NCBI RefSeq assembly: GCF_000582535.1
Contig: NZ_CP006932.1
Coordinates: 570,001-602,000 of the forward strand
DNA from: Candidatus Saccharimonadota bacterium
GTDB taxonomy: Bacteria; Bacillota_I; Bacilli_A; Mycoplasmatales; Hepatoplasmataceae
Reading direction: 5' to 3'
DNA: 32,000 nt
Shown here: positions 1 to 32,000 of the stretch, in pieces
How the letters are laid out: the number at the start of each line of letters is the position of its first letter
Numbering within the stretch: the stretch's first letter is position 1
Translations under genes and position numbers: made by a program
The notes under the pieces: generated by a model
Told to the model about the DNA's origin: nothing
Databases searched by the model: none
Seen by the model: the letters and a program-made list of their open reading frames with translations, nothing else

Positions 1-102
1 AGCAGCAGAAGTAATATCTTTTTGATCTGCTTTTTTAACTTCCGTTTTTTCTTTTGATTTTTCCTTATTTTCTTTTGAGGGGGGGGGTGAATTATTACTC
101 AT
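1..102 (-). CDS. 5' end of an unidentified protein gene running off the left edge (MSNNSPPPSKENKEKSKEKTEVKKADQKDITSAA...)
   Basis: ATG at 100-102 (minus) with a GGAAG-type RBS about 10 nt upstream; open to position 1; contains the C9 run (G9 on + strand, 79-87) encoding PPP. Confidence 0.4.
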   Translation of the reverse strand, partial: MSNNSPPPSKENKEKSKEKTEVKKADQKDITSAA

Positions 103-351
103 ATTGTATCTTCTTCCTCATTTATATTTATTTTTATTTAAATTTTTTTATAAAAATCCCCTTTTATATAATTCTTTATATTTACCTTTACAAATAAATA
201 ATAATACTTTCTAAAATTATTGTTTTGTTTTTGTCTTAATTATTTTAAATTTGTCTAGACAAGTTAATTTTTAATATCAATTTTTAAGCAAAAAATAGTA
301 TATTAAAAATAAAAAGATAATAAGATTTTTATTATTTTAAATGGAGAAAAA

Positions 352-1209
352 ATGCCACTTGTAAAAGGAAAAATTTTAATAAAAGATGCAATAAAAAGAA
401 ATTATGCGATTCCTGCTTTTGGAATAGTAAATTTAGAAGGAGCTAAAGCAGCAATAGAAGCTGCAGAAGAATTAAATGCTCCAATCATTTTACAAACAAC
501 AGAAGGAGGAATAAATTATGCTGGTCATGAAGAATTAGCAGCAATTGCAATTGCGAGTGCAAAAAAAGCAAAAGTTCCTGTTGCTGTTCATTTAGATCAT
601 GGAAGAAATATTGAATATCATAAAAGATCATTAGAACTTGGATATACTTCCCTTATGATAGATGGTTCTACATTACCATTTGACGAAAATATTAAAATTA
701 CAAATAAAGTAAAATCATTAATAAAAGATCAAGATATATCATTAGAAGCAGAACTTGGAATGATAGGCGGAAAAGAAGATGATATCGAAGAAGAAGCTGA
801 TCATTTTACAAAAGTAGAAGATGCTATTAAATTTATTAATAATACCAATATTGATATGCTAGCTATTGCTTGTGGTACTAGTCACGGTTTTTATGTAAAA
901 GAACCTAAAATAAATATCTCTTTAATTAAAGAGATATATGATAAAACAAAAAAACCACTAGTATTACATGGCGGAACAGGAGTTCCTTTAAATCAAATTA
1001 CTAAAGCTGTACAAGCAGGAATAAGAAAAGCTAATTTTGATAGCGAACTTAAAAAAGCAATTATCTGTGGAATATTAGAATATATGTATAAAAATCCTGA
1101 TGCTTTTGATCTTAGAAAGATCTTCCAAGAAGGAATTAATCAAGCAAAAGAAGTAGCAAAAAGTAAGATAAAAGCTGTACAAGCAGATGGAAAAAATTGA
1201 TTAAGATAA
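352..1209 (+). CDS. fba: class II fructose-1,6-bisphosphate aldolase
   Basis: ORF-track protein 352..1200 shows class II aldolase hallmarks (PAFGIVNLE, PVAVHLDHG, LEAELG..GGKED, LHGGTG); GGAG RBS before the ATG; with code 4 the TGA at 1198-1200 is Trp and the ORF ends at TAA 1207-1209. Confidence 0.92.
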
Positions 1210-1421
1210 TGGATATATTTTGAAATATATTTTATCAAATTTTAATGTTTATATTCGCTTGTTGAATTATTTGATTTTTCTTTGAATCTAAAAATATTTT
1301 TTTAAAAGCAGGAGGAGTAATAATTTTATTAATTTTATTAGTATTATTTATTATAAGTATTTTAAATACATATTTTAATTTTGATATATTTAATTTAAGT
1401 TTAAATGCAAATTATAAATAA
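1209..1421 (+). CDS. possible small (70 aa) two-helix membrane protein, hypothetical
   Basis: ATG overlaps the fba stop (TAATG); open only under code 4 (4 in-frame TGA); two hydrophobic stretches (ILMFIFACWIIWFFF and GGVIILLILLVLFIISIL); TAA at 1419-1421. Confidence 0.3.
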
Positions 1422-1563
1422 ATAATTAAATTAGTAAAATTTTATAATGACAAAAAATAGAAAAATCAAAAATTTTCAAGAAAATAGAACAAAAATAGAA
1501 AAAATATAAATATATAAATTTATTATGAAAAGCAAAATACATACTAATTACTTCTATACTATA

Positions 1564-2075
1564 ATTTGAAGAAAATATTAAAATTACAAATAAAGTAAAA
1601 TCATTAATAAAAGATCAAGATATATCATTAGAAGAATAACTTGGAATGATTGAGGAGAAAGAAAATAATAGAAGAAGAAGTTGATCATTTTGCAAAAGTA
1701 AAAGATGCTATTAATATTTATTAATATTATAAATATTGATATGTTAGTTATTCTTGTGGTAATTATTAACGGTTTTTATGTAAAACAACCAAAAATAAAT
1801 ATCTTTTTAATTAAAGAAATGTATGATAAAACAAAAAACCAATAGTATTATATAGGAGAAAAAGAGTTCCTTTAAATCAAATTAATAAAACTTTAAAAAT
1901 AAGAAGAAGAAAAGCCAATTTTGATAGTGAATTTAAAAAAAATTGCGGAATTTTAGAATATATGTATAAAAATCCTGATGCTTTTGATCTAAGAAAAATC
2001 TTTCAAGAAGGAATAAATTAAACAAAAGAAGTTGCAAAATTAAAAATAAAACTTTACAAGCAGAAATAAGAATTA
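1564..2075 (+). pseudogene. decayed duplicate of the 3' half of fba (matches about 678-1200 of the intact gene)
   Basis: Hand alignment: the first ~64 nt are identical to 684-747 of fba, then progressive substitutions, small indels and in-frame TAA/TAG stops; colinear to the fba C-terminus (..YMYKNPDAFDLRKIFQEGIN..). Confidence 0.85.
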
Positions 2076-2191
2076 ATTTTTTTAATACTCTTTTTCAAGA
2101 AATTTTTATATCATTTTTAATTTAAGTATTATACAAATAGAATTATTAATTCAAAATTTAAATGAATTAAAAGATTAATTATAGAAAGATT

Positions 2192-2305
2192 TTATTTATT
2201 TTTTTTATTTTTTTTAGAATTTTTTTCTTTATTTGATTTATAAAATAGCATTGATAATGCAAAAATAAAACCAACTATACCTAATATTAAAAAAAATATT
2301 TCCAT
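2192..2305 (-). CDS. possible 37-aa single-pass membrane peptide (MEIFFLILGIVGFIFALSMLFYKSNKEKNSKKNKKNK)
   Basis: ATG 2303-2305 lies 27 nt downstream of the stop of the 638-aa gene on the same strand; hydrophobic helix plus Lys-rich tail; TAA at 2192-2194. A short ORF in AT-rich DNA, so weak. Confidence 0.25.
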   Translation of the reverse strand: MEIFFLILGIVGFIFALSMLFYKSNKEKNSKKNKKNK

Positions 2306-2331
2306 AACATAATTATAATTCAAAATATATT

Positions 2332-4248
2332 TTAATCATCATTATCTGGATTAGAATAATTAAAATTAAAAATCATATCAATTTTATTATTATAATAATT
2401 TCAAAAATGAACTCCTTTTTTTAATAATTTTAAAATTTCTTGTTTTTCATATTCAAAAACATTTTGATTAAAAATTTTTATATCTTCTGTTTTAGAAATT
2501 TTTAGATATATAAAATTTTTTTTTGAATTTAGAATTTCAAATAAGTTAGAAAAATAATTAAAATAATATATTCCTTTTTTATGAAATTCAAAAGCAATTG
2601 ATTTAATTGCATAGAAATTAGGCATAATTAATTTTAAAGAAGTATAATTAAATCCTTTTAAAGCTTCATTTTCTAATTCTTTTCCAGAATTAGAAATAGA
2701 ATTTGATTCATTTTTTATAGATTTATGATTTAAAAAAGTATCAATTTCATTTAGCGCAGAACTAGCAGCAAGTCCTGCTCATGCCCCGGCCCAAATTCCA
2801 TCTGTAAAAAAAGTTAATAAAGCACCCATTCCTAATCCAATTGTTGGAACTAAATAATCACCTTTACCATTTAAAGTAGAATTTTGTTTATATTTTAAAT
2901 ATTGATCTGTATTTTTTCATAATTGAAAATCTCTATTAATTTCAAGTCAATATCTTTTATCTTCAATTGAAGATAATAATTTTAAATTAATAGTTCAAGA
3001 AAAAGGACTAAAACTATAAAAATAATTTGCAATAATATTATCTTTTTTTAATTTTGGTAAATCTTTTTGAGAAAAAGATAATCCACTACCAAAATTTTCA
3101 TTTTGACCAGATATTTCAAATTGCTTAAAAGGATAAAAATTTAATATTTCTTCATCATTGTAATCTCAATTATCTCCAATATTTTTATTATTTTCAGAAT
3201 AATTAATTATAGAATCTGAATCCATAATTTTTAATTGTCCTATAATTTGTTTTTTATCCATATTATCATCATCATTTTTAAAGTTTTTTAATACTATTCC
3301 AAGAGCTTTACCACTATTTACATCTTCTACGAAACCTACATCTTCATTATTGAAAACCAATCCGCCATAAATATCAGATCATTCTCCAATATTTCCTAAA
3401 GGATAATTATCGACAACCGTAATATTTAATATTTCATTATCTGGTAAATTTCTAGCTCACTCATAAGATATTTTTCCAGATATTTCTGCAATTAAATTAC
3501 CTAATAAATCAAATATTTTCATTTTACTACCAATACTTGTAATAGGACTAAAAATTACATTATAAACCTTATCAATTTGTTGAATAGTATCATTTTCATT
3601 TCTTTTGCTTTTTTTGAAATGTAAAATATCTCCTGATTCTAAATTTTCAATATATTCTTTATTAATAAATATTAATAATCATTTTTGAATACCAAAACCG
3701 TCAGAAATATTTTGGCTTTGAGTAGAATTTAAAATATCATTGAAAAAATATTTTTCAATATCAAAATTATCAGATGGTTGATCATTTTGTAAAATTGAAT
3801 CATATAATAATTCATTATCAGAATTAAATTGTTTTTTAAAATTTATATGACATCTTTCAACTGAAAAATTTGTAAAAATATCAATTAATTTTGATAAATT
3901 ATAAGACTGTAATCAATTAATTTCTAATTCTAATTCTAATTCATTATCACTTATATAATTAATTTTAATTATATTTCAATAAGTTAAATTTTCTTGCAAT
4001 AAATTTTTTTTATTGAAAAAAGGATAATTTTTAACCTGAATTAAATCAATAATTTCAGAATTATTAAAAAAATAATCAAAATTAATTTCAGAATTATTAA
4101 TAATTAATTTAAAACTATTCCATTTCAAATCACTAATTAAAGTATCTGTAATTTGAAATGAATTTAAAGATTTTAGATAATTAGATATCCTCATTCTAAT
4201 TACCCTATTTTTTTGAATTTTTGTATTTTGAAATAATAAAATTTCCAT
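2332..4248 (-). CDS. hypothetical 638-aa protein with a glycine-zipper-like hydrophobic hairpin
   Basis: ORF-track pieces 3976..4248, 3166..3360 and 2401..2625 share one frame; I translated most of the gaps by hand (3601-3978 and 2623-3168) and found only TGA, no TAA/TAG; TAA stop at 2332-2334. Residues encoded at 2752-2850 read VPTIGLGMGALLTFFTDGIWAGAWAGLAASSAL, a local GC-rich patch. No enzymatic motif recognised. Confidence 0.7.
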
Positions 4249-4285
4249 CTAAATCTCCTAATTATTTTTAATTTAAAAAATAATA

Positions 4286-4305
4286 TTTAAATTATATAAT
4301 TTAAA
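4286..4305. promoter_or_regulatory. 20-bp perfect palindrome TTTAAATTATATAATTTAAA with back-to-back TATAAT boxes in the divergent intergenic region
   Basis: The sequence equals its own reverse complement; TATAAT at 4295-4300 (+) and its mirror at 4291-4296 (-); sits between the divergent starts at 4248 and 4369. Confidence 0.35.
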
Positions 4306-4368
4306 AAACAAACAATAAATTTATAAAAATAAGAATTAAAAAATAATTAAGAGAAGAAAATAAAAGAA

Positions 4369-6099
4369 ATGGAAAAAATAAAAGATTTTATTATACCTAA
4401 GGGTTATTCTATAGATTTAATTGTAAAAGAAGATGATCACGAATTAATTAATGCAGGAAAAATATTTATAAATGAATTAGAAAAAGAATATGAGAAATAT
4501 AAAGAAAATTTAAATAGAGAATATAAAAATATAGAAAAATATTTAAACAATAATTCAGTTTATTTTTCTAATGAAAAAATAGATAAAAAATCTCCCTTAA
4601 CAATTATCGATGCTCCTTGAGGAAGTGGTAAAACTTTTTTTATTGAATCATTAGCAAAACATATTATTGATAATAATATAAAAACAAATATTTTTAAAAA
4701 TATAATAATTTTAGATTCTTGAAAATATTCAAATTCTAAAAATATACCAGATGAAATAATATCTGAATTATTTTATATTCTTGCTATAAAATATGGAACT
4801 AAAGAAAATAATTTAAAAGAAAAACTTAAAAAATTTGGAAGACTTTTTTTCAACGCAACTGTTCTTTCATGAGCAAATAATTTTGGAAAATTGGATCTTG
4901 AAAAAATTAAACCAAAAGAAGAAAAGGAAATAAAAAATCTTTTATTAGATATATCAAACATTATTGAACCCACACTAATTGTATTTGATAACATTGAAAG
5001 AATTGGAAAATATTCTTGAGAAATACTTAAAGCAATTTTTAAAATATCTCAAATTGATAATTTTTGTTTTATTTTACCAATGAATACTAAAAAATTAAAA
5101 GAAAATGAATATGATGTTGATAACGAATATCCTATAGAAAAATATATCGATATTCCTTTTTTTAAATTTAAACAAGATTATTTATCATTTTTAAAAAAAT
5201 TTGGATTTAAAAACGAAGAAGCAAATTCAATTAATAAAATTTTAAATAAGGAAATAGAAGGACAAAAATTATCAATTAGAGAAGTAGAACAAAGATTTAA
5301 TAAAGAAAATATTAAAGAAATAGAAAATAAGTATGAAAAAATAAAAAAAATAGTAAATAAAATCTGAGGTTCAGTCGAGGAAGCAAAAAAATATTTATAT
5401 AATGATTTAGAAGAATTTTATTTAAAAATCATTGAATTAAAAAACAACTATGACGAATTCAAAAAAATAATTATAAAAAAATATTCAATTAAATATAGTA
5501 ATAATTATGAAAATGAAACAAATAATCTTAATTTATTAGTTGAAAAATTTTATAAATATGAATGAAGTTTTGATTATAAAGATTGATTTAATGATTTTAA
5601 TGAAGTATTAAAAGAATTAAAAGATTATGAAAAAAGAGATAAAAATAAAATTGAAAAATATGAAAAGGATATAAAAAATAAGAAAATTCAAATAGAAAAG
5701 ATCAAGGAAAACATATCTAATTTAATAAAATTAAACAAAGAAGAAGAACAAAAAGATTTAGAATTAATAAATTATGTAGAAATTGAAAATTTTAAAAATG
5801 CAATTAATAAGCATAATAAGGACATTTTCAATCTTAATAAAGAAATAAGAAATGATTCAATAAATATTGAAAATATCAAGAAAAAACTAATAAATTTAAA
5901 TTTTTATGATAATTTTAAAAATTTAAGTGATTTGTCCAAAAAATATAAAACTAATGAAAATAATTTATTTAAAAATGTTAACAAATATTTAATAAATATT
6001 TTTTTAGAGTTATTAGAAATAAAGGAAAATTTAAATTTATATGAAAAGAATATATTTATAAATAAAATATCAGAAAAAATTTTAAATATTAATTATTAG
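4369..6099 (+). CDS. KAP-family P-loop NTPase (576 aa) with a coiled-coil-like C-terminal half
   Basis: Walker A IIDAPWGSGKTFF (W is TGA 4618-4620) and Walker-B-like TLIVFDNIERIG match the KAP pattern GxWGxGK[ST] ... hhhhDDhDR; pieces 4369..4620 and 5080..5367 are in frame; hand translation is continuous to TAG 6097-6099. Confidence 0.8.
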
Positions 6100-6269
6100 A
6101 AATATTAAATATACTTCATTTATAATAAACAATTGCATTTTATCATTTACAAGATAATATTGAATTATTAAAAAAGATAAAATAAATGAAAAAAATAATA
6201 TTGAAGAAAAAATGATTATTTTAAAAAATAATATTAAATTTATTAATGATAATGTAAAAGGAAAATAAA

Positions 6270-7604
6270 ATGACTTTTTTAACACAAGAAAATCTTATAG
6301 TTATAAATGAAGAAATAAGATATAAATATGATTTGGAAATACCTCCTGTTTTCTTATATGGAAATTCAGATATAAAGGCTTTTATTAATTTAGGAGAATT
6401 ATTATCAAATGAATTTGATTTTGATAATAAAGAATTAAAAAAATTAAATGCAAAAAAATATTTTAAAATTTCAATTGAAGAATTAATAAATTCACCAGAA
6501 AATAAATCAGAACCAAAAGATTGAGGATTTGGATATTCAAAAGAATCTAAAAATGGAAAAGCATCGGGATCAGAAAGATCAAAAAAAATAAAACAATTTT
6601 TCCTTGAAAAACTAAATGCAAAAGAAAATTTAGAAGATAATTCTTTAATAAAATTAGAAAAAATTATTAATCCAGAAAAATTATCTGGTATTGGAGAAGA
6701 TTTAATAACAGATTTTGTTCTAATAACAAAGGAAAAAGAAATAAAAGAGTTTACAAAAATAATTTTTAATAAAATAGAAAAAGAAAAGGGATTAAAAGAA
6801 AATTTAATAATAAAATCACTACAAGAAAATTATAAAATAAATAACAATACAAATATTGATGCATTCCCTTTTTTAATTCCCATAAATATTGTTGATGAAT
6901 TTATTGGTAGTTTAGGAAAAGAATTTGAAAAAAGTATATTTAAAAAATTTATAAATAAAAATGATATTCATTTTGATTATAAAGAAGATGAAAAAGAAGC
7001 ATTTAAAACAAATTTTAGGTCATCTTTTTCAGAAAAAAGAAATGAATGATTAAATTTTAAAAAAATTAAGGCATCTGAGGAATTTTTAAAATTAAAAAAT
7101 GAAATTAAACAAATAAATTTTGACAAAAATTTTAACTTTTTATTAGAAAAGAAAAATTGAGAAATTAATTTATTTTTAAGCAATCGTGAAGTTTTAAGAA
7201 AAAATAATTTAAATAGAAATGTTTTAATTTTAAAAAAAGAAAATGGAGAAATTATAATAAAAAAATACTTTATAAGAAATGAAGAAATATTTCTTTTCAA
7301 TAGTAATTTAAATATTGAAAATTTAGCAATTAAAGAATTTAAAAGAGAAATTTTTAAAAGTAGTAAATATTCAAATTTTCCAATAAATATCGTAATTACA
7401 AGACAAAAATTTAATGAAAAAAATGAATTAAAAAATGTAAGCATTATGTATTTAAATACAAGACAAATTATTAGAAAAAACAATATTAAAAACGAAGATA
7501 GTTATATAAAAAAAACTATTAAAAATAAAGATAATTATAGAAAAAAATTTAGTAAATCTATAATAAATGGGAGTTAAATTTTAATAAAAGCTATAATAAA
7601 TAAT
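6270..7604 (+). CDS. hypothetical 444-aa protein (Lys/Asn/Glu-rich, no motif recognised)
   Basis: AAAGGA RBS before ATG 6270; ORF-track piece 6270..6524 continues through 3 TGA codons with no TAA/TAG (translated by hand) to TAA 7602-7604, 1 nt before the next ATG. Confidence 0.7.
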
Positions 7605-7605
7605 A

Positions 7606-8748
7606 ATGCAAACAAAAACAAATAACTATAAAAATGAATTACATTCAATTTGCACTTATTTAGCAATGTTTCCTCACAATATTCCGAATGAATATATAAA
7701 AAAATATACTAACAAAGGAGATACTGTATATGATCCCTTCTCTGGAAGAGGAACAACAATATTAGAATCATTACTTTTAGAAAGAAAAGCAATAGGAAAT
7801 GATTTAGCTCCTTTAGCTTATGTTTTAACAAAATCAAAAACAATTAATTATAGTTTAGATAAAATAATAAAAAGAGTAAATAAATTAAAAAATGAATATA
7901 TAAAATGAAGTAATATTAATAAAATAGATTTAGAACAAAAAGATTTTAAGGATGTTAAATATTTTTATAGTAAGTATAATTTAAATCAATTATTTTTCTT
8001 AAGAGAAAAAATAGGTAAAAATTATAGAAAATTAGATCAAATTGATAATTTTATTTTAGCAATTGCTTTAGGTTTAATGCACGGACAAATTAGAAAGGAT
8101 AATTCAACAATTTATTTTTCAATATCTATGCCCAATGGATATTCAATGTCTCCTAATTATGTAAAAAATTATAAAAATAAATATAATTTAATTCTTCCTA
8201 AAACTGATATTTTTGAGCAAATAATTAATAGAATAATAGTAAAACTTAAAAATAATAAAATAAATAATCTTAAATTTAAATCTAAAATATTTAATGAAGA
8301 TGCTTTAAAATCAAGTGAATTTATAAAAAACAAAAAACCAAAATTAATATTTACATCTCCTCCATATTTAAATGCAGTTAATTATGTAGAACAAAATTGA
8401 TTAAGATATTGATTATTAGGATTTAATAAAGAAGAAAATAAAAAAATAAAACTTGATGATAAACATAATAAAGAAAATTACAAAAATTTTTTAAAAAAAT
8501 TTTTAATTGAAATGAAAAAAATATTGGATCCTAACGGAACAATGATAATTGTAATTGGAGATTTAGAAAATAAAAAAATTCAAATTGATAAAATAATGAG
8601 AGAAATAATTTTGGATATAAAAAATTTAAAATTATTGGAAAGAATGAAAAAGGAAAAAAATAATTTAAAATTAAGTAGACAAATGGGAAAAGCAAAAGTA
8701 GGCAAATTAATAAATTATGATTGATATTTTATAATAGAAAGAATATAA
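7606..8748 (+). CDS. DNA methyltransferase, amino-MTase type (N6-adenine or N4-cytosine), alpha motif order
   Basis: Motif I VYDPFSGRGTT at about aa 40-50 and motif IV TSPPY at about aa 250; pieces 7606..7908, 8077..8400 and 8512..8724 are in one frame; TAA at 8746-8748. Confidence 0.85.
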
Positions 8749-8752
8749 AATT

Positions 8753-10873
8753 ATGGAACAAAAATATGTTTTTGAACAAGAAGAAAAATTAAATTTAAAG
8801 AATCTTAAATTATTACCAATTAATCCAAGATTTACATATTTCGGGAATGAAAAAGAAAATTTTTCAATAGAAAATATCTATAATGAAACCTTTAAGAAAG
8901 AAAACGAAATAGAAGTGCTAATGAAAATATTTTCTAGTGAAGAAAATTTAGAAGATTCTTATGAGTTATTCGAAAGCCTTATTGATAATGGATATGATAA
9001 ATATATTGATAGAATATGAGCAATAAAAACAAAATATAACAATTATTATGTTTTGGAAGGAAATAGAAGAACTTTATTTTTAAAAATTATTTTAAATATT
9101 AATAATTTAAGAAAAATATTTTTTAATCAAAAAGAAAAAATTTCCGAAAATATTTGCAAAAATATAGCAAATTTAGAAGAAAAAAATAAATGTATTAATA
9201 AAAATAAGAAATTTATTAAAAAAATAAATGAAAAAATAAATGAAAATGATCTAAAAAATAATGATTTATCAATTTATACATTCTTTAATAAATGCAAAGA
9301 AACAGATCTAAAAAATGACTGTTTTAATTTTGAAAAAACTAAAGATAAAATTTTAAAAAGATTGAGAAATAAACACATGATTCCCAATATAAAGGGTAAA
9401 AAAGATTGAAATAGATTATTAGTTTTAAAGAGCTATTTAGATATTTTCAAAAATTACGAAAATAAATATAATAATACAGAAAATATTATTAGAAAAATAT
9501 CAAAAGATTATCAAATTTCACTAAAAAAAATTGATAGAGATTTAAGATCCGCAAATTGAATTAATAAATTATTAAATTCTCTAAATAAGGAAAAAAGAAA
9601 TCAAATTATAGAAAATAAAAATTATAAAATATCTGCAATTGAAATTTCACCCTCTACTTTAAAAATATTAGGTAAAAATGGAAATAAAAAGACACTACAA
9701 AAGCAAATAAAATTAGAATATATTAAATATAATCCAATAATAAAAAATGGTAAATGAGAAGAGGTTGCTAATTTTTTATTTGAAAATTTTGAAAATGGAA
9801 ATTTTACAACAAGGGGATGAAAAAATGAAAAAGAACATTATAAATTATCAAATTTTTTTGGAGAAGAAGAATATAATTTAAAATTTTCGCATTTAAAATG
9901 AAAAGAAAAAAATAGAAAAAATGAATATATAGATGAAATTTTAGAAGCAGAAAATTCAATTTATAAAATCAAAAAAGAAAATGAAAAAAAAATAATTCCA
10001 GAAAAAAATAAATATATTTATAAATTTAAGAAAATAAATGGATTGGATAGATATAATAATGAATTAAAAAATATTTATTGTGCTTTGCAAAATTTTAAGA
10101 AAATAATAAATTGAGTAACTAAATACGAATTAAAATGATTGATAATACCTGACAGCAATATAATATTCTCAAATAATAAAAATGAAAAAATATTAAAACA
10201 TATAATTGGTGTATTTGGTGGATTAAGAATAATTTTTGATTATTTAAATACCTTTTTAACTAAAATTAGTGGATTAAAAAATAAAAACATTGAAGAAGAT
10301 CTTTTAAAAAAATTTAATTTCAAAAATTCAAAAATAAATTTTCTTAAAAATATTAAAAACTCAGAAGATAATTTTGAAAAATGATTAGATAATATTTTAA
10401 ATGATATAGATAATTATGATAAAAATCAAAAAATAAATTATTTAAATAAAAAAGAATTTCATAATGAAATTTTATCTTGATTAGTAGAAGAAGAAAAGAT
10501 AAAATCAAAAAATAAATTAAATATTAAAAAAGATCTATTAATTGAAGATAAAGAATTAAAAAATTATTATAATGAATTAGAAAAAATATGAATTGATATA
10601 AACAAAATAAATTATGAAGATAATGAGATGGAAGATAATGATTGAAATAAAAAACCTTTAAGAAATTATGTTTTGCATAATTTCTTACCAATTTTAAAAA
10701 GAATAGAAAATATTGATAATAGAAAATATTTTGAAAAAATAATAAATTTGGTAAGTAAATTTTTGGATAAATTAAGAATTATTATTGATTTTATAGAAGA
10801 AAATATTGAAAAAGAAATGGTTAATAAAAAAGAATATATATCAAAAATAAATCAAGAAAGTTTAATTTTATAG
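8753..10873 (+). CDS. 706-aa protein with an N-terminal ParB/Srx-like domain and a long helical Lys/Asn-rich C-terminal region
   Basis: N-terminus LKNLKLLPINPRF ... LFESLIDNGYDKYIDRIWAIKTKYNNYYVLEGNRRTLFLKII fits the ParB N-terminal pattern (..NPR.., ..SI...G.., h.[DE]G.[RH]R); the four ORF-track pieces (8753, 9053, 10139, 10673) share one frame and the gaps, translated by hand, contain only TGA; starts 4 nt after the MTase stop. Confidence 0.7.
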
Positions 10874-10928
10874 ATTATATTTTTTTAAAAATTAATAATA
10901 AAATTTAGTTATAATAAATTAATTAAAA

Positions 10929-11060
10929 TAATTAAAGAGATATCTGATAAAACAAAAAAATTACTAGTATTAAATAGAGAAACAGAAGCTAATTTAGATT
11001 AACTTATTAAAGGTATTCAATCATAAATAATAAAATCTAATTTTGATAATGAACTTATAA
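10929..11060 (+). pseudogene. short decayed internal fragment of fba (matches about 921-1050 of the intact gene)
   Basis: Hand alignment: ATAATTAAAGAGATATCTGATAAAACAAAAAAATTACTAGTATTA...CTAATTTTGATAATGAACTT versus fba TTAATTAAAGAGATATATGATAAAACAAAAAAACCACTAGTATTA...CTAATTTTGATAGCGAACTT; lies exactly between the two cassettes and overlaps the endonuclease stop codon. Confidence 0.7.
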
Positions 11061-12530
11061 AATTTTTTTATATCCGTACTTATTTTCAATAATTTCTTCA
11101 AGAAAATCTGAAATATCTGAACCTAAATTTTTTAGAGCAATTTTATTTATATCTGAAAAAGAAGCTAATTTATCTTTATTGGATAAACATTCTTTAGAAC
11201 AATATTGTGCTAAAATATTAGATGTTAAAGTGACAATTTTATATTTTTCAATATCTAAAAAATTAGAATTTGAAAATTTAGGAGAAATAACTAAACAATA
11301 TTTAGAATTATTTTTTTCAATATGTCTTTGTATTCGTGTTGATTGCAAATTATTATAAGATTTTCTGCTTTTTGCTTCAATATTAATTTTATTAACTTGA
11401 TCATTAAAATCTCTAAAAATAAAAATTAAATCAGTATCGCCTGATCCACTTATAATTTCAGTAGATATTTCTTCTCTAAATAATTTAAAAATTGGTTTTA
11501 AAGAATTTTCAAATTCTTTACCATCTAAAGAACCATATTTTGATTTTTCAGTCATATTATTTATTAAAGAAATTATTTCAATTTTTTCATTATATTCCGG
11601 AAATACTATTGCTAAATATTTTAATAATTCATTTTCATATAATTTTAATTTAAAATCTTCTAATCCAAAAGTATTTTTAGGGGAAATAGGTTCATTAAAT
11701 AAAGAATACTTACTTAATAATTCATGAGATATTTCTTTAAGATTTTTATTTAATTCAATATATCCTGAATAACTATCAATTTTATTATTTCTATAAGTAT
11801 TTGTTGATCCATGTTTAAACTTAAAAAAATTACCACTATTATGATATTTATCACCTTTTAAATTAATTACTCCAAATTGAGAAAATATTTTTAAAAAAAA
11901 ATATTTTGATTCATGCAAACAGTTAGCAAATAAATGATTGTAATCTTTTATTTGCTTAAATTTTTCTAATTTTTTTTCAAATGGTAATTTTCTAAAATCT
12001 AATATATCATTAACCAATTTTTCATAAGTTATCTTATTTATTTTTTTAATAAAAGGTAAAAATCATATAAACTCATCAATAAAAATTTTATATTCCAAAG
12101 AATCATTTAACATTAATTTAATAATTAATCGTCCAACAAATATTGAAAAATGTTCATTAACTTTACTATATGGTGCTGGAAATTGAATAGAAAATAAATT
12201 AACTAACATATTTTTTCTTATAAAATTTTCATCTTCATTTTTCTTGTTTAAAATATTTCAAGTTGTCTGAGTAGGAATAAAAAAATTGCTATTATTTTTT
12301 TTATAACCAAACATATAAAAAAACATTTGACTCAATCTAATTCCAATAGTATTCTCTGAACCATTTTCACTCCGACCTTTATAAATATTTTTTTCTTTTA
12401 AATCATATTTTAAATATTTTTTATTCAAAACGTTATTATTTTCTTTAATTGATTTTAAAAAAAGTACTATTTGCTTTTCTGAACTTATATTCTTTTGAAA
12501 AACTCATCTATCTTTAAATTTTCTTTCCAT
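11055..12530 (-). CDS. putative type II restriction endonuclease (491 aa) with a PD-(D/E)xK-like core
   Basis: ORF-track piece 11055..12017 extends in frame through 3 TGA codons to ATG 12528-12530 (hand translation: MERKFKDRWVFQKNISSEKQ...); candidate catalytic signature SGSGDTDLIFIF-x12-INIEAKSRK; immediately downstream of two C5-MTases on the same strand. Confidence 0.6.
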
Positions 12531-12550
12531 TTTATAAAAATAAATTAAAT

Positions 12551-13606
12551 TTATTTTTTAATTCCTTTAATAATTTCTTTTAAAAATTTAGGAGGAATTG
12601 CTTCTCCTATAATATTTCTAATAAAAGTATCTGTACATCAATTTGGTAAATCTAAATCTGGAGGTAGTGAACTAATTATAAATAATTCTCTTAATGTTAA
12701 AACACGAGCATCAGAATATGTACCATCTGAAAGTAATCGACCAGGATGTACATTATTATGACCTCCTATATTACCCGAATTCATTGTTCTTGCTGGAGAA
12801 GGTTTATTTCAATGCATTCTTTTATAAGTATTATGAAATCCTTTAATTGCTTCCCCGTTAATTTTTTTGGGATAATAAAAATCGTTTTTTAAAGCAGACT
12901 TACCAGTTGAAGTATGCTTCATAGCTAATATATCTCTATCATTATGTTTTTTTGCATAATGTCACTTAATATTTGATGATTCACCAGATTCTAGACTTGG
13001 CAAAAATCCTATTGCTTCTTTAAGATTTATTTCTTTTGATTCACTATGATTAAATCAATTAAGATTTTTTTTTCACATTTTTATAAATGCTCTTGATCTG
13101 TTTTGTGAAACGCCATAATTACAAGAATTTAAAATAAATTTTTTTATATTATATATATCTCCAAATTCCTGAATTAAAATGCTAAATATTGTATAAAAAT
13201 TATTATTATAAGGAAACAAAAAATTTAAAAATTTTGGAACATTTTCTATAATTATATAGTCAAATTTATTATTTTTTATAATTTCAATTACATAAAAAAT
13301 TAAATAATTTCTTTCATCATTTTCATAATCTTTTTTGCCCAAAGTACTCATTCCTTGACAAGGAGGAGTAGCAATTAAAAATTTGCAATTATTATTTTTT
13401 ATCTCAAAATTTATTTGATCTAATATTTCTTTTTTAGTAATATCGCCAATAATCATTTTTGTTTTTGGATAAAAAAAAGTATACAATTTAGCTCTTGAGA
13501 AAATTAATTCATTCGCTATTTTAATATCTATATTAACATCTTTTAAATACATCTCTCCTATACCAGCACCAGAAAACAAAGAAATACCATTTATCTTATT
13601 TGTCAT
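12551..13606 (-). CDS. DNA (cytosine-5)-methyltransferase, copy 1 (351 aa)
   Basis: Motif [40 protein letters not shown], then after TGA read-through [24 protein letters not shown] and motif X GEAIPP; TAA at 12551-12553. Confidence 0.9.
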
Positions 13607-14678
13607 TATATTTTATCCCTTTTAAAATTTTATTTATTAATAATGGAGGAACAGATTCTCCTATCATATTTCGTATCTGAATATCAGAAACAAATTTTGG
13701 GACATTTAAATTGGGATCTAAACTACTTAAAATAAATAGTTCTCTTAAAGTTAAAACACGTGCATCAGAGTATGTGCCATCTGAAAGTAATCGGCCAGGA
13801 TGAACATTACTTTGAGATGAAATACAATCATTTCTCATAGTAATAGTTGGAGAAGGTTTATTCCAATTAATTCTTTTATATGTGGCCATATAACCTTTTA
13901 ATTTTTCTCCTGTTTTTTTATTTTTAGGATAATAAAATTTGTTATCAAAAGCAGATTTTCCAGTAGGAGTATGTTTCATAATTTCAATATGAGATGCTAT
14001 ATGATTCCGAGCATTGTGATTTTTAATGTTTGATTTTTGTCCGGATTCCAAACTAGGAAGATTAGATATAGAATCTCATACTGTTATTATTTTTTCTGAT
14101 TTAGGATCAATTCATCGAAATTTTTTTTTTCACATTCTTATTATTGCTCTTTCTCTATGCTGAGGAACACCAAAATTTTTTGCATTAAATATATCAAATT
14201 CAATATTGTATTCCTTTTTATATTTATTAATAATTATTTCTTTAATTCCTAATAATTCATTATTTATAATGAATTTTATCTTAAAAAATCTAGAAACATT
14301 TTCTATCAAAACAAAGGAAGGTTTTAATTTATCAATTATTTCAAAAGTATCAAATATTAAATAATTTCTCTTATCTGCGATCATCTGATCATTTGACTTA
14401 TTTTTCCCTATTAAACTTATTCCTTGACAAGGAGGAGTGGCAAATATAAAATCAATTTTCTTTTTAATTGATTCATTAATAATTTTATTTTTAATATTTT
14501 CATCTGTTATATCCCCACATATTGTTTTGGTATTTGGATGTCAATATTCATGCACTTTATTTCTTATTGGAATTAATTCATTCGACAAAATAATTTTTAC
14601 TTTTGTATTTTTAAAGCCAAACTCAGCTATTCCAGCACCAGAAAACAATGATAAGGCATTAATTTTAACTAAATTCAT
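13596..14678 (-). CDS. DNA (cytosine-5)-methyltransferase, copy 2 (360 aa)
   Basis: ATG 14676-14678; motif [65 protein letters not shown], motif X GESVPP; pieces 14130..14384 and 13596..14051 are in frame; 11-nt overlap with the start of copy 1. Confidence 0.9.
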
Positions 14679-14713
14679 TGAGTTTATTCCTATTTAAATA
14701 AAAAAAATATTTA

Positions 14714-14767
14714 AATTTAATGTTTAAATTATATCTAATAATTATTTCTAATTTAATGTTTAAATTA
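14714..14767 (-). promoter_or_regulatory. two copies of an 18-bp element AATTTAATGTTTAAATTA (each a 7-3-7 inverted repeat) bracketing a candidate promoter of the R-M operon
   Basis: Identical copies at 14714-14731 and 14750-14767; on the minus strand, TTAAAT (14751-14756), a 17-nt spacer, then TATAAT (14728-14733), 50 nt upstream of the MTase ATG. Confidence 0.4.
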
Positions 14768-14799
14768 AAAAAATAATTACATTCTATTTAGACTTATTT

Positions 14800-15320
14800 A
14801 GATATATTTCAACTTATATACAATTAATATATTAATATTTACAAAAAAGAGATATATTATATGATCTTTTCTTCGGAAAAGAAATAACATTTTTGGAATA
14901 ATATTATTAAAAATAGAAGTTTATGGAAATTATTTATCTTCATCGATTCATTTATTAATTAAATCAAAAAAAATATTAATAATTTTATTTTAGCTATTTC
15001 ATTAGAATTAATTAATGGAAAAGTAAGAAAAATGAATTATCACTTTATTTTTCTGTTCCTATAGCTAATGGATATTAAACATCTCCGAATTATGTTAAAA
15101 AATTAACTTAACTTTTAATTTTTCGATTTATTTAAAGTTTGTTAATTATATAAAACAAAACTGAATAAGATATTTATTATTAAAATTCAACAATAAAGAA
15201 AATAAAAATATAAAACCGAATAATAAACATAGAACAGAAAATTATAAAATATTTCTAAAAAATTTTTGATTAAAAAGAAAAAAATGAATATTTTATACTT
15301 AAAGAAAATAGAGGAATATT
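14800..15320 (+). pseudogene. heavily decayed, internally deleted paralogue of the 7606-8748 DNA methyltransferase
   Basis: Colinear nucleotide matches to the motif I region (TATGATCTTTTCTTCGGAAAAGAAATAACA vs TATGATCCCTTCTCTGGAAGAGGAACAACA), the middle (AATTTTATTTTAGC..; ..AATGGATATT.AA..TCTCC.AATTATGT.AAAAAATTA) and the 3' part (..AAAAATTTTT.ATT.AAA.GAAAAAAAT.); many stops and frameshifts; boundaries approximate. Confidence 0.65.
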
Positions 15321-15583
15321 ATCTTTAAAATTACTTTAAAAATAATAATTTTAAATAAAATTTATGATATTTTAAATTAATTTAATAAGTAATTTTAATA
15401 TTAAATCTAAAATAAATTCATTATAAAAACAATTTTGTTAAAATTACATTTTTCTTTAATCTATAGATATCTTAAATTATTTATATTTAAATTTACAATA
15501 TTTAATTATAATTTATAAATTAATAATTAAATTTTAATTTTCTAAAATATTAATAATATTTTATTTTATTAGATATTAAATTA

Positions 15584-16195
15584 TTATAGTAAATCTAAAG
15601 TTTCTTTAATAGATTCAAAATAAATTGATAAAGTTTCTTTTTGATTTAAATAATTATTTTCAAAATTACTACATTTTTTATTTAAAAATACTTCTCTTAA
15701 CTTATTTCAATCATTACCCTTAATTTCTTTTATTTTATTATTAGAATTTTTAACTAATTCTCATCTTATATTATTAGATTCTTTCCCACGCAAAATTTCT
15801 TTCATGTTTTCTTTATTTGTTCTTATTAAAGCAATATCAAAATGTTTTCTATTATTTTGATCTCTAGAAGAAATTGTAATAACAGATGTTGATAATTTAA
15901 CATTATATTTATATCCTAGATATTTCTTAAATAATTTTTGTACAAATAATTTAAGTTCTGATGTATCAATTTTATTAAATATTGGTGAATCTAAAAGTAA
16001 TTGATAATCAACATCATAAATTCCATTTTTTCTTTGAACAACAAGATTTCTTCTTGCTGATCCTACAATTGCATGATTAAAAGATTTTCCATATTTTGCT
16101 TTAATTTCTTCTTTAATTTTAGGAATTGTATCTTCTAATTCAATTTTATATTCTTTAATTTCTTTTTTACTAACATATCTACATTTCTCATTCAT
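15584..16195 (-). CDS. Pol-beta-superfamily nucleotidyltransferase (203 aa; MNT/SMODS-like)
   Basis: Signature IVGSARRNLVVQRKNGIYDVDYQLLL (hG[GS]-x(n)-DhDh) plus a downstream HFDIALIR (third acidic residue); ORF-track piece 15761..16195 continues through 2 TGA codons to TAA 15584-15586 (translated codon by codon). Confidence 0.6.
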
Positions 16196-16246
16196 AATTA
16201 ATTAATTTAATTCCCCTTTATTTTTAATAATTATAATAATATTATA

Positions 16247-16840
16247 ATGAATCAAATTATTGAAAGAAAAATAAAATTTTTAAAACAAGAATTCTCAAAA
16301 AATAATTATGTATTATTAAAAGATGATATAAAAGATTTAAAAATTCAATTAGAAAGAAAACCTGTACAATTATACAATTTAGCAATAAAATTTTTATTAA
16401 AAAATAATGAGAAAATAAATTATGAAAATATTTCTAAAATCATAATTATTGATATAAGAATACGAGACAATCTTAAAAAAATAATAACTTCCTTAGAAGA
16501 ATATATAAGGGTAAAATATATAGATTTTAAAAAAATAGAATTTAATAATAATTTAATTAAAAAAATTTATACAGAAAATTTAGCAAAAATGATCCAAGAA
16601 TTAAAGGTAGATGAATACAACATAATAAGAGAAATAAGAAATAAAGTAAATCATATTGTTTACCCAATAATATTTGAAGAATTTAAAAATATTTTTAATA
16701 ATTTAATTAAAATAAGAAATTTAGATTTTATTAATAAAAATACTTTTGATAAATATCTAAGATCAATTTTAAATACTAATTACAATATAAATATTAATTT
16801 TATAAATAATTCTTTTAAAAAATTAAAAAATTATATTTAA
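16247..16840 (+). CDS. HEPN-domain protein (197 aa; AbiD/AbiF (Abi_2)-like)
   Basis: R-x4-H motif in IIREIRNKVNHIVYP within a predicted all-helical protein; divergent from the nucleotidyltransferase with a 51-nt gap. Confidence 0.55.
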   Translation: MNQIIERKIKFLKQEFSKNNYVLLKDDIKDLKIQLERKPVQLYNLAIKFLLKNNEKINYENISKIIIIDIRIRDNLKKIITSLEEYIRVKYIDFKKIEFNNNLIKKIYTENLAKMIQELKVDEYNIIREIRNKVNHIVYPIIFEEFKNIFNNLIKIRNLDFINKNTFDKYLRSILNTNYNININFINNSFKKLKNYI

Positions 16841-16886
16841 TCATAAATCTAAAGCAATTTCTATATAATCTAAAAAAGGGATTATT

Positions 16887-18569
16887 ATGGAAAATTTCAT
16901 TGTAAATAAAGGTTACTCAATAAAATTAATAGTAAAAGAAGATGACGAAAAATTAATTGATACAAGTAATGAATTTATTTTAGAATTAGAAAAAGAATAT
17001 TTTAAATATAAAAATAAATTAAAAGAAGAACAAGATAAATTTGAAAAATATAATAACAATAAACATGTTTATTTTTCGCAAGAAAAATTATTAAAAAAAT
17101 CTCCTATTGCAATCATAAATGCTCCTTGAGGTAGTGGAAAAACATATTTTATTGAACAATTTGCAAAAAACTTTATCGATCAAAGAATAGATATTAAAAA
17201 CTTTAAAAATATCATCATTCTTGATATTTTTAAATTTTCTAATTCTAAAAATATTCCTGATGAAATAATGGCTGAATTATTTTTTATTCTTACAAAAATA
17301 TATGATCAAGATAATAAAAATGATTTACTTAATAAATTACATAAATTTGCAATAAAATTTTTTAATGCAACAGTAATTGCTTGAATAAATTATTTTGGTA
17401 AATTTAATTTTGAAAAATTTAAAATTAAAGATCTAAATGAAACAGAAATTATTGTAAATGAAATATCTAAAAGTATTGAACCTACTTTAATAATATTTGA
17501 TAATATTGAAAGAATTGGAAAATATTCTTGAGAGATTTTAAAAGCAATCTTTAAAATCTCACAAATTGATAATTTTTGTTTTATATTACCGATGAATATA
17601 AATAGATTAAATGGAAATGAAAATAAAAAAAATGATGAATATCCAATTGAAAAATATATTGATCTACCAATATTTGAATTTAAACAAGATTATCTTTCTT
17701 TTTTAAAAAATAATGGAGTAGATCAAAAAGAAGCAGTAATTATAAATAATATTTTAAATACAGAAATAGATGGACAAAAATTATCAATAAGAGAAGTAGA
17801 ACAAAGATTCAATAAAAATGATATTTTTAAGGAAAATAATAAATATTTAAAATTAGATAAAATTGTAAAAAATGTATGAGGTTCAGTAACCGAAGCCAAA
17901 AAATACTTAAATGATGAAATTAAAAAATATATTGAAAATCTAAATCAATTAGAAGCAATTTTTAATCAAATAAAATTAAATATTAAAGAAAGAAAATATC
18001 AAAATATTAATTTCGATCAAGATACTAAAAATTATATTAATCAAATTAATAATAATTCTTGAAATCTTAAACATAATTATGAAGAATGAATAATTATGTT
18101 TGATAAAATTTTAAAAGATATTAAAGAATATTTAAATAAATTTGATCTTAAAAAAATTGAATTAATTACAGTAAAAGAAAAATTAAATTCTAATTATTCA
18201 ATTATAAATAATAATTTAAGAATCTTAAATTTAAAATTAGAAAAAGAAATGAGTCTTGAAGATAAAGATAATTTAAAAATTAATCAATTACAAATTGAAA
18301 TTGAAAAGAAAATTAATAATATTGAAATAATCAAAAATCAAATAAATTTAATTAATCAAAAAATATATAATATTGAAGAAGGATACAAAGATCTAGATTA
18401 TAAGAATTTAGAAAAAAGTATTCAAGATTATAAAGAAAAAATAAAAAGTATAAATCAGGATACTGATTTATACTTAATAAATAAATATTATATGTGGGAC
18501 AGAAAATTTGATTATTCACGAGATAATTCAAATTATATTGATTACTTTATTGATTGTTTATTTAGTTAA
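16887..18569 (+). CDS. KAP-family P-loop NTPase, second paralogue (560 aa)
   Basis: Walker A IINAPWGSGKTYF (W is TGA 17127-17129), TLIIFDNIERIG; colinear with 4369-6099 over the NTPase domain; pieces 16887, 17592 and 18096 are in one frame; TAA at 18567-18569. Confidence 0.8.
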
Positions 18570-18742
18570 GTTTATTTATAAAAAATTAACATAATATCTG
18601 TATTTAATAAATTTATAAATAAATACATAATATAAAGTTATCATATCTTTTTAAATTTAAAATAAATAAAAGATATGATTGATAATTTGATAATAATTTA
18701 TCAAGTGTAATAATTAAATATTTATATAAAAGAGGTTAATAA

Positions 18743-19066
18743 ATGGAAAATGATATTTTTTCTAAAATTGAAAAAAAAGCATTATGAAAAAAACAATTTG
18801 GTACTAAATTTACAGGATATGATGTATTTGGCAGATTTGTAAGTCAATGTTGCTCAGATACTAAATGTTGTTCTGCTTCAACTCTTGTTCTTCCTGAAAT
18901 TTATGGAGGTAAAGTTAGTATTGAAAATGGAATTATTTTACACCCCCTTTCAATTAAAGAAAAAGGTGATAAATTATATGGAATTGCAAATAAAAAATTT
19001 TTTCGAATTAAAAAAAATAAAGATGGAACAGCAACAATACTTGTAAAAAATAAAAAAGAAGAATAA
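18743..19066 (+). CDS. hypothetical 107-aa Cys-cluster protein (possible degenerate HNH-like fold)
   Basis: AGAGG RBS; MENDIFSKIEKKALWKKQFG...; CCSDTKCC followed by LVLPEIYGGKVSIENGIILHPLSIKEKGDK, which resembles the HNH layout (C..C / [DH]..P...GG.....N...L......K) but lacks the catalytic His; terminator follows. Confidence 0.45.
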
Positions 19067-19079
19067 ATCTTCTTTTTTT
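19056..19079 (+). terminator. rho-independent terminator
   Basis: AAGAAGA-ATAAA-TCTTCTT hairpin followed by a T run; overlaps the stop codon at 19064-19066. Confidence 0.5.
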
Positions 19080-19195
19080 ATTTAAATATTGAATTTACTA
19101 TATCTAAATTATCTTATTTATCTTTTTCTTTTAAATAATGAATTTAAAATAAATAAGAATTTTAATCTTTTGTCTTTAATTTATAAAAGATTAAA

Positions 19196-19444
19196 ATGAA
19201 AATAAGTTTTATTTCCGCAAAAAAACAATCTGAAAATAATTGAATAAAAAATGAATTAAGTAATGTAAATAGTAAATTAATTAATCTTGATAATAAAGTA
19301 AATACCCTTGACAATAAAGTAAATGCACTCGATAATAAAGTTAATTCTTTAGAGAATAAAATTGAAACAAAGTTTACATTAATTGATCATGATTTAAATG
19401 AAATTAAAATAATTTTAAAAAGCTTGCAAAAAAACAGAAATTAA
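19196..19444 (+). CDS. small coiled-coil protein (82 aa) with heptad LDNKVNx repeats
   Basis: MKISFISAKKQSENNWIKNELSNVNSKLINLDNKVNTLDNKVNALDNKVNSLENKIETKFTLIDHDLNEIKIILKSLQKNRN; one TGA=Trp; paralogue at 20683-20877. Confidence 0.5.
19286..19369 (+). repeat. four tandem 21-nt units (imperfect) encoding the heptads LDNKVNT / LDNKVNA / LDNKVNS / LENKIET
   Basis: CTTGATAATAAAGTAAATACC / CTTGACAATAAAGTAAATGCA / CTCGATAATAAAGTTAATTCT / TTAGAGAATAAAATTGAAACA read directly from the sequence. Confidence 0.8.
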
Positions 19445-19457
19445 TTTCTGTTTTTTT
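19425..19457. terminator. bidirectional rho-independent terminator between convergent genes
   Basis: A run, ACAGAAA-TTAA-TTTCTGT hairpin, T run; lies between the + gene stop (19442-19444) and the ychF stop (19456-19458). Confidence 0.6.
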
Positions 19458-20556
19458 ATATATTAAATCTAAAATGAACTATATCTCCATCTTTTAATTT
19501 ATAATCTTTTCCTTCTAATTTTATGAGACCTTTTTCTTTTAAAATCTCCTCTGATTTATATTTAATAATTTGATCATAAGAAAATATTTCTGCTTTTATA
19601 AATCCTTTTTTAAAATCAGTATGAATTATTCCTGCCCCTTCTGGTGCTTTGATTCCTAATTTAAATTTTCAAAGATGAATTTCTTCTGGTCCACAAGTAA
19701 AAAATGTTCCTAGATTTAGCAATTTAAATGCTTCTTTTAAAATTATATTAATTCCTTTTTCATTTAATTTATATTCATTAAGGAATTGTTTTTTTTCTTC
19801 GATTGAATTTATTTTTGTAATTTCATCTTCAATCTTAGCTGAAATTACAATTGAATTTAAGTTATTTTTATTAATATAATCATTATATTTTTGAAAAAGA
19901 GAATCTTCTTGATAATTAATTAATTTATCTTCATTTATATTAGCCAGATAAATTACTTTTTTATTAGTAAGAAAATTAAATTGCTTAATAAAATCATTTT
20001 CTTCTATGTTAAACTTAAGATCTTTAATTTCTTGTTCTTTTTCTAATTCTTCTTTTATTTTTTTCATTAAAAGAAGTTTATCAAGATCCTTTCGTTCTCC
20101 TTCAATTTTTTTCTTATTTTTAGTAATTCATTTTTCTACTTGTTCTAAATCACTAAGAATAAGTTCTAATTTGATAGTATTTATATCCCTTATTGGATCT
20201 ATCTTACTATCTACATGAATAGTATTATCATCATGAAATAATCTTACTAAATGTAAAATAAGATCAACTTCTCTTATATTTGCAAGAAATTTATTTCCCA
20301 ATCCTTCTCCTTTACTTGCATTTTTTACAAGACCAGCAATATCATAAAAATAAACTTGTGTAAAAATTATTTTTTTGGAATCATAAATATCTTTTAATTT
20401 ATAAGCTCTTTCATCTTCTACATTTAAAATTGCAACATTAGGTTCTATTGTTGCAAATGGATAATTTGCTGCTTCTACATTTGAATTTGTAATTGCATTA
20501 AAAAAAGTTGATTTTCCAACATTAGGTAATCCTACTATTCCAATTTTGATAGCCAT
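19456..20556 (-). CDS. ychF: redox-regulated ATPase YchF (Obg-family GTPase-like, 366 aa)
   Basis: [21 protein letters not shown] (G1), DIAGLV (G3), C-terminal TGS-like ...[33 protein letters not shown]...; pieces 20128..20556 and 19669..20067 are in frame and joined by TGA=Trp; TAA at 19456-19458. Confidence 0.92.
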
Positions 20557-20682
20557 TTCTTTTCTCCCAAATAATTATTATTAATATTTAAAATATTAAA
20601 TATTATAGTTTTATTGTAAATAAATAATATTTAAAATAAGAATTTTAAATAATTAATAATAAATTAGTATAAGGAAATAAAA

Positions 20683-20877
20683 ATGAAAATAAATTTCTTT
20701 ACTACAAAAAACAGTTGAATTAAAAATGAAATACTAAATGTAAAAAGTGAAATAAATAATATAAATAATAGATTAAATAATTTAGAAAATAAAATAGAAA
20801 CAAAATTTATAATATTAGATCACGACTTAAATGAAATTAAAATAATTCTTAAAAGTATAGAAAAAAATAAAGCTTAA
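20683..20877 (+). CDS. small coiled-coil protein (64 aa), paralogue of 19196-19444
   Basis: MKINFFTTKNSWIKNEILNVKSEINNINNRLNNLENKIETKFIILDHDLNEIKIILKSIEKNKA; same N- and C-terminal blocks as the 82-aa paralogue but without the expanded heptad array. Confidence 0.5.
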
Positions 20878-20891
20878 TTGCTTTATTTTTT
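20866..20891. terminator. bidirectional rho-independent terminator
   Basis: AATAAAGC-TTAATT-GCTTTATT hairpin flanked by A and T runs, between convergent stops at 20875-20877 and 20894-20896. Confidence 0.55.
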
Positions 20892-20893
20892 AT

Positions 20894-21862
20894 TTACTTA
20901 TTATTTTCTTTTGCTTTTCTATTCATCATAAATCAATAACAAAGTAAAAATAAATTAGAAATAAATAATAATACACTTTCTATTAATAATATTAAATTCC
21001 CTGCATCTAAATAAATAATAAATTGTGCTGTAGTTGATATTTCAAAAAAGACTCAAGCAAATCAATTTTTTCTTGCAAGAAATATTACTCCTGATATTTG
21101 CATTATTGCAAACAAGGTATCTCATAATGGATCAATATCATATATTATCCCTGTTTCTTGTGAATAACTAAATGCATATCCATATGTATTTAAATCTTCT
21201 GAAATAATATGTAAATTATCATAATTATTTGGATCTGGACTAGTAATACTTAAATCATAAAATAATTGTTCTTTACTAAAAATTATTGGTGTAATTAAAA
21301 TTATTGCAAATAGAATAAAGAAAATACTAATAAAAATTACTAATAAAATAGATTTATAATTTAAATTTGAAAGATAAGGATCCTCCTTATTTTTTTCTCT
21401 TTTATCTCATGCAAAATAAGAATATTGTACAAAAGTAATTTCTCCTAGATCTGTAATTACAATTCATCAGGCACCATATACAATATCTATAAATAAAAGT
21501 AAAAATAAAGCTATCTGATTATAAAAAACAAACTTCTTGGAAAATTTAATTAAATAAATATTAGAAATAAATCAAAATATTGAGGCAATTACAGAAAATA
21601 TTAAAACAAATCAAGAAATAATATAAAGTGGGTTGTTTTTTGATAACCCACTTTCAGTTACCGTTCCATATTTTCCACTTATAGTCTTCCCAAATGCTAA
21701 TTGATTTGTAACATTAAATCCTAATTGATAAAAAATAATATTTAAAATCGAAGAAATAATAAGAACTAAAATAAATATTAAAATCATATATATTGAAAAT
21801 TCTTCTTGTGTTCATTTATTAGGTTTTAAAAATTTATAAAAAAAATCTTTCTTATTTTTCAT
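20894..21862 (-). CDS. polytopic integral membrane protein (322 aa), possibly a PnuC-like transporter
   Basis: ATG 21860-21862; about 10 in-frame TGA=Trp; several long hydrophobic segments; the C-terminal part (ISGVIFLARKNWFAWVFFEISTTAQFIIYL...LLCYWF) is reminiscent of nicotinamide riboside transporter PnuC, an assignment from memory only. Confidence 0.55.
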
Positions 21863-22168
21863 AAAATAATTCTTATCTTTATATTAATTGTTTTATTTTA
21901 ATTTAATCCAATTTTATTAAAAAATATCGAAAAAATAAATTAAAAGCATTTTTTAAGGAATTAAAAGAATATTTCTGTAGAGGAATAATTCTTCGATTAG
22001 AATCCCTTATAAGAAATTTTTTTATATATTTTTTACATTAAAAATTGTTAATTATTTTGATAAAAATGAATGGAATTATTGAAATTTTGCTAATTTAATT
22101 TTATGAAAATAAAAAAATTTAAAATAATAAATAATATAATCTTGATATAGAAAGATTTAAAAAATAAT

Positions 22169-22639
22169 ATGGCAAAAATTATACCTTATATTACATTTAA
22201 AAACAGTATAGAATCTATCGAGTATTATAAAAATATTTTTGGGAAAAATATTTTAATAGATCGTAAAAAATTAGATCTAAAAACAGCAAAATTTTTAAAA
22301 GAAAAAGCAGATCCAAATAGAACTGTTCATGGTGTTTTTGTAATTGCAAAAAATTTAATAATGTTTTCTGATAATTTTAGTAATAATCCTATTTATCCAT
22401 CTACTATTCTTATTAATTTTAATGCTGATGATCAAAATGAATTTGAAGAAGCAGAAAAAATAATGAATAATGCAAAAAAAAATAAAGCCAAAATTACAAT
22501 GCCTTTTGCAAAACAACTTTGAGGTGGAGCAATGGGTGCTTTTGTTGATAAATATAATAATACTTGAATGATCCATGCTGAATCATTTAGCAATAATCGT
22601 AAACAAAATAATACATTTAAAGAATATTATAAAAAGTAA
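22169..22639 (+). CDS. VOC/glyoxalase-superfamily protein, PhnB-like (156 aa)
   Basis: ORF-track piece 22169..22522 continues as ...MPFAKQLWGGAMGAFVDKYNNTWMIH..., the characteristic PhnB-like C-terminal block; TAA at 22637-22639. Confidence 0.7.
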
Positions 22640-22640
22640 T

Positions 22641-24827
22641 TTATTTAATTTTTTTCTTGCTCTTTTTTTTAAAATAATAAATTATATATATAGATAAAAC
22701 AAGTAATATTAAAACAAATATTACAATTAAGAGAATTATTCATCAAGAAATAGATTCATTATTATCAGGCGGAATAATAGATTCTGTTTTAAACTGAATA
22801 TCATTATTTTCATTATATTGAATTAAATTATTATCAAGTGTAGTAATATAAAAAGGACTATCATAACTTTTATAATAATCAAAATTATTACAATTAACTT
22901 CAAACTCTAAATAATAATTATTGGAATCATCTATTTTTGTATCAAAAATAACTTCTTTGGAATCTAAATAATTATTATTTTCTAAATTATTATAATCAAT
23001 TGTTTTAGTTTCTATTTGATTATTTAAACTATCATATAATGATATATTTATTGAATTTATTAAATTATAAGGATCAACAAAATCATATGAAACTATTAAA
23101 TCATTATTATCAATTGTGTTTGAAACATTATATACTTTTGGTAAATATTTTCTAAAATTAACATCTTGTTCTCAAATGTGATAATCATTAGATATTTCAA
23201 AATATAAATTATTCTCAAATAATAATTCTAAATCAATAGATGCTTCAAATTCTCCAGCACCTAATCATAAAAGATTATCTACATATTCATTTCATATTAT
23301 TTCATTATTATCTTTATTTATTAAATTTATTGTGTAATTAGCATAATAATCGTTCCTACTGAGAGAATTTCTACCATCAAGTAATTTAAAATAAATATCA
23401 TTTGTTTTTTCATTTTGATCATAAAAACTATCATACTTATAAATAATTGTTGGTTTATCAACTAATACCAAACTATAATCTTGATTAATAGATAATTTAT
23501 CATAATATCAAAAATCAGTCAATTCATTTAAAGTACTACTTCCATTATTTTGATAAATTCCTTTGATCATAGATTCATTATCTGAAAATGAAGTATAATC
23601 TAATGCTATATTTTGATAATAAACATCATCTATTCAATCAGTTTGATAAATACCAGTATAATAAAAATCCTCTGAAAGATAAAATCCTTCACTAGATAAA
23701 TTTCCTACTGCAATATTTTCATTATTATCCAATTGTGATTGAATATCTAAATTTAAATTAAATCCATAAATATTTTCACCATTAAATGAAATTCCTGATG
23801 AAATTGGTGGTAGCAAACTATAAAAAGTATAATTTGCAAAATCATTACTATTTCCATTTACATTTATATTATTAAAAATTACTTCATCTAAATTAATTGA
23901 ATTAGGTACACCTTCATCAGACTGAAAACCATTAGTAACAGAGCCAATAAAGGGACTATAAAAAATTGAAAAATATTTTTCTTGTCCTTCATCTTCAATA
24001 AATAAATTATTACTGAAACTTGAAATAAATTGATTATTTGAAAAATTAATATTATTTATATAAATATCATCAAAATGATATTCTGATAAAATGTATGATT
24101 CAGAATTACCTATTGGAGCAATTATAGTAGAAATAGTTTCATCAAACAAAATAATCTTATTATTAGAAAAATTAATATTTTCAAAAGCACAATTTTCAAA
24201 ATTAGTACCAAATATGTTTTGAGCAATTAAACCAATAGTAGCAATATTAATAATTTTATTATCATAATCTTCTCGATCAATAATATTAGGACTATAAACA
24301 TTAAAAATTAAATTTTGGTAATTTATATTATAAAAATTAACATTTGTTAAAAATGATTCATTTATTTCTCCAAAAGGAAACATAAAATTATCAAAATTTA
24401 AATTGAAAATACTGCAAGAATTAACATCGCTAAAAAAAGAGTAATATCCTAATCCATTATTTGCTTCACTTACTTCAAATGTATTTGTATTAAAAATATC
24501 TGTAACATCACGATTATAAAGTGTATATCCATTTCCTTCTATTATAATTTTATTTAATTCTAATCCTGTTACATCATCATTTTCAGAATCGGAAAAATCA
24601 ACATTGTGTTCTAATTCATATGTTCCTCAATCAGGAACAGATTCTAATTCATATATAAATTGTTGTGAAGATATAGAATTTTCAGAATATTCTGAATAAT
24701 CATTTATTTTATTATTTTGATAATTTATATTATCTTCATTTAAATTTAAATTTTTGTTAGAAAAGATAAATGGTAAAAAAAATAAACCTAAAATTGGTAC
24801 TAAAAATAATTTTAAAAAACTTTTCAT
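22641..24827 (-). CDS. 728-aa surface protein: N-terminal signal/anchor, Asn-rich beta-helix-like repeats, C-terminal TM anchor
   Basis: N-terminus MKSFLKLFLVPILGLFFLPFIFS; recurring [FI]xNINFSNNx[FI]-type units (FENINFSNNKI, INNINFSNNQF, FNNINVNGNSN); C-terminus SWWIILLIVIFVLILLVLSIYIIYYFKKKSKKKIK; pieces 24627..24827 and 23634..24383 are in frame; length is divisible by 3 to TAA 22641-22643. Confidence 0.7.
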
Positions 24828-24849
24828 TTATTTTAATTATAATTAAAAC

Positions 24850-26727
24850 TTAATTTATATAATTCATTTCTAAATTTTCTTTATTATAATGTCTTATACC
24901 ATTTCATGTTTCTTTATTTCTATAATGTCAAAACGTTATTCCATATATAAAATCTTTATCTATTTTTAATTTTATTTGATCAGATAAATCTTTATCAACG
25001 ATATTAAACACCTCTGAAGCTTTTATAAAATTAAATCAATATCTAGAATTTAAATAATCTTTAATATCACTTAAAACAGCTAACTTATATCCATATTGAT
25101 AAAAATAATCTCATAACGATTTTTCTTCATTACGATTCAAACTATATTTATACAATCTCCAACTATATCCTTGTTCTTTATTAAAATAAGATGTAAATAA
25201 ATCTCCACTAATTTTAGAACTTCGATAAGGGATTATTTCATTTTCTAAATTAGTCAAATAATTCTTTGCATCAATTGTTAATTTTGCGCCTCCTTCTAAA
25301 GTTTTTTTAATACCGTCTCACATTATTTTTGGTTTTTTTTCAATATATCCAGTTGCTATTTCAGCCATTCCAATACTAATTTCAACAGAATCCAATAAAA
25401 ATCCTGATCTTGTCTTAGATTTAGATTTTTCAAATATTTCATAAAATGATTCTGTTCGCTGTGGATATTCATTATCAACAACAACAGAATATTGATTAGA
25501 ATTTCAATGTTTACTATAATCTGTGTAATCTTCATTAGAAAAATTTTCAAAATAAATATTACAATTATGAGTTCAAGGATTTAAAGAAAAAGTAAAATTT
25601 AATTTTATTTTTTGTTTTTCTTTATTTGAAATTCCTAATTGTAAAGGATCATATTCAATGGAACTATTACCATTTATTGTTTCAATAATATAATATTGAA
25701 AAGGATAAGCAAATAATTTATGTTCAAAATTAATATCTTTATCATTTAAATATGAACTAGGAAAATTAAAAAAATTATGATCTAAATTAATTTCATCAGT
25801 TGATCCCATACTGCTTTTTAAAATAAATTCTTTTATTAAAAATTTATTTTCTGTAATTGATAAATATTCATCATTTCCTTCAATTATTTTAATAACTAAA
25901 TTACCAACTTCATCTTTCGTTAATGAAAATTTATCTGGAAATATTGGTGATTCTAAAATATAAAATCCCGCAAATTCTTCTTTGCTTAAATCATTTTGAA
26001 AGGTTTTTTGTACACTAACTCCATTTATAATAGTGATGTTATTTTTTTCTTTATTAATTGGATATAAATAAAAATCATAATTAAGAGAAAAATTTCCAAT
26101 TTTTGCAATAGGATTACTAGATTTAAAAACTCCTATAATTCAAATAATTGAATTATTAATTACATCATTTCCATATTTAAAATTTGTAGATATTTCTTCT
26201 ACATTACTCAATTTTAAGGAAAAATCTTCTCGAACTTGTAAAGATTGATTATTTCTATCTAAATGTGCTCTTTCTATAAAAGTTTCACCTTTTAAAATCG
26301 TTGAAATTGGATAAGTAATATAAATATCTAAATTTAAAATTAAAATAAAATTATTATTATCTAAATTTTTAACTTCTGAAATTGAATAAAATTTAAATAA
26401 ATTATTTTCATAAATGATAATATTATTTAAATTTAAAATTAATTCTCTTTTTTTATTTATATCTTCTTCAAAAAAATAATCATTAATATTTATTTTTAAC
26501 TCGATATTTTCAATATTATTTATTCTAATATTTTTTTCAATTCAATAACCGTTTTCTAAATTTAAAAAATCAATTTGATCATCAAAAAGAACATAATTAA
26601 CAAATTCATTTCTCTTTGCAATTGATTCTTCTTTTGAATTTCCCGGAAAATCAATTACATTTTTATTTAGATTAGTATCATCAGATTCTCAATTAGTATT
26701 ATTTTTTGGTATTAAAATTTTTATCAT
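24850..26727 (-). CDS. phi29 gp9-like tail-knob (distal tube) protein paralogue, copy 2 (625 aa)
   Basis: ATG 26725-26727; piece 25573..25809 is in frame; motif blocks FKFYSISEV..LNLDIYITYPI..ETFIERAHL, LFAYPFQYYIIETINGN, WDYFYQYGYKL, YGITFWHY parallel phi29 gp9 as I recall it; TAA at 24850-24852. Confidence 0.6.
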
Positions 26728-26741
26728 TTTATTCTTCTTTC

Positions 26742-28991
26742 TTATTCTATTCTTACTCATTTAACAGTAAATAAACCAGCAGCTAAGTTATATTCTTGTG
26801 AAGAATTTTTTAAAGAATATGGAGCTAATGTATTTGCTTCATTATGAGATTTTCCAATTCTTATAATATATCCTTCTTGATCATATCCATCAATATATCC
26901 CACAACATCAGAACTATCATTTTTCCCTTCTGATTTATTTCTTGTTCCAACATAACAATTTGCTAATTTATGTTTATGATTTATAACTTCTTTATTTCAT
27001 ATTTGATTAGGTAAATTATTAACTGCTTGTACAGTAGCCATTCCTTCTTTAAATTCTTTATTATGTTCATGCAATCTTTTTCAAACACCTAAATATTTAT
27101 TATTTTTATTTGGATCATAAGTACTTAAAAATTCTTTAATTGTACCAATATGTTCATCTAATTGATTTATTTGTATAAAATCCATTTCTAAGTTTTCAAA
27201 ATCATAATTTTTGATTCCTTTTCAATCATTCTTATTACGATAATGTCAAAAAGTTATTCCATTTTTAAAATCTTCATTAATTATTAATTTTGTTTTTTTA
27301 GATAAATTTTTATCTACTAAATTAAATATTTTATCTATTTTTAAAAAATTAAATCAATACCTTGAATTTAAATATTTTTGAATATTTTCTAATTGATTTA
27401 ATTTATATCCATATTGATAAAAATAATCAAATAAATGCTTTCTCTCTAAATTATTTAAACTATACTTATTCAATTTTCAACTAAATCCTTTTGCATTATT
27501 TAAATATGAAGTTAGTAAATCACCATTAATTTTAGAAGTATTATTTTTTTCTAAATTATTAATATAATTTTGATGTTTTCTTTTTTCAATAATATTATTA
27601 GATATAGATGATCTTGAAGGAGATAAAAATTCTGAATATTGTTCTGCTTTAATGTCTTTTAATATATCTCCATAAGATAGTGTTCTTTTAGGATATTCAT
27701 TATCACTTACTGTGCAATATTGATTAATATTTCATGTTGCATCAATCTCAAATTTATTTAAGGCATTTTCAAAATAAATACTACTGCTATGAGTTCAAGG
27801 ATTTAAAGAAAAATTAAATCTTAAATAATCTTGATGATTTTCACTATTTCAAAGCAATTGTAATGGATCATATTTTATTGAATTAATTCCATTTGTTGTT
27901 TCAATTTTATAATACTCAAAGGGGTAGGCATATAATTTATGCTCGAATAAAATATTTTTTGGATTTTTATATGAATTTGCTTGTTCAAAAAAATTATGAA
28001 TATTTATTTTATCACTTCATCCCATTTCTTTATTTAAATCAAAATTTTTAATGAGCAATTTTCCATCTTCTAATTTAAAATTATTTGGATTTTTATTTGA
28101 CAAAGTAATAATGGTATTATTATTAACATCTTTTTCAATATTAATAGCATCAGGATATAATGGTGATTCTAAAATATAAAAACTAATAAATTCATCACTA
28201 TTTGTATCATTAAATAAAGTATTGTTTACATTTATATTATTTATTAAAATACTATTTCCATCTTCATTATTATAACTATCATAAAATTTAATTATTGGAT
28301 ATAAATAAAAATTAAAATTTAAAGGTAATGTACCAATTTTTGTTAATGTTTCTTTTTCTTCTTCTAAATTTATTTTCTCGATTCCAATGATTCAAATAAT
28401 TGAATTATTTTTATAATTATTATGATACTTAAAATTAGTTTCTACTTCTTCTACTTTGCTTAATTTAATATCAAAATCTTCTCTTATTTGAAGTTTACTT
28501 ACATCATTTCTTTTTAAATGTGCACGATCAATAAATGTTTCTCCACTTAAAATTGTTGAAATTGGATAAGTAAGATAAATATCTAGATTAATATTTGCAA
28601 TAAAATTATCATTATCTAAAATTTCAATTTTAGAAATTGCATAAAATTTAAATAAATTATTTTGATAGATAATAATATTATTTAAATTTAAAATTCGTTC
28701 TCTTTTTTTATCTATATCTTCTTCTAACAAATAATCATTTATATCTAATTTTATTTTACAATCAAAAATATCATTTATAATGATTTCTTTTTCTACTCAG
28801 TATCCATTTTCTAAATTTAAAAAATCAATTTGATCATCAAAAAGGACATAATTAACAAATTCATTTCGTTTTGCAATTGATTGTTCTTTTGTTTTTCCTG
28901 GAAAACTAATTACATGTTTTTGATCATAAGTATCTAAATTTTTATTAGTTGATCAGTTTGTATTATTTTTAGGAATTAAAATCTTTACCAT
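26742..28991 (-). CDS. phi29 gp9-like tail-knob protein paralogue, copy 1, fused in frame to a ~125-aa HxH C-terminal module (749 aa)
   Basis: ATG 28989-28991 after an AAGGAAAG RBS; piece 28392..28730 is in frame; colinear with copy 2 up to ..NGITFWHYRNKNDWKGIKNYDFENLE, then continues without a stop into MDFIQINQLDEHIGTIKEF...NHKHKLANCYVGTRNKSEG...FTVKWVRIE; TAA at 26742-26744. Confidence 0.6.
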
Positions 28992-29010
28992 CTATTCTTT
29001 CCTTTTTAAA

Positions 29011-29652
29011 CTATTCAACTCGAACTCATTTAATCGTAAGTAATCCTGCTGCAAAATTATTTTCTTCTGCAGAATTTGATAATGAATAAGGAATAAGATT
29101 TCCTACTTCATCATGTGATTGGCCAATTCTTATGATATTTCCTTCTGCATCATAACCATCAATAAAACCAACAACATCAGAATTATCATTAGTTCCTTCT
29201 GATTTATTTCTTGAACCAACATAGCGATCTGCTAATCTATGTGTATGTCCTTTTACTGCTCCATTTGTAACTATATTTGTCTGTCCTGAAATTGTTTGTA
29301 ATGTTGTCATTCCTTCAATAAAACTAGGATTATATTCATGTAATTTTTTTCAAACCCCTAAATATTTATCATTTAAATTTGGATCATAATCATTAATAAA
29401 TTCTTTAATTGTTCCTATTGCTTCATCAATTAAAGATATTTCATCTGATAATAATTGATATTTTTTTCCATCTTTTGAAAAATAAATATCTTTATGATTA
29501 TTTTTTACGAATTTTAAAAAATATTTTGTTTTATTATTTGATAATTTAAAAATATCATTTTTTTGATCACTATTTTCAATACTTTCTATTTCTCAACCTG
29601 AAAAATAAATTTTTATTTTGTTATTAATAATGTCTTCTGTTTTTTCTTCCAT
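29011..29652 (-). CDS. 213-aa protein carrying the stand-alone version of the HxH C-terminal module
   Basis: ATG 29650-29652; piece 29026..29310 is in frame; ...DEAIGTIKEFINDYDPNLNDKYLGVWKKLHEYN...GHTHRLADRYVGSRNKSEGTNDNSDVVGFIDGYDAEGNIIRIGQSHDE...LTIKWVRVE; TAG at 29011-29013. Confidence 0.6.
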
Positions 29653-29772
29653 TTAATTTAATAACCTTTCCTTTTTATTTACTTATAATTAAAATTTATC
29701 AAATAAACAAAAAGAATTTAAATATTTTATAAGTTGTATAGACAACTTCTAAATAATAAATTATTTAGAAAT

Positions 29773-29799
29773 AAAAAAAGAGCCTTATAAAAAGACTCT
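29773..29799 (-). terminator. rho-independent terminator of the tRNA operon
   Basis: Minus strand: AGAGTCTT-TTTAT-AAGGCTCT hairpin followed by T7; 37 nt downstream of tRNA-Phe. Confidence 0.6.
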
Positions 29800-29835
29800 T
29801 TATTACCATTTAAAAAATTTAATTAATTTTTTAAA

Positions 29836-29911
29836 TGGTGGTTCAGGACGGAATCGAACCGCCGACACAGGGAGCTTCAATCCCTTGCTCTACCGACTGA
29901 GCTACTGAACC
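29836..29911 (-). tRNA. trnF: tRNA-Phe (GAA)
   Basis: Hand-folded cloverleaf GGTTCAG..CTGAACC; anticodon loop TTGAAGC; TTCGATT T-loop; CCA encoded. Confidence 0.92.
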
Positions 29912-29990
29912 TGATTTTTTTATTATTCCGGTAGGATTAATTAAACCTACGTTTTTCTCAAAACGGCAAATAACGAAATAATTTATTTAA

Positions 29991-30066
29991 TGGCGGTCCT
30001 GACGGGATTTGAACCCGCGATCTCCTCTGTGACAGAGAGGCATGATGACCACTTCACTACAGGACC
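29991..30066 (-). tRNA. trnD: tRNA-Asp (GTC)
   Basis: Acceptor GGTCCTG/CAGGACC; anticodon loop CTGTCAC; CCA encoded. Confidence 0.92.
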
Positions 30067-30143
<77 letters not shown>

Positions 30144-30152
30144 ATAAATAAA

Positions 30153-30245
30153 TGGTGGAGATGGAGGGATTCGAACCCCCGCACGACTTTCGCCGTCTCT
30201 CGGTTTTCAAGACCGACCCCTTCAACCAGACTTGGGTACATCTCC
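30153..30245 (-). tRNA. trnS: tRNA-Ser (TGA)
   Basis: Anticodon loop CTTGAAA, long variable arm, 93 nt, CCA encoded. Confidence 0.9.
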
Positions 30246-30254
30246 ATTTATAAT

Positions 30255-30331
30255 TGGTGGTCCGTGCTGGACTTGAACCAGCGACCAACCGGTTATGAGC
30301 CGGTGGCTCTAACCAACTGAGCTAACGGACC
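30255..30331 (-). tRNA. tRNA with CAT anticodon, most likely tRNA-Ile2 (lysidine-modified)
   Basis: Clear cloverleaf, loop CTCATAA. The Ile2 assignment rests on its position in the conserved Met-Ile-Ser-fMet-Asp-Phe order and an Ile-like D-arm (TAGCTCAGTTGGTTAGAGC); the tRNA call itself is secure. Confidence 0.75.
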
Positions 30332-30336
30332 TTATT

Positions 30337-30413
30337 TGGTAGCGGAAGAGGGACTTGAACCCCCGACCCATTGAATATGAACCAATTGCTCTAACCAACT
30401 GAGCTATTCCGCC
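30337..30413 (-). tRNA. trnM: elongator tRNA-Met (CAT)
   Basis: Acceptor GGCGGAA/TTCCGCT; anticodon loop TTCATAT; CCA encoded; the Met versus Ile2 assignment is by cluster position. Confidence 0.8.
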
Positions 30414-30420
30414 AATAATA

Positions 30421-30496
30421 TGGTGGAGCGAACGAGACTCGAACTCGCGACCCCATGCGTGCAAGGCATGTGCTCTACCAACTGAGCTATCACCCC
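30421..30496 (-). tRNA. trnA: tRNA-Ala (TGC)
   Basis: G3:U70 identity pair (GGGGTGA/TCGCTCC); anticodon loop CTTGCAC. Confidence 0.92.
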
Positions 30497-30501
30497 ATAA
30501 A

Positions 30502-30578
30502 TGGTCGGAAAGACAAGACTTGAACTTGCGACCCCCGCGTCCCAAACGCGGTGCTCTGCCAAACTGAGCTACTTTCCG
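30502..30578 (-). tRNA. trnP: tRNA-Pro (TGG)
   Basis: Acceptor CGGAAAG/CTTTCCG; anticodon loop TTTGGGA. Confidence 0.92.
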
Positions 30579-30582
30579 ATAA

Positions 30583-30659
30583 TGGCGCGCCCGATAGGAG
30601 TCGAACCCACAACCCTCTGATCCGTAGTCAGATACTCTATCCAGTTGAGCTACAGGCGC
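30583..30659 (-). tRNA. trnR: tRNA-Arg (ACG)
   Basis: Acceptor GCGCCTG/CGGGCGC; anticodon loop CTACGGA. Confidence 0.92.
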
Positions 30660-30667
30660 ATTATTAA

Positions 30668-30752
30668 TGGTGCGGGTGAAGGGACTTGAACCCTTACGTC
30701 CGAAGACACTAGATCCTAAGTCTAGCGTGTCTGCCTATTCCACCACACCCGC
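30668..30752 (-). tRNA. trnL: tRNA-Leu (TAG)
   Basis: Anticodon loop CTTAGGA, long variable arm, 85 nt. Confidence 0.9.
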
Positions 30753-30755
30753 ACA

Positions 30756-30831
30756 TGGTGCCGTTGATAGGAATCGAACCTACGACCCACTGATTACAAG
30801 TCAGTTGCTCTGCCTGCTGAGCTACAACGGC
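30756..30831 (-). tRNA. trnT: tRNA-Thr (TGT)
   Basis: Acceptor GCCGTTG/CAACGGC; anticodon loop CTTGTAA. Confidence 0.92.
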
Positions 30832-30841
30832 TGATGATCTT

Positions 30842-30917
30842 TGGTGGGGCATATAGGACTTGAACCTATGACCTCCTGCTTGTAAGGCAGATGCTCTCCC
30901 AACTGAGCTAATACCCC
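30842..30917 (-). tRNA. trnV: tRNA-Val (TAC)
   Basis: Acceptor GGGGTAT/ATGCCCC; anticodon loop CTTACAA. Confidence 0.92.
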
Positions 30918-30924
30918 GAAAAAA

Positions 30925-31000
30925 TGGTGACCCATACGGGATTTGAACCCGTGCATGCTAGGATGAAAACCTAGTGTGTTAACCGCTTCACCAATGGGCC
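30925..31000 (-). tRNA. trnE: tRNA-Glu (TTC)
   Basis: Acceptor GGCCCAT/ATGGGTC; anticodon loop TTTTCAT. Confidence 0.92.
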
Positions 31001-31003
31001 TAA

Positions 31004-31078
31004 TGGCGCTCCGGAGAGGATTCGAACCTCCGACCAACTGGTTAACAGCCAGCTGCTCTACCACTGAGCTACCAGAGC
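31004..31078 (-). tRNA. trnN: tRNA-Asn (GTT)
   Basis: Acceptor GCTCTGG/CCGGAGC; anticodon loop CTGTTAA. Confidence 0.92.
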
Positions 31079-31105
31079 AATTTAATTGATAAACATACAA
31101 ATATT

Positions 31106-31111
31106 ATTATA
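31106..31111 (-). promoter_or_regulatory. candidate -10 box (TATAAT) of the tRNA operon
   Basis: Perfect TATAAT on the minus strand, 27 nt upstream of the tRNA-Asn 5' end; no convincing -35; such hexamers are frequent in AT-rich DNA. Confidence 0.3.
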
Positions 31112-31357
31112 TCTTAAATTAATCTTTTTAAGATAAAAAATCAAAAATTTTTATTAAAACAAAATCTTAATTTAATCTCTTTTTAAGAATATAATAAATC
31201 CCTCTAAATGATTAATATTATTAATCATAATAGAAACAATAACAAAAGATTTTTAAGTAAAAGAATTCGATTATTTTAAGGTTCTTTAAAAATTAAATTT
31301 TTATTATGAAATTTAATAAATATATGTAATCTTTTCTTATTTATTATAATTATACAT

Positions 31358-32000
31358 ATGAAAAAAAAAGAAGTTATTATTATCGGAGTTGGAAGGTTTG
31401 CTGAGGCATTGATAAATGAGTTATCAAAATTTCAACACTTTACATTAATTGCAATTGATAATGATATTAAAAAACTTGCAGAAATATCAACATTTGTAGA
31501 TAAAACATTTGTTGGTGATTCTTCAAATGAACAATTTTTAAAAGAAGTGGGAATTAAAAATGCTGATATTTTTGTTGTAAGTATTGGAAATGATATTCAA
31601 AGTAATTTACTGACTTCATCAATTTTAAAAGACAATTTTAGCGGAACTGTAATTGCAAAAGCAGTAAGTAAAAGACATGTTGAGATTCTTAAAAAAATTG
31701 GTGTTGATGTTGTTATAATGCCTGATACAATAGCAGCAAAAAGAACAGCAATTGGTATTTTAAATCCTGTTCTTAATGCTGAATTATTTCAAAGAAATTC
31801 AGAATTAACAGAGCTTGATGGCGGAGTTTCAATTTTAACAATTGAAGCATTACCAGTATGAGAAGATAAAATGATCAAAGATCTTAAAATACCAAGAAAT
31901 ATTTCAATATTTTTAATTTATCGTAATAAAAAAGTTGTAATTGTAAATGGATTAACAAAAATTGCAAAAGGTGATCGAATTGCAGTTGTCGGAAGAAATG
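31358..32000 (+). CDS. ktrA: K+ uptake system NAD-binding (RCK/TrkA-N) subunit, 3'-truncated by the window edge
   Basis: MKKKEVIIIGVGRFAEALINEL (GxGxxA/G Rossmann start), ..NADIFVVSIGND.., then TGA=Trp at 31859-31861 and continuation ..EDKMIKDLKIPRNISIFLIYRNKKVVIVNG..GDRIAVVG (RCK_C-like); open to 32000. Confidence 0.85.

What the first reader, a model, noticed from the sequence alone, without database searches (positions are those of the whole stretch)
1564..18569. About 17 kb composite defence-type island between core genes fba and ychF, without any visible mobility gene
Seen: the interval contains, back to back, a KAP-NTPase/MTase/ParB-like cassette, a complete R-M operon, an MTase pseudogene, an NTase/HEPN pair and a second KAP NTPase. 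There are pseudogene scars at the junctions, and I found no integrase, transposase or IS ends. Established: defence genes cluster in islands, and unknown genes embedded in them are enriched for new defence functions. Inference: the unannotated proteins here (638 aa, 444 aa, the C-terminal 600 aa of the ParB-like protein, the KAP C-termini) are prime candidates for undescribed immunity components.
Basis: partly seen in the sequence, partly recalled or inferred. Interest (0 to 1): 0.6.

Follow-up and report, generated by a model that had tools for sequence, protein, structure and literature searches.

The report
Integrase-free defence hotspot in Hepatoplasma
Next to the aldolase gene of a tiny isopod-gut mycoplasma lies a strain-variable stack of anti-phage genes with no mobility gene, and it includes two gene pairs not yet described as defence systems (a DNA methylase with a ParB-like partner, and a nucleotidyltransferase with a HEPN-motif partner).

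Summary
The window is Candidatus Hepatoplasma crinochetorum Av (genetic code 4). Between fba and ychF lie KAP NTPase 1, an orphan 435-aa gene, an N6/N4 methylase with a ParB-like 706-aa gene, a restriction enzyme with two m5C methylases, a methylase pseudogene, a nucleotidyltransferase/HEPN-motif pair, and KAP NTPase 2. There are two fba pseudo-copies and no recombinase.

Three other Hepatoplasma genomes refine the picture. A near-identical strain (96-97% nt in the flanks) carries a different 7.2-kb cargo in place of window 1210-16771. That 15.6-kb stretch is therefore the accessory part. KAP2, g15 and ychF sit at this locus in all four genomes and g16 in three, so this block is fixed.

Two leads came out of the unknowns:
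- The ParB-like protein belongs to a rare family with no Pfam or PDB relative. It sits beside a DNA methylase in 9 of 9 loci, from two methylase families. I read it as the restriction-type effector of a two-gene module.
- The nucleotidyltransferase/HEPN-motif pair is a conserved divergent pair in four loci, all in defence neighbourhoods. I read it as a HepT/MntA-like variant.

The 638-aa protein has a C-terminal domain like a phage tail protein and is probably not an immunity gene. The 435-aa protein stays unknown. Interest is moderate.

The parts
352..1209 (+). fba (class II fructose-bisphosphate aldolase). This is the left conserved flank, and the left breakpoint of the variable segment lies at its stop codon.
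   Evidence: Pfam 2.5e-88. It is 86-89% aa identical in sister genomes. Window 1-1210 is 95.7% nt identical to strain L018, and homology ends there.
1197..1421 (+). g02, a 74-aa hydrophobic ORF of uncertain reality, in the 340-nt spacer between fba and its pseudo-copy.
   Evidence: Table-4 ORF call. No family hit. No homologue in the other three genomes.
1552..2051 (+). fba pseudo-copy 2 (fba aa 106-274), with stops and frameshifts.
   Evidence: tblastn and repeat finder. It is 85.9% nt identical to Av fba, 80.3% to L004 fba and 75.2% to L001 fba.
2073..2175 (+). Remnant of the 131-aa gene that directly follows fba in sister genome L004.
   Evidence: blastn: L004 4933-5036 matches window 2073-2175 at 81.7%, colinear with pseudo-copy 2.
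2332..4248 (-). g04, 638 aa, with a Gly/Ala-rich hydrophobic segment and a C-terminal domain related to the g21/g22 phage-tail-like family. Av-specific among the four Hepatoplasma genomes.
   Evidence: No Pfam, PADLOC, NCBIfam or PHROG hit. Homologue of 766 aa in L007 (24% identity, E 4e-33). HHalign against the g21/g22 family: 73%, E 3e-5.
4369..6099 (+). g05, KAP P-loop NTPase 1 (576 aa), with Walker A APWGSGKT and a variable coiled-coil C-terminus.
   Evidence: PF07693 3.3e-13. 55% identical to g14 over about 430 aa. Present in L004 (54%), absent from strain L018.
6270..7577 (+). g06, 435 aa, unknown (X271_00544).
   Evidence: No hit in the four libraries or the PDB. One 65% homologue on a 2-kb contig, and a precomputed PF28123 tag that is not in the local Pfam copy. 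L004 has an M+R pair in its place.
7606..8748 (+). g07, N6-adenine/N4-cytosine DNA methylase (380 aa, motifs DPFSGRGTT and TSPPY). It is the modification half of the g07-g08 module.
   Evidence: PF01555 4.8e-21, PADLOC MTase_II 1.2e-38. 85% identical in L004. Homologues at 39-51% identity sit next to g08 relatives in six other loci.
8753..10873 (+). g08, 706 aa. It has a ParB/Srx-type N-terminal domain, a conserved middle domain and a helical C-terminal domain with invariant R492, N638 and H642. I propose it is the effector half of the module.
   Evidence: Methylase adjacency in 9 of 9 loci.
10929..11062 (+). fba pseudo-copy 3 (aa 191-235), at the junction between the g07-g08 block and the R-M operon.
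   Evidence: 80.6% nt identical to Av fba, 70.9% to L004 and L001 fba.
11055..12530 (-). g09, Type II restriction endonuclease (491 aa).
   Evidence: PADLOC REase_II PDLC03533, 4.2e-39, residues 7-472 against profile 4-465/473.
12551..13606 (-). g10, m5C DNA methylase (351 aa).
   Evidence: PF00145 1.3e-48, PADLOC PDLC03384 1.4e-120.
13596..14678 (-). g11, second m5C DNA methylase (360 aa, 51% identical to g10).
   Evidence: PF00145 7.4e-52, PDLC03384 3.1e-117.
14990..15284 (+). Pseudogene of a g07-type methylase.
   Evidence: tblastn code 4: g07 aa 151-305 at 48-56% identity in broken frames, 74-79% nt.
15584..16195 (-). g12, 203-aa Pol-beta-type nucleotidyltransferase (GS-X14-DVD).
   Evidence: PADLOC CBASS 'Cyclase' core 8.2e-9; all four family members hit a PADLOC 'Cyclase' model (3 PDLC00795, 1 PDLC00824). 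Conserved partner of g13.
16247..16840 (+). g13, 197-aa all-alpha protein with invariant R131-N-x-x-N-H136-x-x-Y139. Transcribed divergently from g12.
   Evidence: Family alignment. AF2 pLDDT 90. No Pfam, PADLOC or PDB relative.
16887..18569 (+). g14, KAP P-loop NTPase 2 (560 aa). It is the right conserved flank, and the right breakpoint lies about 116 nt upstream of its start.
   Evidence: PF07693 5.8e-12. Orthologues at 97% (L018), 66% (L004) and 65% (L001). Weak PADLOC mad8 hit, 1.4e-5.
18743..19066 (+). g15, a 107-aa HNH paralogue that lacks the catalytic His and has a Cys-rich insert. Conserved next to KAP2.
   Evidence: Alignment with intact HNH neighbours of KAP genes in L001 and L018. 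One of those hits Pfam HNH/HNH_5. 69% orthologue in L001 and 98% in L018; L004 has a 110-aa gene at the same position.
19196..19444 (+). g16, an 82-aa coiled-coil (DUF16-like) protein. Conserved in Av, L018 and L004.
   Evidence: Pfam DUF16 1.1e-4, below the family cut-off. 79-86% orthologues. A paralogous fragment lies at 20683-20871.
19456..20556 (-). ychF, the right core gene.
   Evidence: Pfam. 74-99% aa identical in the other genomes.

Best explanation
The fba-ychF interval of Ca. Hepatoplasma crinochetorum Av is a chromosomal defence hotspot with no recombinase.

A fixed frame surrounds it. On the left is fba. On the right is the block KAP2, inactivated-HNH g15, g16 and ychF.

Inside the frame is a replaceable 15.6-kb cargo (window 1210-16771) made of independent immunity modules:
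1. KAP NTPase 1, a P-loop switch fused to a variable C-terminal effector region.
2. g07-g08. The methylase marks host DNA. The ParB/Srx-domain protein, which I infer to be nucleotide-gated, carries a C-terminal R...N...H domain and acts on unmarked DNA. This is inferred.
3. A restriction enzyme with two m5C methylases, the layout typical of asymmetric-site (Type IIS) systems.
4. A divergent nucleotidyltransferase/HEPN-motif pair that I infer works like HepT/MntA. The transferase keeps an RNase toxin nucleotidylated until infection.

Cargo is exchanged among Hepatoplasma lineages by host recombination anchored in the conserved flanks. Occasional one-sided (illegitimate) joins add DNA instead of replacing it. 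That leaves truncated fba copies and a redundant methylase pseudogene, and the modules stack up.

Shown: gene identities, strain-level replacement, breakpoints, scars and the conserved gene pairings. Inferred: every biochemical activity, and the recombination route.
For: Gene identities.

Accessory status:
- Strain L018 shares 95.7% nt (window 1-1210) and 96.8% nt (16771-22763) but has 7.2 kb of other cargo. That cargo is three small ORFs, GmrSD, an m5C methylase, a 62%-identical g12'/g13' pair and an intact HNH.
- L004 keeps KAP1, g07-g08 and KAP2. It has a different M+R pair and an AriA/PtuA/GajA-like ATPase in place of g06 and of g09-g13.
- L001 has only the KAP genes, HNH genes and a secreted RCC1-repeat protein.

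No mobility gene.

Native composition: GC3 is 4-13% throughout.

Scars: both fba copies point the same way as fba and are closest to Av's own fba. Copy 2 runs on into the remnant of the gene that follows fba in L004. The g07-type pseudogene sits in the R-M segment.

g07-g08:
- A methylase is adjacent in 9 of 9 loci. Eight are g07 homologues (39-85% identical) and one is a Dam-type D12 methylase.
- The partner is only 26-28% identical where the methylase is 46-51% identical.
- Known defence genes lie within 8 kb in L005, L007 and L010.

g12-g13: the same divergent pair occurs in L018, L015 and L016/17, next to GmrSD, Abi_2, Shedu and R-M genes. The motifs are invariant.

KAP defence precedent: PMC13552941.
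Against: - No activity was measured for any gene.
- g08 has no recognisable nuclease fold. Its C-terminal half modelled poorly (pLDDT 30-70), and only weak ParB/Srx-fold matches were found.
- g13 has the motif but no HEPN profile or fold match. The motif spacings differ from HepT/MntA, and the genes are divergent rather than in an operon.
- The fixed KAP2-g15 block might not be defensive at all.
- The recombination route is reconstructed from scars in a single genome. L018 and L004 show no fba copies.
- The hotspot also holds non-defence cargo: g04, which is tail-like, and an RCC1-repeat secreted protein in L001.
- Only four genomes were available. The metagenome scans found no more.
Confidence: 0.68

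Rival explanations
1. The interval is the decayed remnant of one or more integrated mobile elements (prophage, ICE or integrative island) that targeted the 3' end of fba and carried a replacement fba end. The recombinase genes have since been lost.
For: Two truncated fba 3' copies in the orientation of fba resemble stacked attL/attR duplications. g04 has a phage-tail-like C-terminal domain. Phage-tail-like genes g20-g23 lie just beyond ychF.
Against: - No recombinase, replication, conjugation or capsid gene, nor a fragment of one, in four genomes.
- The fba copies are 134-500 nt long and 81-86% identical, far longer than typical att cores, and are closest to the host's own fba.
- Copy 2 lies only 340 nt from fba, so no element fits between them.
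- The g20-g23 block is syntenic in all four genomes, so it is not a recent insertion.
- GC3 is uniform.
Confidence: 0.12
2. g08 is not a restriction-type effector. It is a DNA-binding helper or regulator of an orphan methylase, loading or spreading the methylase on DNA as in the ParB-methylase fusions of phages and plasmids. The g07-g08 pair would then be an epigenetic or anti-restriction module.
For: - The only profile hit of g08 is to the N-terminus of the PADLOC model PD-Lambda-5_A (7.4e-5); the top HHsearch hit reported for PD-lambda-5 is 'methyltransferase'.
- g07 is 85% identical between Av and L004, about as conserved as core genes.
- No nuclease fold was detected in g08.
Against: - A helper would be expected to co-evolve with one methylase family, but one relative is paired with a Dam-type D12 enzyme.
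- The partner diverges much faster than the methylase (26-28% against 46-51%), as restriction enzymes do.
- Several loci sit in defence clusters.
- No relative was found in IMG/VR viral contigs.
- The invariant R492, N638 and H642 in the C-terminal domain argue for catalysis.
Confidence: 0.25
3. g12-g13 is a minimal cyclic-nucleotide signalling system (CBASS-like). g12 would make a nucleotide second messenger on infection, and this would activate g13 as the effector.
For: All four g12 family members match one of two PADLOC CBASS cyclase models over the catalytic core. The pair is embedded in defence clusters.
Against: - g12 is 203-218 aa, whereas the best-matching cyclase profile is 340 positions long and only positions 33-159 align.
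- g13 is an all-alpha protein with no recognised family or fold match that could identify a nucleotide-sensing domain.
- The genes are divergent, not in an operon.
- The motif pair GS...DxD plus Rx4H..Y fits the transferase/HEPN toxin-antitoxin logic better.
Confidence: 0.15

Closest known systems
Core-gene-flanked defence islands and hotspots without mobility genes, as described for E. coli, Pseudomonas and Acinetobacter pangenomes
   Same: Several unrelated immunity modules are packed between conserved genes. Different strains carry different cargo at the same site. Unknown genes are embedded among known ones.
   Different: It sits in a roughly 0.65-Mb code-4 mollicute symbiont. One flank is itself a defence-type gene (KAP2). 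Truncated copies of the flanking core gene record how the cargo was stacked.
GmrSD / BrxU / SspE (ParB-like DUF262 NTPase fused to a DUF1524 His-Me nuclease)
   Same: g08 has the same logic: an N-terminal ParB/Srx-type domain followed by a long effector region, encoded in defence neighbourhoods. Like SspE, it is genetically tied to a DNA-modification gene.
   Different: There is no detectable homology (HHalign 0.7%). The motif is EGNRR rather than DGQQR. The C-terminal domain has R...N-x3-H rather than a DUF1524 signature. It is always paired with a base methylase, whereas GmrSD is a stand-alone modification-dependent enzyme.
HepT/MntA (HEPN/MNT) type VII toxin-antitoxin modules (PMC7641770)
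   Same: A small Pol-beta nucleotidyltransferase with GS...DxD sits next to a helical protein carrying Rx4H followed by an invariant Tyr.
   Different: The spacings are GSX14DXD and RX4HXXY, not GSX10DXD and RX4HXY. The proteins are about 200 aa each. The genes are divergently transcribed. No HEPN or MNT Pfam hit.
KAP P-loop NTPase anti-phage proteins (EF_KAP class, PMC13552941; PifA of plasmid F)
   Same: An N-terminal KAP NTPase is followed by a C-terminal region of about 200 aa with no known domain, which differs between paralogues.
   Different: No obvious transmembrane helices. There are two paralogues per locus. KAP2 is fixed in the genus and always has HNH-family small genes beside it.
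Type IIS restriction-modification systems with two m5C methylases (HgaI-type; the HgaI comparison is from memory only)
   Same: One restriction enzyme of about 490 aa plus two tandem m5C methylases of about 355 aa, all on one strand.
   Different: The specificity is unknown. The HgaI link was not tested, because no REBASE was available.

Membership tests
Defence island / hotspot | Several recognised defence genes clustered together | tested here: met
   A restriction enzyme, four methylase genes including one pseudogene, and two KAP NTPases by HMM.
Defence island / hotspot | Variable content between related genomes at a conserved position | tested here: met
   L018, L004 and L001 carry different cargo between fba and ychF. 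L018 is 96-97% nt identical in the flanks.
Mobile genomic island (integrative element) | Integrase, transposase or relaxase, and short flanking att repeats | tested here: not met
   No such family in any ORF. The only long direct repeats are paralogous genes and fba copies.
Type II restriction-modification system (g09-g11) | A restriction enzyme and cognate methylase(s), intact and adjacent | tested here: met
   Full-length REase_II hit at 4.2e-39. Two full-length PF00145 hits. No internal stops under code 4.
Type II restriction-modification system (g09-g11) | Sequence-specific cleavage blocked by the methylation | not testable with these tools
   Needs a methylome and enzyme assays.
ParB/Srx superfamily (g08 N-terminus) | ParB box motifs (NPxxPR-type and GxxRR) and the ParB/Srx fold | tested here: inconclusive
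   NPR and EGNRR are invariant in 17 sequences. PADLOC hit at 7.4e-5 to the N-terminus of PD-Lambda-5_A. UniRef name. Foldseek finds only weak matches to SbnI, sulfiredoxin and Atu1540, prob 0.18-0.35. No Pfam ParBc hit.
GmrSD / DUF262-DUF1524 (g08) | Homology to GmrSD_N and GmrSD_C | tested here: not met
   HHalign of the g08 family against three GmrSD proteins: 0.7%. No Pfam hit.
Two-gene R-M-like module (g07-g08) | Obligate genomic linkage of the effector to a DNA methylase across lineages | tested here: met
   9 of 9 loci. Eight have g07-type methylases and one has D12.
Two-gene R-M-like module (g07-g08) | The effector has nuclease activity that is restrained by the methylation | not testable with these tools
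   No nuclease fold was recognised. The C-terminal model has low confidence.
HepT/MntA (HEPN/MNT) toxin-antitoxin | GSX10DXD in the transferase and RX4HXY in the toxin (PMC7641770) | tested here: not met
   g12 has GS-X14-DVD and g13 has R-X4-H-X-X-Y. Both are invariant in their families but differ in spacing.
HepT/MntA (HEPN/MNT) toxin-antitoxin | HEPN and MNT domain membership by profile or fold | tested here: not met
   No Pfam, PADLOC or NCBIfam HEPN or MNT hit. The Foldseek search of a pLDDT-90 model found nothing significant.
HepT/MntA (HEPN/MNT) toxin-antitoxin | Conserved adjacency of the two genes | tested here: met
   The same divergent pair occurs in Av, L018, L015 and L016/17.
CBASS (g12-g13) | A full-length CD-NTase plus an effector with a nucleotide-sensing domain, in an operon | tested here: not met
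   Only the catalytic core (profile positions 33-159 of 340) matches. g13 is all-alpha. The genes are divergent.
KAP NTPase anti-phage proteins | A KAP P-loop domain with a Walker A motif, plus a C-terminal region of unknown function | tested here: met
   PF07693 at 3e-13 and 6e-12. APWGSGKT is present. The C-terminal roughly 200 aa have no hit and differ between paralogues.
KAP NTPase anti-phage proteins | Walker-B-dependent protection from phage | not testable with these tools
   Experimental. The precedent is in PMC13552941.

The most novel reading that the evidence does not exclude
g07-g08 would be a previously undescribed kind of restriction-modification-like immunity, confined so far to code-4 mollicutes. 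A base methylase marks self DNA. A ParB/Srx-domain protein, which may load on DNA or be gated by a nucleotide as ParB-family proteins are, delivers a new C-terminal catalytic domain (invariant R...N-x3-H, possibly HEPN-like) to unmarked nucleic acid. In addition, the divergent g12-g13 pair would be a new branch of nucleotidyltransferase/HEPN toxin-antitoxin defence.
Probability: 0.35. Interest if true: 0.7.

Novelty: new variant of a known kind. Interest (0 to 1): 0.5.

Why it matters
- Hepatoplasma has one of the smallest genomes of any free-replicating symbiont. Even so, about 2.5% of it is a swappable immunity stack. That makes it a compact natural example of how a defence hotspot turns over with no mobile-element machinery, and the fba scars record the recombination history.
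- The embedded ParB-like/methylase pair and the nucleotidyltransferase/HEPN-motif pair are concrete, small, testable candidates for new defence modules. They recur in other mollicute defence clusters and are missing from the PADLOC (2023), Pfam and PDB libraries searched here.
- If g08 is an effector, it adds a third ParB-domain immunity architecture beside GmrSD/BrxU and SspE.

Tried and rejected
- Table-11 ORF calling shatters the genes, so I replaced it with my own table-4 calls.
I reached the same proteins through ids returned by the homology searches.
- PDB sequence searches found nothing for g08, g09, g13, g06 and the g04, g08, g12 and g21/22 family profiles; g12 alone gave only a marginal hit to SIRV1 ORF119 (E 0.025).
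- The idea that g08 is a divergent GmrSD was rejected.
- A small HMM of g21/g22 did not detect g04. Only profile-profile comparison gave a moderate C-terminal match, so that link is tentative.
- A MADS-like reading (KAP2 hits mad8 at 1.4e-5; the L004 ATPase hits mad3) was not pursued. The hits cover only P-loop regions, and no other mad component was recognised.
- The idea that g06 is the restriction enzyme for g07 was rejected. The g07-g08 pair occurs without any g06 relative elsewhere, and L004 has an unrelated M+R pair at that position.
- The HgaI identity of g09-g11 could not be tested. A plasmid tblastn found nothing, and GACGC counts in 32 kb are uninformative.
- Scans of JGI metagenomes and IMG/VR for more g08-family or KAP2 loci found none.
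- GC and codon comparison shows no foreign signal.

Full report
**Identity and gene calls.** The window has 14-29% GC. Under table 11 it yields only fragments. With TGA read as Trp it resolves into long genes. A homology search returned a 100% match for the 706-aa protein to X271_00546 of Candidatus Hepatoplasma crinochetorum Av, whose genome is 657 kb. The closest species-representative genome found is Ca. H. scabrum (YchF 74% identical).

**Checking the observation.**
- fba (352-1209) and ychF (19456-20556) are unambiguous.
- Between them lie two KAP P-loop NTPases, g05 and g14 (PF07693 at 3e-13 and 6e-12).
- There is an N6/N4 methylase, g07, and a restriction enzyme, g09 (PADLOC REase_II, 4e-39 over its full length).
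- There are two tandem m5C methylases, g10 and g11, and a nucleotidyltransferase, g12 (CBASS cyclase core, 8e-9).
- tblastn under code 4 and the repeat finder show a g07-type methylase pseudogene at 14990-15284.
- They also show two truncated fba copies, at 1552-2051 (aa 106-274) and 10929-11062 (aa 191-235).
- No called ORF hits an integrase, transposase, relaxase or phage replication family in Pfam, NCBIfam or PHROGs. The two larger non-coding stretches are partly accounted for by the pseudogenes.

**Is it accessory?** Three other Hepatoplasma genomes were recovered.

L018 is a Logan contig from SRR17180998 and is nearly conspecific. It is 95.7% nt identical over window 1-1210 and 96.8% over 16771-22763, and its YchF is 98.9% identical. 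Between those points it carries a different 7.2 kb: three small ORFs, a GmrSD Type IV enzyme, an m5C methylase, a 62%-identical g12'/g13' pair and an intact small HNH. The replaceable segment is therefore 1210-16771. Its breakpoints lie at the fba stop codon and about 116 nt upstream of KAP2.

L004 (GCA_001179805.1; Fba 89%, YchF 87%) keeps KAP1, g07 (85%), g08 (64.5%), KAP2 and g16. It has a small M+R pair where Av has g06. It has an AriA/PtuA/GajA-like ATPase where Av has the R-M operon and g12-g13.

H. scabrum (L001) has only two KAP genes, three HNH-family small genes and a secreted RCC1-repeat protein.

KAP2 and g15 are thus present in all four genomes, and g16 in Av, L018 and L004. The rest is cargo. 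GC3 is 4-13% in island and core genes alike, so donors share the host's composition or the genes are long resident.

**The scars.** Both fba copies point the same way as fba, and both are closer to Av's own fba (85.9% and 80.6%) than to the fba of the other species. Copy 2 is colinear with the L004 arrangement, running on into a remnant (2073-2175) of the 131-aa gene that follows fba there. Copy 3 sits exactly where the block shared with L004 (g07-g08) meets the Av-specific R-M segment. That segment also carries a dead g07-type methylase.

I read this as stacking of alternative versions of the same locus. Incoming homologous DNA was anchored on one side and joined illegitimately on the other, so it added to the resident cargo instead of replacing it, and the redundant genes then decayed. 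This is inference from one genome.

**The ParB-like protein.** g08 has no Pfam, NCBIfam, PHROG or PDB relative. A full HMMER scan of 1.84 billion representative proteins found only 24 relatives, mostly about 600 aa long.
- The alignment shows invariant NPR and EGNRR (ParB boxes), then G-K..W.R, TTRGW, R492 and a C-terminal N638-x3-H642.
- No family member has a recognisable ParB, nuclease or methylase-partner Pfam domain; three members each gave one weak, unrelated hit.
- An AlphaFold model is good for residues 1-370 and poor beyond.
- Foldseek gives only weak ParB/Srx-fold matches.
- Profile comparison with GmrSD is negative.

The informative result is gene context. In all nine independent loci the gene abuts a DNA methylase. 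Eight are g07 homologues at 39-85% identity, found in either gene order and once convergent. One is a Dam-type D12 enzyme. Several loci sit among AbiEii, GmrSD, ThsB-TIR or Shedu genes. The partner diverges much faster than the methylase (26-28% against 46-51%). This is the pattern of a restriction component, so I propose a two-gene R-M-like module. The main rival is that g08 helps or regulates the methylase.

**The nucleotidyltransferase/HEPN-motif pair.** g13 has five homologues, none with a Pfam domain. In the three loci examined (L018, L015 and L016/L017), each homologue is preceded by a divergently transcribed g12 homologue at 46-62% identity. The neighbours include GmrSD, methylases, Abi_2, Shedu and Res/Mod genes.
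- g13 carries invariant R-N-x-x-N-H-x-x-Y. It models confidently as all-alpha (pLDDT 90) but has no significant PDB neighbour.
- g12 carries GS-X14-DVD and matches CBASS cyclase cores.

The closest known logic is HepT/MntA, whose motifs are GSX10DXD and RX4HXY (PMC7641770). The spacings and the gene orientation differ, and no HEPN or MNT profile matches. It therefore resembles that family in how it may work but fails the membership tests.

**The other unknowns.**
- g04 has a 766-aa homologue near a g07-g08 pair in L007. Its C-terminal roughly 100 aa match the g21/g22 family at HHalign 73%. That family in turn hits PHROG 2248 'tail protein' and the tail proteins of small Clostridium phages. It is probably phage-derived or surface-related, not an immunity gene.
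- g06 has one 65% homologue and nothing else.
- The KAP C-termini differ between paralogues. KAP2's C-terminal tail is conserved among its orthologues. A 2026 study shows that KAP NTPases fused to unknown C-terminal regions protect against phage in a Walker-B-dependent way (PMC13552941).
- g15, always beside KAP2, is an HNH paralogue that has lost the catalytic His. Intact HNH genes flank the KAP genes in L001 and L018.

**Verdict.** The finding is real and is a true accessory defence hotspot with no mobility genes, once the boundaries are corrected. As an island it is an ordinary kind of thing in an unusual, minimal genome. Its value lies in the clear strain-level replacement, the recombination scars, and two recurrent gene pairs absent from the libraries searched here, of which g07-g08 is the stronger lead.

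Noticed in passing
window 22641-29652 (g20-g23): This is a block of large paralogous proteins conserved in the same order in the other Hepatoplasma genomes wherever the sequence recovered reaches that far. g21 and g22 are 54% identical. The C-terminal 140 aa of g22 recur as g23. Residues 472-588 of g22 hit PHROG 2248 'tail protein', and residues 502-647 are about 30% identical to the tail protein of small Clostridium perfringens phages of about 18-19 kb (CPS1, phi24R). It looks like domesticated phage tail proteins in a symbiont.
   Followed up: partly
window 29836-31078: A cluster of 14 tRNA genes on the minus strand, which is the only stretch of about 50% GC in the window. Its tRNA sequences are also matched at the corresponding end of the H. 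scabrum locus (L001 ~600-1480).
   Followed up: no
window 19196-19444 and 20683-20871: The coiled-coil gene g16 (DUF16-like) has a paralogous fragment on the other side of ychF (76% nt over 141 nt), so ychF is bracketed by direct repeats. L004 has a 102-aa paralogue at the second position.
   Followed up: no
L004 2741-3665 (upstream of fba in GCA_001179805.1): A ThsB-like TIR protein (PADLOC ThsB, 5.5e-7) and a multi-pass membrane protein (Pfam 8xMP) lie on the other side of fba. The defence-rich zone may therefore extend to both sides of fba in that genome. The window starts too close to fba to check this in Av.
   Followed up: no
L015 764-6576 (ENA ERZ25067893, 1.18-Mb contig): In a distantly related genome (its Fba is only 34% identical), a methylase, GmrSD and the g12'-g13' pair lie immediately upstream of a class II aldolase gene. 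Defence cargo sits next to an aldolase gene again, which may be coincidence or a shared hotspot.
   Followed up: no
L001 13643-15028, L007 1-1640 and 11139-13091: Secreted RCC1/WD40-like repeat proteins occur inside or next to the same variable regions in H. scabrum and in the L007 organism. The hotspot therefore also carries probable host-interaction genes.
   Followed up: no
L001 17581-18543 and 19644-20708; L004 1495-2547; L018 1651-2730; window 20894-21862: The multi-pass membrane protein g18 has paralogues flanking fba in the other genomes. g18 lies between fba and the KAP genes in H. scabrum but beyond ychF in Av, which indicates rearrangements around the hotspot.
   Followed up: no
L005 10206-12926: In one locus the methylase/g08-like pair is followed by a 906-aa ResIII/DEAD helicase, a layout reminiscent of Type III Mod-Res with the ParB-like gene inserted. 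I did not check whether the helicase is functionally linked.
   Followed up: no

What the first reader, a model, noticed from the sequence alone, without database searches (positions are those of the whole stretch)
4369..10873. KAP NTPase + unknown 444-aa protein + alpha-order amino-MTase + ParB/Srx-domain 706-aa protein: a tight cassette with no recognisable nuclease, candidate undescribed methylation-linked defence system
Seen: four same-strand genes. The last three are packed for translational coupling (stop 7604 / ATG 7606; stop 8748 / ATG 8753). Motifs are APWGSGKT and FDNIERIG (KAP), DPFSGRGTT and TSPPY (MTase), and NPR...LEGNRR (ParB-like). I recognised no PD-ExK, HNH, PLD or helicase motif in any of the four. 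Established: KAP/STAND-type NTPases recur in predicted conflict systems. ParB-like domains are frequently fused to N6A/N4C MTases on phages and plasmids. MTase-plus-NTPase systems without a classical restriction enzyme exist (BREX/Pgl/DISARM logic). Inference: this combination matches none of the named systems I know. It may mark self DNA by methylation while the KAP NTPase, the 444-aa protein and the ParB-like protein sense or act on unmodified DNA. The second, partly decayed copy of the module (14800-18569) argues for turnover typical of defence genes.
Basis: partly seen in the sequence, partly recalled or inferred. Interest (0 to 1): 0.8.

Follow-up and report, generated by a model that had tools for sequence, protein, structure and literature searches.

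The report
PD-λ-5-like methylase/ParB defence gene pair
The proposed four-gene system is really a conserved two-gene pair, a DNA methylase plus a ParB-like protein distantly related to the validated E. coli anti-phage system PD-λ-5, flanked by two unrelated neighbour genes in a defence island of the isopod symbiont Hepatoplasma.

Summary
The window is chromosome of Candidatus Hepatoplasma crinochetorum Av (genetic code 4). The four same-strand genes and all quoted motifs are real. ORF2 is 435 aa, not 444: its stop is at 7577, leaving a 28-nt gap before the methylase. The four genes are not a conserved unit. ORF2 is replaced by an unrelated R-M pair in a second Hepatoplasma strain and stands alone in a third. 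KAP relatives appear in no other locus.

The conserved unit is the methylase plus ORF4 (7606-10873). All 8 loci found through ORF4-family proteins have an adjacent, co-oriented amino-methylase, with gene order and methylase family varying. All 6 code-4 loci found through the methylase have an ORF4-family gene directly downstream.

ORF4's N-domain is homologous to PD-λ-5A ("ParB/HEPN, methyltransferase", Vassallo 2022). A confident model of a family member gives ParB/KorB/Noc folds. The all-alpha C-terminal half has no fold match. It keeps an invariant Arg and N-x3-H, which reads RNYVLH (HEPN-like) in ORF4.

Verdict: a divergent, Mollicutes-specific variant of a known but mechanistically unsolved defence type. 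It is not a new four-gene system. Interest is moderate to low.

The parts
7606..8748 (+). Amino-DNA methyltransferase (380 aa; motif I DPFSGRGTT, then TRD, then motif IV TSPPY). This is the modification half of the conserved pair.
   Evidence: Pfam PF01555 4.8e-21. PADLOC MTase_II 1.2e-38. Orthologs at 46-52% identity sit next to ORF4-family genes in L003, L004, L006, L008 and L011. It is 85% identical in Hepatoplasma Ps.
8753..10873 (+). ORF4 (X271_00546, 706 aa): ParB/Srx-like N-domain, helical middle region, all-alpha C-terminal domain. Candidate sensor/effector half of the pair.
   Evidence: Starts 4 nt after the MT stop. Family alignment A1 has invariant NPR, EGNR, GxxxWxR, TRxxK. PADLOC PD-Lambda-5_A 7.4e-5 for ORF4 and down to 2.7e-12 for relatives. 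hhalign of the N-domain against genuine PD-λ-5A gives 97.9%, E 4e-13. AF2 model of family member P0005 has pLDDT 81, and Foldseek returns ParB, KorB and Noc.
8783..9142 (+). ParB/Srx-like N-terminal domain of ORF4 (about aa 11-130), with NPRF (8822-8833) and LEGNRR (9053-9070).
10217..10678 (+). Conserved C-terminal elements of ORF4: the Arg of GGLRIIFDYL (10217-10246) and LRNYVLH (10658-10678). The latter is N-x3-H across the family and RNxxxH (HEPN-like) in ORF4.
   Evidence: Invariant R, N and H in C-terminal alignment A4. Motif list. In register with ACNMFVH of genuine PD-λ-5A, but this segment alone is not significant. No Pfam or PDB hit.
4369..6099 (+). KAP1, a KAP-family P-loop NTPase (576 aa). 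A neighbour gene, not part of the conserved module.
   Evidence: PF07693 3.3e-13. Present in Hepatoplasma Ps, but the KAP HMM hits no other ORF4- or MT-containing locus.
6270..7577 (+). ORF2 (X271_00544, 435 aa), function unknown. It occupies a variable slot and is not part of the conserved module.
   Evidence: No hit in Pfam, PADLOC, NCBIfam, PHROGs, PDB or plasmid records. Absent from L001. Stands alone in L002. The source database lists PF28123.1, which is not in the local Pfam copy.
14984..15290 (+). Frameshifted pseudogene remnant of a second copy of the same MTase.
   Evidence: tblastn of MT residues 247-305 gives 56% identity, E 5e-13, plus weaker pieces. Three-frame translation shows the fragments.
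16887..18569 (+). KAP2, an intact paralog of KAP1 (560 aa).
   Evidence: 55% identical to KAP1 and 66% to Hepatoplasma Ps KAP2. PF07693 5.8e-12.
10929..11062 (+). Fragment of the aldolase gene 3' region just downstream of ORF4. Together with a second fragment at 1552-2064 it brackets the segment that carries KAP1 through ORF4.
   Evidence: blastn: 81% identity to 923-1056 and 86% identity of 1552-2064 to 666-1187.

Best explanation
The region is a chromosomal defence island of Ca. Hepatoplasma crinochetorum Av, lying between the aldolase gene and ychF. They are a two-gene, restriction-modification-like module of the PD-λ-5 type.

Proposed mechanism:
1. The alpha-order amino-MTase (SPPY motif, so m6A or m4C; target unknown) marks host DNA.
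2. ORF4 uses its ParB/Srx-fold N-domain and the adjacent helical DNA-binding region to engage DNA in a nucleotide-dependent way. The invariant NPR and EGNRR motifs correspond to the ParB phosphate-binding box.
3. On unmodified (foreign) DNA, ORF4 activates its all-alpha C-terminal domain as the effector. That domain has an invariant Arg and N-x3-H, which reads RNxxxH (HEPN-like) in ORF4. The effector is probably a nuclease, giving either direct restriction or abortive infection.

KAP1 and ORF2 are independent neighbours in the island, possibly stand-alone defence genes.

Shown: the gene pair is conserved. The N-domain is homologous to PD-λ-5A. The fold is ParB-like. The context is a defence island. 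KAP and ORF2 do not co-occur with the pair.

Inferred: methylation protects self DNA. ORF4 senses unmodified DNA. The C-terminal domain is the effector.
For: Pairing:
- All 8 loci ascertained through ORF4-family proteins have an adjacent, co-oriented amino-MTase, separated by anything from an 11-nt overlap to a 26-nt gap. These are L001, L003, L004/5, L006/7, L008/9, L010, L011 and L012.
- Gene order is inverted in L006 and L012.
- The MTase family is swapped to D12/PF02086 in L010 and L012.

Reciprocal test:
- Among the top 80 genomic relatives of the MTase, all 6 code-4 (Mollicutes) loci have an ORF4-family gene directly downstream, at E 1e-36 to 1e-154.
- Five loci from other phyla have a PD-λ-5A-like ParB gene two genes upstream of the MTase.

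Link to PD-λ-5:
- 12 of 15 family members hit PADLOC PD-Lambda-5_A models.
- The family profile retrieves P0029 at 7.4e-6. P0029 and its neighbour score PD-Lambda-5_A 3e-50 and PD-Lambda-5_B 7.5e-114.
- hhalign of the N-domain gives 97.9%. The full-length alignment is colinear over 508 columns with motifs in register.
- PD-λ-5 is annotated 'ParB/HEPN, methyltransferase', gives broad anti-phage protection, and could only be cloned in a Δmrr host (PMC9519451).

Fold:
- The AF2 model has pLDDT 81.3. Top Foldseek hits are ParB-CTPγS, KorB, Noc and sulfiredoxin at probabilities 0.93-0.99, plus viral ParB/Spo0J proteins.

Context:
- Neighbours at related loci include ThsB_TIR, AbiEii, GmrSD, a ResIII helicase, RVT, AAA_15/21 and a Type II REase.
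- In the window, neighbours include a Type II REase with two m5C MTases.
Against: - Homology to PD-λ-5A is statistically supported only for the N-terminal ~120-150 residues. The middle and C-terminal segments alone give E 0.23 and 0.08, barely better than mismatched controls.
- The window MTase is PF01555, not the D12 family of PD-λ-5B.
- No nuclease or HEPN profile matches the C-terminal half. The Arg of the RNxxxH motif is not conserved across the family.
- The best structural matches are DNA-clamp and regulator ParB proteins, not nucleases.
- The structure model is of relative P0005 (about 20% identical to ORF4 in alignment A3; 28% over the BLAST-aligned N-terminal region), not of ORF4. The single-sequence model of ORF4 failed.
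- One distant relative, in a Mycoplasma prophage record, has no adjacent MTase.
- The mechanism of PD-λ-5 itself is unknown.
- No functional data exist for Hepatoplasma.
Confidence: 0.7

Rival explanations
1. One reading: KAP NTPase, ORF2, MTase and the ParB-like protein act together as one four-gene methylation-linked defence system.
For: All four are co-oriented and closely spaced. KAP1, MT and ORF4 are syntenic in a second Hepatoplasma strain. The KAP paralogs give weak hits to mad8 of the methylation-associated MADS system, at 0.014 and 1.4e-5. A degraded MTase copy lies about 1.6 kb upstream of KAP2.
Against: ORF2 is replaced by an unrelated MTase plus a Tsp45I-like REase in strain Ps. 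In a third strain ORF2 occurs without KAP or MTase. The KAP and ORF2 HMMs hit no other locus among 93 loci carrying ORF4-family or MTase relatives. Two-gene-only loci exist, such as L006, which is flanked by housekeeping genes. There is a 170-nt gap after KAP1. MADS detection requires MAD6-8 together.
Confidence: 0.06
2. ORF2 is the cognate restriction endonuclease of the MTase (a classical Type II R-M), and ORF4 is an accessory or unrelated protein.
For: ORF2 ends 28 nt upstream of the MTase on the same strand. REases are notoriously unrecognisable by sequence. The same slot holds an R-M pair in strain Ps. In L010 a Type II REase (2.7e-49) precedes the D12 MTase that precedes the ORF4-like gene.
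Against: No ORF2 relative accompanies any of the MTase orthologs. ORF2 stands alone in L002, between aldolase fragments and with no MTase on that 1979-bp contig, which would be lethal for a Type II REase unless a cognate MTase is encoded elsewhere in that genome. No REase model hits it. The MTase's constant partner in Mollicutes is ORF4.
Confidence: 0.1
3. ORF4 is not a defence effector. It is a ParB-type DNA clamp or regulator that loads or controls an orphan MTase, a split version of the ParB-MTase fusions of phages and plasmids. On this view the pair is an epigenetic or anti-restriction module.
For: Top structural matches are ParB, KorB and Noc CTPase clamps, including the DNA-binding region. 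No nuclease domain is detectable. ParB-MTase fusions are common on mobile elements (own knowledge). A relative is encoded by a Mycoplasma prophage.
Against: The homologous PD-λ-5 pair gives experimentally broad phage protection (PMC9519451). Related loci consistently lie in defence islands. The ~450-residue conserved extension with an invariant R and N-x3-H is not explained by a clamp role. In other lineages the same MTase clade is paired with other large partner proteins, as expected of R-M-like modules.
Confidence: 0.14

Closest known systems
PD-λ-5 (Vassallo et al. 2022, Nat Microbiol; PADLOC PD-Lambda-5_A/B)
   Same: A two-gene, co-oriented, tightly coupled pair: a protein with an N-terminal ParB-like domain and an all-alpha C-terminus carrying a HEPN-like signature, plus an amino-DNA methyltransferase. 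The N-domains are homologous. The alignment is colinear with the C-terminal N-x3-H in register. Some members of ORF4's own family pair with a D12 MTase that hits PD-Lambda-5_B.
   Different: ORF4 is 706 aa against roughly 450-530 aa for PD-λ-5A. Only the N-domain is significantly similar. The MTase is a permuted PF01555 enzyme, not the Dam-type PF02086. Gene order is MT then A rather than A then MT. The host is a code-4 Mollicute rather than an E. coli prophage.
GmrSD / BrxU / SspE Type IV enzymes (DUF262 ParB-like NTPase + DUF1524 HNH nuclease)
   Same: A ParB/Srx-fold N-domain with a (D/E)Gxx R box, coupled to a C-terminal effector within a single large defence protein.
   Different: ORF4 and its relatives do not hit PF03235 or PF07510. 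There is no HNH motif. GmrSD enzymes attack modified DNA and have no cognate MTase, whereas ORF4 is always paired with one.
ParB / Noc / KorB CTP-dependent DNA clamps
   Same: These are the best structural matches, covering the N-domain and the adjacent helical DNA-binding region. The arginine-rich GNRR box is conserved.
   Different: There is no ParA partner or parS context. ORF4 has a ~450-residue extra region. It is MTase-linked and lies in a defence island. Pfam ParBc does not match by sequence.
Classical Type II restriction-modification systems
   Same: The MTase is much more conserved (46-52%) than its partner (27-30%). The partner is swapped between lineages. Gene order is variable and the genes are tightly coupled.
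   Different: The partner has none of the known REase folds by any profile. It carries an NTPase-type ParB domain.
MADS (methylation-associated defence system, mad1-8)
   Same: Defence linked to methylation. The KAP paralogs give weak hits to mad8.
   Different: MADS is an eight-gene operon whose detection needs MAD6, MAD7 and MAD8 together. Only a P-loop-level hit is present here, and KAP is not linked to the MT+ORF4 pair outside Hepatoplasma.

Membership tests
PD-λ-5 | Two adjacent, co-oriented genes (A + B) | tested here: met
   The MT stop is at 8748 and the ORF4 ATG at 8753. The same pairing is seen in all 8 loci ascertained through ORF4-family proteins and in 5 further code-4 loci ascertained through the MTase.
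PD-λ-5 | Component A has the PD-λ-5A-type N-terminal ParB-like domain | tested here: met
   PADLOC PD-Lambda-5_A gives 7.4e-5 for ORF4 aa 45-113. 12 of 15 family members hit, best 2.7e-12. hhalign of the N-domain against genuine PD-λ-5A gives 97.9%, E 4e-13.
PD-λ-5 | Component A matches over its full length, including the C-terminal HEPN-like region | tested here: inconclusive
   The alignment is colinear over 508 columns with N-x3-H in register. The middle and C-terminal segments alone give E 0.23 and 0.08, against 0.15-0.82 for controls.
PD-λ-5 | Component B is a D12-class (PF02086) methyltransferase matching PD-Lambda-5_B | tested here: not met
   The window MTase is PF01555. All 13 PADLOC hits below 1e-12 are MTase_II models. 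PD-λ-5B is MethyltransfD12. The feature is met at the loci of family members P0021 and P0029.
PD-λ-5 | Confers anti-phage protection | not testable with these tools
   Needs an experiment.
ParB/Srx fold superfamily | ParB/Srx-fold N-domain with the conserved phosphate-binding box | tested here: met
   Pfam ParBc gives no sequence hit. The AF2 model of family member P0005 (pLDDT 81) matches ParB 7bm8, KorB 8qa9, Noc 7nfu and Srx at probabilities 0.93-0.99. NPR and EGNR are invariant across the family.
HEPN | All-alpha domain with a catalytic Rx4-6H motif | tested here: inconclusive
   ORF4 has LRNYVLH (aa 636-642) in an all-helical region. The Arg is not conserved in most relatives, where only N-x3-H is kept. 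No HEPN profile or structure hit was found.
KAP P-loop NTPase (PF07693) | KAP-type P-loop domain with Walker A and B motifs | tested here: met
   KAP1 scores 3.3e-13 and KAP2 5.8e-12, both above the gathering score. GSGKT and the FDNIER region are present.
N6/N4 amino-DNA methyltransferase (PF01555), alpha order | Motif I (FxGxG-like) and motif IV ((D/S)PPY), with a TRD between them | tested here: met
   PF01555 scores 4.8e-21 in two stretches in permuted order. DPFSGRGTT is at aa 43-51 and TSPPY at aa 250-254.
MADS | MAD6, MAD7 and MAD8 encoded together | tested here: not met
   Only weak mad8 hits to the KAP P-loop region were found. No other mad model hit any neighbour.
GmrSD-type Type IV restriction enzymes | DUF262 (PF03235) N-domain plus DUF1524 (PF07510) HNH C-domain | tested here: not met
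   ORF4 and 10 relatives have no Pfam hit.
Classical Type II R-M (ORF2 or ORF4 as REase) | Partner protein matches a known REase family or fold | tested here: not met
   ORF2 has no PADLOC hit at all and ORF4 has no REase-model hit. Neither has any Pfam, NCBIfam or PHROGs hit.
BREX / DISARM / Pgl | PglZ, BrxC or DrmA-type core proteins | tested here: not met
   No such PADLOC model hit any gene of the island. There was only a generic PglX-MTase similarity, at 3e-12.

The most novel reading that the evidence does not exclude
The ORF4 family is not merely a divergent PD-λ-5A. It could be a distinct class of restriction partner in which a ParB-fold, nucleotide-gated DNA clamp reads methylation status and drives a previously unrecognised all-alpha effector domain (invariant R and N-x3-H). 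Relatives would then exist in three forms: fused (Mollicutes), compact (PD-λ-5), and split three-gene (Binatia, Acidobacteriota, Saccharimonadales and Chloroflexota loci). That would add a sixth catalytic or architectural solution to restriction-modification.
Probability: 0.3. Interest if true: 0.65.

Novelty: new variant of a known kind. Interest (0 to 1): 0.35.

Why it matters
PD-λ-5 is a validated, broad-spectrum anti-phage system whose mechanism is unsolved. This Mollicutes branch has an enlarged A protein, a swapped MTase family and an inverted gene order. Together with the split three-gene relatives in other phyla, it defines what is truly constant in these systems: the ParB-type N-domain with NPR/EGNRR, a conserved Arg, and a C-terminal N-x3-H. 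It also shows that the effector does not depend on one particular methylase, which gives concrete mutational targets. Separately, it documents that a 657-kb reduced symbiont genome keeps a multi-system defence island built by serial insertion at one site.

Tried and rejected
- The single-sequence AF2 model of ORF4 was useless (pLDDT 35.6).
- ORF2 could not be folded.
- The word-indexed homology searches saturate on this low-complexity family and found only Hepatoplasma relatives.
- The genome scan seeded with ORF4-family alignments failed.
- A borderline Ntox15 PDB hit to the C-terminus (E 9e-4) was rejected, because the conserved His aligns to a non-catalytic position and composition is biased.
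- C-terminal-only scans against Pfam and PDB were negative.
- The hypothesis that ORF4 is a fusion of the split ParB-like gene and the ~300-aa gene was rejected, because the ~300-aa family HMM does not hit ORF4-family proteins.
- The other MTase partner families are not ParB-like.
- Promoter and terminator scans are uninformative at 17% GC: 78 promoter-like sites found against 77.9 expected, and 0 terminators.
- PF28123 could not be identified in the literature.
- Protein comparison failed internally, so hhalign was run locally instead.
- tblastn of ORF2 against plasmid records found nothing.

Full report
**Source and gene calls**

The window has 14-26% GC outside a tRNA cluster. It gives intact long ORFs only under genetic code 4. 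ORF4 is identical to X271_00546 of Candidatus Hepatoplasma crinochetorum Av, whose genome is a single 657-kb contig.

Code-4 genes in and around the finding are:

| Gene | Coordinates | Strand | Size |
|---|---|---|---|
| aldolase | 352-1209 | + | 285 aa |
| unknown | 2332-4248 | - | 638 aa |
| KAP1 | 4369-6099 | + | 576 aa |
| ORF2 | 6270-7577 | + | 435 aa |
| MTase | 7606-8748 | + | 380 aa |
| ORF4 | 8753-10873 | + | 706 aa |
| Type II REase | 11055-12530 | - | 491 aa |
| two m5C MTases | 12551-14678 | - | 351 and 360 aa |
| nucleotidyltransferase-like | 15584-16195 | - | 203 aa |
| unknown | 16247-16840 | + | 197 aa |
| KAP2 | 16887-18569 | + | 560 aa |
| ychF | 19456-20556 | - | 366 aa |

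**Checking the observation**

All the quoted motifs are present at the expected positions. KAP1 matches Pfam KAP_NTPase at 3.3e-13, and the MTase matches PF01555 at 4.8e-21 in permuted (alpha) order. ORF2 and ORF4 have no hit in Pfam, NCBIfam or PHROGs. No nuclease or helicase model hits any of the four.

Two corrections are needed:
- ORF2 stops at TAA 7575-7577. It is 435 aa and lies 28 nt from the MTase ATG. Only the MT-ORF4 junction (4 nt) is a tight one.
- The "second decayed copy" is an intact KAP2, 55% identical to KAP1, plus a frameshifted MTase pseudogene at about 14984-15290. There is no trace of ORF2 or ORF4, and the order differs from the first set.

**Is the four-gene cassette a unit?**

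No.

In Hepatoplasma strain Ps (L001), the syntenic locus reads aldolase, a 131-aa gene, KAP1, then a 340-aa TNPPY MTase and a 289-aa Tsp45I-like REase, then the MTase (85% identical), ORF4 (65%), an AAA_15/21 ATPase on the opposite strand, KAP2 and ychF. ORF2 has no homolog there.

In a third Hepatoplasma-like assembly (L002), the ORF2 homolog (65% identical) lies directly after the aldolase 3' end and is followed by another aldolase fragment. There is no KAP gene and no MTase.

HMMs of KAP and of ORF2 were searched against all ORFs of 93 fetched loci (0.91 Mb). They hit only Hepatoplasma Ps and L002 respectively, whereas the ORF4-family HMM hits 23 loci.

**The real unit is MTase + ORF4**

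An exhaustive HMMER search of 1.8 billion representative proteins found only 21 ORF4 relatives. They are mostly about 600 aa and 27-30% identical over the first ~400 residues. None has a Pfam domain.

The family alignment shows invariant NPR, EGNR, GxxxWxR, E297 and TRxxK, and a C-terminal N-x3-H.

Gene neighbourhoods were retrieved for eight loci ascertained through the ORF4-family protein itself. Every one has an adjacent amino-MTase on the same strand, with spacing from an 11-nt overlap to a 26-nt gap:
- MT then ORF4-like in L001, L003, L004/5, L008/9, L010 and L011.
- ORF4-like then MT in L006/7 and L012.
- The MTase is PF01555 in six loci and the Dam-type PF02086 in two (L010, L012).

The PF01555 partners are 46-52% identical to the window MTase, while the ORF4 relatives are 27-30% identical. 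L006 is flanked by housekeeping genes, so two genes suffice.

Reciprocally, the MTase alignment found more than 590 relatives in species-representative genomes. Among the best 80 loci:
- All six code-4 (Mollicutes-type) loci carry an ORF4-family gene directly downstream, at E 1e-36 to 1e-154.
- Five loci from other phyla (Binatia, Acidobacteriota, Saccharimonadales, Dehalococcoidia, Fimbriimonadaceae) show a tight three-gene form: a ParB-like gene of ~380 aa, a conserved ~300-aa gene, then the MTase. Neither of the first two has a Pfam model.
- In other lineages the same MTase clade is paired with other large proteins. None is ParB-like. One of them is a HerA/TdpA-like ATPase.

A conserved methylase with lineage-specific partners and a flexible gene order is the pattern expected of restriction-modification-like modules.

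**What ORF4 is**

PADLOC's PD-Lambda-5_A models hit ORF4 (7.4e-5, aa 45-113) and 12 of 15 family members (best 2.7e-12). The matches always cover only the N-terminal ~100-150 residues.

The family profile retrieves P0029, a 530-aa protein from a code-11 organism. P0029 and its downstream D12 MTase score PD-Lambda-5_A 3e-50 and PD-Lambda-5_B 7.5e-114, so they form a genuine PD-λ-5 system.

The profile-profile alignment of the ORF4 family against this PD-λ-5A is colinear end to end: 508 columns, 95.9% probability, E 5e-9. The C-terminal motifs are in register, LRNYVLHNF against ACNMFVHNQY. When the proteins are split into three segments, only the N-domain is significant on its own (97.9%, 4e-13). 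The middle and C-terminal parts give E 0.23 and 0.08, little better than mismatched controls.

Vassallo et al. list PD-λ-5 as "ParB/HEPN, methyltransferase". In their HHpred table, 5A is ParBc at 96% with a weak DUF4145/HEPN signal, and 5B is MethyltransfD12. [quoted passage not shown]

An AF2 model of family member P0005, built with a 27-sequence alignment, is confident (pLDDT 81.3, pTM 0.65). Foldseek returns Caulobacter ParB-CTPγS, KorB, Noc and sulfiredoxin at probabilities 0.93-0.99, and viral ParB/Spo0J proteins. The alignments run 260-340 columns, which is past the N-domain and into the helical DNA-binding region.

The all-alpha C-terminal half has no structural or profile match. It keeps an invariant Arg and N-x3-H. 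In ORF4 the motif reads RNYVLH, the canonical HEPN RNxxxH, but the Arg is not conserved in most relatives.

**Mechanism**

The steps below are inferred unless a call is cited.
- The MTase marks host DNA. The SPPY motif is compatible with m4C or m6A.
- ORF4 engages DNA through its ParB-type nucleotide-binding N-domain and helical DNA-binding region.
- On unmodified DNA it fires the C-terminal domain, probably a nuclease. The result would be restriction or abortive infection, as proposed for PD-λ-5.

Three observations support a defence role:
- The PD-λ-5 phenotype itself.
- The defence-island neighbours of related loci: ThsB_TIR, AbiEii, GmrSD, a ResIII helicase, RVT and AAA_15/21.
- The window's own content: a Type II REase (PADLOC 4.2e-39) with two m5C MTases, and a nucleotidyltransferase/RNxxxH pair.

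**Rivals**

- The four-gene model is contradicted by the lack of co-occurrence.
- ORF2 as cognate REase remains possible only weakly. ORF2 never accompanies the MTase orthologs, and it occurs without a neighbouring MTase in L002.
- A non-defence clamp or regulator role for ORF4 fits the fold matches and the lack of a nuclease domain. It does not fit the PD-λ-5 phenotype, the genomic context, or the large conserved extension.

MADS, GmrSD and BREX memberships were tested and are not met.

**Island history**

Fragments of the aldolase gene's 3' region recur at 1552-2064 and at 10929-11062. They bracket the segment that carries the 638-aa gene, KAP1, ORF2, MT and ORF4. Together with the MTase pseudogene and the KAP paralogs, this points to serial insertion and recombination at a single hotspot.

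**Verdict**

This is a divergent, Mollicutes-specific variant of a known but mechanistically unsolved two-gene defence type, with two unrelated neighbours. Novelty: new variant of a known kind. Interest: 0.35.

Noticed in passing
window 1552-2064 and 10929-11062 (compared with 352-1209): Partial duplicates of the aldolase gene 3' region (86% and 81% nt identity) bracket the segment that holds the 638-aa gene, KAP1, ORF2, MT and ORF4. In L002 the ORF2 homolog is likewise flanked by aldolase fragments. These look like scars of serial insertion at one hotspot.
   Followed up: partly
window 11055-14678 (- strand): A separate R-M system: a 491-aa Type II REase (PADLOC REase_II 4.2e-39) followed by two paralogous m5C MTases (51% identical, overlapping by 11 nt). 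This two-methylase layout suggests an asymmetric (Type IIS-like) recognition site.
   Followed up: partly
window 15584-16195 (-) and 16247-16840 (+): A divergently transcribed pair. One is a 203-aa minimal nucleotidyltransferase-like protein (GS...DVD; PADLOC cyclase 8e-9). The other is a 197-aa protein with REIRNKVNH, an RNxxxH HEPN-like motif. Together they resemble an MNT/HEPN toxin-antitoxin or a small signalling module.
   Followed up: no
window 22641-29652 (- strand): Four large genes of unknown function. The 636-aa and 749-aa products share near-identical N-termini (KILIPKNNTNW...), and the 213-aa product resembles the C-terminus of the 749-aa one. This is a paralogous family next to a 14-tRNA cluster (29836-31078).
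   Followed up: no
window 6270-7577 (ORF2): The source database lists a precomputed Pfam family, PF28123.1, for ORF2. That family is absent from the local Pfam copy and from the searchable literature, so a newer Pfam release may name this protein.
   Followed up: partly
L065, L070, L075, L086, L089 (about 2830-6150 in each): A tight three-gene arrangement found in five phyla: a PD-λ-5A-like ParB protein (~380 aa), a conserved ~300-aa protein (DVVAWR...GQCASGxxW), then an MTase of the same clade as the window MTase. Neither of the first two proteins has a Pfam model.
   Followed up: partly
L027, L032, L034, L040, L051 (downstream of the MTase): In the Helicobacter/Campylobacterales loci and one Bacillota locus, the same MTase clade is followed by a ~645-aa HerA/TdpA-like ATPase (PDB 8wet, 2.8e-20 for the L051 representative). 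This is another non-canonical methylase-NTPase pairing.
   Followed up: no
L017 (JAITEE010000191.1, labelled Candidatus Methanovirga aequatorialis MAG): This contig has intact MTase and ORF4-family genes only under genetic code 4, and they are most similar to Mollicutes genes. It is probably a mis-binned Mollicutes contig in an archaeal MAG.
   Followed up: no
L013 1723-3627 (Mycoplasma phage MGyu-2021a, MW358880.1): A 634-aa prophage protein shares the NPRF/EGNRR N-domain and a C-terminal N-x3-H (NSMIH), but has no adjacent MTase in this partial record. It is a possible solo or phage-borne relative.
   Followed up: partly
L010 2544-6488: A three-gene row: a Type II REase (PADLOC 2.7e-49), a D12 MTase and an ORF4-family protein. 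The ParB-like protein may share a methylase with a conventional restriction enzyme.
   Followed up: no

What the first reader, a model, noticed from the sequence alone, without database searches (positions are those of the whole stretch)
15584..16840. Divergent nucleotidyltransferase / HEPN gene pair, larger than classical HEPN-MNT toxin-antitoxin modules
Seen: a 203-aa protein carries GS-x14-DVD plus a later DIA acidic site (Pol-beta NTase fold signature). A 197-aa protein carries RNKVNH (the Rx4-6H HEPN RNase motif). The two are transcribed divergently from a 51-nt spacer, and the HEPN gene is followed after 46 nt by the KAP NTPase on the same strand. Established: HEPN-MNT pairs are TA or abortive-infection modules in which the NTase neutralises the HEPN RNase by nucleotidylation, and SMODS/CD-NTase enzymes make signalling nucleotides for effectors. 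Inference: the unusual size, the divergent arrangement and the linkage to a KAP NTPase suggest a three-component variant. The NTase would act as modifier or signal generator, HEPN as RNase effector, and KAP as sensor or switch.
Basis: partly seen in the sequence, partly recalled or inferred. Interest (0 to 1): 0.65.

Follow-up and report, generated by a model that had tools for sequence, protein, structure and literature searches.

The report
Small nucleotidyltransferase paired with AbiF-like RNase
Two back-to-back genes in a Mollicute genome encode a miniature cGAS/DncV-type nucleotidyltransferase and an AbiD/AbiF-like HEPN ribonuclease; the two are always found together in about 100 other bacterial loci and one phage, so they form an apparently undescribed two-gene defence or toxin-antitoxin module, and the neighbouring KAP ATPase is not part of it.

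Summary
Hepatoplasma crinochetorum Av). It shows a 203-aa NTase (GS-x14-DVD, D120), a divergent 197-aa protein with RNKVNH, a 51-nt spacer, and a KAP NTPase 46 nt downstream.

The NTase is not MNT-like. Profiles and a Foldseek search place it with CBASS CD-NTases, at about two thirds of their size. The partner is a divergent Abi_2 (AbiD/AbiF)-type HEPN protein. Its Arg and His are 100% conserved in 97 sequences, but no fold match was obtained.

The two genes are adjacent in about 99 loci from Mollicutes, gut Bacillota and one phage. They occur in four orientations, mostly co-directional and overlapping, with no clear orphan of either gene, and they co-diverge (r = 0.85). KAP occurs next to the pair only in Hepatoplasma, so the three-component idea fails.

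The AbiF-type RNA antitoxin motif is absent. I therefore favour (about 0.4) the view that the NTase holds the HEPN toxin in check, by making a nucleotide product or by nucleotidylating the protein. CBASS-like activation is the main rival (about 0.3). I found no description of this pairing in the literature library searched. It is a new variant of known kinds.

The parts
15584..16195 (-). Minimal CD-NTase-like nucleotidyltransferase, 203 aa (X271_00550). Catalytic G45-S46 lie at 16058-16063, D61-V-D63 at 16007-16015 and D120 at 15836-15838. It has two TGA = Trp codons (W145, W163).
   Evidence: Table-4 ORF. PADLOC CBASS 'Cyclase' PDLC00795, E = 8e-9; 22 of 31 family members hit it, and others hit five further cyclase models. 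AF2 model pLDDT 79; the top 40 Foldseek PDB hits are all CD-NTases, best DwCdnB E = 1.4e-7, TMq 0.59-0.63. G45/S46/D61/D63/D120 are 99-100% conserved in 101 sequences.
16196..16246 (.). 51-nt AT-rich spacer between the two divergent start codons. It must hold or overlap both promoters.
   Evidence: Sequence. Homologous divergent loci have spacers of 20-72 nt. The 20-22-nt spacers of L005, L007, L009 and L010 are near-perfect palindromes around TATA (ATTTAAAT-TATA-ATTTAAAT). The promoter scan is uninformative in DNA this AT-rich.
16247..16840 (+). Divergent Abi_2 (AbiD/AbiF)-like HEPN protein, 197 aa (X271_00551). The Rx4H motif R131-N132...H136 lies at 16637-16654. The conserved upstream block is D69 / R73 / E84-E85 (16451-16501). 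Y59 lies at 16421-16423.
   Evidence: Table-4 ORF. The family has only 23 relatives among 1.84e9 representatives. R131 and H136 are the only invariant columns among 24 relatives and are 100% conserved in 97 sequences. Family members hit HEPN-clan Pfam models: DUF4145 13/24, Abi_2 10/24, HEPN_Swt1 5/24. The Bacillota-clade homologs hit Abi_2 15/15, best E = 4e-6. The two clades are homologous by hhalign, 98.8%, E = 6e-17. The AF2 model has pLDDT 90 and is all-alpha.

Best explanation
The locus is an obligate, mobile two-gene conflict module (abortive-infection or toxin-antitoxin type). One gene encodes an AbiD/AbiF-like HEPN ribonuclease, the toxic effector. The other encodes a miniature (about 200 aa) CD-NTase-type nucleotidyltransferase that controls it. 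My preferred mechanism is negative control. The NTase is constitutively active and keeps the RNase off, either by making a short nucleotide or oligonucleotide product that occupies the HEPN active-site cleft, or by nucleotidylating the protein. In canonical AbiF that neutralising role is played by an upstream antitoxin RNA. Phage infection, or loss of the module, would stop or consume this neutralising activity and release the RNase, arresting the cell. The downstream KAP NTPase is an unrelated neighbour in a defence island.

Shown: the family assignments of both proteins, conservation of both active sites, the obligate adjacency and co-divergence of the two genes, the absence of KAP elsewhere, and the absence of a detectable abiF RNA motif. 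Inferred: RNase activity and toxicity, the direction of control (off rather than on), the nature of the NTase product, and the trigger.

Confidence that this is a two-gene NTase plus Abi_2-like HEPN module without KAP is about 0.9. Confidence in negative control specifically is about 0.4, which is the figure given.
For: Linkage: about 99 loci carry both genes adjacent, in four arrangements. These are 12 divergent (Mycoplasma/Hepatoplasma clade), about 71 partner-then-NTase on one strand (usually overlapping), about 15 NTase-then-partner, and 1 convergent. Searching from the partner side, 67 of 76 loci have the NTase adjacent, and the other 9 all end at a contig edge. No third gene family recurs. 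Pairwise divergences of the two proteins correlate at r = 0.85, with 0 of 500 permutations above 0.13.

Both look like active enzymes. The NTase is CD-NTase-like. The partner is Abi_2/HEPN-like.

For negative control: AbiF-family proteins are intrinsically toxic HEPN RNases neutralised by a co-encoded upstream ncRNA that blocks the active site (PMC13064643; PMC12373285). Here no abiF motif (RF03085) is found, even at E <= 5-10. No conserved upstream element exists, and in several loci there is no room for one. The NTase is the only constant companion. The partner is a compact Abi_2-type protein with no recognisable ligand-sensor domain. There are precedents for NTases that switch effectors off: MntA AMPylates HepT (PMC7641770), and HalB makes DNA that holds HalA off (review PMC13276650).

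The module sits in defence islands with R-M, GmrSD, Abi_2 and SduA-type genes and on one complete phage genome.
Against: Characterised CD-NTases make activating second messengers, not inhibitors, and as far as I know none modifies a protein. No asymmetry between orphan NTases and orphan HEPN genes was found, so nothing singles out the HEPN gene as the toxin. The tyrosine next to the Rx4H motif (Y139), which would parallel the HepT AMPylation site, is conserved only in the Mycoplasma clade. A HEPN fold was not confirmed structurally: Foldseek of a confident model against the PDB and BFVD gave nothing (best E = 1.5 and 0.84), although the PDB holds many HEPN structures. The Pfam Abi_2 hits shown are below the curated cut-off. 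Rfam also found no abiF motif beside the bona fide Abi_2 genes in L004 and L011, so there is no positive control for that negative result. Divergent transcription in the window's clade is unusual for toxin-antitoxin pairs. No experiment exists.
Confidence: 0.4

Rival explanations
1. A CBASS-like, or OAS-RNase L-like, positive signalling pair. The minimal CD-NTase is activated by infection and makes a cyclic or linear oligonucleotide. That product binds the HEPN protein and switches on its RNase activity, causing abortive infection.
For: The NTase matches only CBASS cyclase profiles and CD-NTase structures. Adjacent or overlapping cyclase-effector gene pairs fit the observed architecture. HEPN RNases activated by oligoadenylates are well known from established knowledge (Csm6/Csx1, and the RNase L KEN domain). 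The module lies in defence islands and on a phage.
Against: The partner has no recognisable nucleotide-sensor domain (SAVED, CARF, STING and the like); it looks like a compact Abi_2 protein throughout. Its characterised relative AbiF is constitutively toxic unless neutralised. The NTase is about 200 aa against 270-390 aa for the matched CD-NTases, so the C-terminal lobe is much reduced.
Confidence: 0.3
2. [quoted passage not shown]
For: It is a two-gene NTase plus HEPN pair. The Mycoplasma-clade partners have a nearly invariant Tyr three residues after the catalytic His.
Against: The defining motifs are GSX10DXD in PF01909 and RX4HXY in DUF86-type HEPN (PMC7641770). Here the NTase has GSX14DXD, no member hits PF01909 among the recurrent families listed, and the fold matches CD-NTases only. 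The HEPN protein is Abi_2-like, and Y139 is replaced by other residues in the Bacillota clade. Both proteins are much larger than MntA and HepT.
Confidence: 0.05
3. One reading: NTase (modifier or signal generator), HEPN (effector) and KAP NTPase (sensor or switch).
For: In the window the KAP gene follows the HEPN gene by 46 nt on the same strand, with no terminator between them. The same order is kept in a sister strain.
Against: KAP is absent from every other locus, about 97 of them (Pfam lists). In the sister strain an HNH gene is inserted between HEPN and KAP. A KAP paralog in the same window stands without the pair.
Confidence: 0.03
4. The NTase is the toxin (as in AbiEii/MenT-type NTases that modify tRNA) and the HEPN-like protein is its antidote, or the two act jointly on an RNA substrate by cleavage followed by tailing or repair.
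For: NTase toxins exist (established knowledge; AbiE is summarised). Both active sites are conserved.
Against: The NTase matches CD-NTases, not the DUF1814/AbiEii family. The partner keeps a perfect RNase-type Rx4H site, which is unnecessary for a simple antidote.
Confidence: 0.05

Closest known systems
AbiF / AbiD (Abi_2, PF07751) type III toxin-antitoxin and abortive-infection systems
   Same: The partner protein shares the Abi_2 sequence signature: a [FY]-D-[KR]-x-[LI]-R ... E-E block followed by R-N-x3-H. All 15 Bacillota-clade members and 10 of 24 Mycoplasma-clade relatives hit PF07751. It occurs in defence islands and on a phage.
   Different: The protein is much smaller (about 200-260 aa against about 340). 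The hits are below Pfam's cut-off. No abiF RNA motif or conserved upstream element is present. The protein is always paired with an NTase, which is not reported for AbiD/F in the papers read.
HepT/MntA (HEPN-MNT) type VII toxin-antitoxin
   Same: It is a two-gene pairing of a Pol-beta-superfamily NTase with an Rx4H HEPN RNase. NTase-dependent neutralisation is my favoured logic.
   Different: Both components belong to different families: a CD-NTase-like enzyme rather than a PF01909 MNT, and an Abi_2-like rather than a DUF86 HEPN. The motifs differ (GSX14DXD against GSX10DXD; no conserved RX4HXY tyrosine). The proteins are larger, and the usual gene order is HEPN first.
Type I CBASS (CD-NTase plus effector)
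   Same: The NTase hits CBASS cyclase profiles and matches CdnB, CdnE, DncV, CdnG and CdnD structures. It is a two-gene operon in defence islands.
   Different: The NTase is about two thirds the size of the matched CD-NTases. The effector is a HEPN protein with no known nucleotide-sensor domain, and I know of no such CBASS effector class. No Cap2/Cap3-type accessory genes are present.
Hailong (HalB NTase plus HalA channel) and Panoptes (mCpol plus 2TM effector) guard systems
   Same: The favoured logic is the same: a small NTase constitutively makes a nucleotide signal that keeps a toxic effector off (the Panoptes abstract is).
   Different: The effector here is a soluble RNase-type protein, not a membrane channel. 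Homology of this NTase to HalB or mCpol was not tested because the Hailong paper is not held. The resemblance is in logic only.
OAS-RNase L, and Cas10-Csm6/Csx1
   Same: An NTase or polymerase is coupled functionally to a HEPN-superfamily RNase (established knowledge; the KEN and Csm6 HEPN domains are covered in PMC3710099).
   Different: Those RNases carry dedicated ligand-binding domains (ankyrin/pseudokinase, CARF) and are activated by the signal. No such domain is seen here.

Membership tests
HepT/MntA type VII TA (HEPN-MNT) | Antitoxin is an MNT-domain NTase (PF01909) with the GSX10DXD motif | tested here: not met
   The motif here is GSX14DXD. PF01909 is absent from the recurrent Pfam families listed for the 31 family members. 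PADLOC gives cyclase models only. The top 40 Foldseek hits are all CD-NTases. Definition from PMC7641770.
HepT/MntA type VII TA (HEPN-MNT) | Toxin is a DUF86/NTase_sub_bind/HEPN-Pfam protein with an RX4HXY motif whose Tyr is AMPylated | tested here: not met
   The partner is Abi_2-like. Only 1 of 24 members gives a weak NTase_sub_bind hit. The motif is RX4H-x2-Y in the Mycoplasma clade only and RX4HH[NS] in the Bacillota clade. AMPylation itself is not testable here.
CBASS | A CD-NTase (SMODS) family enzyme with the GS...[DE]x[DE]...[DE] catalytic site | tested here: met
   PADLOC Cyclase PDLC00795, E = 8e-9, hit by 22/31 members, plus five further cyclase models. Pfam DncV-like_NTFase is hit by 3/31. 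Foldseek matches CdnB, CdnE and DncV at E = 1e-7 to 1e-4. The catalytic residues are 99-100% conserved. Caveat: the protein is only about 200 aa, and no sequence-level PDB hit was found.
CBASS | An effector of a recognised class carrying a cyclic-nucleotide sensor (SAVED, STING, and so on) or a known CBASS effector domain | tested here: not met
   The partner has no PADLOC or Pfam hit to any CBASS effector or sensor domain. Only HEPN-clan families are hit.
CBASS | Infection-triggered synthesis of a cyclic oligonucleotide that activates the effector | not testable with these tools
   This needs biochemistry and phage assays.
AbiD/F (Abi_2) type III TA | Protein belongs to Pfam Abi_2 (PF07751) / COG4823 | tested here: inconclusive
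   15/15 Bacillota-clade partners and 10/24 Mycoplasma-clade relatives have Abi_2 among their hits (best E = 4.2e-6 and 1.6e-3). The one score shown (18.4 bits) is below the 25.6-bit cut-off, and the window protein itself has no hit. PADLOC AbiD is hit by 5/15 members, best E = 1.6e-3.
AbiD/F (Abi_2) type III TA | An upstream antitoxin ncRNA carrying the abiF motif (Rfam RF03085) | tested here: not met
   No RF03085 match at gathering score or at E <= 5-10 in the window or in 40 loci. No conserved upstream sequence exists, and in several loci there is no room for one. Caveat: there is no positive control, because the bona fide Abi_2 genes in L004 and L011 also gave no hit.
HEPN superfamily | A conserved Rx4-6H motif, usually with a polar residue after the Arg | tested here: met
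   R131 and H136 are 100% and N132 is 99% conserved in 97 non-redundant sequences. They are the only invariant columns in 24 relatives that go down to 21% identity.
HEPN superfamily | An all-alpha HEPN fold similar to solved HEPN domains | tested here: inconclusive
   KAP is found only in the window and the sister strain L001. It is absent from the other loci. No KAP_NTPase appears in the Pfam lists.

The most novel reading that the evidence does not exclude
The miniature CD-NTase synthesises, without a template, a short oligonucleotide that serves as the antitoxin. This enzymatically made product would replace the genetically encoded abiF ncRNA by sitting in the active-site cleft of the AbiF-like HEPN dimer. 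Phage nucleases, or nucleotide depletion, would remove it and unleash the RNase. That would be a hybrid between type III toxin-antitoxin systems (RNA antitoxin) and NTase 'guard' systems such as Hailong. It would also be a new branch point in the AbiF-to-Cas13 lineage of RNA-bound HEPN nucleases.
Probability: 0.2. Interest if true: 0.8.

Novelty: new variant of a known kind. Interest (0 to 1): 0.6.

Why it matters
If the pairing is functional as inferred, it defines a compact and easily testable two-gene immune or toxin-antitoxin module. It joins two heavily studied protein families, CD-NTases (the cGAS/CBASS lineage) and AbiF-type HEPN RNases (the proposed ancestors of Cas13), in a combination I did not find described. 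The NTase is among the smallest CD-NTase-like enzymes, so it could show the minimal requirements for that fold's chemistry. The system could also show whether a nucleotide product can replace an RNA antitoxin. It occurs in genome-reduced Mollicutes, which have few recognised defence systems, in gut Bacillota and on a phage. The Bacillota and phage versions use the standard genetic code, so they can be tested directly without recoding.

Tried and rejected
1. Single-sequence Pfam, NCBIfam and PDB searches of both window proteins gave nothing useful. Profile searches of the PDB with A1, A3, A5 and A6 also gave nothing.
3. hhalign of the partner profile against a single Abi_2 protein was uninformative. 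I could not build an independent Abi_2 profile from the fetched loci because jackhmmer found only the two seed sequences.
4. I considered whether the 605-aa long partner form (L003, L004, L012) has a second HEPN domain. Only the bare RNKLIH motif aligns (hhalign probability 0.4%), and there is no Pfam or PADLOC hit. Rejected as unsupported.
5. I considered Y139 as an AMPylation site by analogy with HepT RX4HXY. It is not conserved outside the Mycoplasma clade. Y59 (97% conserved) remains a speculative alternative.
6. I looked for orphan-gene asymmetry as a toxin test. No clear orphan of either gene exists, so the test is uninformative.
7. I looked for an AbiF-type ncRNA and found none.
8. The IMG/VR scans and the plasmid search found nothing.
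9. The promoter scan is meaningless at 18% GC: 70 sites found against 54 expected.
10. The Hailong primary paper is not in the library.
Full report
**Source and observation.** The window is about 18% GC, and its genes are broken under table 11. Exact matches identify the proteins as X271_00550 and X271_00551 of Candidatus Hepatoplasma crinochetorum Av, a Mollicute. All reported features are present: G45-S46-x14-D61-V-D63 and HFD120IAL in the 203-aa protein, R131-NKVN-H136 in the 197-aa protein, a 51-nt divergent spacer, and a 46-nt gap to a KAP NTPase (Pfam PF07693, E = 5.8e-12). One of the NTase's two TGA codons encodes an invariant family tryptophan, W145, which confirms the genetic code.

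**The NTase.** Pfam and NCBIfam do not recognise it. PADLOC's CBASS 'oligonucleotide cyclase' model PDLC00795 matches residues 23-148 at E = 8e-9. Of 31 family members, 22 hit that model, others hit five further cyclase models, and three hit Pfam DncV-like_NTFase. No MNT (PF01909) or AbiEii model appears among the recurrent families listed. An AlphaFold2 model (pLDDT 79) matches only CD-NTases among its top 40 Foldseek PDB hits: DwCdnB (E = 1.4e-7, TMq 0.59-0.63 over about 198 columns), then BfCdnB, CdnE, DncV, CdnG and CdnD. The targets are 270-390 residues long and this protein is about 200, so it is a strongly reduced CD-NTase. In 101 non-redundant family sequences G45 and S46 are 100% conserved and D61, D63 and D120 are 99% conserved. 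It is very probably an active enzyme.

**The partner.** The window protein has no hit in Pfam, NCBIfam, PADLOC or the PDB. Its family is tiny: 6 clusters in the word-indexed search and 23 proteins among 1.84 billion representatives with a profile. In an alignment of 24 relatives going down to 21% identity, the only invariant columns are R131 and H136; R128, N132, E84, Y59 and Y139 are nearly invariant. Scanning every member against Pfam gives recurrent weak hits to HEPN-clan families only: DUF4145 (13/24), Abi_2 (10/24), HEPN_Swt1 (5/24, best E = 5e-5), RiboL-PSP-HEPN, Apea-HEPN and NTase_sub_bind.

Anantharaman et al. 2013 place Abi2/AbiF/AbiD with Swt1 in one HEPN clade, put DUF4145 in the HEPN Pfam clan, and describe RiboL-PSP-HEPN as a distant relative of AbiF/AbiD (PMC3710099). 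A more mainstream branch of the same family, found next to NTase homologs in other Bacillota, hits Abi_2 in 15 of 15 members (best E = 4e-6). It is homologous to the Mycoplasma-type branch by hhalign (98.8%, E = 6e-17). Both branches share a [RK]-Y-D-K-x-L-R ... E-E-x-L-R block and L-R-N-x3-H. In 97 non-redundant sequences R131 and H136 are 100% conserved, N132 and E84 are 99%, and E85 and Y59 are 97%.

**Linkage.**
- Contexts of close homologs show the same divergent pair, with spacers of 20-72 nt, in 12 Mycoplasma/Hepatoplasma-type loci.
- A scan of one genome per species with the NTase profile gave 22 loci. They come from Mycoplasma, Metamycoplasmataceae, Anaeroplasmataceae, Acholeplasmataceae, Izemoplasmatales, unclassified Bacilli, Eubacteriales, Clostridia, Christensenellaceae and Borkfalkiaceae, with GC from 24 to 49%. 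In the standard-code Bacillota loci the partner lies immediately upstream on the same strand and usually overlaps the NTase. One locus has the reverse order, and one (L023) has a convergent Abi_2-like gene.
- A metagenome scan from the partner side gave 76 loci. In 67 the NTase is adjacent on the same strand (53 downstream, 14 upstream). The other nine end at a contig edge within 200 nt on the relevant side.
- A complete 57-kb tailed-phage genome from human faeces (PV036423.1) carries the overlapping pair. None was found in plasmids or IMG/VR.
- Clustering all neighbours shows no third recurrent family. The next most frequent are GmrSD (7 loci) and small HNH proteins (5 loci).
- Pairwise divergences of NTase and partner correlate at r = 0.85 over 62 pairs, with 0 of 500 permutations above 0.13.
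- There is no unambiguous orphan of either gene.

This is an obligate two-gene unit whose association survives four different gene arrangements. That argues for functional coupling that does not depend on co-transcription.

**KAP.** KAP follows the HEPN gene only in the window and in the sister strain L001. There a 95-aa HNH endonuclease gene (Pfam E = 1e-4) lies between them. My KAP profile found no KAP in any other locus, and none appears in the precomputed Pfam lists. The window itself has a KAP paralog at 4369..6099 (72% DNA identity) that sits beside a type II methyltransferase rather than a HEPN gene. No terminator separates the HEPN and KAP genes, so read-through in Hepatoplasma cannot be excluded. 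As a system component, however, KAP is not supported.

**Mechanism.** Recent work shows that AbiF-family proteins are intrinsically toxic HEPN RNases. [quoted passage not shown] Cas13 is proposed to descend from this family (PMC13064643; PMC12373285).

I searched for that RNA. There was no RF03085 match at gathering score, or at E <= 5-10, in the window or in 40 loci. There is no conserved upstream sequence beyond close relatives. In several loci the partner gene abuts or overlaps the preceding ORF. One limitation is that the true Abi_2 genes in L004 and L011 also gave no Rfam hit, so there is no positive control.

The only constant companion is the NTase. Two precedents exist for NTases that switch an effector off. 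MntA oligo-AMPylates the Tyr of the RX4HXY motif in HepT (PMC7641770), and HalB makes DNA that represses HalA (review PMC13276650). I therefore favour negative control: the NTase's product, or a covalent modification it makes, neutralises the RNase until infection interferes.

The main rival is CBASS-like positive signalling, supported by the NTase's family affiliation. Against it, the partner lacks any recognisable sensor domain. Against my preferred model, no CD-NTase is known to make an inhibitory signal or to modify proteins, and the Tyr after the Rx4H motif (Y139) is not conserved in the Bacillota clade. I put negative control at about 0.4, positive signalling at about 0.3, and the remainder on other or unknown modes.

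**Comparison with known systems.** The pair is not a member of HepT/MntA, because both defining family and motif features fail. It is not a recognised CBASS type, because the effector criterion fails. It is not a canonical AbiF type III TA, because the RNA criterion fails. It combines elements of all three. Full-text searches for CD-NTase or SMODS together with HEPN or Abi, and the AbiF papers read, did not reveal any description of this pairing. The library covers only open-access papers, so prior description elsewhere cannot be excluded.

**Verdict.** The thing itself is a rare but widely scattered, mobile two-gene module: a minimal CD-NTase plus an AbiF-like HEPN protein. It is best classed as a new variant of known kinds. 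It is readily testable, because the phage and Bacillota versions use the standard genetic code.

Noticed in passing
window 16887-18569 and 4369-6099: There are two paralogous KAP-family P-loop NTPase genes (560 and 576 aa, 72% DNA identity over about 1.4 kb; weak PADLOC mads_8 hits). One follows the HEPN gene. The other precedes an unknown 435-aa ORF, a type II methyltransferase and a 706-aa ORF with a weak PD-Lambda-5_A hit.
   Followed up: partly
window 14975-15285 (within the 'empty' 14679-15583): This stretch holds a decayed, frameshifted remnant of an N4/N6 type II DNA methyltransferase gene. It is a paralog of the intact gene at 7606-8748 (76-80% DNA identity; tblastn E = 6e-15).
   Followed up: yes
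window 11055-14678: This is a type II restriction-modification cluster: an REase (11055-12530, PADLOC REase_II, E = 4e-39) and two tandem, overlapping C5-cytosine methyltransferase paralogs (12551-13606 and 13596-14678, 67% DNA identity). The NTase/HEPN pair therefore sits in a defence island.
   Followed up: partly
window 18743-19066; L001 4947-5234: A 107-aa ORF downstream of KAP is a degenerate relative of a 95-aa HNH endonuclease that in the sister strain lies between the HEPN and KAP genes. Small HNH-like ORFs also recur near the pair in L005, L007 and L009.
   Followed up: partly
window 29839-31078 (- strand): A cluster of 14 tRNA genes explains the local GC spike to 52%.
   Followed up: no
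L005, L007, L009, L010: spacer between the divergent start codons: The 20-22-nt spacers are near-perfect palindromes (ATTTAAAT-TATA-ATTTAAAT). Each gene's promoter must therefore overlap the other gene's 5' coding region. This could be a shared operator or a bidirectional -10 element with leaderless transcripts.
   Followed up: no
L003, L004, L012: 4146-5963 (- strand): A long form of the partner (605 aa) carries a roughly 400-aa C-terminal extension of unknown function that contains a second RNKLIH motif. There is no Pfam or PADLOC hit, and hhalign gives no support for a second HEPN domain. L011 has the same N-terminal domain truncated at 182 aa.
   Followed up: partly
L034 (phage PV036423.1, 51514-52783): A complete Caudoviricetes genome from human faeces carries the overlapping partner-NTase pair, a few genes upstream of its anaerobic ribonucleotide reductase genes.
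   Followed up: partly
L094: This is the only locus in which the partner and the NTase are separated, by about 1.5 kb on the same strand. An insertion between them is possible.
   Followed up: no
window 666-1187 vs 1552-2064; 24856-27163 vs 27174-29431: There are further internal duplications. One is an 86%-identical partial copy of the fructose-bisphosphate aldolase gene region. The other is a pair of tandem paralogous large ORFs (636 and 749 aa, about 72% DNA identity).
   Followed up: no
window 19196-19444: An 82-aa ORF has an NKVN(T/A/S)LD heptad-like repeat and a weak match to DUF16, a Mycoplasma coiled-coil family. The sister strain has a 93-aa version with one extra repeat.
   Followed up: no

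What the first reader, a model, noticed from the sequence alone, without database searches (positions are those of the whole stretch)
24850..28991. Two tandem phi29-gp9-like tail-knob (distal tube) genes in a wall-less bacterium, with no capsid, portal, polymerase or integrase nearby
Seen: two adjacent paralogues (749 and 625 aa) share about 84 nt near their 5' ends with only 4 mismatches (28807-28890 vs 26552-26635). Their conserved blocks line up, as I recall the sequence, with phi29 gp9. The N-terminal block FKFYAISKIE..NINLDIYLTYPI..ETFIDRAHL compares with WFYAFVTELE..HFEIDVLQTWMF..ESFIVREHV. The middle block L(F/Y)AYPF(Q/E)YY.IET.NG compares with MMYPYCVTEITDFKGN. The C-terminal block FDYFYQYGYKLN...NGITFWHY compares with FFHKYGYKINR...NGITLWHT. 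Copy 2 has an extra amphipathic/hydrophobic insert (..SGFLLDSVEISIGMAEIATGYI.., about 25300-25430) at roughly the position where gp9 carries its membrane-active loop; copy 1 has a different, polar segment there. Established: phi29 gp9 forms the hexameric tail tube end, and its loops insert into membranes to form the DNA-ejection pore. Inference: this is either the remnant of a Picovirinae-like prophage next to the tRNA cluster or a domesticated, duplicated membrane-penetrating module (tailocin-like or effector-delivery). Neither has been described for Mollicutes to my knowledge.
Basis: partly seen in the sequence, partly recalled or inferred. Interest (0 to 1): 0.7.

Follow-up and report, generated by a model that had tools for sequence, protein, structure and literature searches.

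The report
Domesticated phage tail-knob genes in Hepatoplasma
A tiny, supposedly phage-free symbiont of woodlice keeps two (in this strain three) intact copies of the protein that small phi29-like phages use to puncture cell membranes. The copies sit in a conserved host operon with no other phage genes, have lost or rewritten the puncturing loop, and differ unusually strongly between strains, so they look like captured phage parts put to a new, still unknown use.

Summary
The window comes from Candidatus Hepatoplasma crinochetorum strain Av (genetic code 4). B (749 aa, 26742-28991) and C (625/636 aa, 24850-26760) are full-length, very divergent members of the phi29 gp9 tail-knob family. This is shown by profile searches and by a confident AlphaFold model whose only significant PDB matches are tail knobs.

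Their nearest relatives are gp9 genes on about 10-14 kb code-4 phi29-like phage contigs. In Hepatoplasma, B and C lie in a conserved four-gene operon (A-B-C-D) between the tRNA cluster and ychF in two species, with no other phage gene nearby. All four genes are intact, with dN/dS of 0.3-0.6.

Between two strains whose flanks are 99.5-100% identical, the B-C block is only 72-95% identical. gp9's hydrophobic membrane loop is deleted in B and has become highly charged in C. The N-termini of B and C are homogenised by gene conversion. B carries an orphan 140-aa C-terminal domain that it shares with A.

A third, distant gp9-like gene (E, 2332-4248) keeps a hydrophobic loop and sits next to a KAP NTPase in an inserted cassette at a defence island.

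Verdict: these are exapted tail-knob genes, not a prophage remnant. Their function is unknown; I favour a role in conflict with phages, at low confidence.

The parts
26742..28991 (-). Gene B (749 aa): gp9-type tail-knob core (aa 1-606, nt 27174-28991) fused to an orphan 140-aa C-terminal 'tip' domain (aa 607-749, nt 26742-27173)
   Evidence: Table-4 ORF. 165 bits against a profile of 48 non-Hepatoplasma relatives, in two pieces that skip the loop positions. phrog_2248 (the gp9 family) matches aa 472-588 at E=3.5e-11. The C-terminal domain is 62% identical to A.
24850..26760 (-). Gene C (636-aa ORF; probable true start at 26727 gives 625 aa = X271_00560): full-length gp9-type tail knob
   Evidence: 186 bits, profile positions 15-596. 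AlphaFold model pLDDT 78.5, pTM 0.74. Foldseek: phi29 gp9 E=4e-20, then Andhra and C1 tail knobs, next hit E=0.15.
25273..25422 (-). C's counterpart of the gp9 membrane-active L-loop: normal length but 24-29% charged, longest uncharged run 6-10 residues; the fastest-evolving part of the gene
   Evidence: Loop comparison. dN is about equal to dS in codons 447-496. Disordered in the model, residues 427-508 of the 625-aa form.
27522..27674 (-). B's loop site: about 30 aa shorter than in gp9 or C, 26-34% charged, no hydrophobic stretch
   Evidence: The profile match skips positions 429-461. dN is about equal to dS in codons 450-499.
28542..28991 (-).
   Evidence: Within-genome B/C identity exceeds ortholog identity in this tract, independently in both species. 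4 mismatches in 84 nt.
26278..26727 (-). N-terminal ~150 codons of C, partner of the gene-conversion tract; contains 26552-26635
29011..29652 (-). Gene A (213 aa): first gene of the operon; aa 71-213 are the same orphan domain as B's C-terminus (invariant H-x-H motif); no signal peptide
   Evidence: Homologues only in Hepatoplasma. No PDB, phage, viral-contig or metagenome match.
22641..24827 (-). Gene D (728 aa): last gene of the operon; N-terminal signal-like hydrophobic segment and C-terminal transmembrane anchor followed by a Lys-rich tail; probable surface protein of unknown family
   Evidence: Sequence. No Pfam, PHROG, PADLOC or PDB hit. Conserved after C in all genomes and duplicated in AP027132.
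24750..29090 (.). Hypervariable block between two H. crinochetorum strains: 72-95% mosaic DNA identity, against 99.5-100% on both sides
   Evidence: dS 0.30-0.32 in B and C against 0-0.08 in the flanks.
29724..29801 (-). Terminator-like hairpin (29801-29777) ending the tRNA cluster, followed by a promoter-like site (29753-29724) upstream of A; consensus matches only
   Evidence: Gaps between A, B, C and D are 14-22 nt.
29836..31078 (-). Cluster of 14 tRNA genes directly upstream of the operon
2332..4248 (-). Gene E (638 aa, X271_00542): third, very divergent gp9-family gene. It keeps a Gly/Ala-rich hydrophobic loop, is specific to this strain, and was acquired separately.
   Evidence: 46.6 bits, full length, profile positions 39-589. 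Loop features. Its only relative is P0168 (38% identity) on a code-4 10-kb contig. Separate lineage in the tree.
1552..2064 (+). Degraded duplicate of the 3' end of fba (86% identical to 666-1187). It marks cassette insertion next to E; further fba fragments lie at 6189-6251 and 10929-11062.

Best explanation
B and C are host-captured (exapted) copies of the tail-knob (distal tube) gene of a small phi29-like phage that infects code-4 Mollicutes.

Shown here:
- One knob gene entered the Hepatoplasma lineage and was duplicated before H. crinochetorum and H. scabrum split.
- It became fixed, together with gene A and the membrane-anchored gene D, as a four-gene operon between the tRNA cluster and ychF, with every other phage gene absent.
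- The knob fold and both terminal domains are kept under purifying selection.
- The hydrophobic L-loop that lets gp9 penetrate membranes is deleted in B and recoded to a charged segment in C.
- B gained a 140-aa C-terminal domain shared with A.
- The N-terminal domains of B and C are kept alike by gene conversion.
- The B-C block is exchanged or diversified between strains far faster than its surroundings.

Inferred mechanism (low confidence, about 0.3): B and C still form a gp9-like ring. They may form it as B/C heterodimers, because the phi29 knob is a trimer of dimers and the N-termini of B and C are homogenised. The ring can no longer form a membrane pore. Because the proteins are cytoplasmic and keep the conserved terminal domains found in contemporary code-4 phage knobs, I think they most likely act in conflict with those phages. 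They would co-assemble with, or cap, nascent phage tails as poison subunits that lack the ejection loop, so that progeny virions are non-infectious. This would explain both the arms-race-like diversification and the loss of the loop.

My confidence by layer: gp9-family identity about 0.95; exaptation rather than prophage remnant about 0.8; the anti-phage poison-subunit mechanism about 0.3. The overall confidence figure refers to the main claim (exapted tail-knob genes under selection), discounted for the uncertain mechanism.
For: Family identity:
- The A2 profile hits 5FB4 (phi29 gp9) at E=5e-95 over its full length.
- 40 of 56 recruited relatives match PF20934 and 36 of 56 match PF16838.
- An independent profile of 48 relatives scores C at 186 bits and B at 165 bits over the full length.
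- The Foldseek top nine hits are all tail knobs.

Phage origin:
- The nearest relative, P0010, lies on a 9.8-kb code-4 contig with connector, Gp16 ATPase and protein-primed PolB. P0022 lies on a 14-kb contig with PolB and connector.
- The tree places the B/C clade among these phage genes.

Not a prophage:
- Only gp9 is shared between the phage contigs and the window.
- The locus is syntenic and flanked by housekeeping genes in AP027132 and AP027133.
- There is no att-like repeat.
- The genome paper reports no phage genes (PMC3942034).

Selection:
- All four ORFs are intact in every genome seen (the window, L004, L014, L015).
- dN/dS is 0.33-0.51 within the species and 0.35-0.62 between species, against 0.07-0.28 for housekeeping genes.

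Diversification: a sharply bounded mosaic block, with dS 4-5 times that of the flanks.

Loop loss: read against the known role of the L-loop (PMC6542822).

Gene conversion.

Phage pressure on the host: CRISPR-Cas9 and restriction-modification systems are retained (PMC10928387).
Against: - No expression, protein or assembly data exist.
- The roles of A and D are not explained by the poison-subunit idea. D's presence in the operon points instead to the cell surface.
- PADLOC finds no defence-model hit for A, B, C, D or E.
- I know of no precedent for a tail-knob decoy.
- The phage contigs are not shown to infect Hepatoplasma.
- I could not scan the whole genome, so phage genes elsewhere on the chromosome are excluded only by published keyword-based annotation.
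- The AlphaFold model used an alignment containing true gp9-family members, so the fold match is not fully independent of the sequence evidence.
- The Nei-Gojobori dN/dS values are rough in an 18-20% GC genome.
- Elevated dS in the block shows recombination or old alleles, not necessarily positive selection.
Confidence: 0.55

Rival explanations
1. Cell-surface or host-interaction complex. A, B and C assemble with the membrane-anchored D into a knob-like structure on the symbiont surface, for adhesion to isopod midgut microvilli or for contact-dependent interaction. Its variability is driven by host immunity or by competition between strains.
For: D has a signal-like N-terminus and a C-terminal anchor and always follows C in the operon. 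D is the fastest-evolving gene between species (44% aa identity) and is duplicated in one strain. Hepatoplasma is an ectosymbiont for which adhesins are expected (PMC10928387). Strong variation between strains is typical of surface antigens.
Against: A, B and C have no signal peptide or lipobox and no export route is evident. D is nearly identical (98%) between the two strains in which B and C differ by 20-25%, so D and B/C do not co-vary. The membrane-active loop is lost in B and C.
Confidence: 0.25
2. Decaying remnant of a phi29-like prophage or integrated phage fragment next to the tRNA cluster, not yet erased and without function.
For: The genes are of phage origin. They lie next to a tRNA cluster, a common integration site. 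They evolve faster than housekeeping genes.
Against: All ORFs are intact in four or more genomes after dN of about 0.3 and saturated dS. dN/dS is below 1. The four-gene synteny is kept across species in a 0.6-Mb genome that tends to lose DNA. No other phage gene or fragment is in the window and there is no att repeat. phi29-like phages replicate as linear, protein-primed DNA and are not known to integrate (my own knowledge).
Confidence: 0.07
3. Part of a dispersed but still active phage-like element or satellite. The knob genes are used to build particles together with structural genes encoded elsewhere in the genome or supplied by a helper phage (tail piracy).
For: The conserved terminal domains resemble those of contemporary code-4 phage knobs. 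B's extra C-terminal domain, shared with A, could be a receptor-binding tip that retargets particles. The rapid diversification resembles that of receptor-binding proteins.
Against: A knob without the L-loop could not form the ejection pore (PMC6542822). No packaging, capsid or replication genes were detected nearby. The genome is reported to be free of phage genes (PMC3942034). The tip domain is absent from all phage data searched.
Confidence: 0.08
4. This concerns gene E only. E together with the divergently transcribed KAP-family NTPase forms a mobile two-gene abortive-infection module. On sensing infection, the gp9-like protein inserts its hydrophobic loop into the cell's own membrane.
For: E keeps a gp9-like Gly/Ala-rich hydrophobic loop. 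E and the KAP NTPase lie between two fragments of the fba 3' end, which marks them as an inserted cassette. They sit at the edge of a defence island holding restriction-modification genes, a CD-NTase-like cyclase and a PD-Lambda-5-like gene. The same gene pair recurs on two other contigs. E is strain-specific.
Against: PADLOC has no hit for E or for this KAP NTPase. The association rests on one locus type. E may simply be a recent phage fragment, since its only relative is on a probable phage contig.
Confidence: 0.15

Closest known systems
Bacillus phage phi29 gp9 tail knob / distal tube protein (PDB 5FB4, 5FB5, 5FEI; Pfam PF16838 + PF20934; phrog_2248). The knobs of Staphylococcus phage Andhra (8EGS) and Streptococcus phage C1 gp12 (4EO2) belong to the same family.
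   Same: Same length class (about 600 aa core), full-length profile homology and the same predicted fold. The conserved blocks at the N-terminus, at the E-x-K-L-x-x-Y-P motif and at the C-terminal YGYK...GIT.WH motif are all present.
   Different: Only about 13-15% identity in the structural alignment. The hydrophobic L-loop is deleted (B) or charged (C). B has an extra 140-aa domain. The genes are chromosomal, duplicated and not accompanied by any other phage gene. They fall below current Pfam-A thresholds.
gp9-like genes of uncultured code-4 phi29-like phage contigs (for example JACSEL010000076.1 = L002 and SRR19658988_19338 = L003)
   Same: They are the nearest relatives: P0010 at 25% identity over 668 aa, E=3e-29. 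They share the N-terminus MK(V/I)LI.K.N..W, use code 4 and have low GC.
   Different: The phage copies are single and keep a Gly/Ala-rich loop with few charges. They lie between connector, packaging ATPase and PolB genes. They lack the A-type tip domain.
Domesticated phage-tail machines: R- and F-type tailocins, extracellular contractile injection systems (PVC, AFP, MAC), the type VI secretion system and gene transfer agents (reviewed in PMC8987985; otherwise my own knowledge)
   Same: Phage structural genes retained by the host under purifying selection and inherited vertically.
   Different: Those machines derive from long-tailed phages and keep whole multi-gene tail or particle modules (tube, sheath, baseplate). 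Here only the knob gene of a short-tailed phage is kept, and its membrane-penetrating element has been removed. No tailocin components are present.
Host- or satellite-encoded homologues of viral structural proteins that interfere with assembly (for example mouse Fv1 derived from gag, and capsid or scaffold homologues of phage-inducible chromosomal islands). This comparison is from my own knowledge and was not tested here.
   Same: The proposed logic is the same: a captured structural subunit that evolves fast and poisons or redirects virus assembly.
   Different: No such role is known for a tail-knob protein, and no functional evidence exists here.

Membership tests
phi29 gp9 tail-knob (distal tube) family | Direct match to the curated family models (Pfam PF16838 Caud_tail_N, PF20934 phi29_gp9_C; phrog_2248) | tested here: inconclusive
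   phrog_2248 matches only the C-terminal ~115 aa of B (E=3.5e-11) and of two orthologues, and does not match C or E. The current Pfam-A copy gives no hit for B, C or their orthologues. Precomputed PF20934 hits are on record for four orthologues.
phi29 gp9 tail-knob (distal tube) family | Full-length sequence homology to gp9 | tested here: met
   A profile of relatives recruited by the Hepatoplasma-only profile hits 5FB4 at E=5e-95 over residues 9-596. A profile of 48 relatives that excludes Hepatoplasma scores C at 186 bits (positions 15-596), B at 165 bits and E at 47 bits. The direct Hepatoplasma profile against gp9 gives 33 bits over gp9 residues 324-589.
phi29 gp9 tail-knob (distal tube) family | Tail-knob fold | tested here: met
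   The AlphaFold model of C has pLDDT 78.5 and pTM 0.74. In Foldseek the top nine hits are gp9, Andhra and C1 knobs (E 4e-20 to 9e-14, TM 0.47-0.62) and the next hit is at E=0.15. Caveat: the alignment used for the model contained true family members. B and E were not modelled.
phi29 gp9 tail-knob (distal tube) family | Long hydrophobic, poorly charged L-loop that forms the membrane pore | tested here: not met
   gp9 is 9% charged with a 53-residue uncharged run. C is 24-29% charged with runs of 6-10. B has a ~30-aa deletion, is 26-34% charged and has a maximum hydropathy of 0.05 or less. E does meet this feature (18% charged, 18-residue run, hydropathy 1.32).
phi29 gp9 tail-knob (distal tube) family | Hexameric tube (trimer of dimers) attached to a lower collar | not testable with these tools
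   No multimer prediction or experiment was available. No lower-collar gene is in the window.
phi29 gp9 tail-knob (distal tube) family | Encoded within a phi29-like phage genome (connector, lower collar, protein-primed PolB, terminal protein, Gp16 ATPase) | tested here: not met
   None of these genes is in the window or in the flanks of the orthologous loci. They are present on the relatives' contigs.
Prophage or prophage remnant | Contiguous phage genes, an integrase, att repeats and signs of decay | tested here: not met
   No other phage gene or fragment, no integrase, no att-like tRNA repeat. The ORFs are intact with dN/dS below 1 across species.
Tailocin / contractile injection system | Tube, sheath or baseplate genes and a lysis or release module | tested here: not met
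   The Pfam and PHROG scans of the A-B-C-D cassette and E, and the Pfam scans of the remaining window proteins, find none.
Known anti-phage defence systems (PADLOC-DB 2.0) | Match to a defence-system protein model | tested here: not met
   No hit for A, B, C, D or E. Neighbours of E do hit: a CD-NTase-like cyclase at 8e-9 and PD-Lambda-5_A at 7e-5.

The most novel reading that the evidence does not exclude
Hepatoplasma has turned the tail-knob protein of its own phi29-like phages into an immune factor. B and C would be loop-less poison subunits that co-assemble into nascent phage tails and yield particles unable to eject DNA, evolving in an arms race through recombination and gene conversion. 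Gene E, paired with a KAP NTPase, would be a second, independently captured knob that still has its loop and is used as a membrane-perforating abortive-infection effector. This would be the first bacterial defence built from a captured short-tailed-phage structural protein.
Probability: 0.2. Interest if true: 0.85.

Novelty: new variant of a known kind. Interest (0 to 1): 0.62.

Why it matters
Ca. Hepatoplasma has a streamlined 0.6-Mb genome that its describers reported as free of phage and other mobile-element genes. Yet about 1.4% of it is devoted to an operon built around two captured phage tail-knob genes. These genes are conserved across species and are by far the most variable part of the locus compared between two strains, the 8-kb stretch from the tRNA-Phe gene to the gene beyond D.

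It matters for four reasons:
- It adds a short-tailed-phage part to the list of phage structures that bacteria have domesticated. Until now that list consisted of long-tailed-phage tail modules and whole particles.
- It shows that uncultured code-4 phi29-like phages exist and have left a heritable mark on Mollicute symbionts.
- It offers a natural experiment on the gp9 L-loop, with deleted, charged and intact versions in a single genome.
- If the genes act against phages or on the animal host, they are a new kind of conflict or symbiosis factor that standard annotation (Pfam, PADLOC) misses.

Tried and rejected
- **Table-11 ORF calling:** it fragments all genes, so I used table 4 instead.
- **Single-sequence searches:** Pfam and PDB searches with B found nothing. 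The Hepatoplasma-only profile against the PDB, with default filters, missed gp9. gp9 was recovered with filters off and with a broader profile.
- **First AlphaFold run:** with 9 close sequences it was unusable (pLDDT 46).
- **Tail-collar idea:** the A/B C-terminal domain reminded me of phage tail-collar or fibre-tip domains (IGTIKEF...W, H-x-H). A profile search of the PDB, tblastn against 50,697 phage records, an HMM search of all fetched contigs, and scans of the viral and metagenome collections all found nothing. The resemblance is unsupported and the domain stays an orphan.
- **Mycoplasma phage P1:** tested as a possible source and rejected, because none of its proteins matches the knob profiles.
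- **D as a phage appendage:** D has no similarity to any protein of the phage contigs, nor to Pfam, PHROG, PADLOC or PDB entries.
- **L011 as a phage:** PHROG annotation of L011's proteins gave nothing, so 'phage' for L011 is only likely.
- **Scan of 185,579 species genomes:** it found only six small MAG contigs. It did not recover Hepatoplasma itself, probably because Trp is encoded by TGA, so it cannot be read as proof that other chromosomes lack the gene.

Full report
**Origin of the window and the observation.** The window has about 20% GC and its genes are readable only under genetic code 4. Table 11 fragments them, while table 4 gives long ORFs. Homology searches identify the organism as Candidatus Hepatoplasma crinochetorum strain Av, a Mollicute symbiont of terrestrial isopods. 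Gene C is the annotated X271_00560 and gene E is X271_00542.

On the minus strand, just downstream of a cluster of 14 tRNA genes, lie four closely spaced genes:
- A, 213 aa, 29011-29652
- B, 749 aa, 26742-28991
- C, 636 aa as an ORF and 625 aa from the conserved start at 26727, 24850-26760
- D, 728 aa, 22641-24827

B and C are 55% identical over 640 aa.

**Are they gp9-like?** Single-sequence tests give only partial answers. Pfam-A finds nothing. phrog_2248, which real phi29 gp9 matches at 1e-196, matches only B residues 472-588 (E=3.5e-11). BLASTP against real gp9, taken from EU771092, aligns only the last ~105-115 residues at 29% identity.

A profile of nine Hepatoplasma sequences, searched against 1.84 billion representative proteins, found 451 relatives at E≤0.001 and 133 at E≤1e-10. 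Most are 600-750 aa and several align end to end. Of 56 aligned sequences (four Hepatoplasma, 52 recruited relatives), 40 match Pfam phi29_gp9_C and 36 match Caud_tail_N. Their joint profile hits the solved gp9 structure 5FB4 at E=5e-95 over residues 9-596, and also hits the knobs of phages C1 and Andhra.

To avoid circularity I built a profile from 48 relatives, leaving out Hepatoplasma and its four nearest kin. With filters off it scores gp9 at 333 bits, C at 186 bits (profile positions 15-596) and B at 165 bits. B's match comes in two pieces that skip positions 429-461. The Hepatoplasma-only profile also aligns directly to gp9 residues 324-589 (33 bits), including the EHKLFAYPF/ESKLMMYPY block.

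An AlphaFold model of C made with the 56-sequence alignment is confident (pLDDT 78.5, pTM 0.74) and is disordered only at residues 401-411 and 427-508. Its only significant PDB matches are the nine tail-knob chains of phi29, Andhra and C1 (E 4e-20 to 9e-14, TM 0.47-0.62); the next hit has E=0.15.

**A third copy.** The 638-aa ORF at 2332-4248 (gene E) also matches the independent profile over its full length (46.6 bits, positions 39-589). By BLAST it is barely related to B and C.

**Where the genes came from.**
- The closest relative of B and C outside Hepatoplasma is P0010 (25% identity over 668 aa, E=3e-29). It lies on a 9.8-kb contig with a connector, a Gp16-type packaging ATPase and a protein-primed B-family polymerase.
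- P0022 lies on a 14-kb contig with a polymerase and a connector.
- Both contigs, and the 10-kb contig that holds E's only relative (38% identity), are readable only in code 4 and have 23-32% GC. They are therefore phi29-like phages of Mollicute-like hosts, although L011 could not be annotated.
- A distance tree places the B/C clade among these phage sequences. It shows that the B/C duplication predates the split of H. crinochetorum and H. scabrum, and it puts E with L011 on a separate branch. There were thus at least two independent captures.
- Mycoplasma phage P1 has no detectable gp9 relative.

**Not a prophage.**
- BLASTP and code-4 tblastn of all 286 ORFs from the phage contigs, phi29 and phage P1 against the window hit only the three knob genes.
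- Pfam scans of the other window proteins show housekeeping genes (aldolase, YchF, TrkA) and defence genes (two KAP NTPases, three DNA methylases). PADLOC adds a CD-NTase-like cyclase and a PD-Lambda-5-like protein.
- In a second H. crinochetorum genome (AP027132) and in Ca. H. scabrum (AP027133), the A-B-C-D unit sits at the same place, between trkH/trkA plus the tRNAs and ychF. An independent 7.2-kb metagenomic contig also carries A-B-C-D.
- No repeat of the tRNA-Phe gene's 3' end flanks the cassette.
- The Av genome paper states that no phage, plasmid, transposon or insertion-sequence gene is detectable, but that rests on keyword searches (PMC3942034). The 2024 comparative paper does not mention prophages (PMC10928387).
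- I could not scan the whole chromosome.

**Selection and diversification.** Between Av and H. scabrum, amino-acid identity and dN/dS are as follows.

| Gene | aa identity | dN/dS |
|---|---|---|
| TrkA | 85% | 0.22 |
| YchF | 75% | 0.28 |
| A | 67% | 0.35 |
| B | 62% | 0.41 |
| C | 59% | 0.57 |
| D | 44% | 0.62 |

All ORFs are intact. For a 0.6-Mb reduced genome this argues for function.

Between Av and AP027132 the picture is unusual. The flanking genes, A and D are 98-100% identical in protein, but B is 80.5% and C is 75.2% identical. dS is 0.30-0.32 in B and C against 0-0.08 around them, and their dN/dS is 0.33 and 0.51. A DNA alignment shows 99.5-100% identity outside window positions ~24750-29090 and a mosaic of 72-95% inside. 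The other strain also has an extra 2.2-kb D-like gene inside that block. The block has therefore been replaced or scrambled by recombination. Because dS is also elevated, faster protein evolution alone cannot explain it.

**Internal features.**
1. *The L-loop.* In phi29 the hydrophobic L-loops leave the knob on genome release and form a hydrophobic helix barrel that breaches the membrane (PMC6542822). At the homologous positions:
   - gp9 is 9% charged, with a 53-residue uncharged run.
   - The phage relatives are 12-18% charged.
   - E is 18% charged, with an 18-residue uncharged run and high hydropathy.
   - C keeps the length but is 24-29% charged, with uncharged runs of 10 or fewer.
   - B lacks about 30 residues, is 26-34% charged and has no hydrophobic stretch.
   
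   This region is also the fastest-evolving one, with dN about equal to dS.
2. *N-terminal homogenisation.* Over roughly the first 150 codons, B and C within one genome are more alike (up to 98% in H. scabrum) than orthologues between species (71-83%). Gene conversion therefore acts independently in each lineage, and it explains the 84-nt observation.
3. *The extra domain.* B's last 143 residues are 62% identical to residues 71-213 of A. The domain has many invariant positions, including an H-x-H motif, and the A and B copies co-vary within each species. It has no detectable relative anywhere else.
4. *D.* It has a signal-like N-terminus and a C-terminal membrane anchor and belongs to no known family.
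5. *Operon signals.* A terminator-like hairpin follows the tRNA cluster, a promoter-like site precedes A, no terminator-like site lies between the four genes, and the gaps between them are 14-22 nt. This fits one operon, but these are consensus matches only.

**Gene E and its surroundings.** The 3' 520 nt of the aldolase gene is duplicated in degraded form at 1552-2064 (86% identity). Shorter fragments of the same gene end lie at 6189-6251 and 10929-11062. This pattern is best read as repeated cassette insertion at the end of fba. E and the divergently oriented KAP NTPase (4369-6099) form one such ~4-kb cassette. The same arrangement occurs on two other contigs. E is absent from the other Hepatoplasma genomes.

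**Interpretation.**
- Shown: B, C and E are gp9-family proteins of phage origin. B and C are old, duplicated, conserved in synteny, intact and under purifying selection. They have no phage neighbours. Their membrane loop is lost or recoded. Their sequences are exchanged between strains and between paralogues at a high rate.
- Inferred: they are exapted host genes.
- Mechanism (speculative): the proteins lack export signals. They keep the terminal domains shared with present-day code-4 phage knobs while losing the one element needed for DNA ejection. The diversification also looks like an arms race. For these reasons I favour, at about 0.3, a role as poison subunits that spoil tail assembly of infecting phi29-like phages.
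- Main rival (about 0.25): a surface or host-interaction complex with D. The operon structure supports it; the lack of export signals, and the fact that D does not co-vary with B and C between strains, argue against it.
- A decaying remnant (about 0.07) and a dispersed active element (about 0.08) are unlikely.

**Novelty.** I found no paper linking tail knobs to Mollicutes or to domestication. Known domesticated phage-tail machines come from long-tailed phages and keep whole modules. I therefore rate this as a new variant of a known kind: host capture of phage structural genes. All conclusions are computational, and expression and assembly remain untested.

Noticed in passing
window 1552-2064, 6189-6251, 10929-11062 (compare fba at 352-1209): Three degraded copies of the 3' end of the fructose-bisphosphate aldolase gene (86%, 72% and 81% identity). 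They suggest repeated insertion of gene cassettes at the end of fba, with each insertion leaving a partial target duplication.
   Followed up: partly
window 2332-6099: A third, very divergent gp9-family gene (E, X271_00542) with an intact hydrophobic loop is paired head-to-head with a KAP-family P-loop NTPase inside one inserted cassette. It is absent from the other Hepatoplasma genomes. The same pair appears on two other metagenomic contigs.
   Followed up: partly
window 4369-19444: A defence-island-like region. It holds two paralogous KAP NTPases (4369-6099, 16887-18569), an N6/N4 methylase (7606-8748), a 706-aa PD-Lambda-5_A-like protein (8753-10873), two C5 cytosine methylases (12551-14678) next to a 491-aa gene that may be a restriction enzyme (11055-12530), and a 203-aa CD-NTase-like cyclase (15584-16195) beside an unknown 197-aa gene.
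   Followed up: partly
L004 14178-16373 (AP027132), between the orthologues of C and D: The second H. crinochetorum strain has an extra D-like gene (731 aa, 64.5% identical to D) that is missing from the window strain, so the copy number of the surface-protein gene varies between strains.
   Followed up: partly
window 26742-27173 and 29011-29439: An orphan ~140-aa domain with an invariant H-x-H motif is shared by B's C-terminus and A. The two copies co-evolve within each species. I found no relative in the PDB, phage records, viral contigs or metagenome contigs.
   Followed up: yes
L002 (JACSEL010000076.1), L003 (SRR19658988_19338), L011 (ERR14656796_60): Contigs of 10-14 kb and 23-32% GC that are readable only in genetic code 4. 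L002 and L003 have a phi29-like gene content (connector, protein-primed PolB, gp9-like knob; L002 also has a Gp16 ATPase). They are probable uncultured phi29-like phages of Mollicutes, a group I did not find described in the literature searched.
   Followed up: partly
window 19196-19444: An 82-aa coiled-coil ORF with tandem 'LDNKVN' heptad-like repeats and a weak sub-threshold match to Pfam DUF16 (PF01519); from my own knowledge, not tested here, DUF16 is a family known mainly from Mycoplasma.
   Followed up: no
window 29836-31078: A compact cluster of 14 tRNA genes, including three tRNA-Met (CAT), with spacers of 0-9 nt between most genes and one 79-nt gap before tRNA-Phe. A terminator-like hairpin at 29801-29777 separates it from the A-B-C-D operon.
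   Followed up: no
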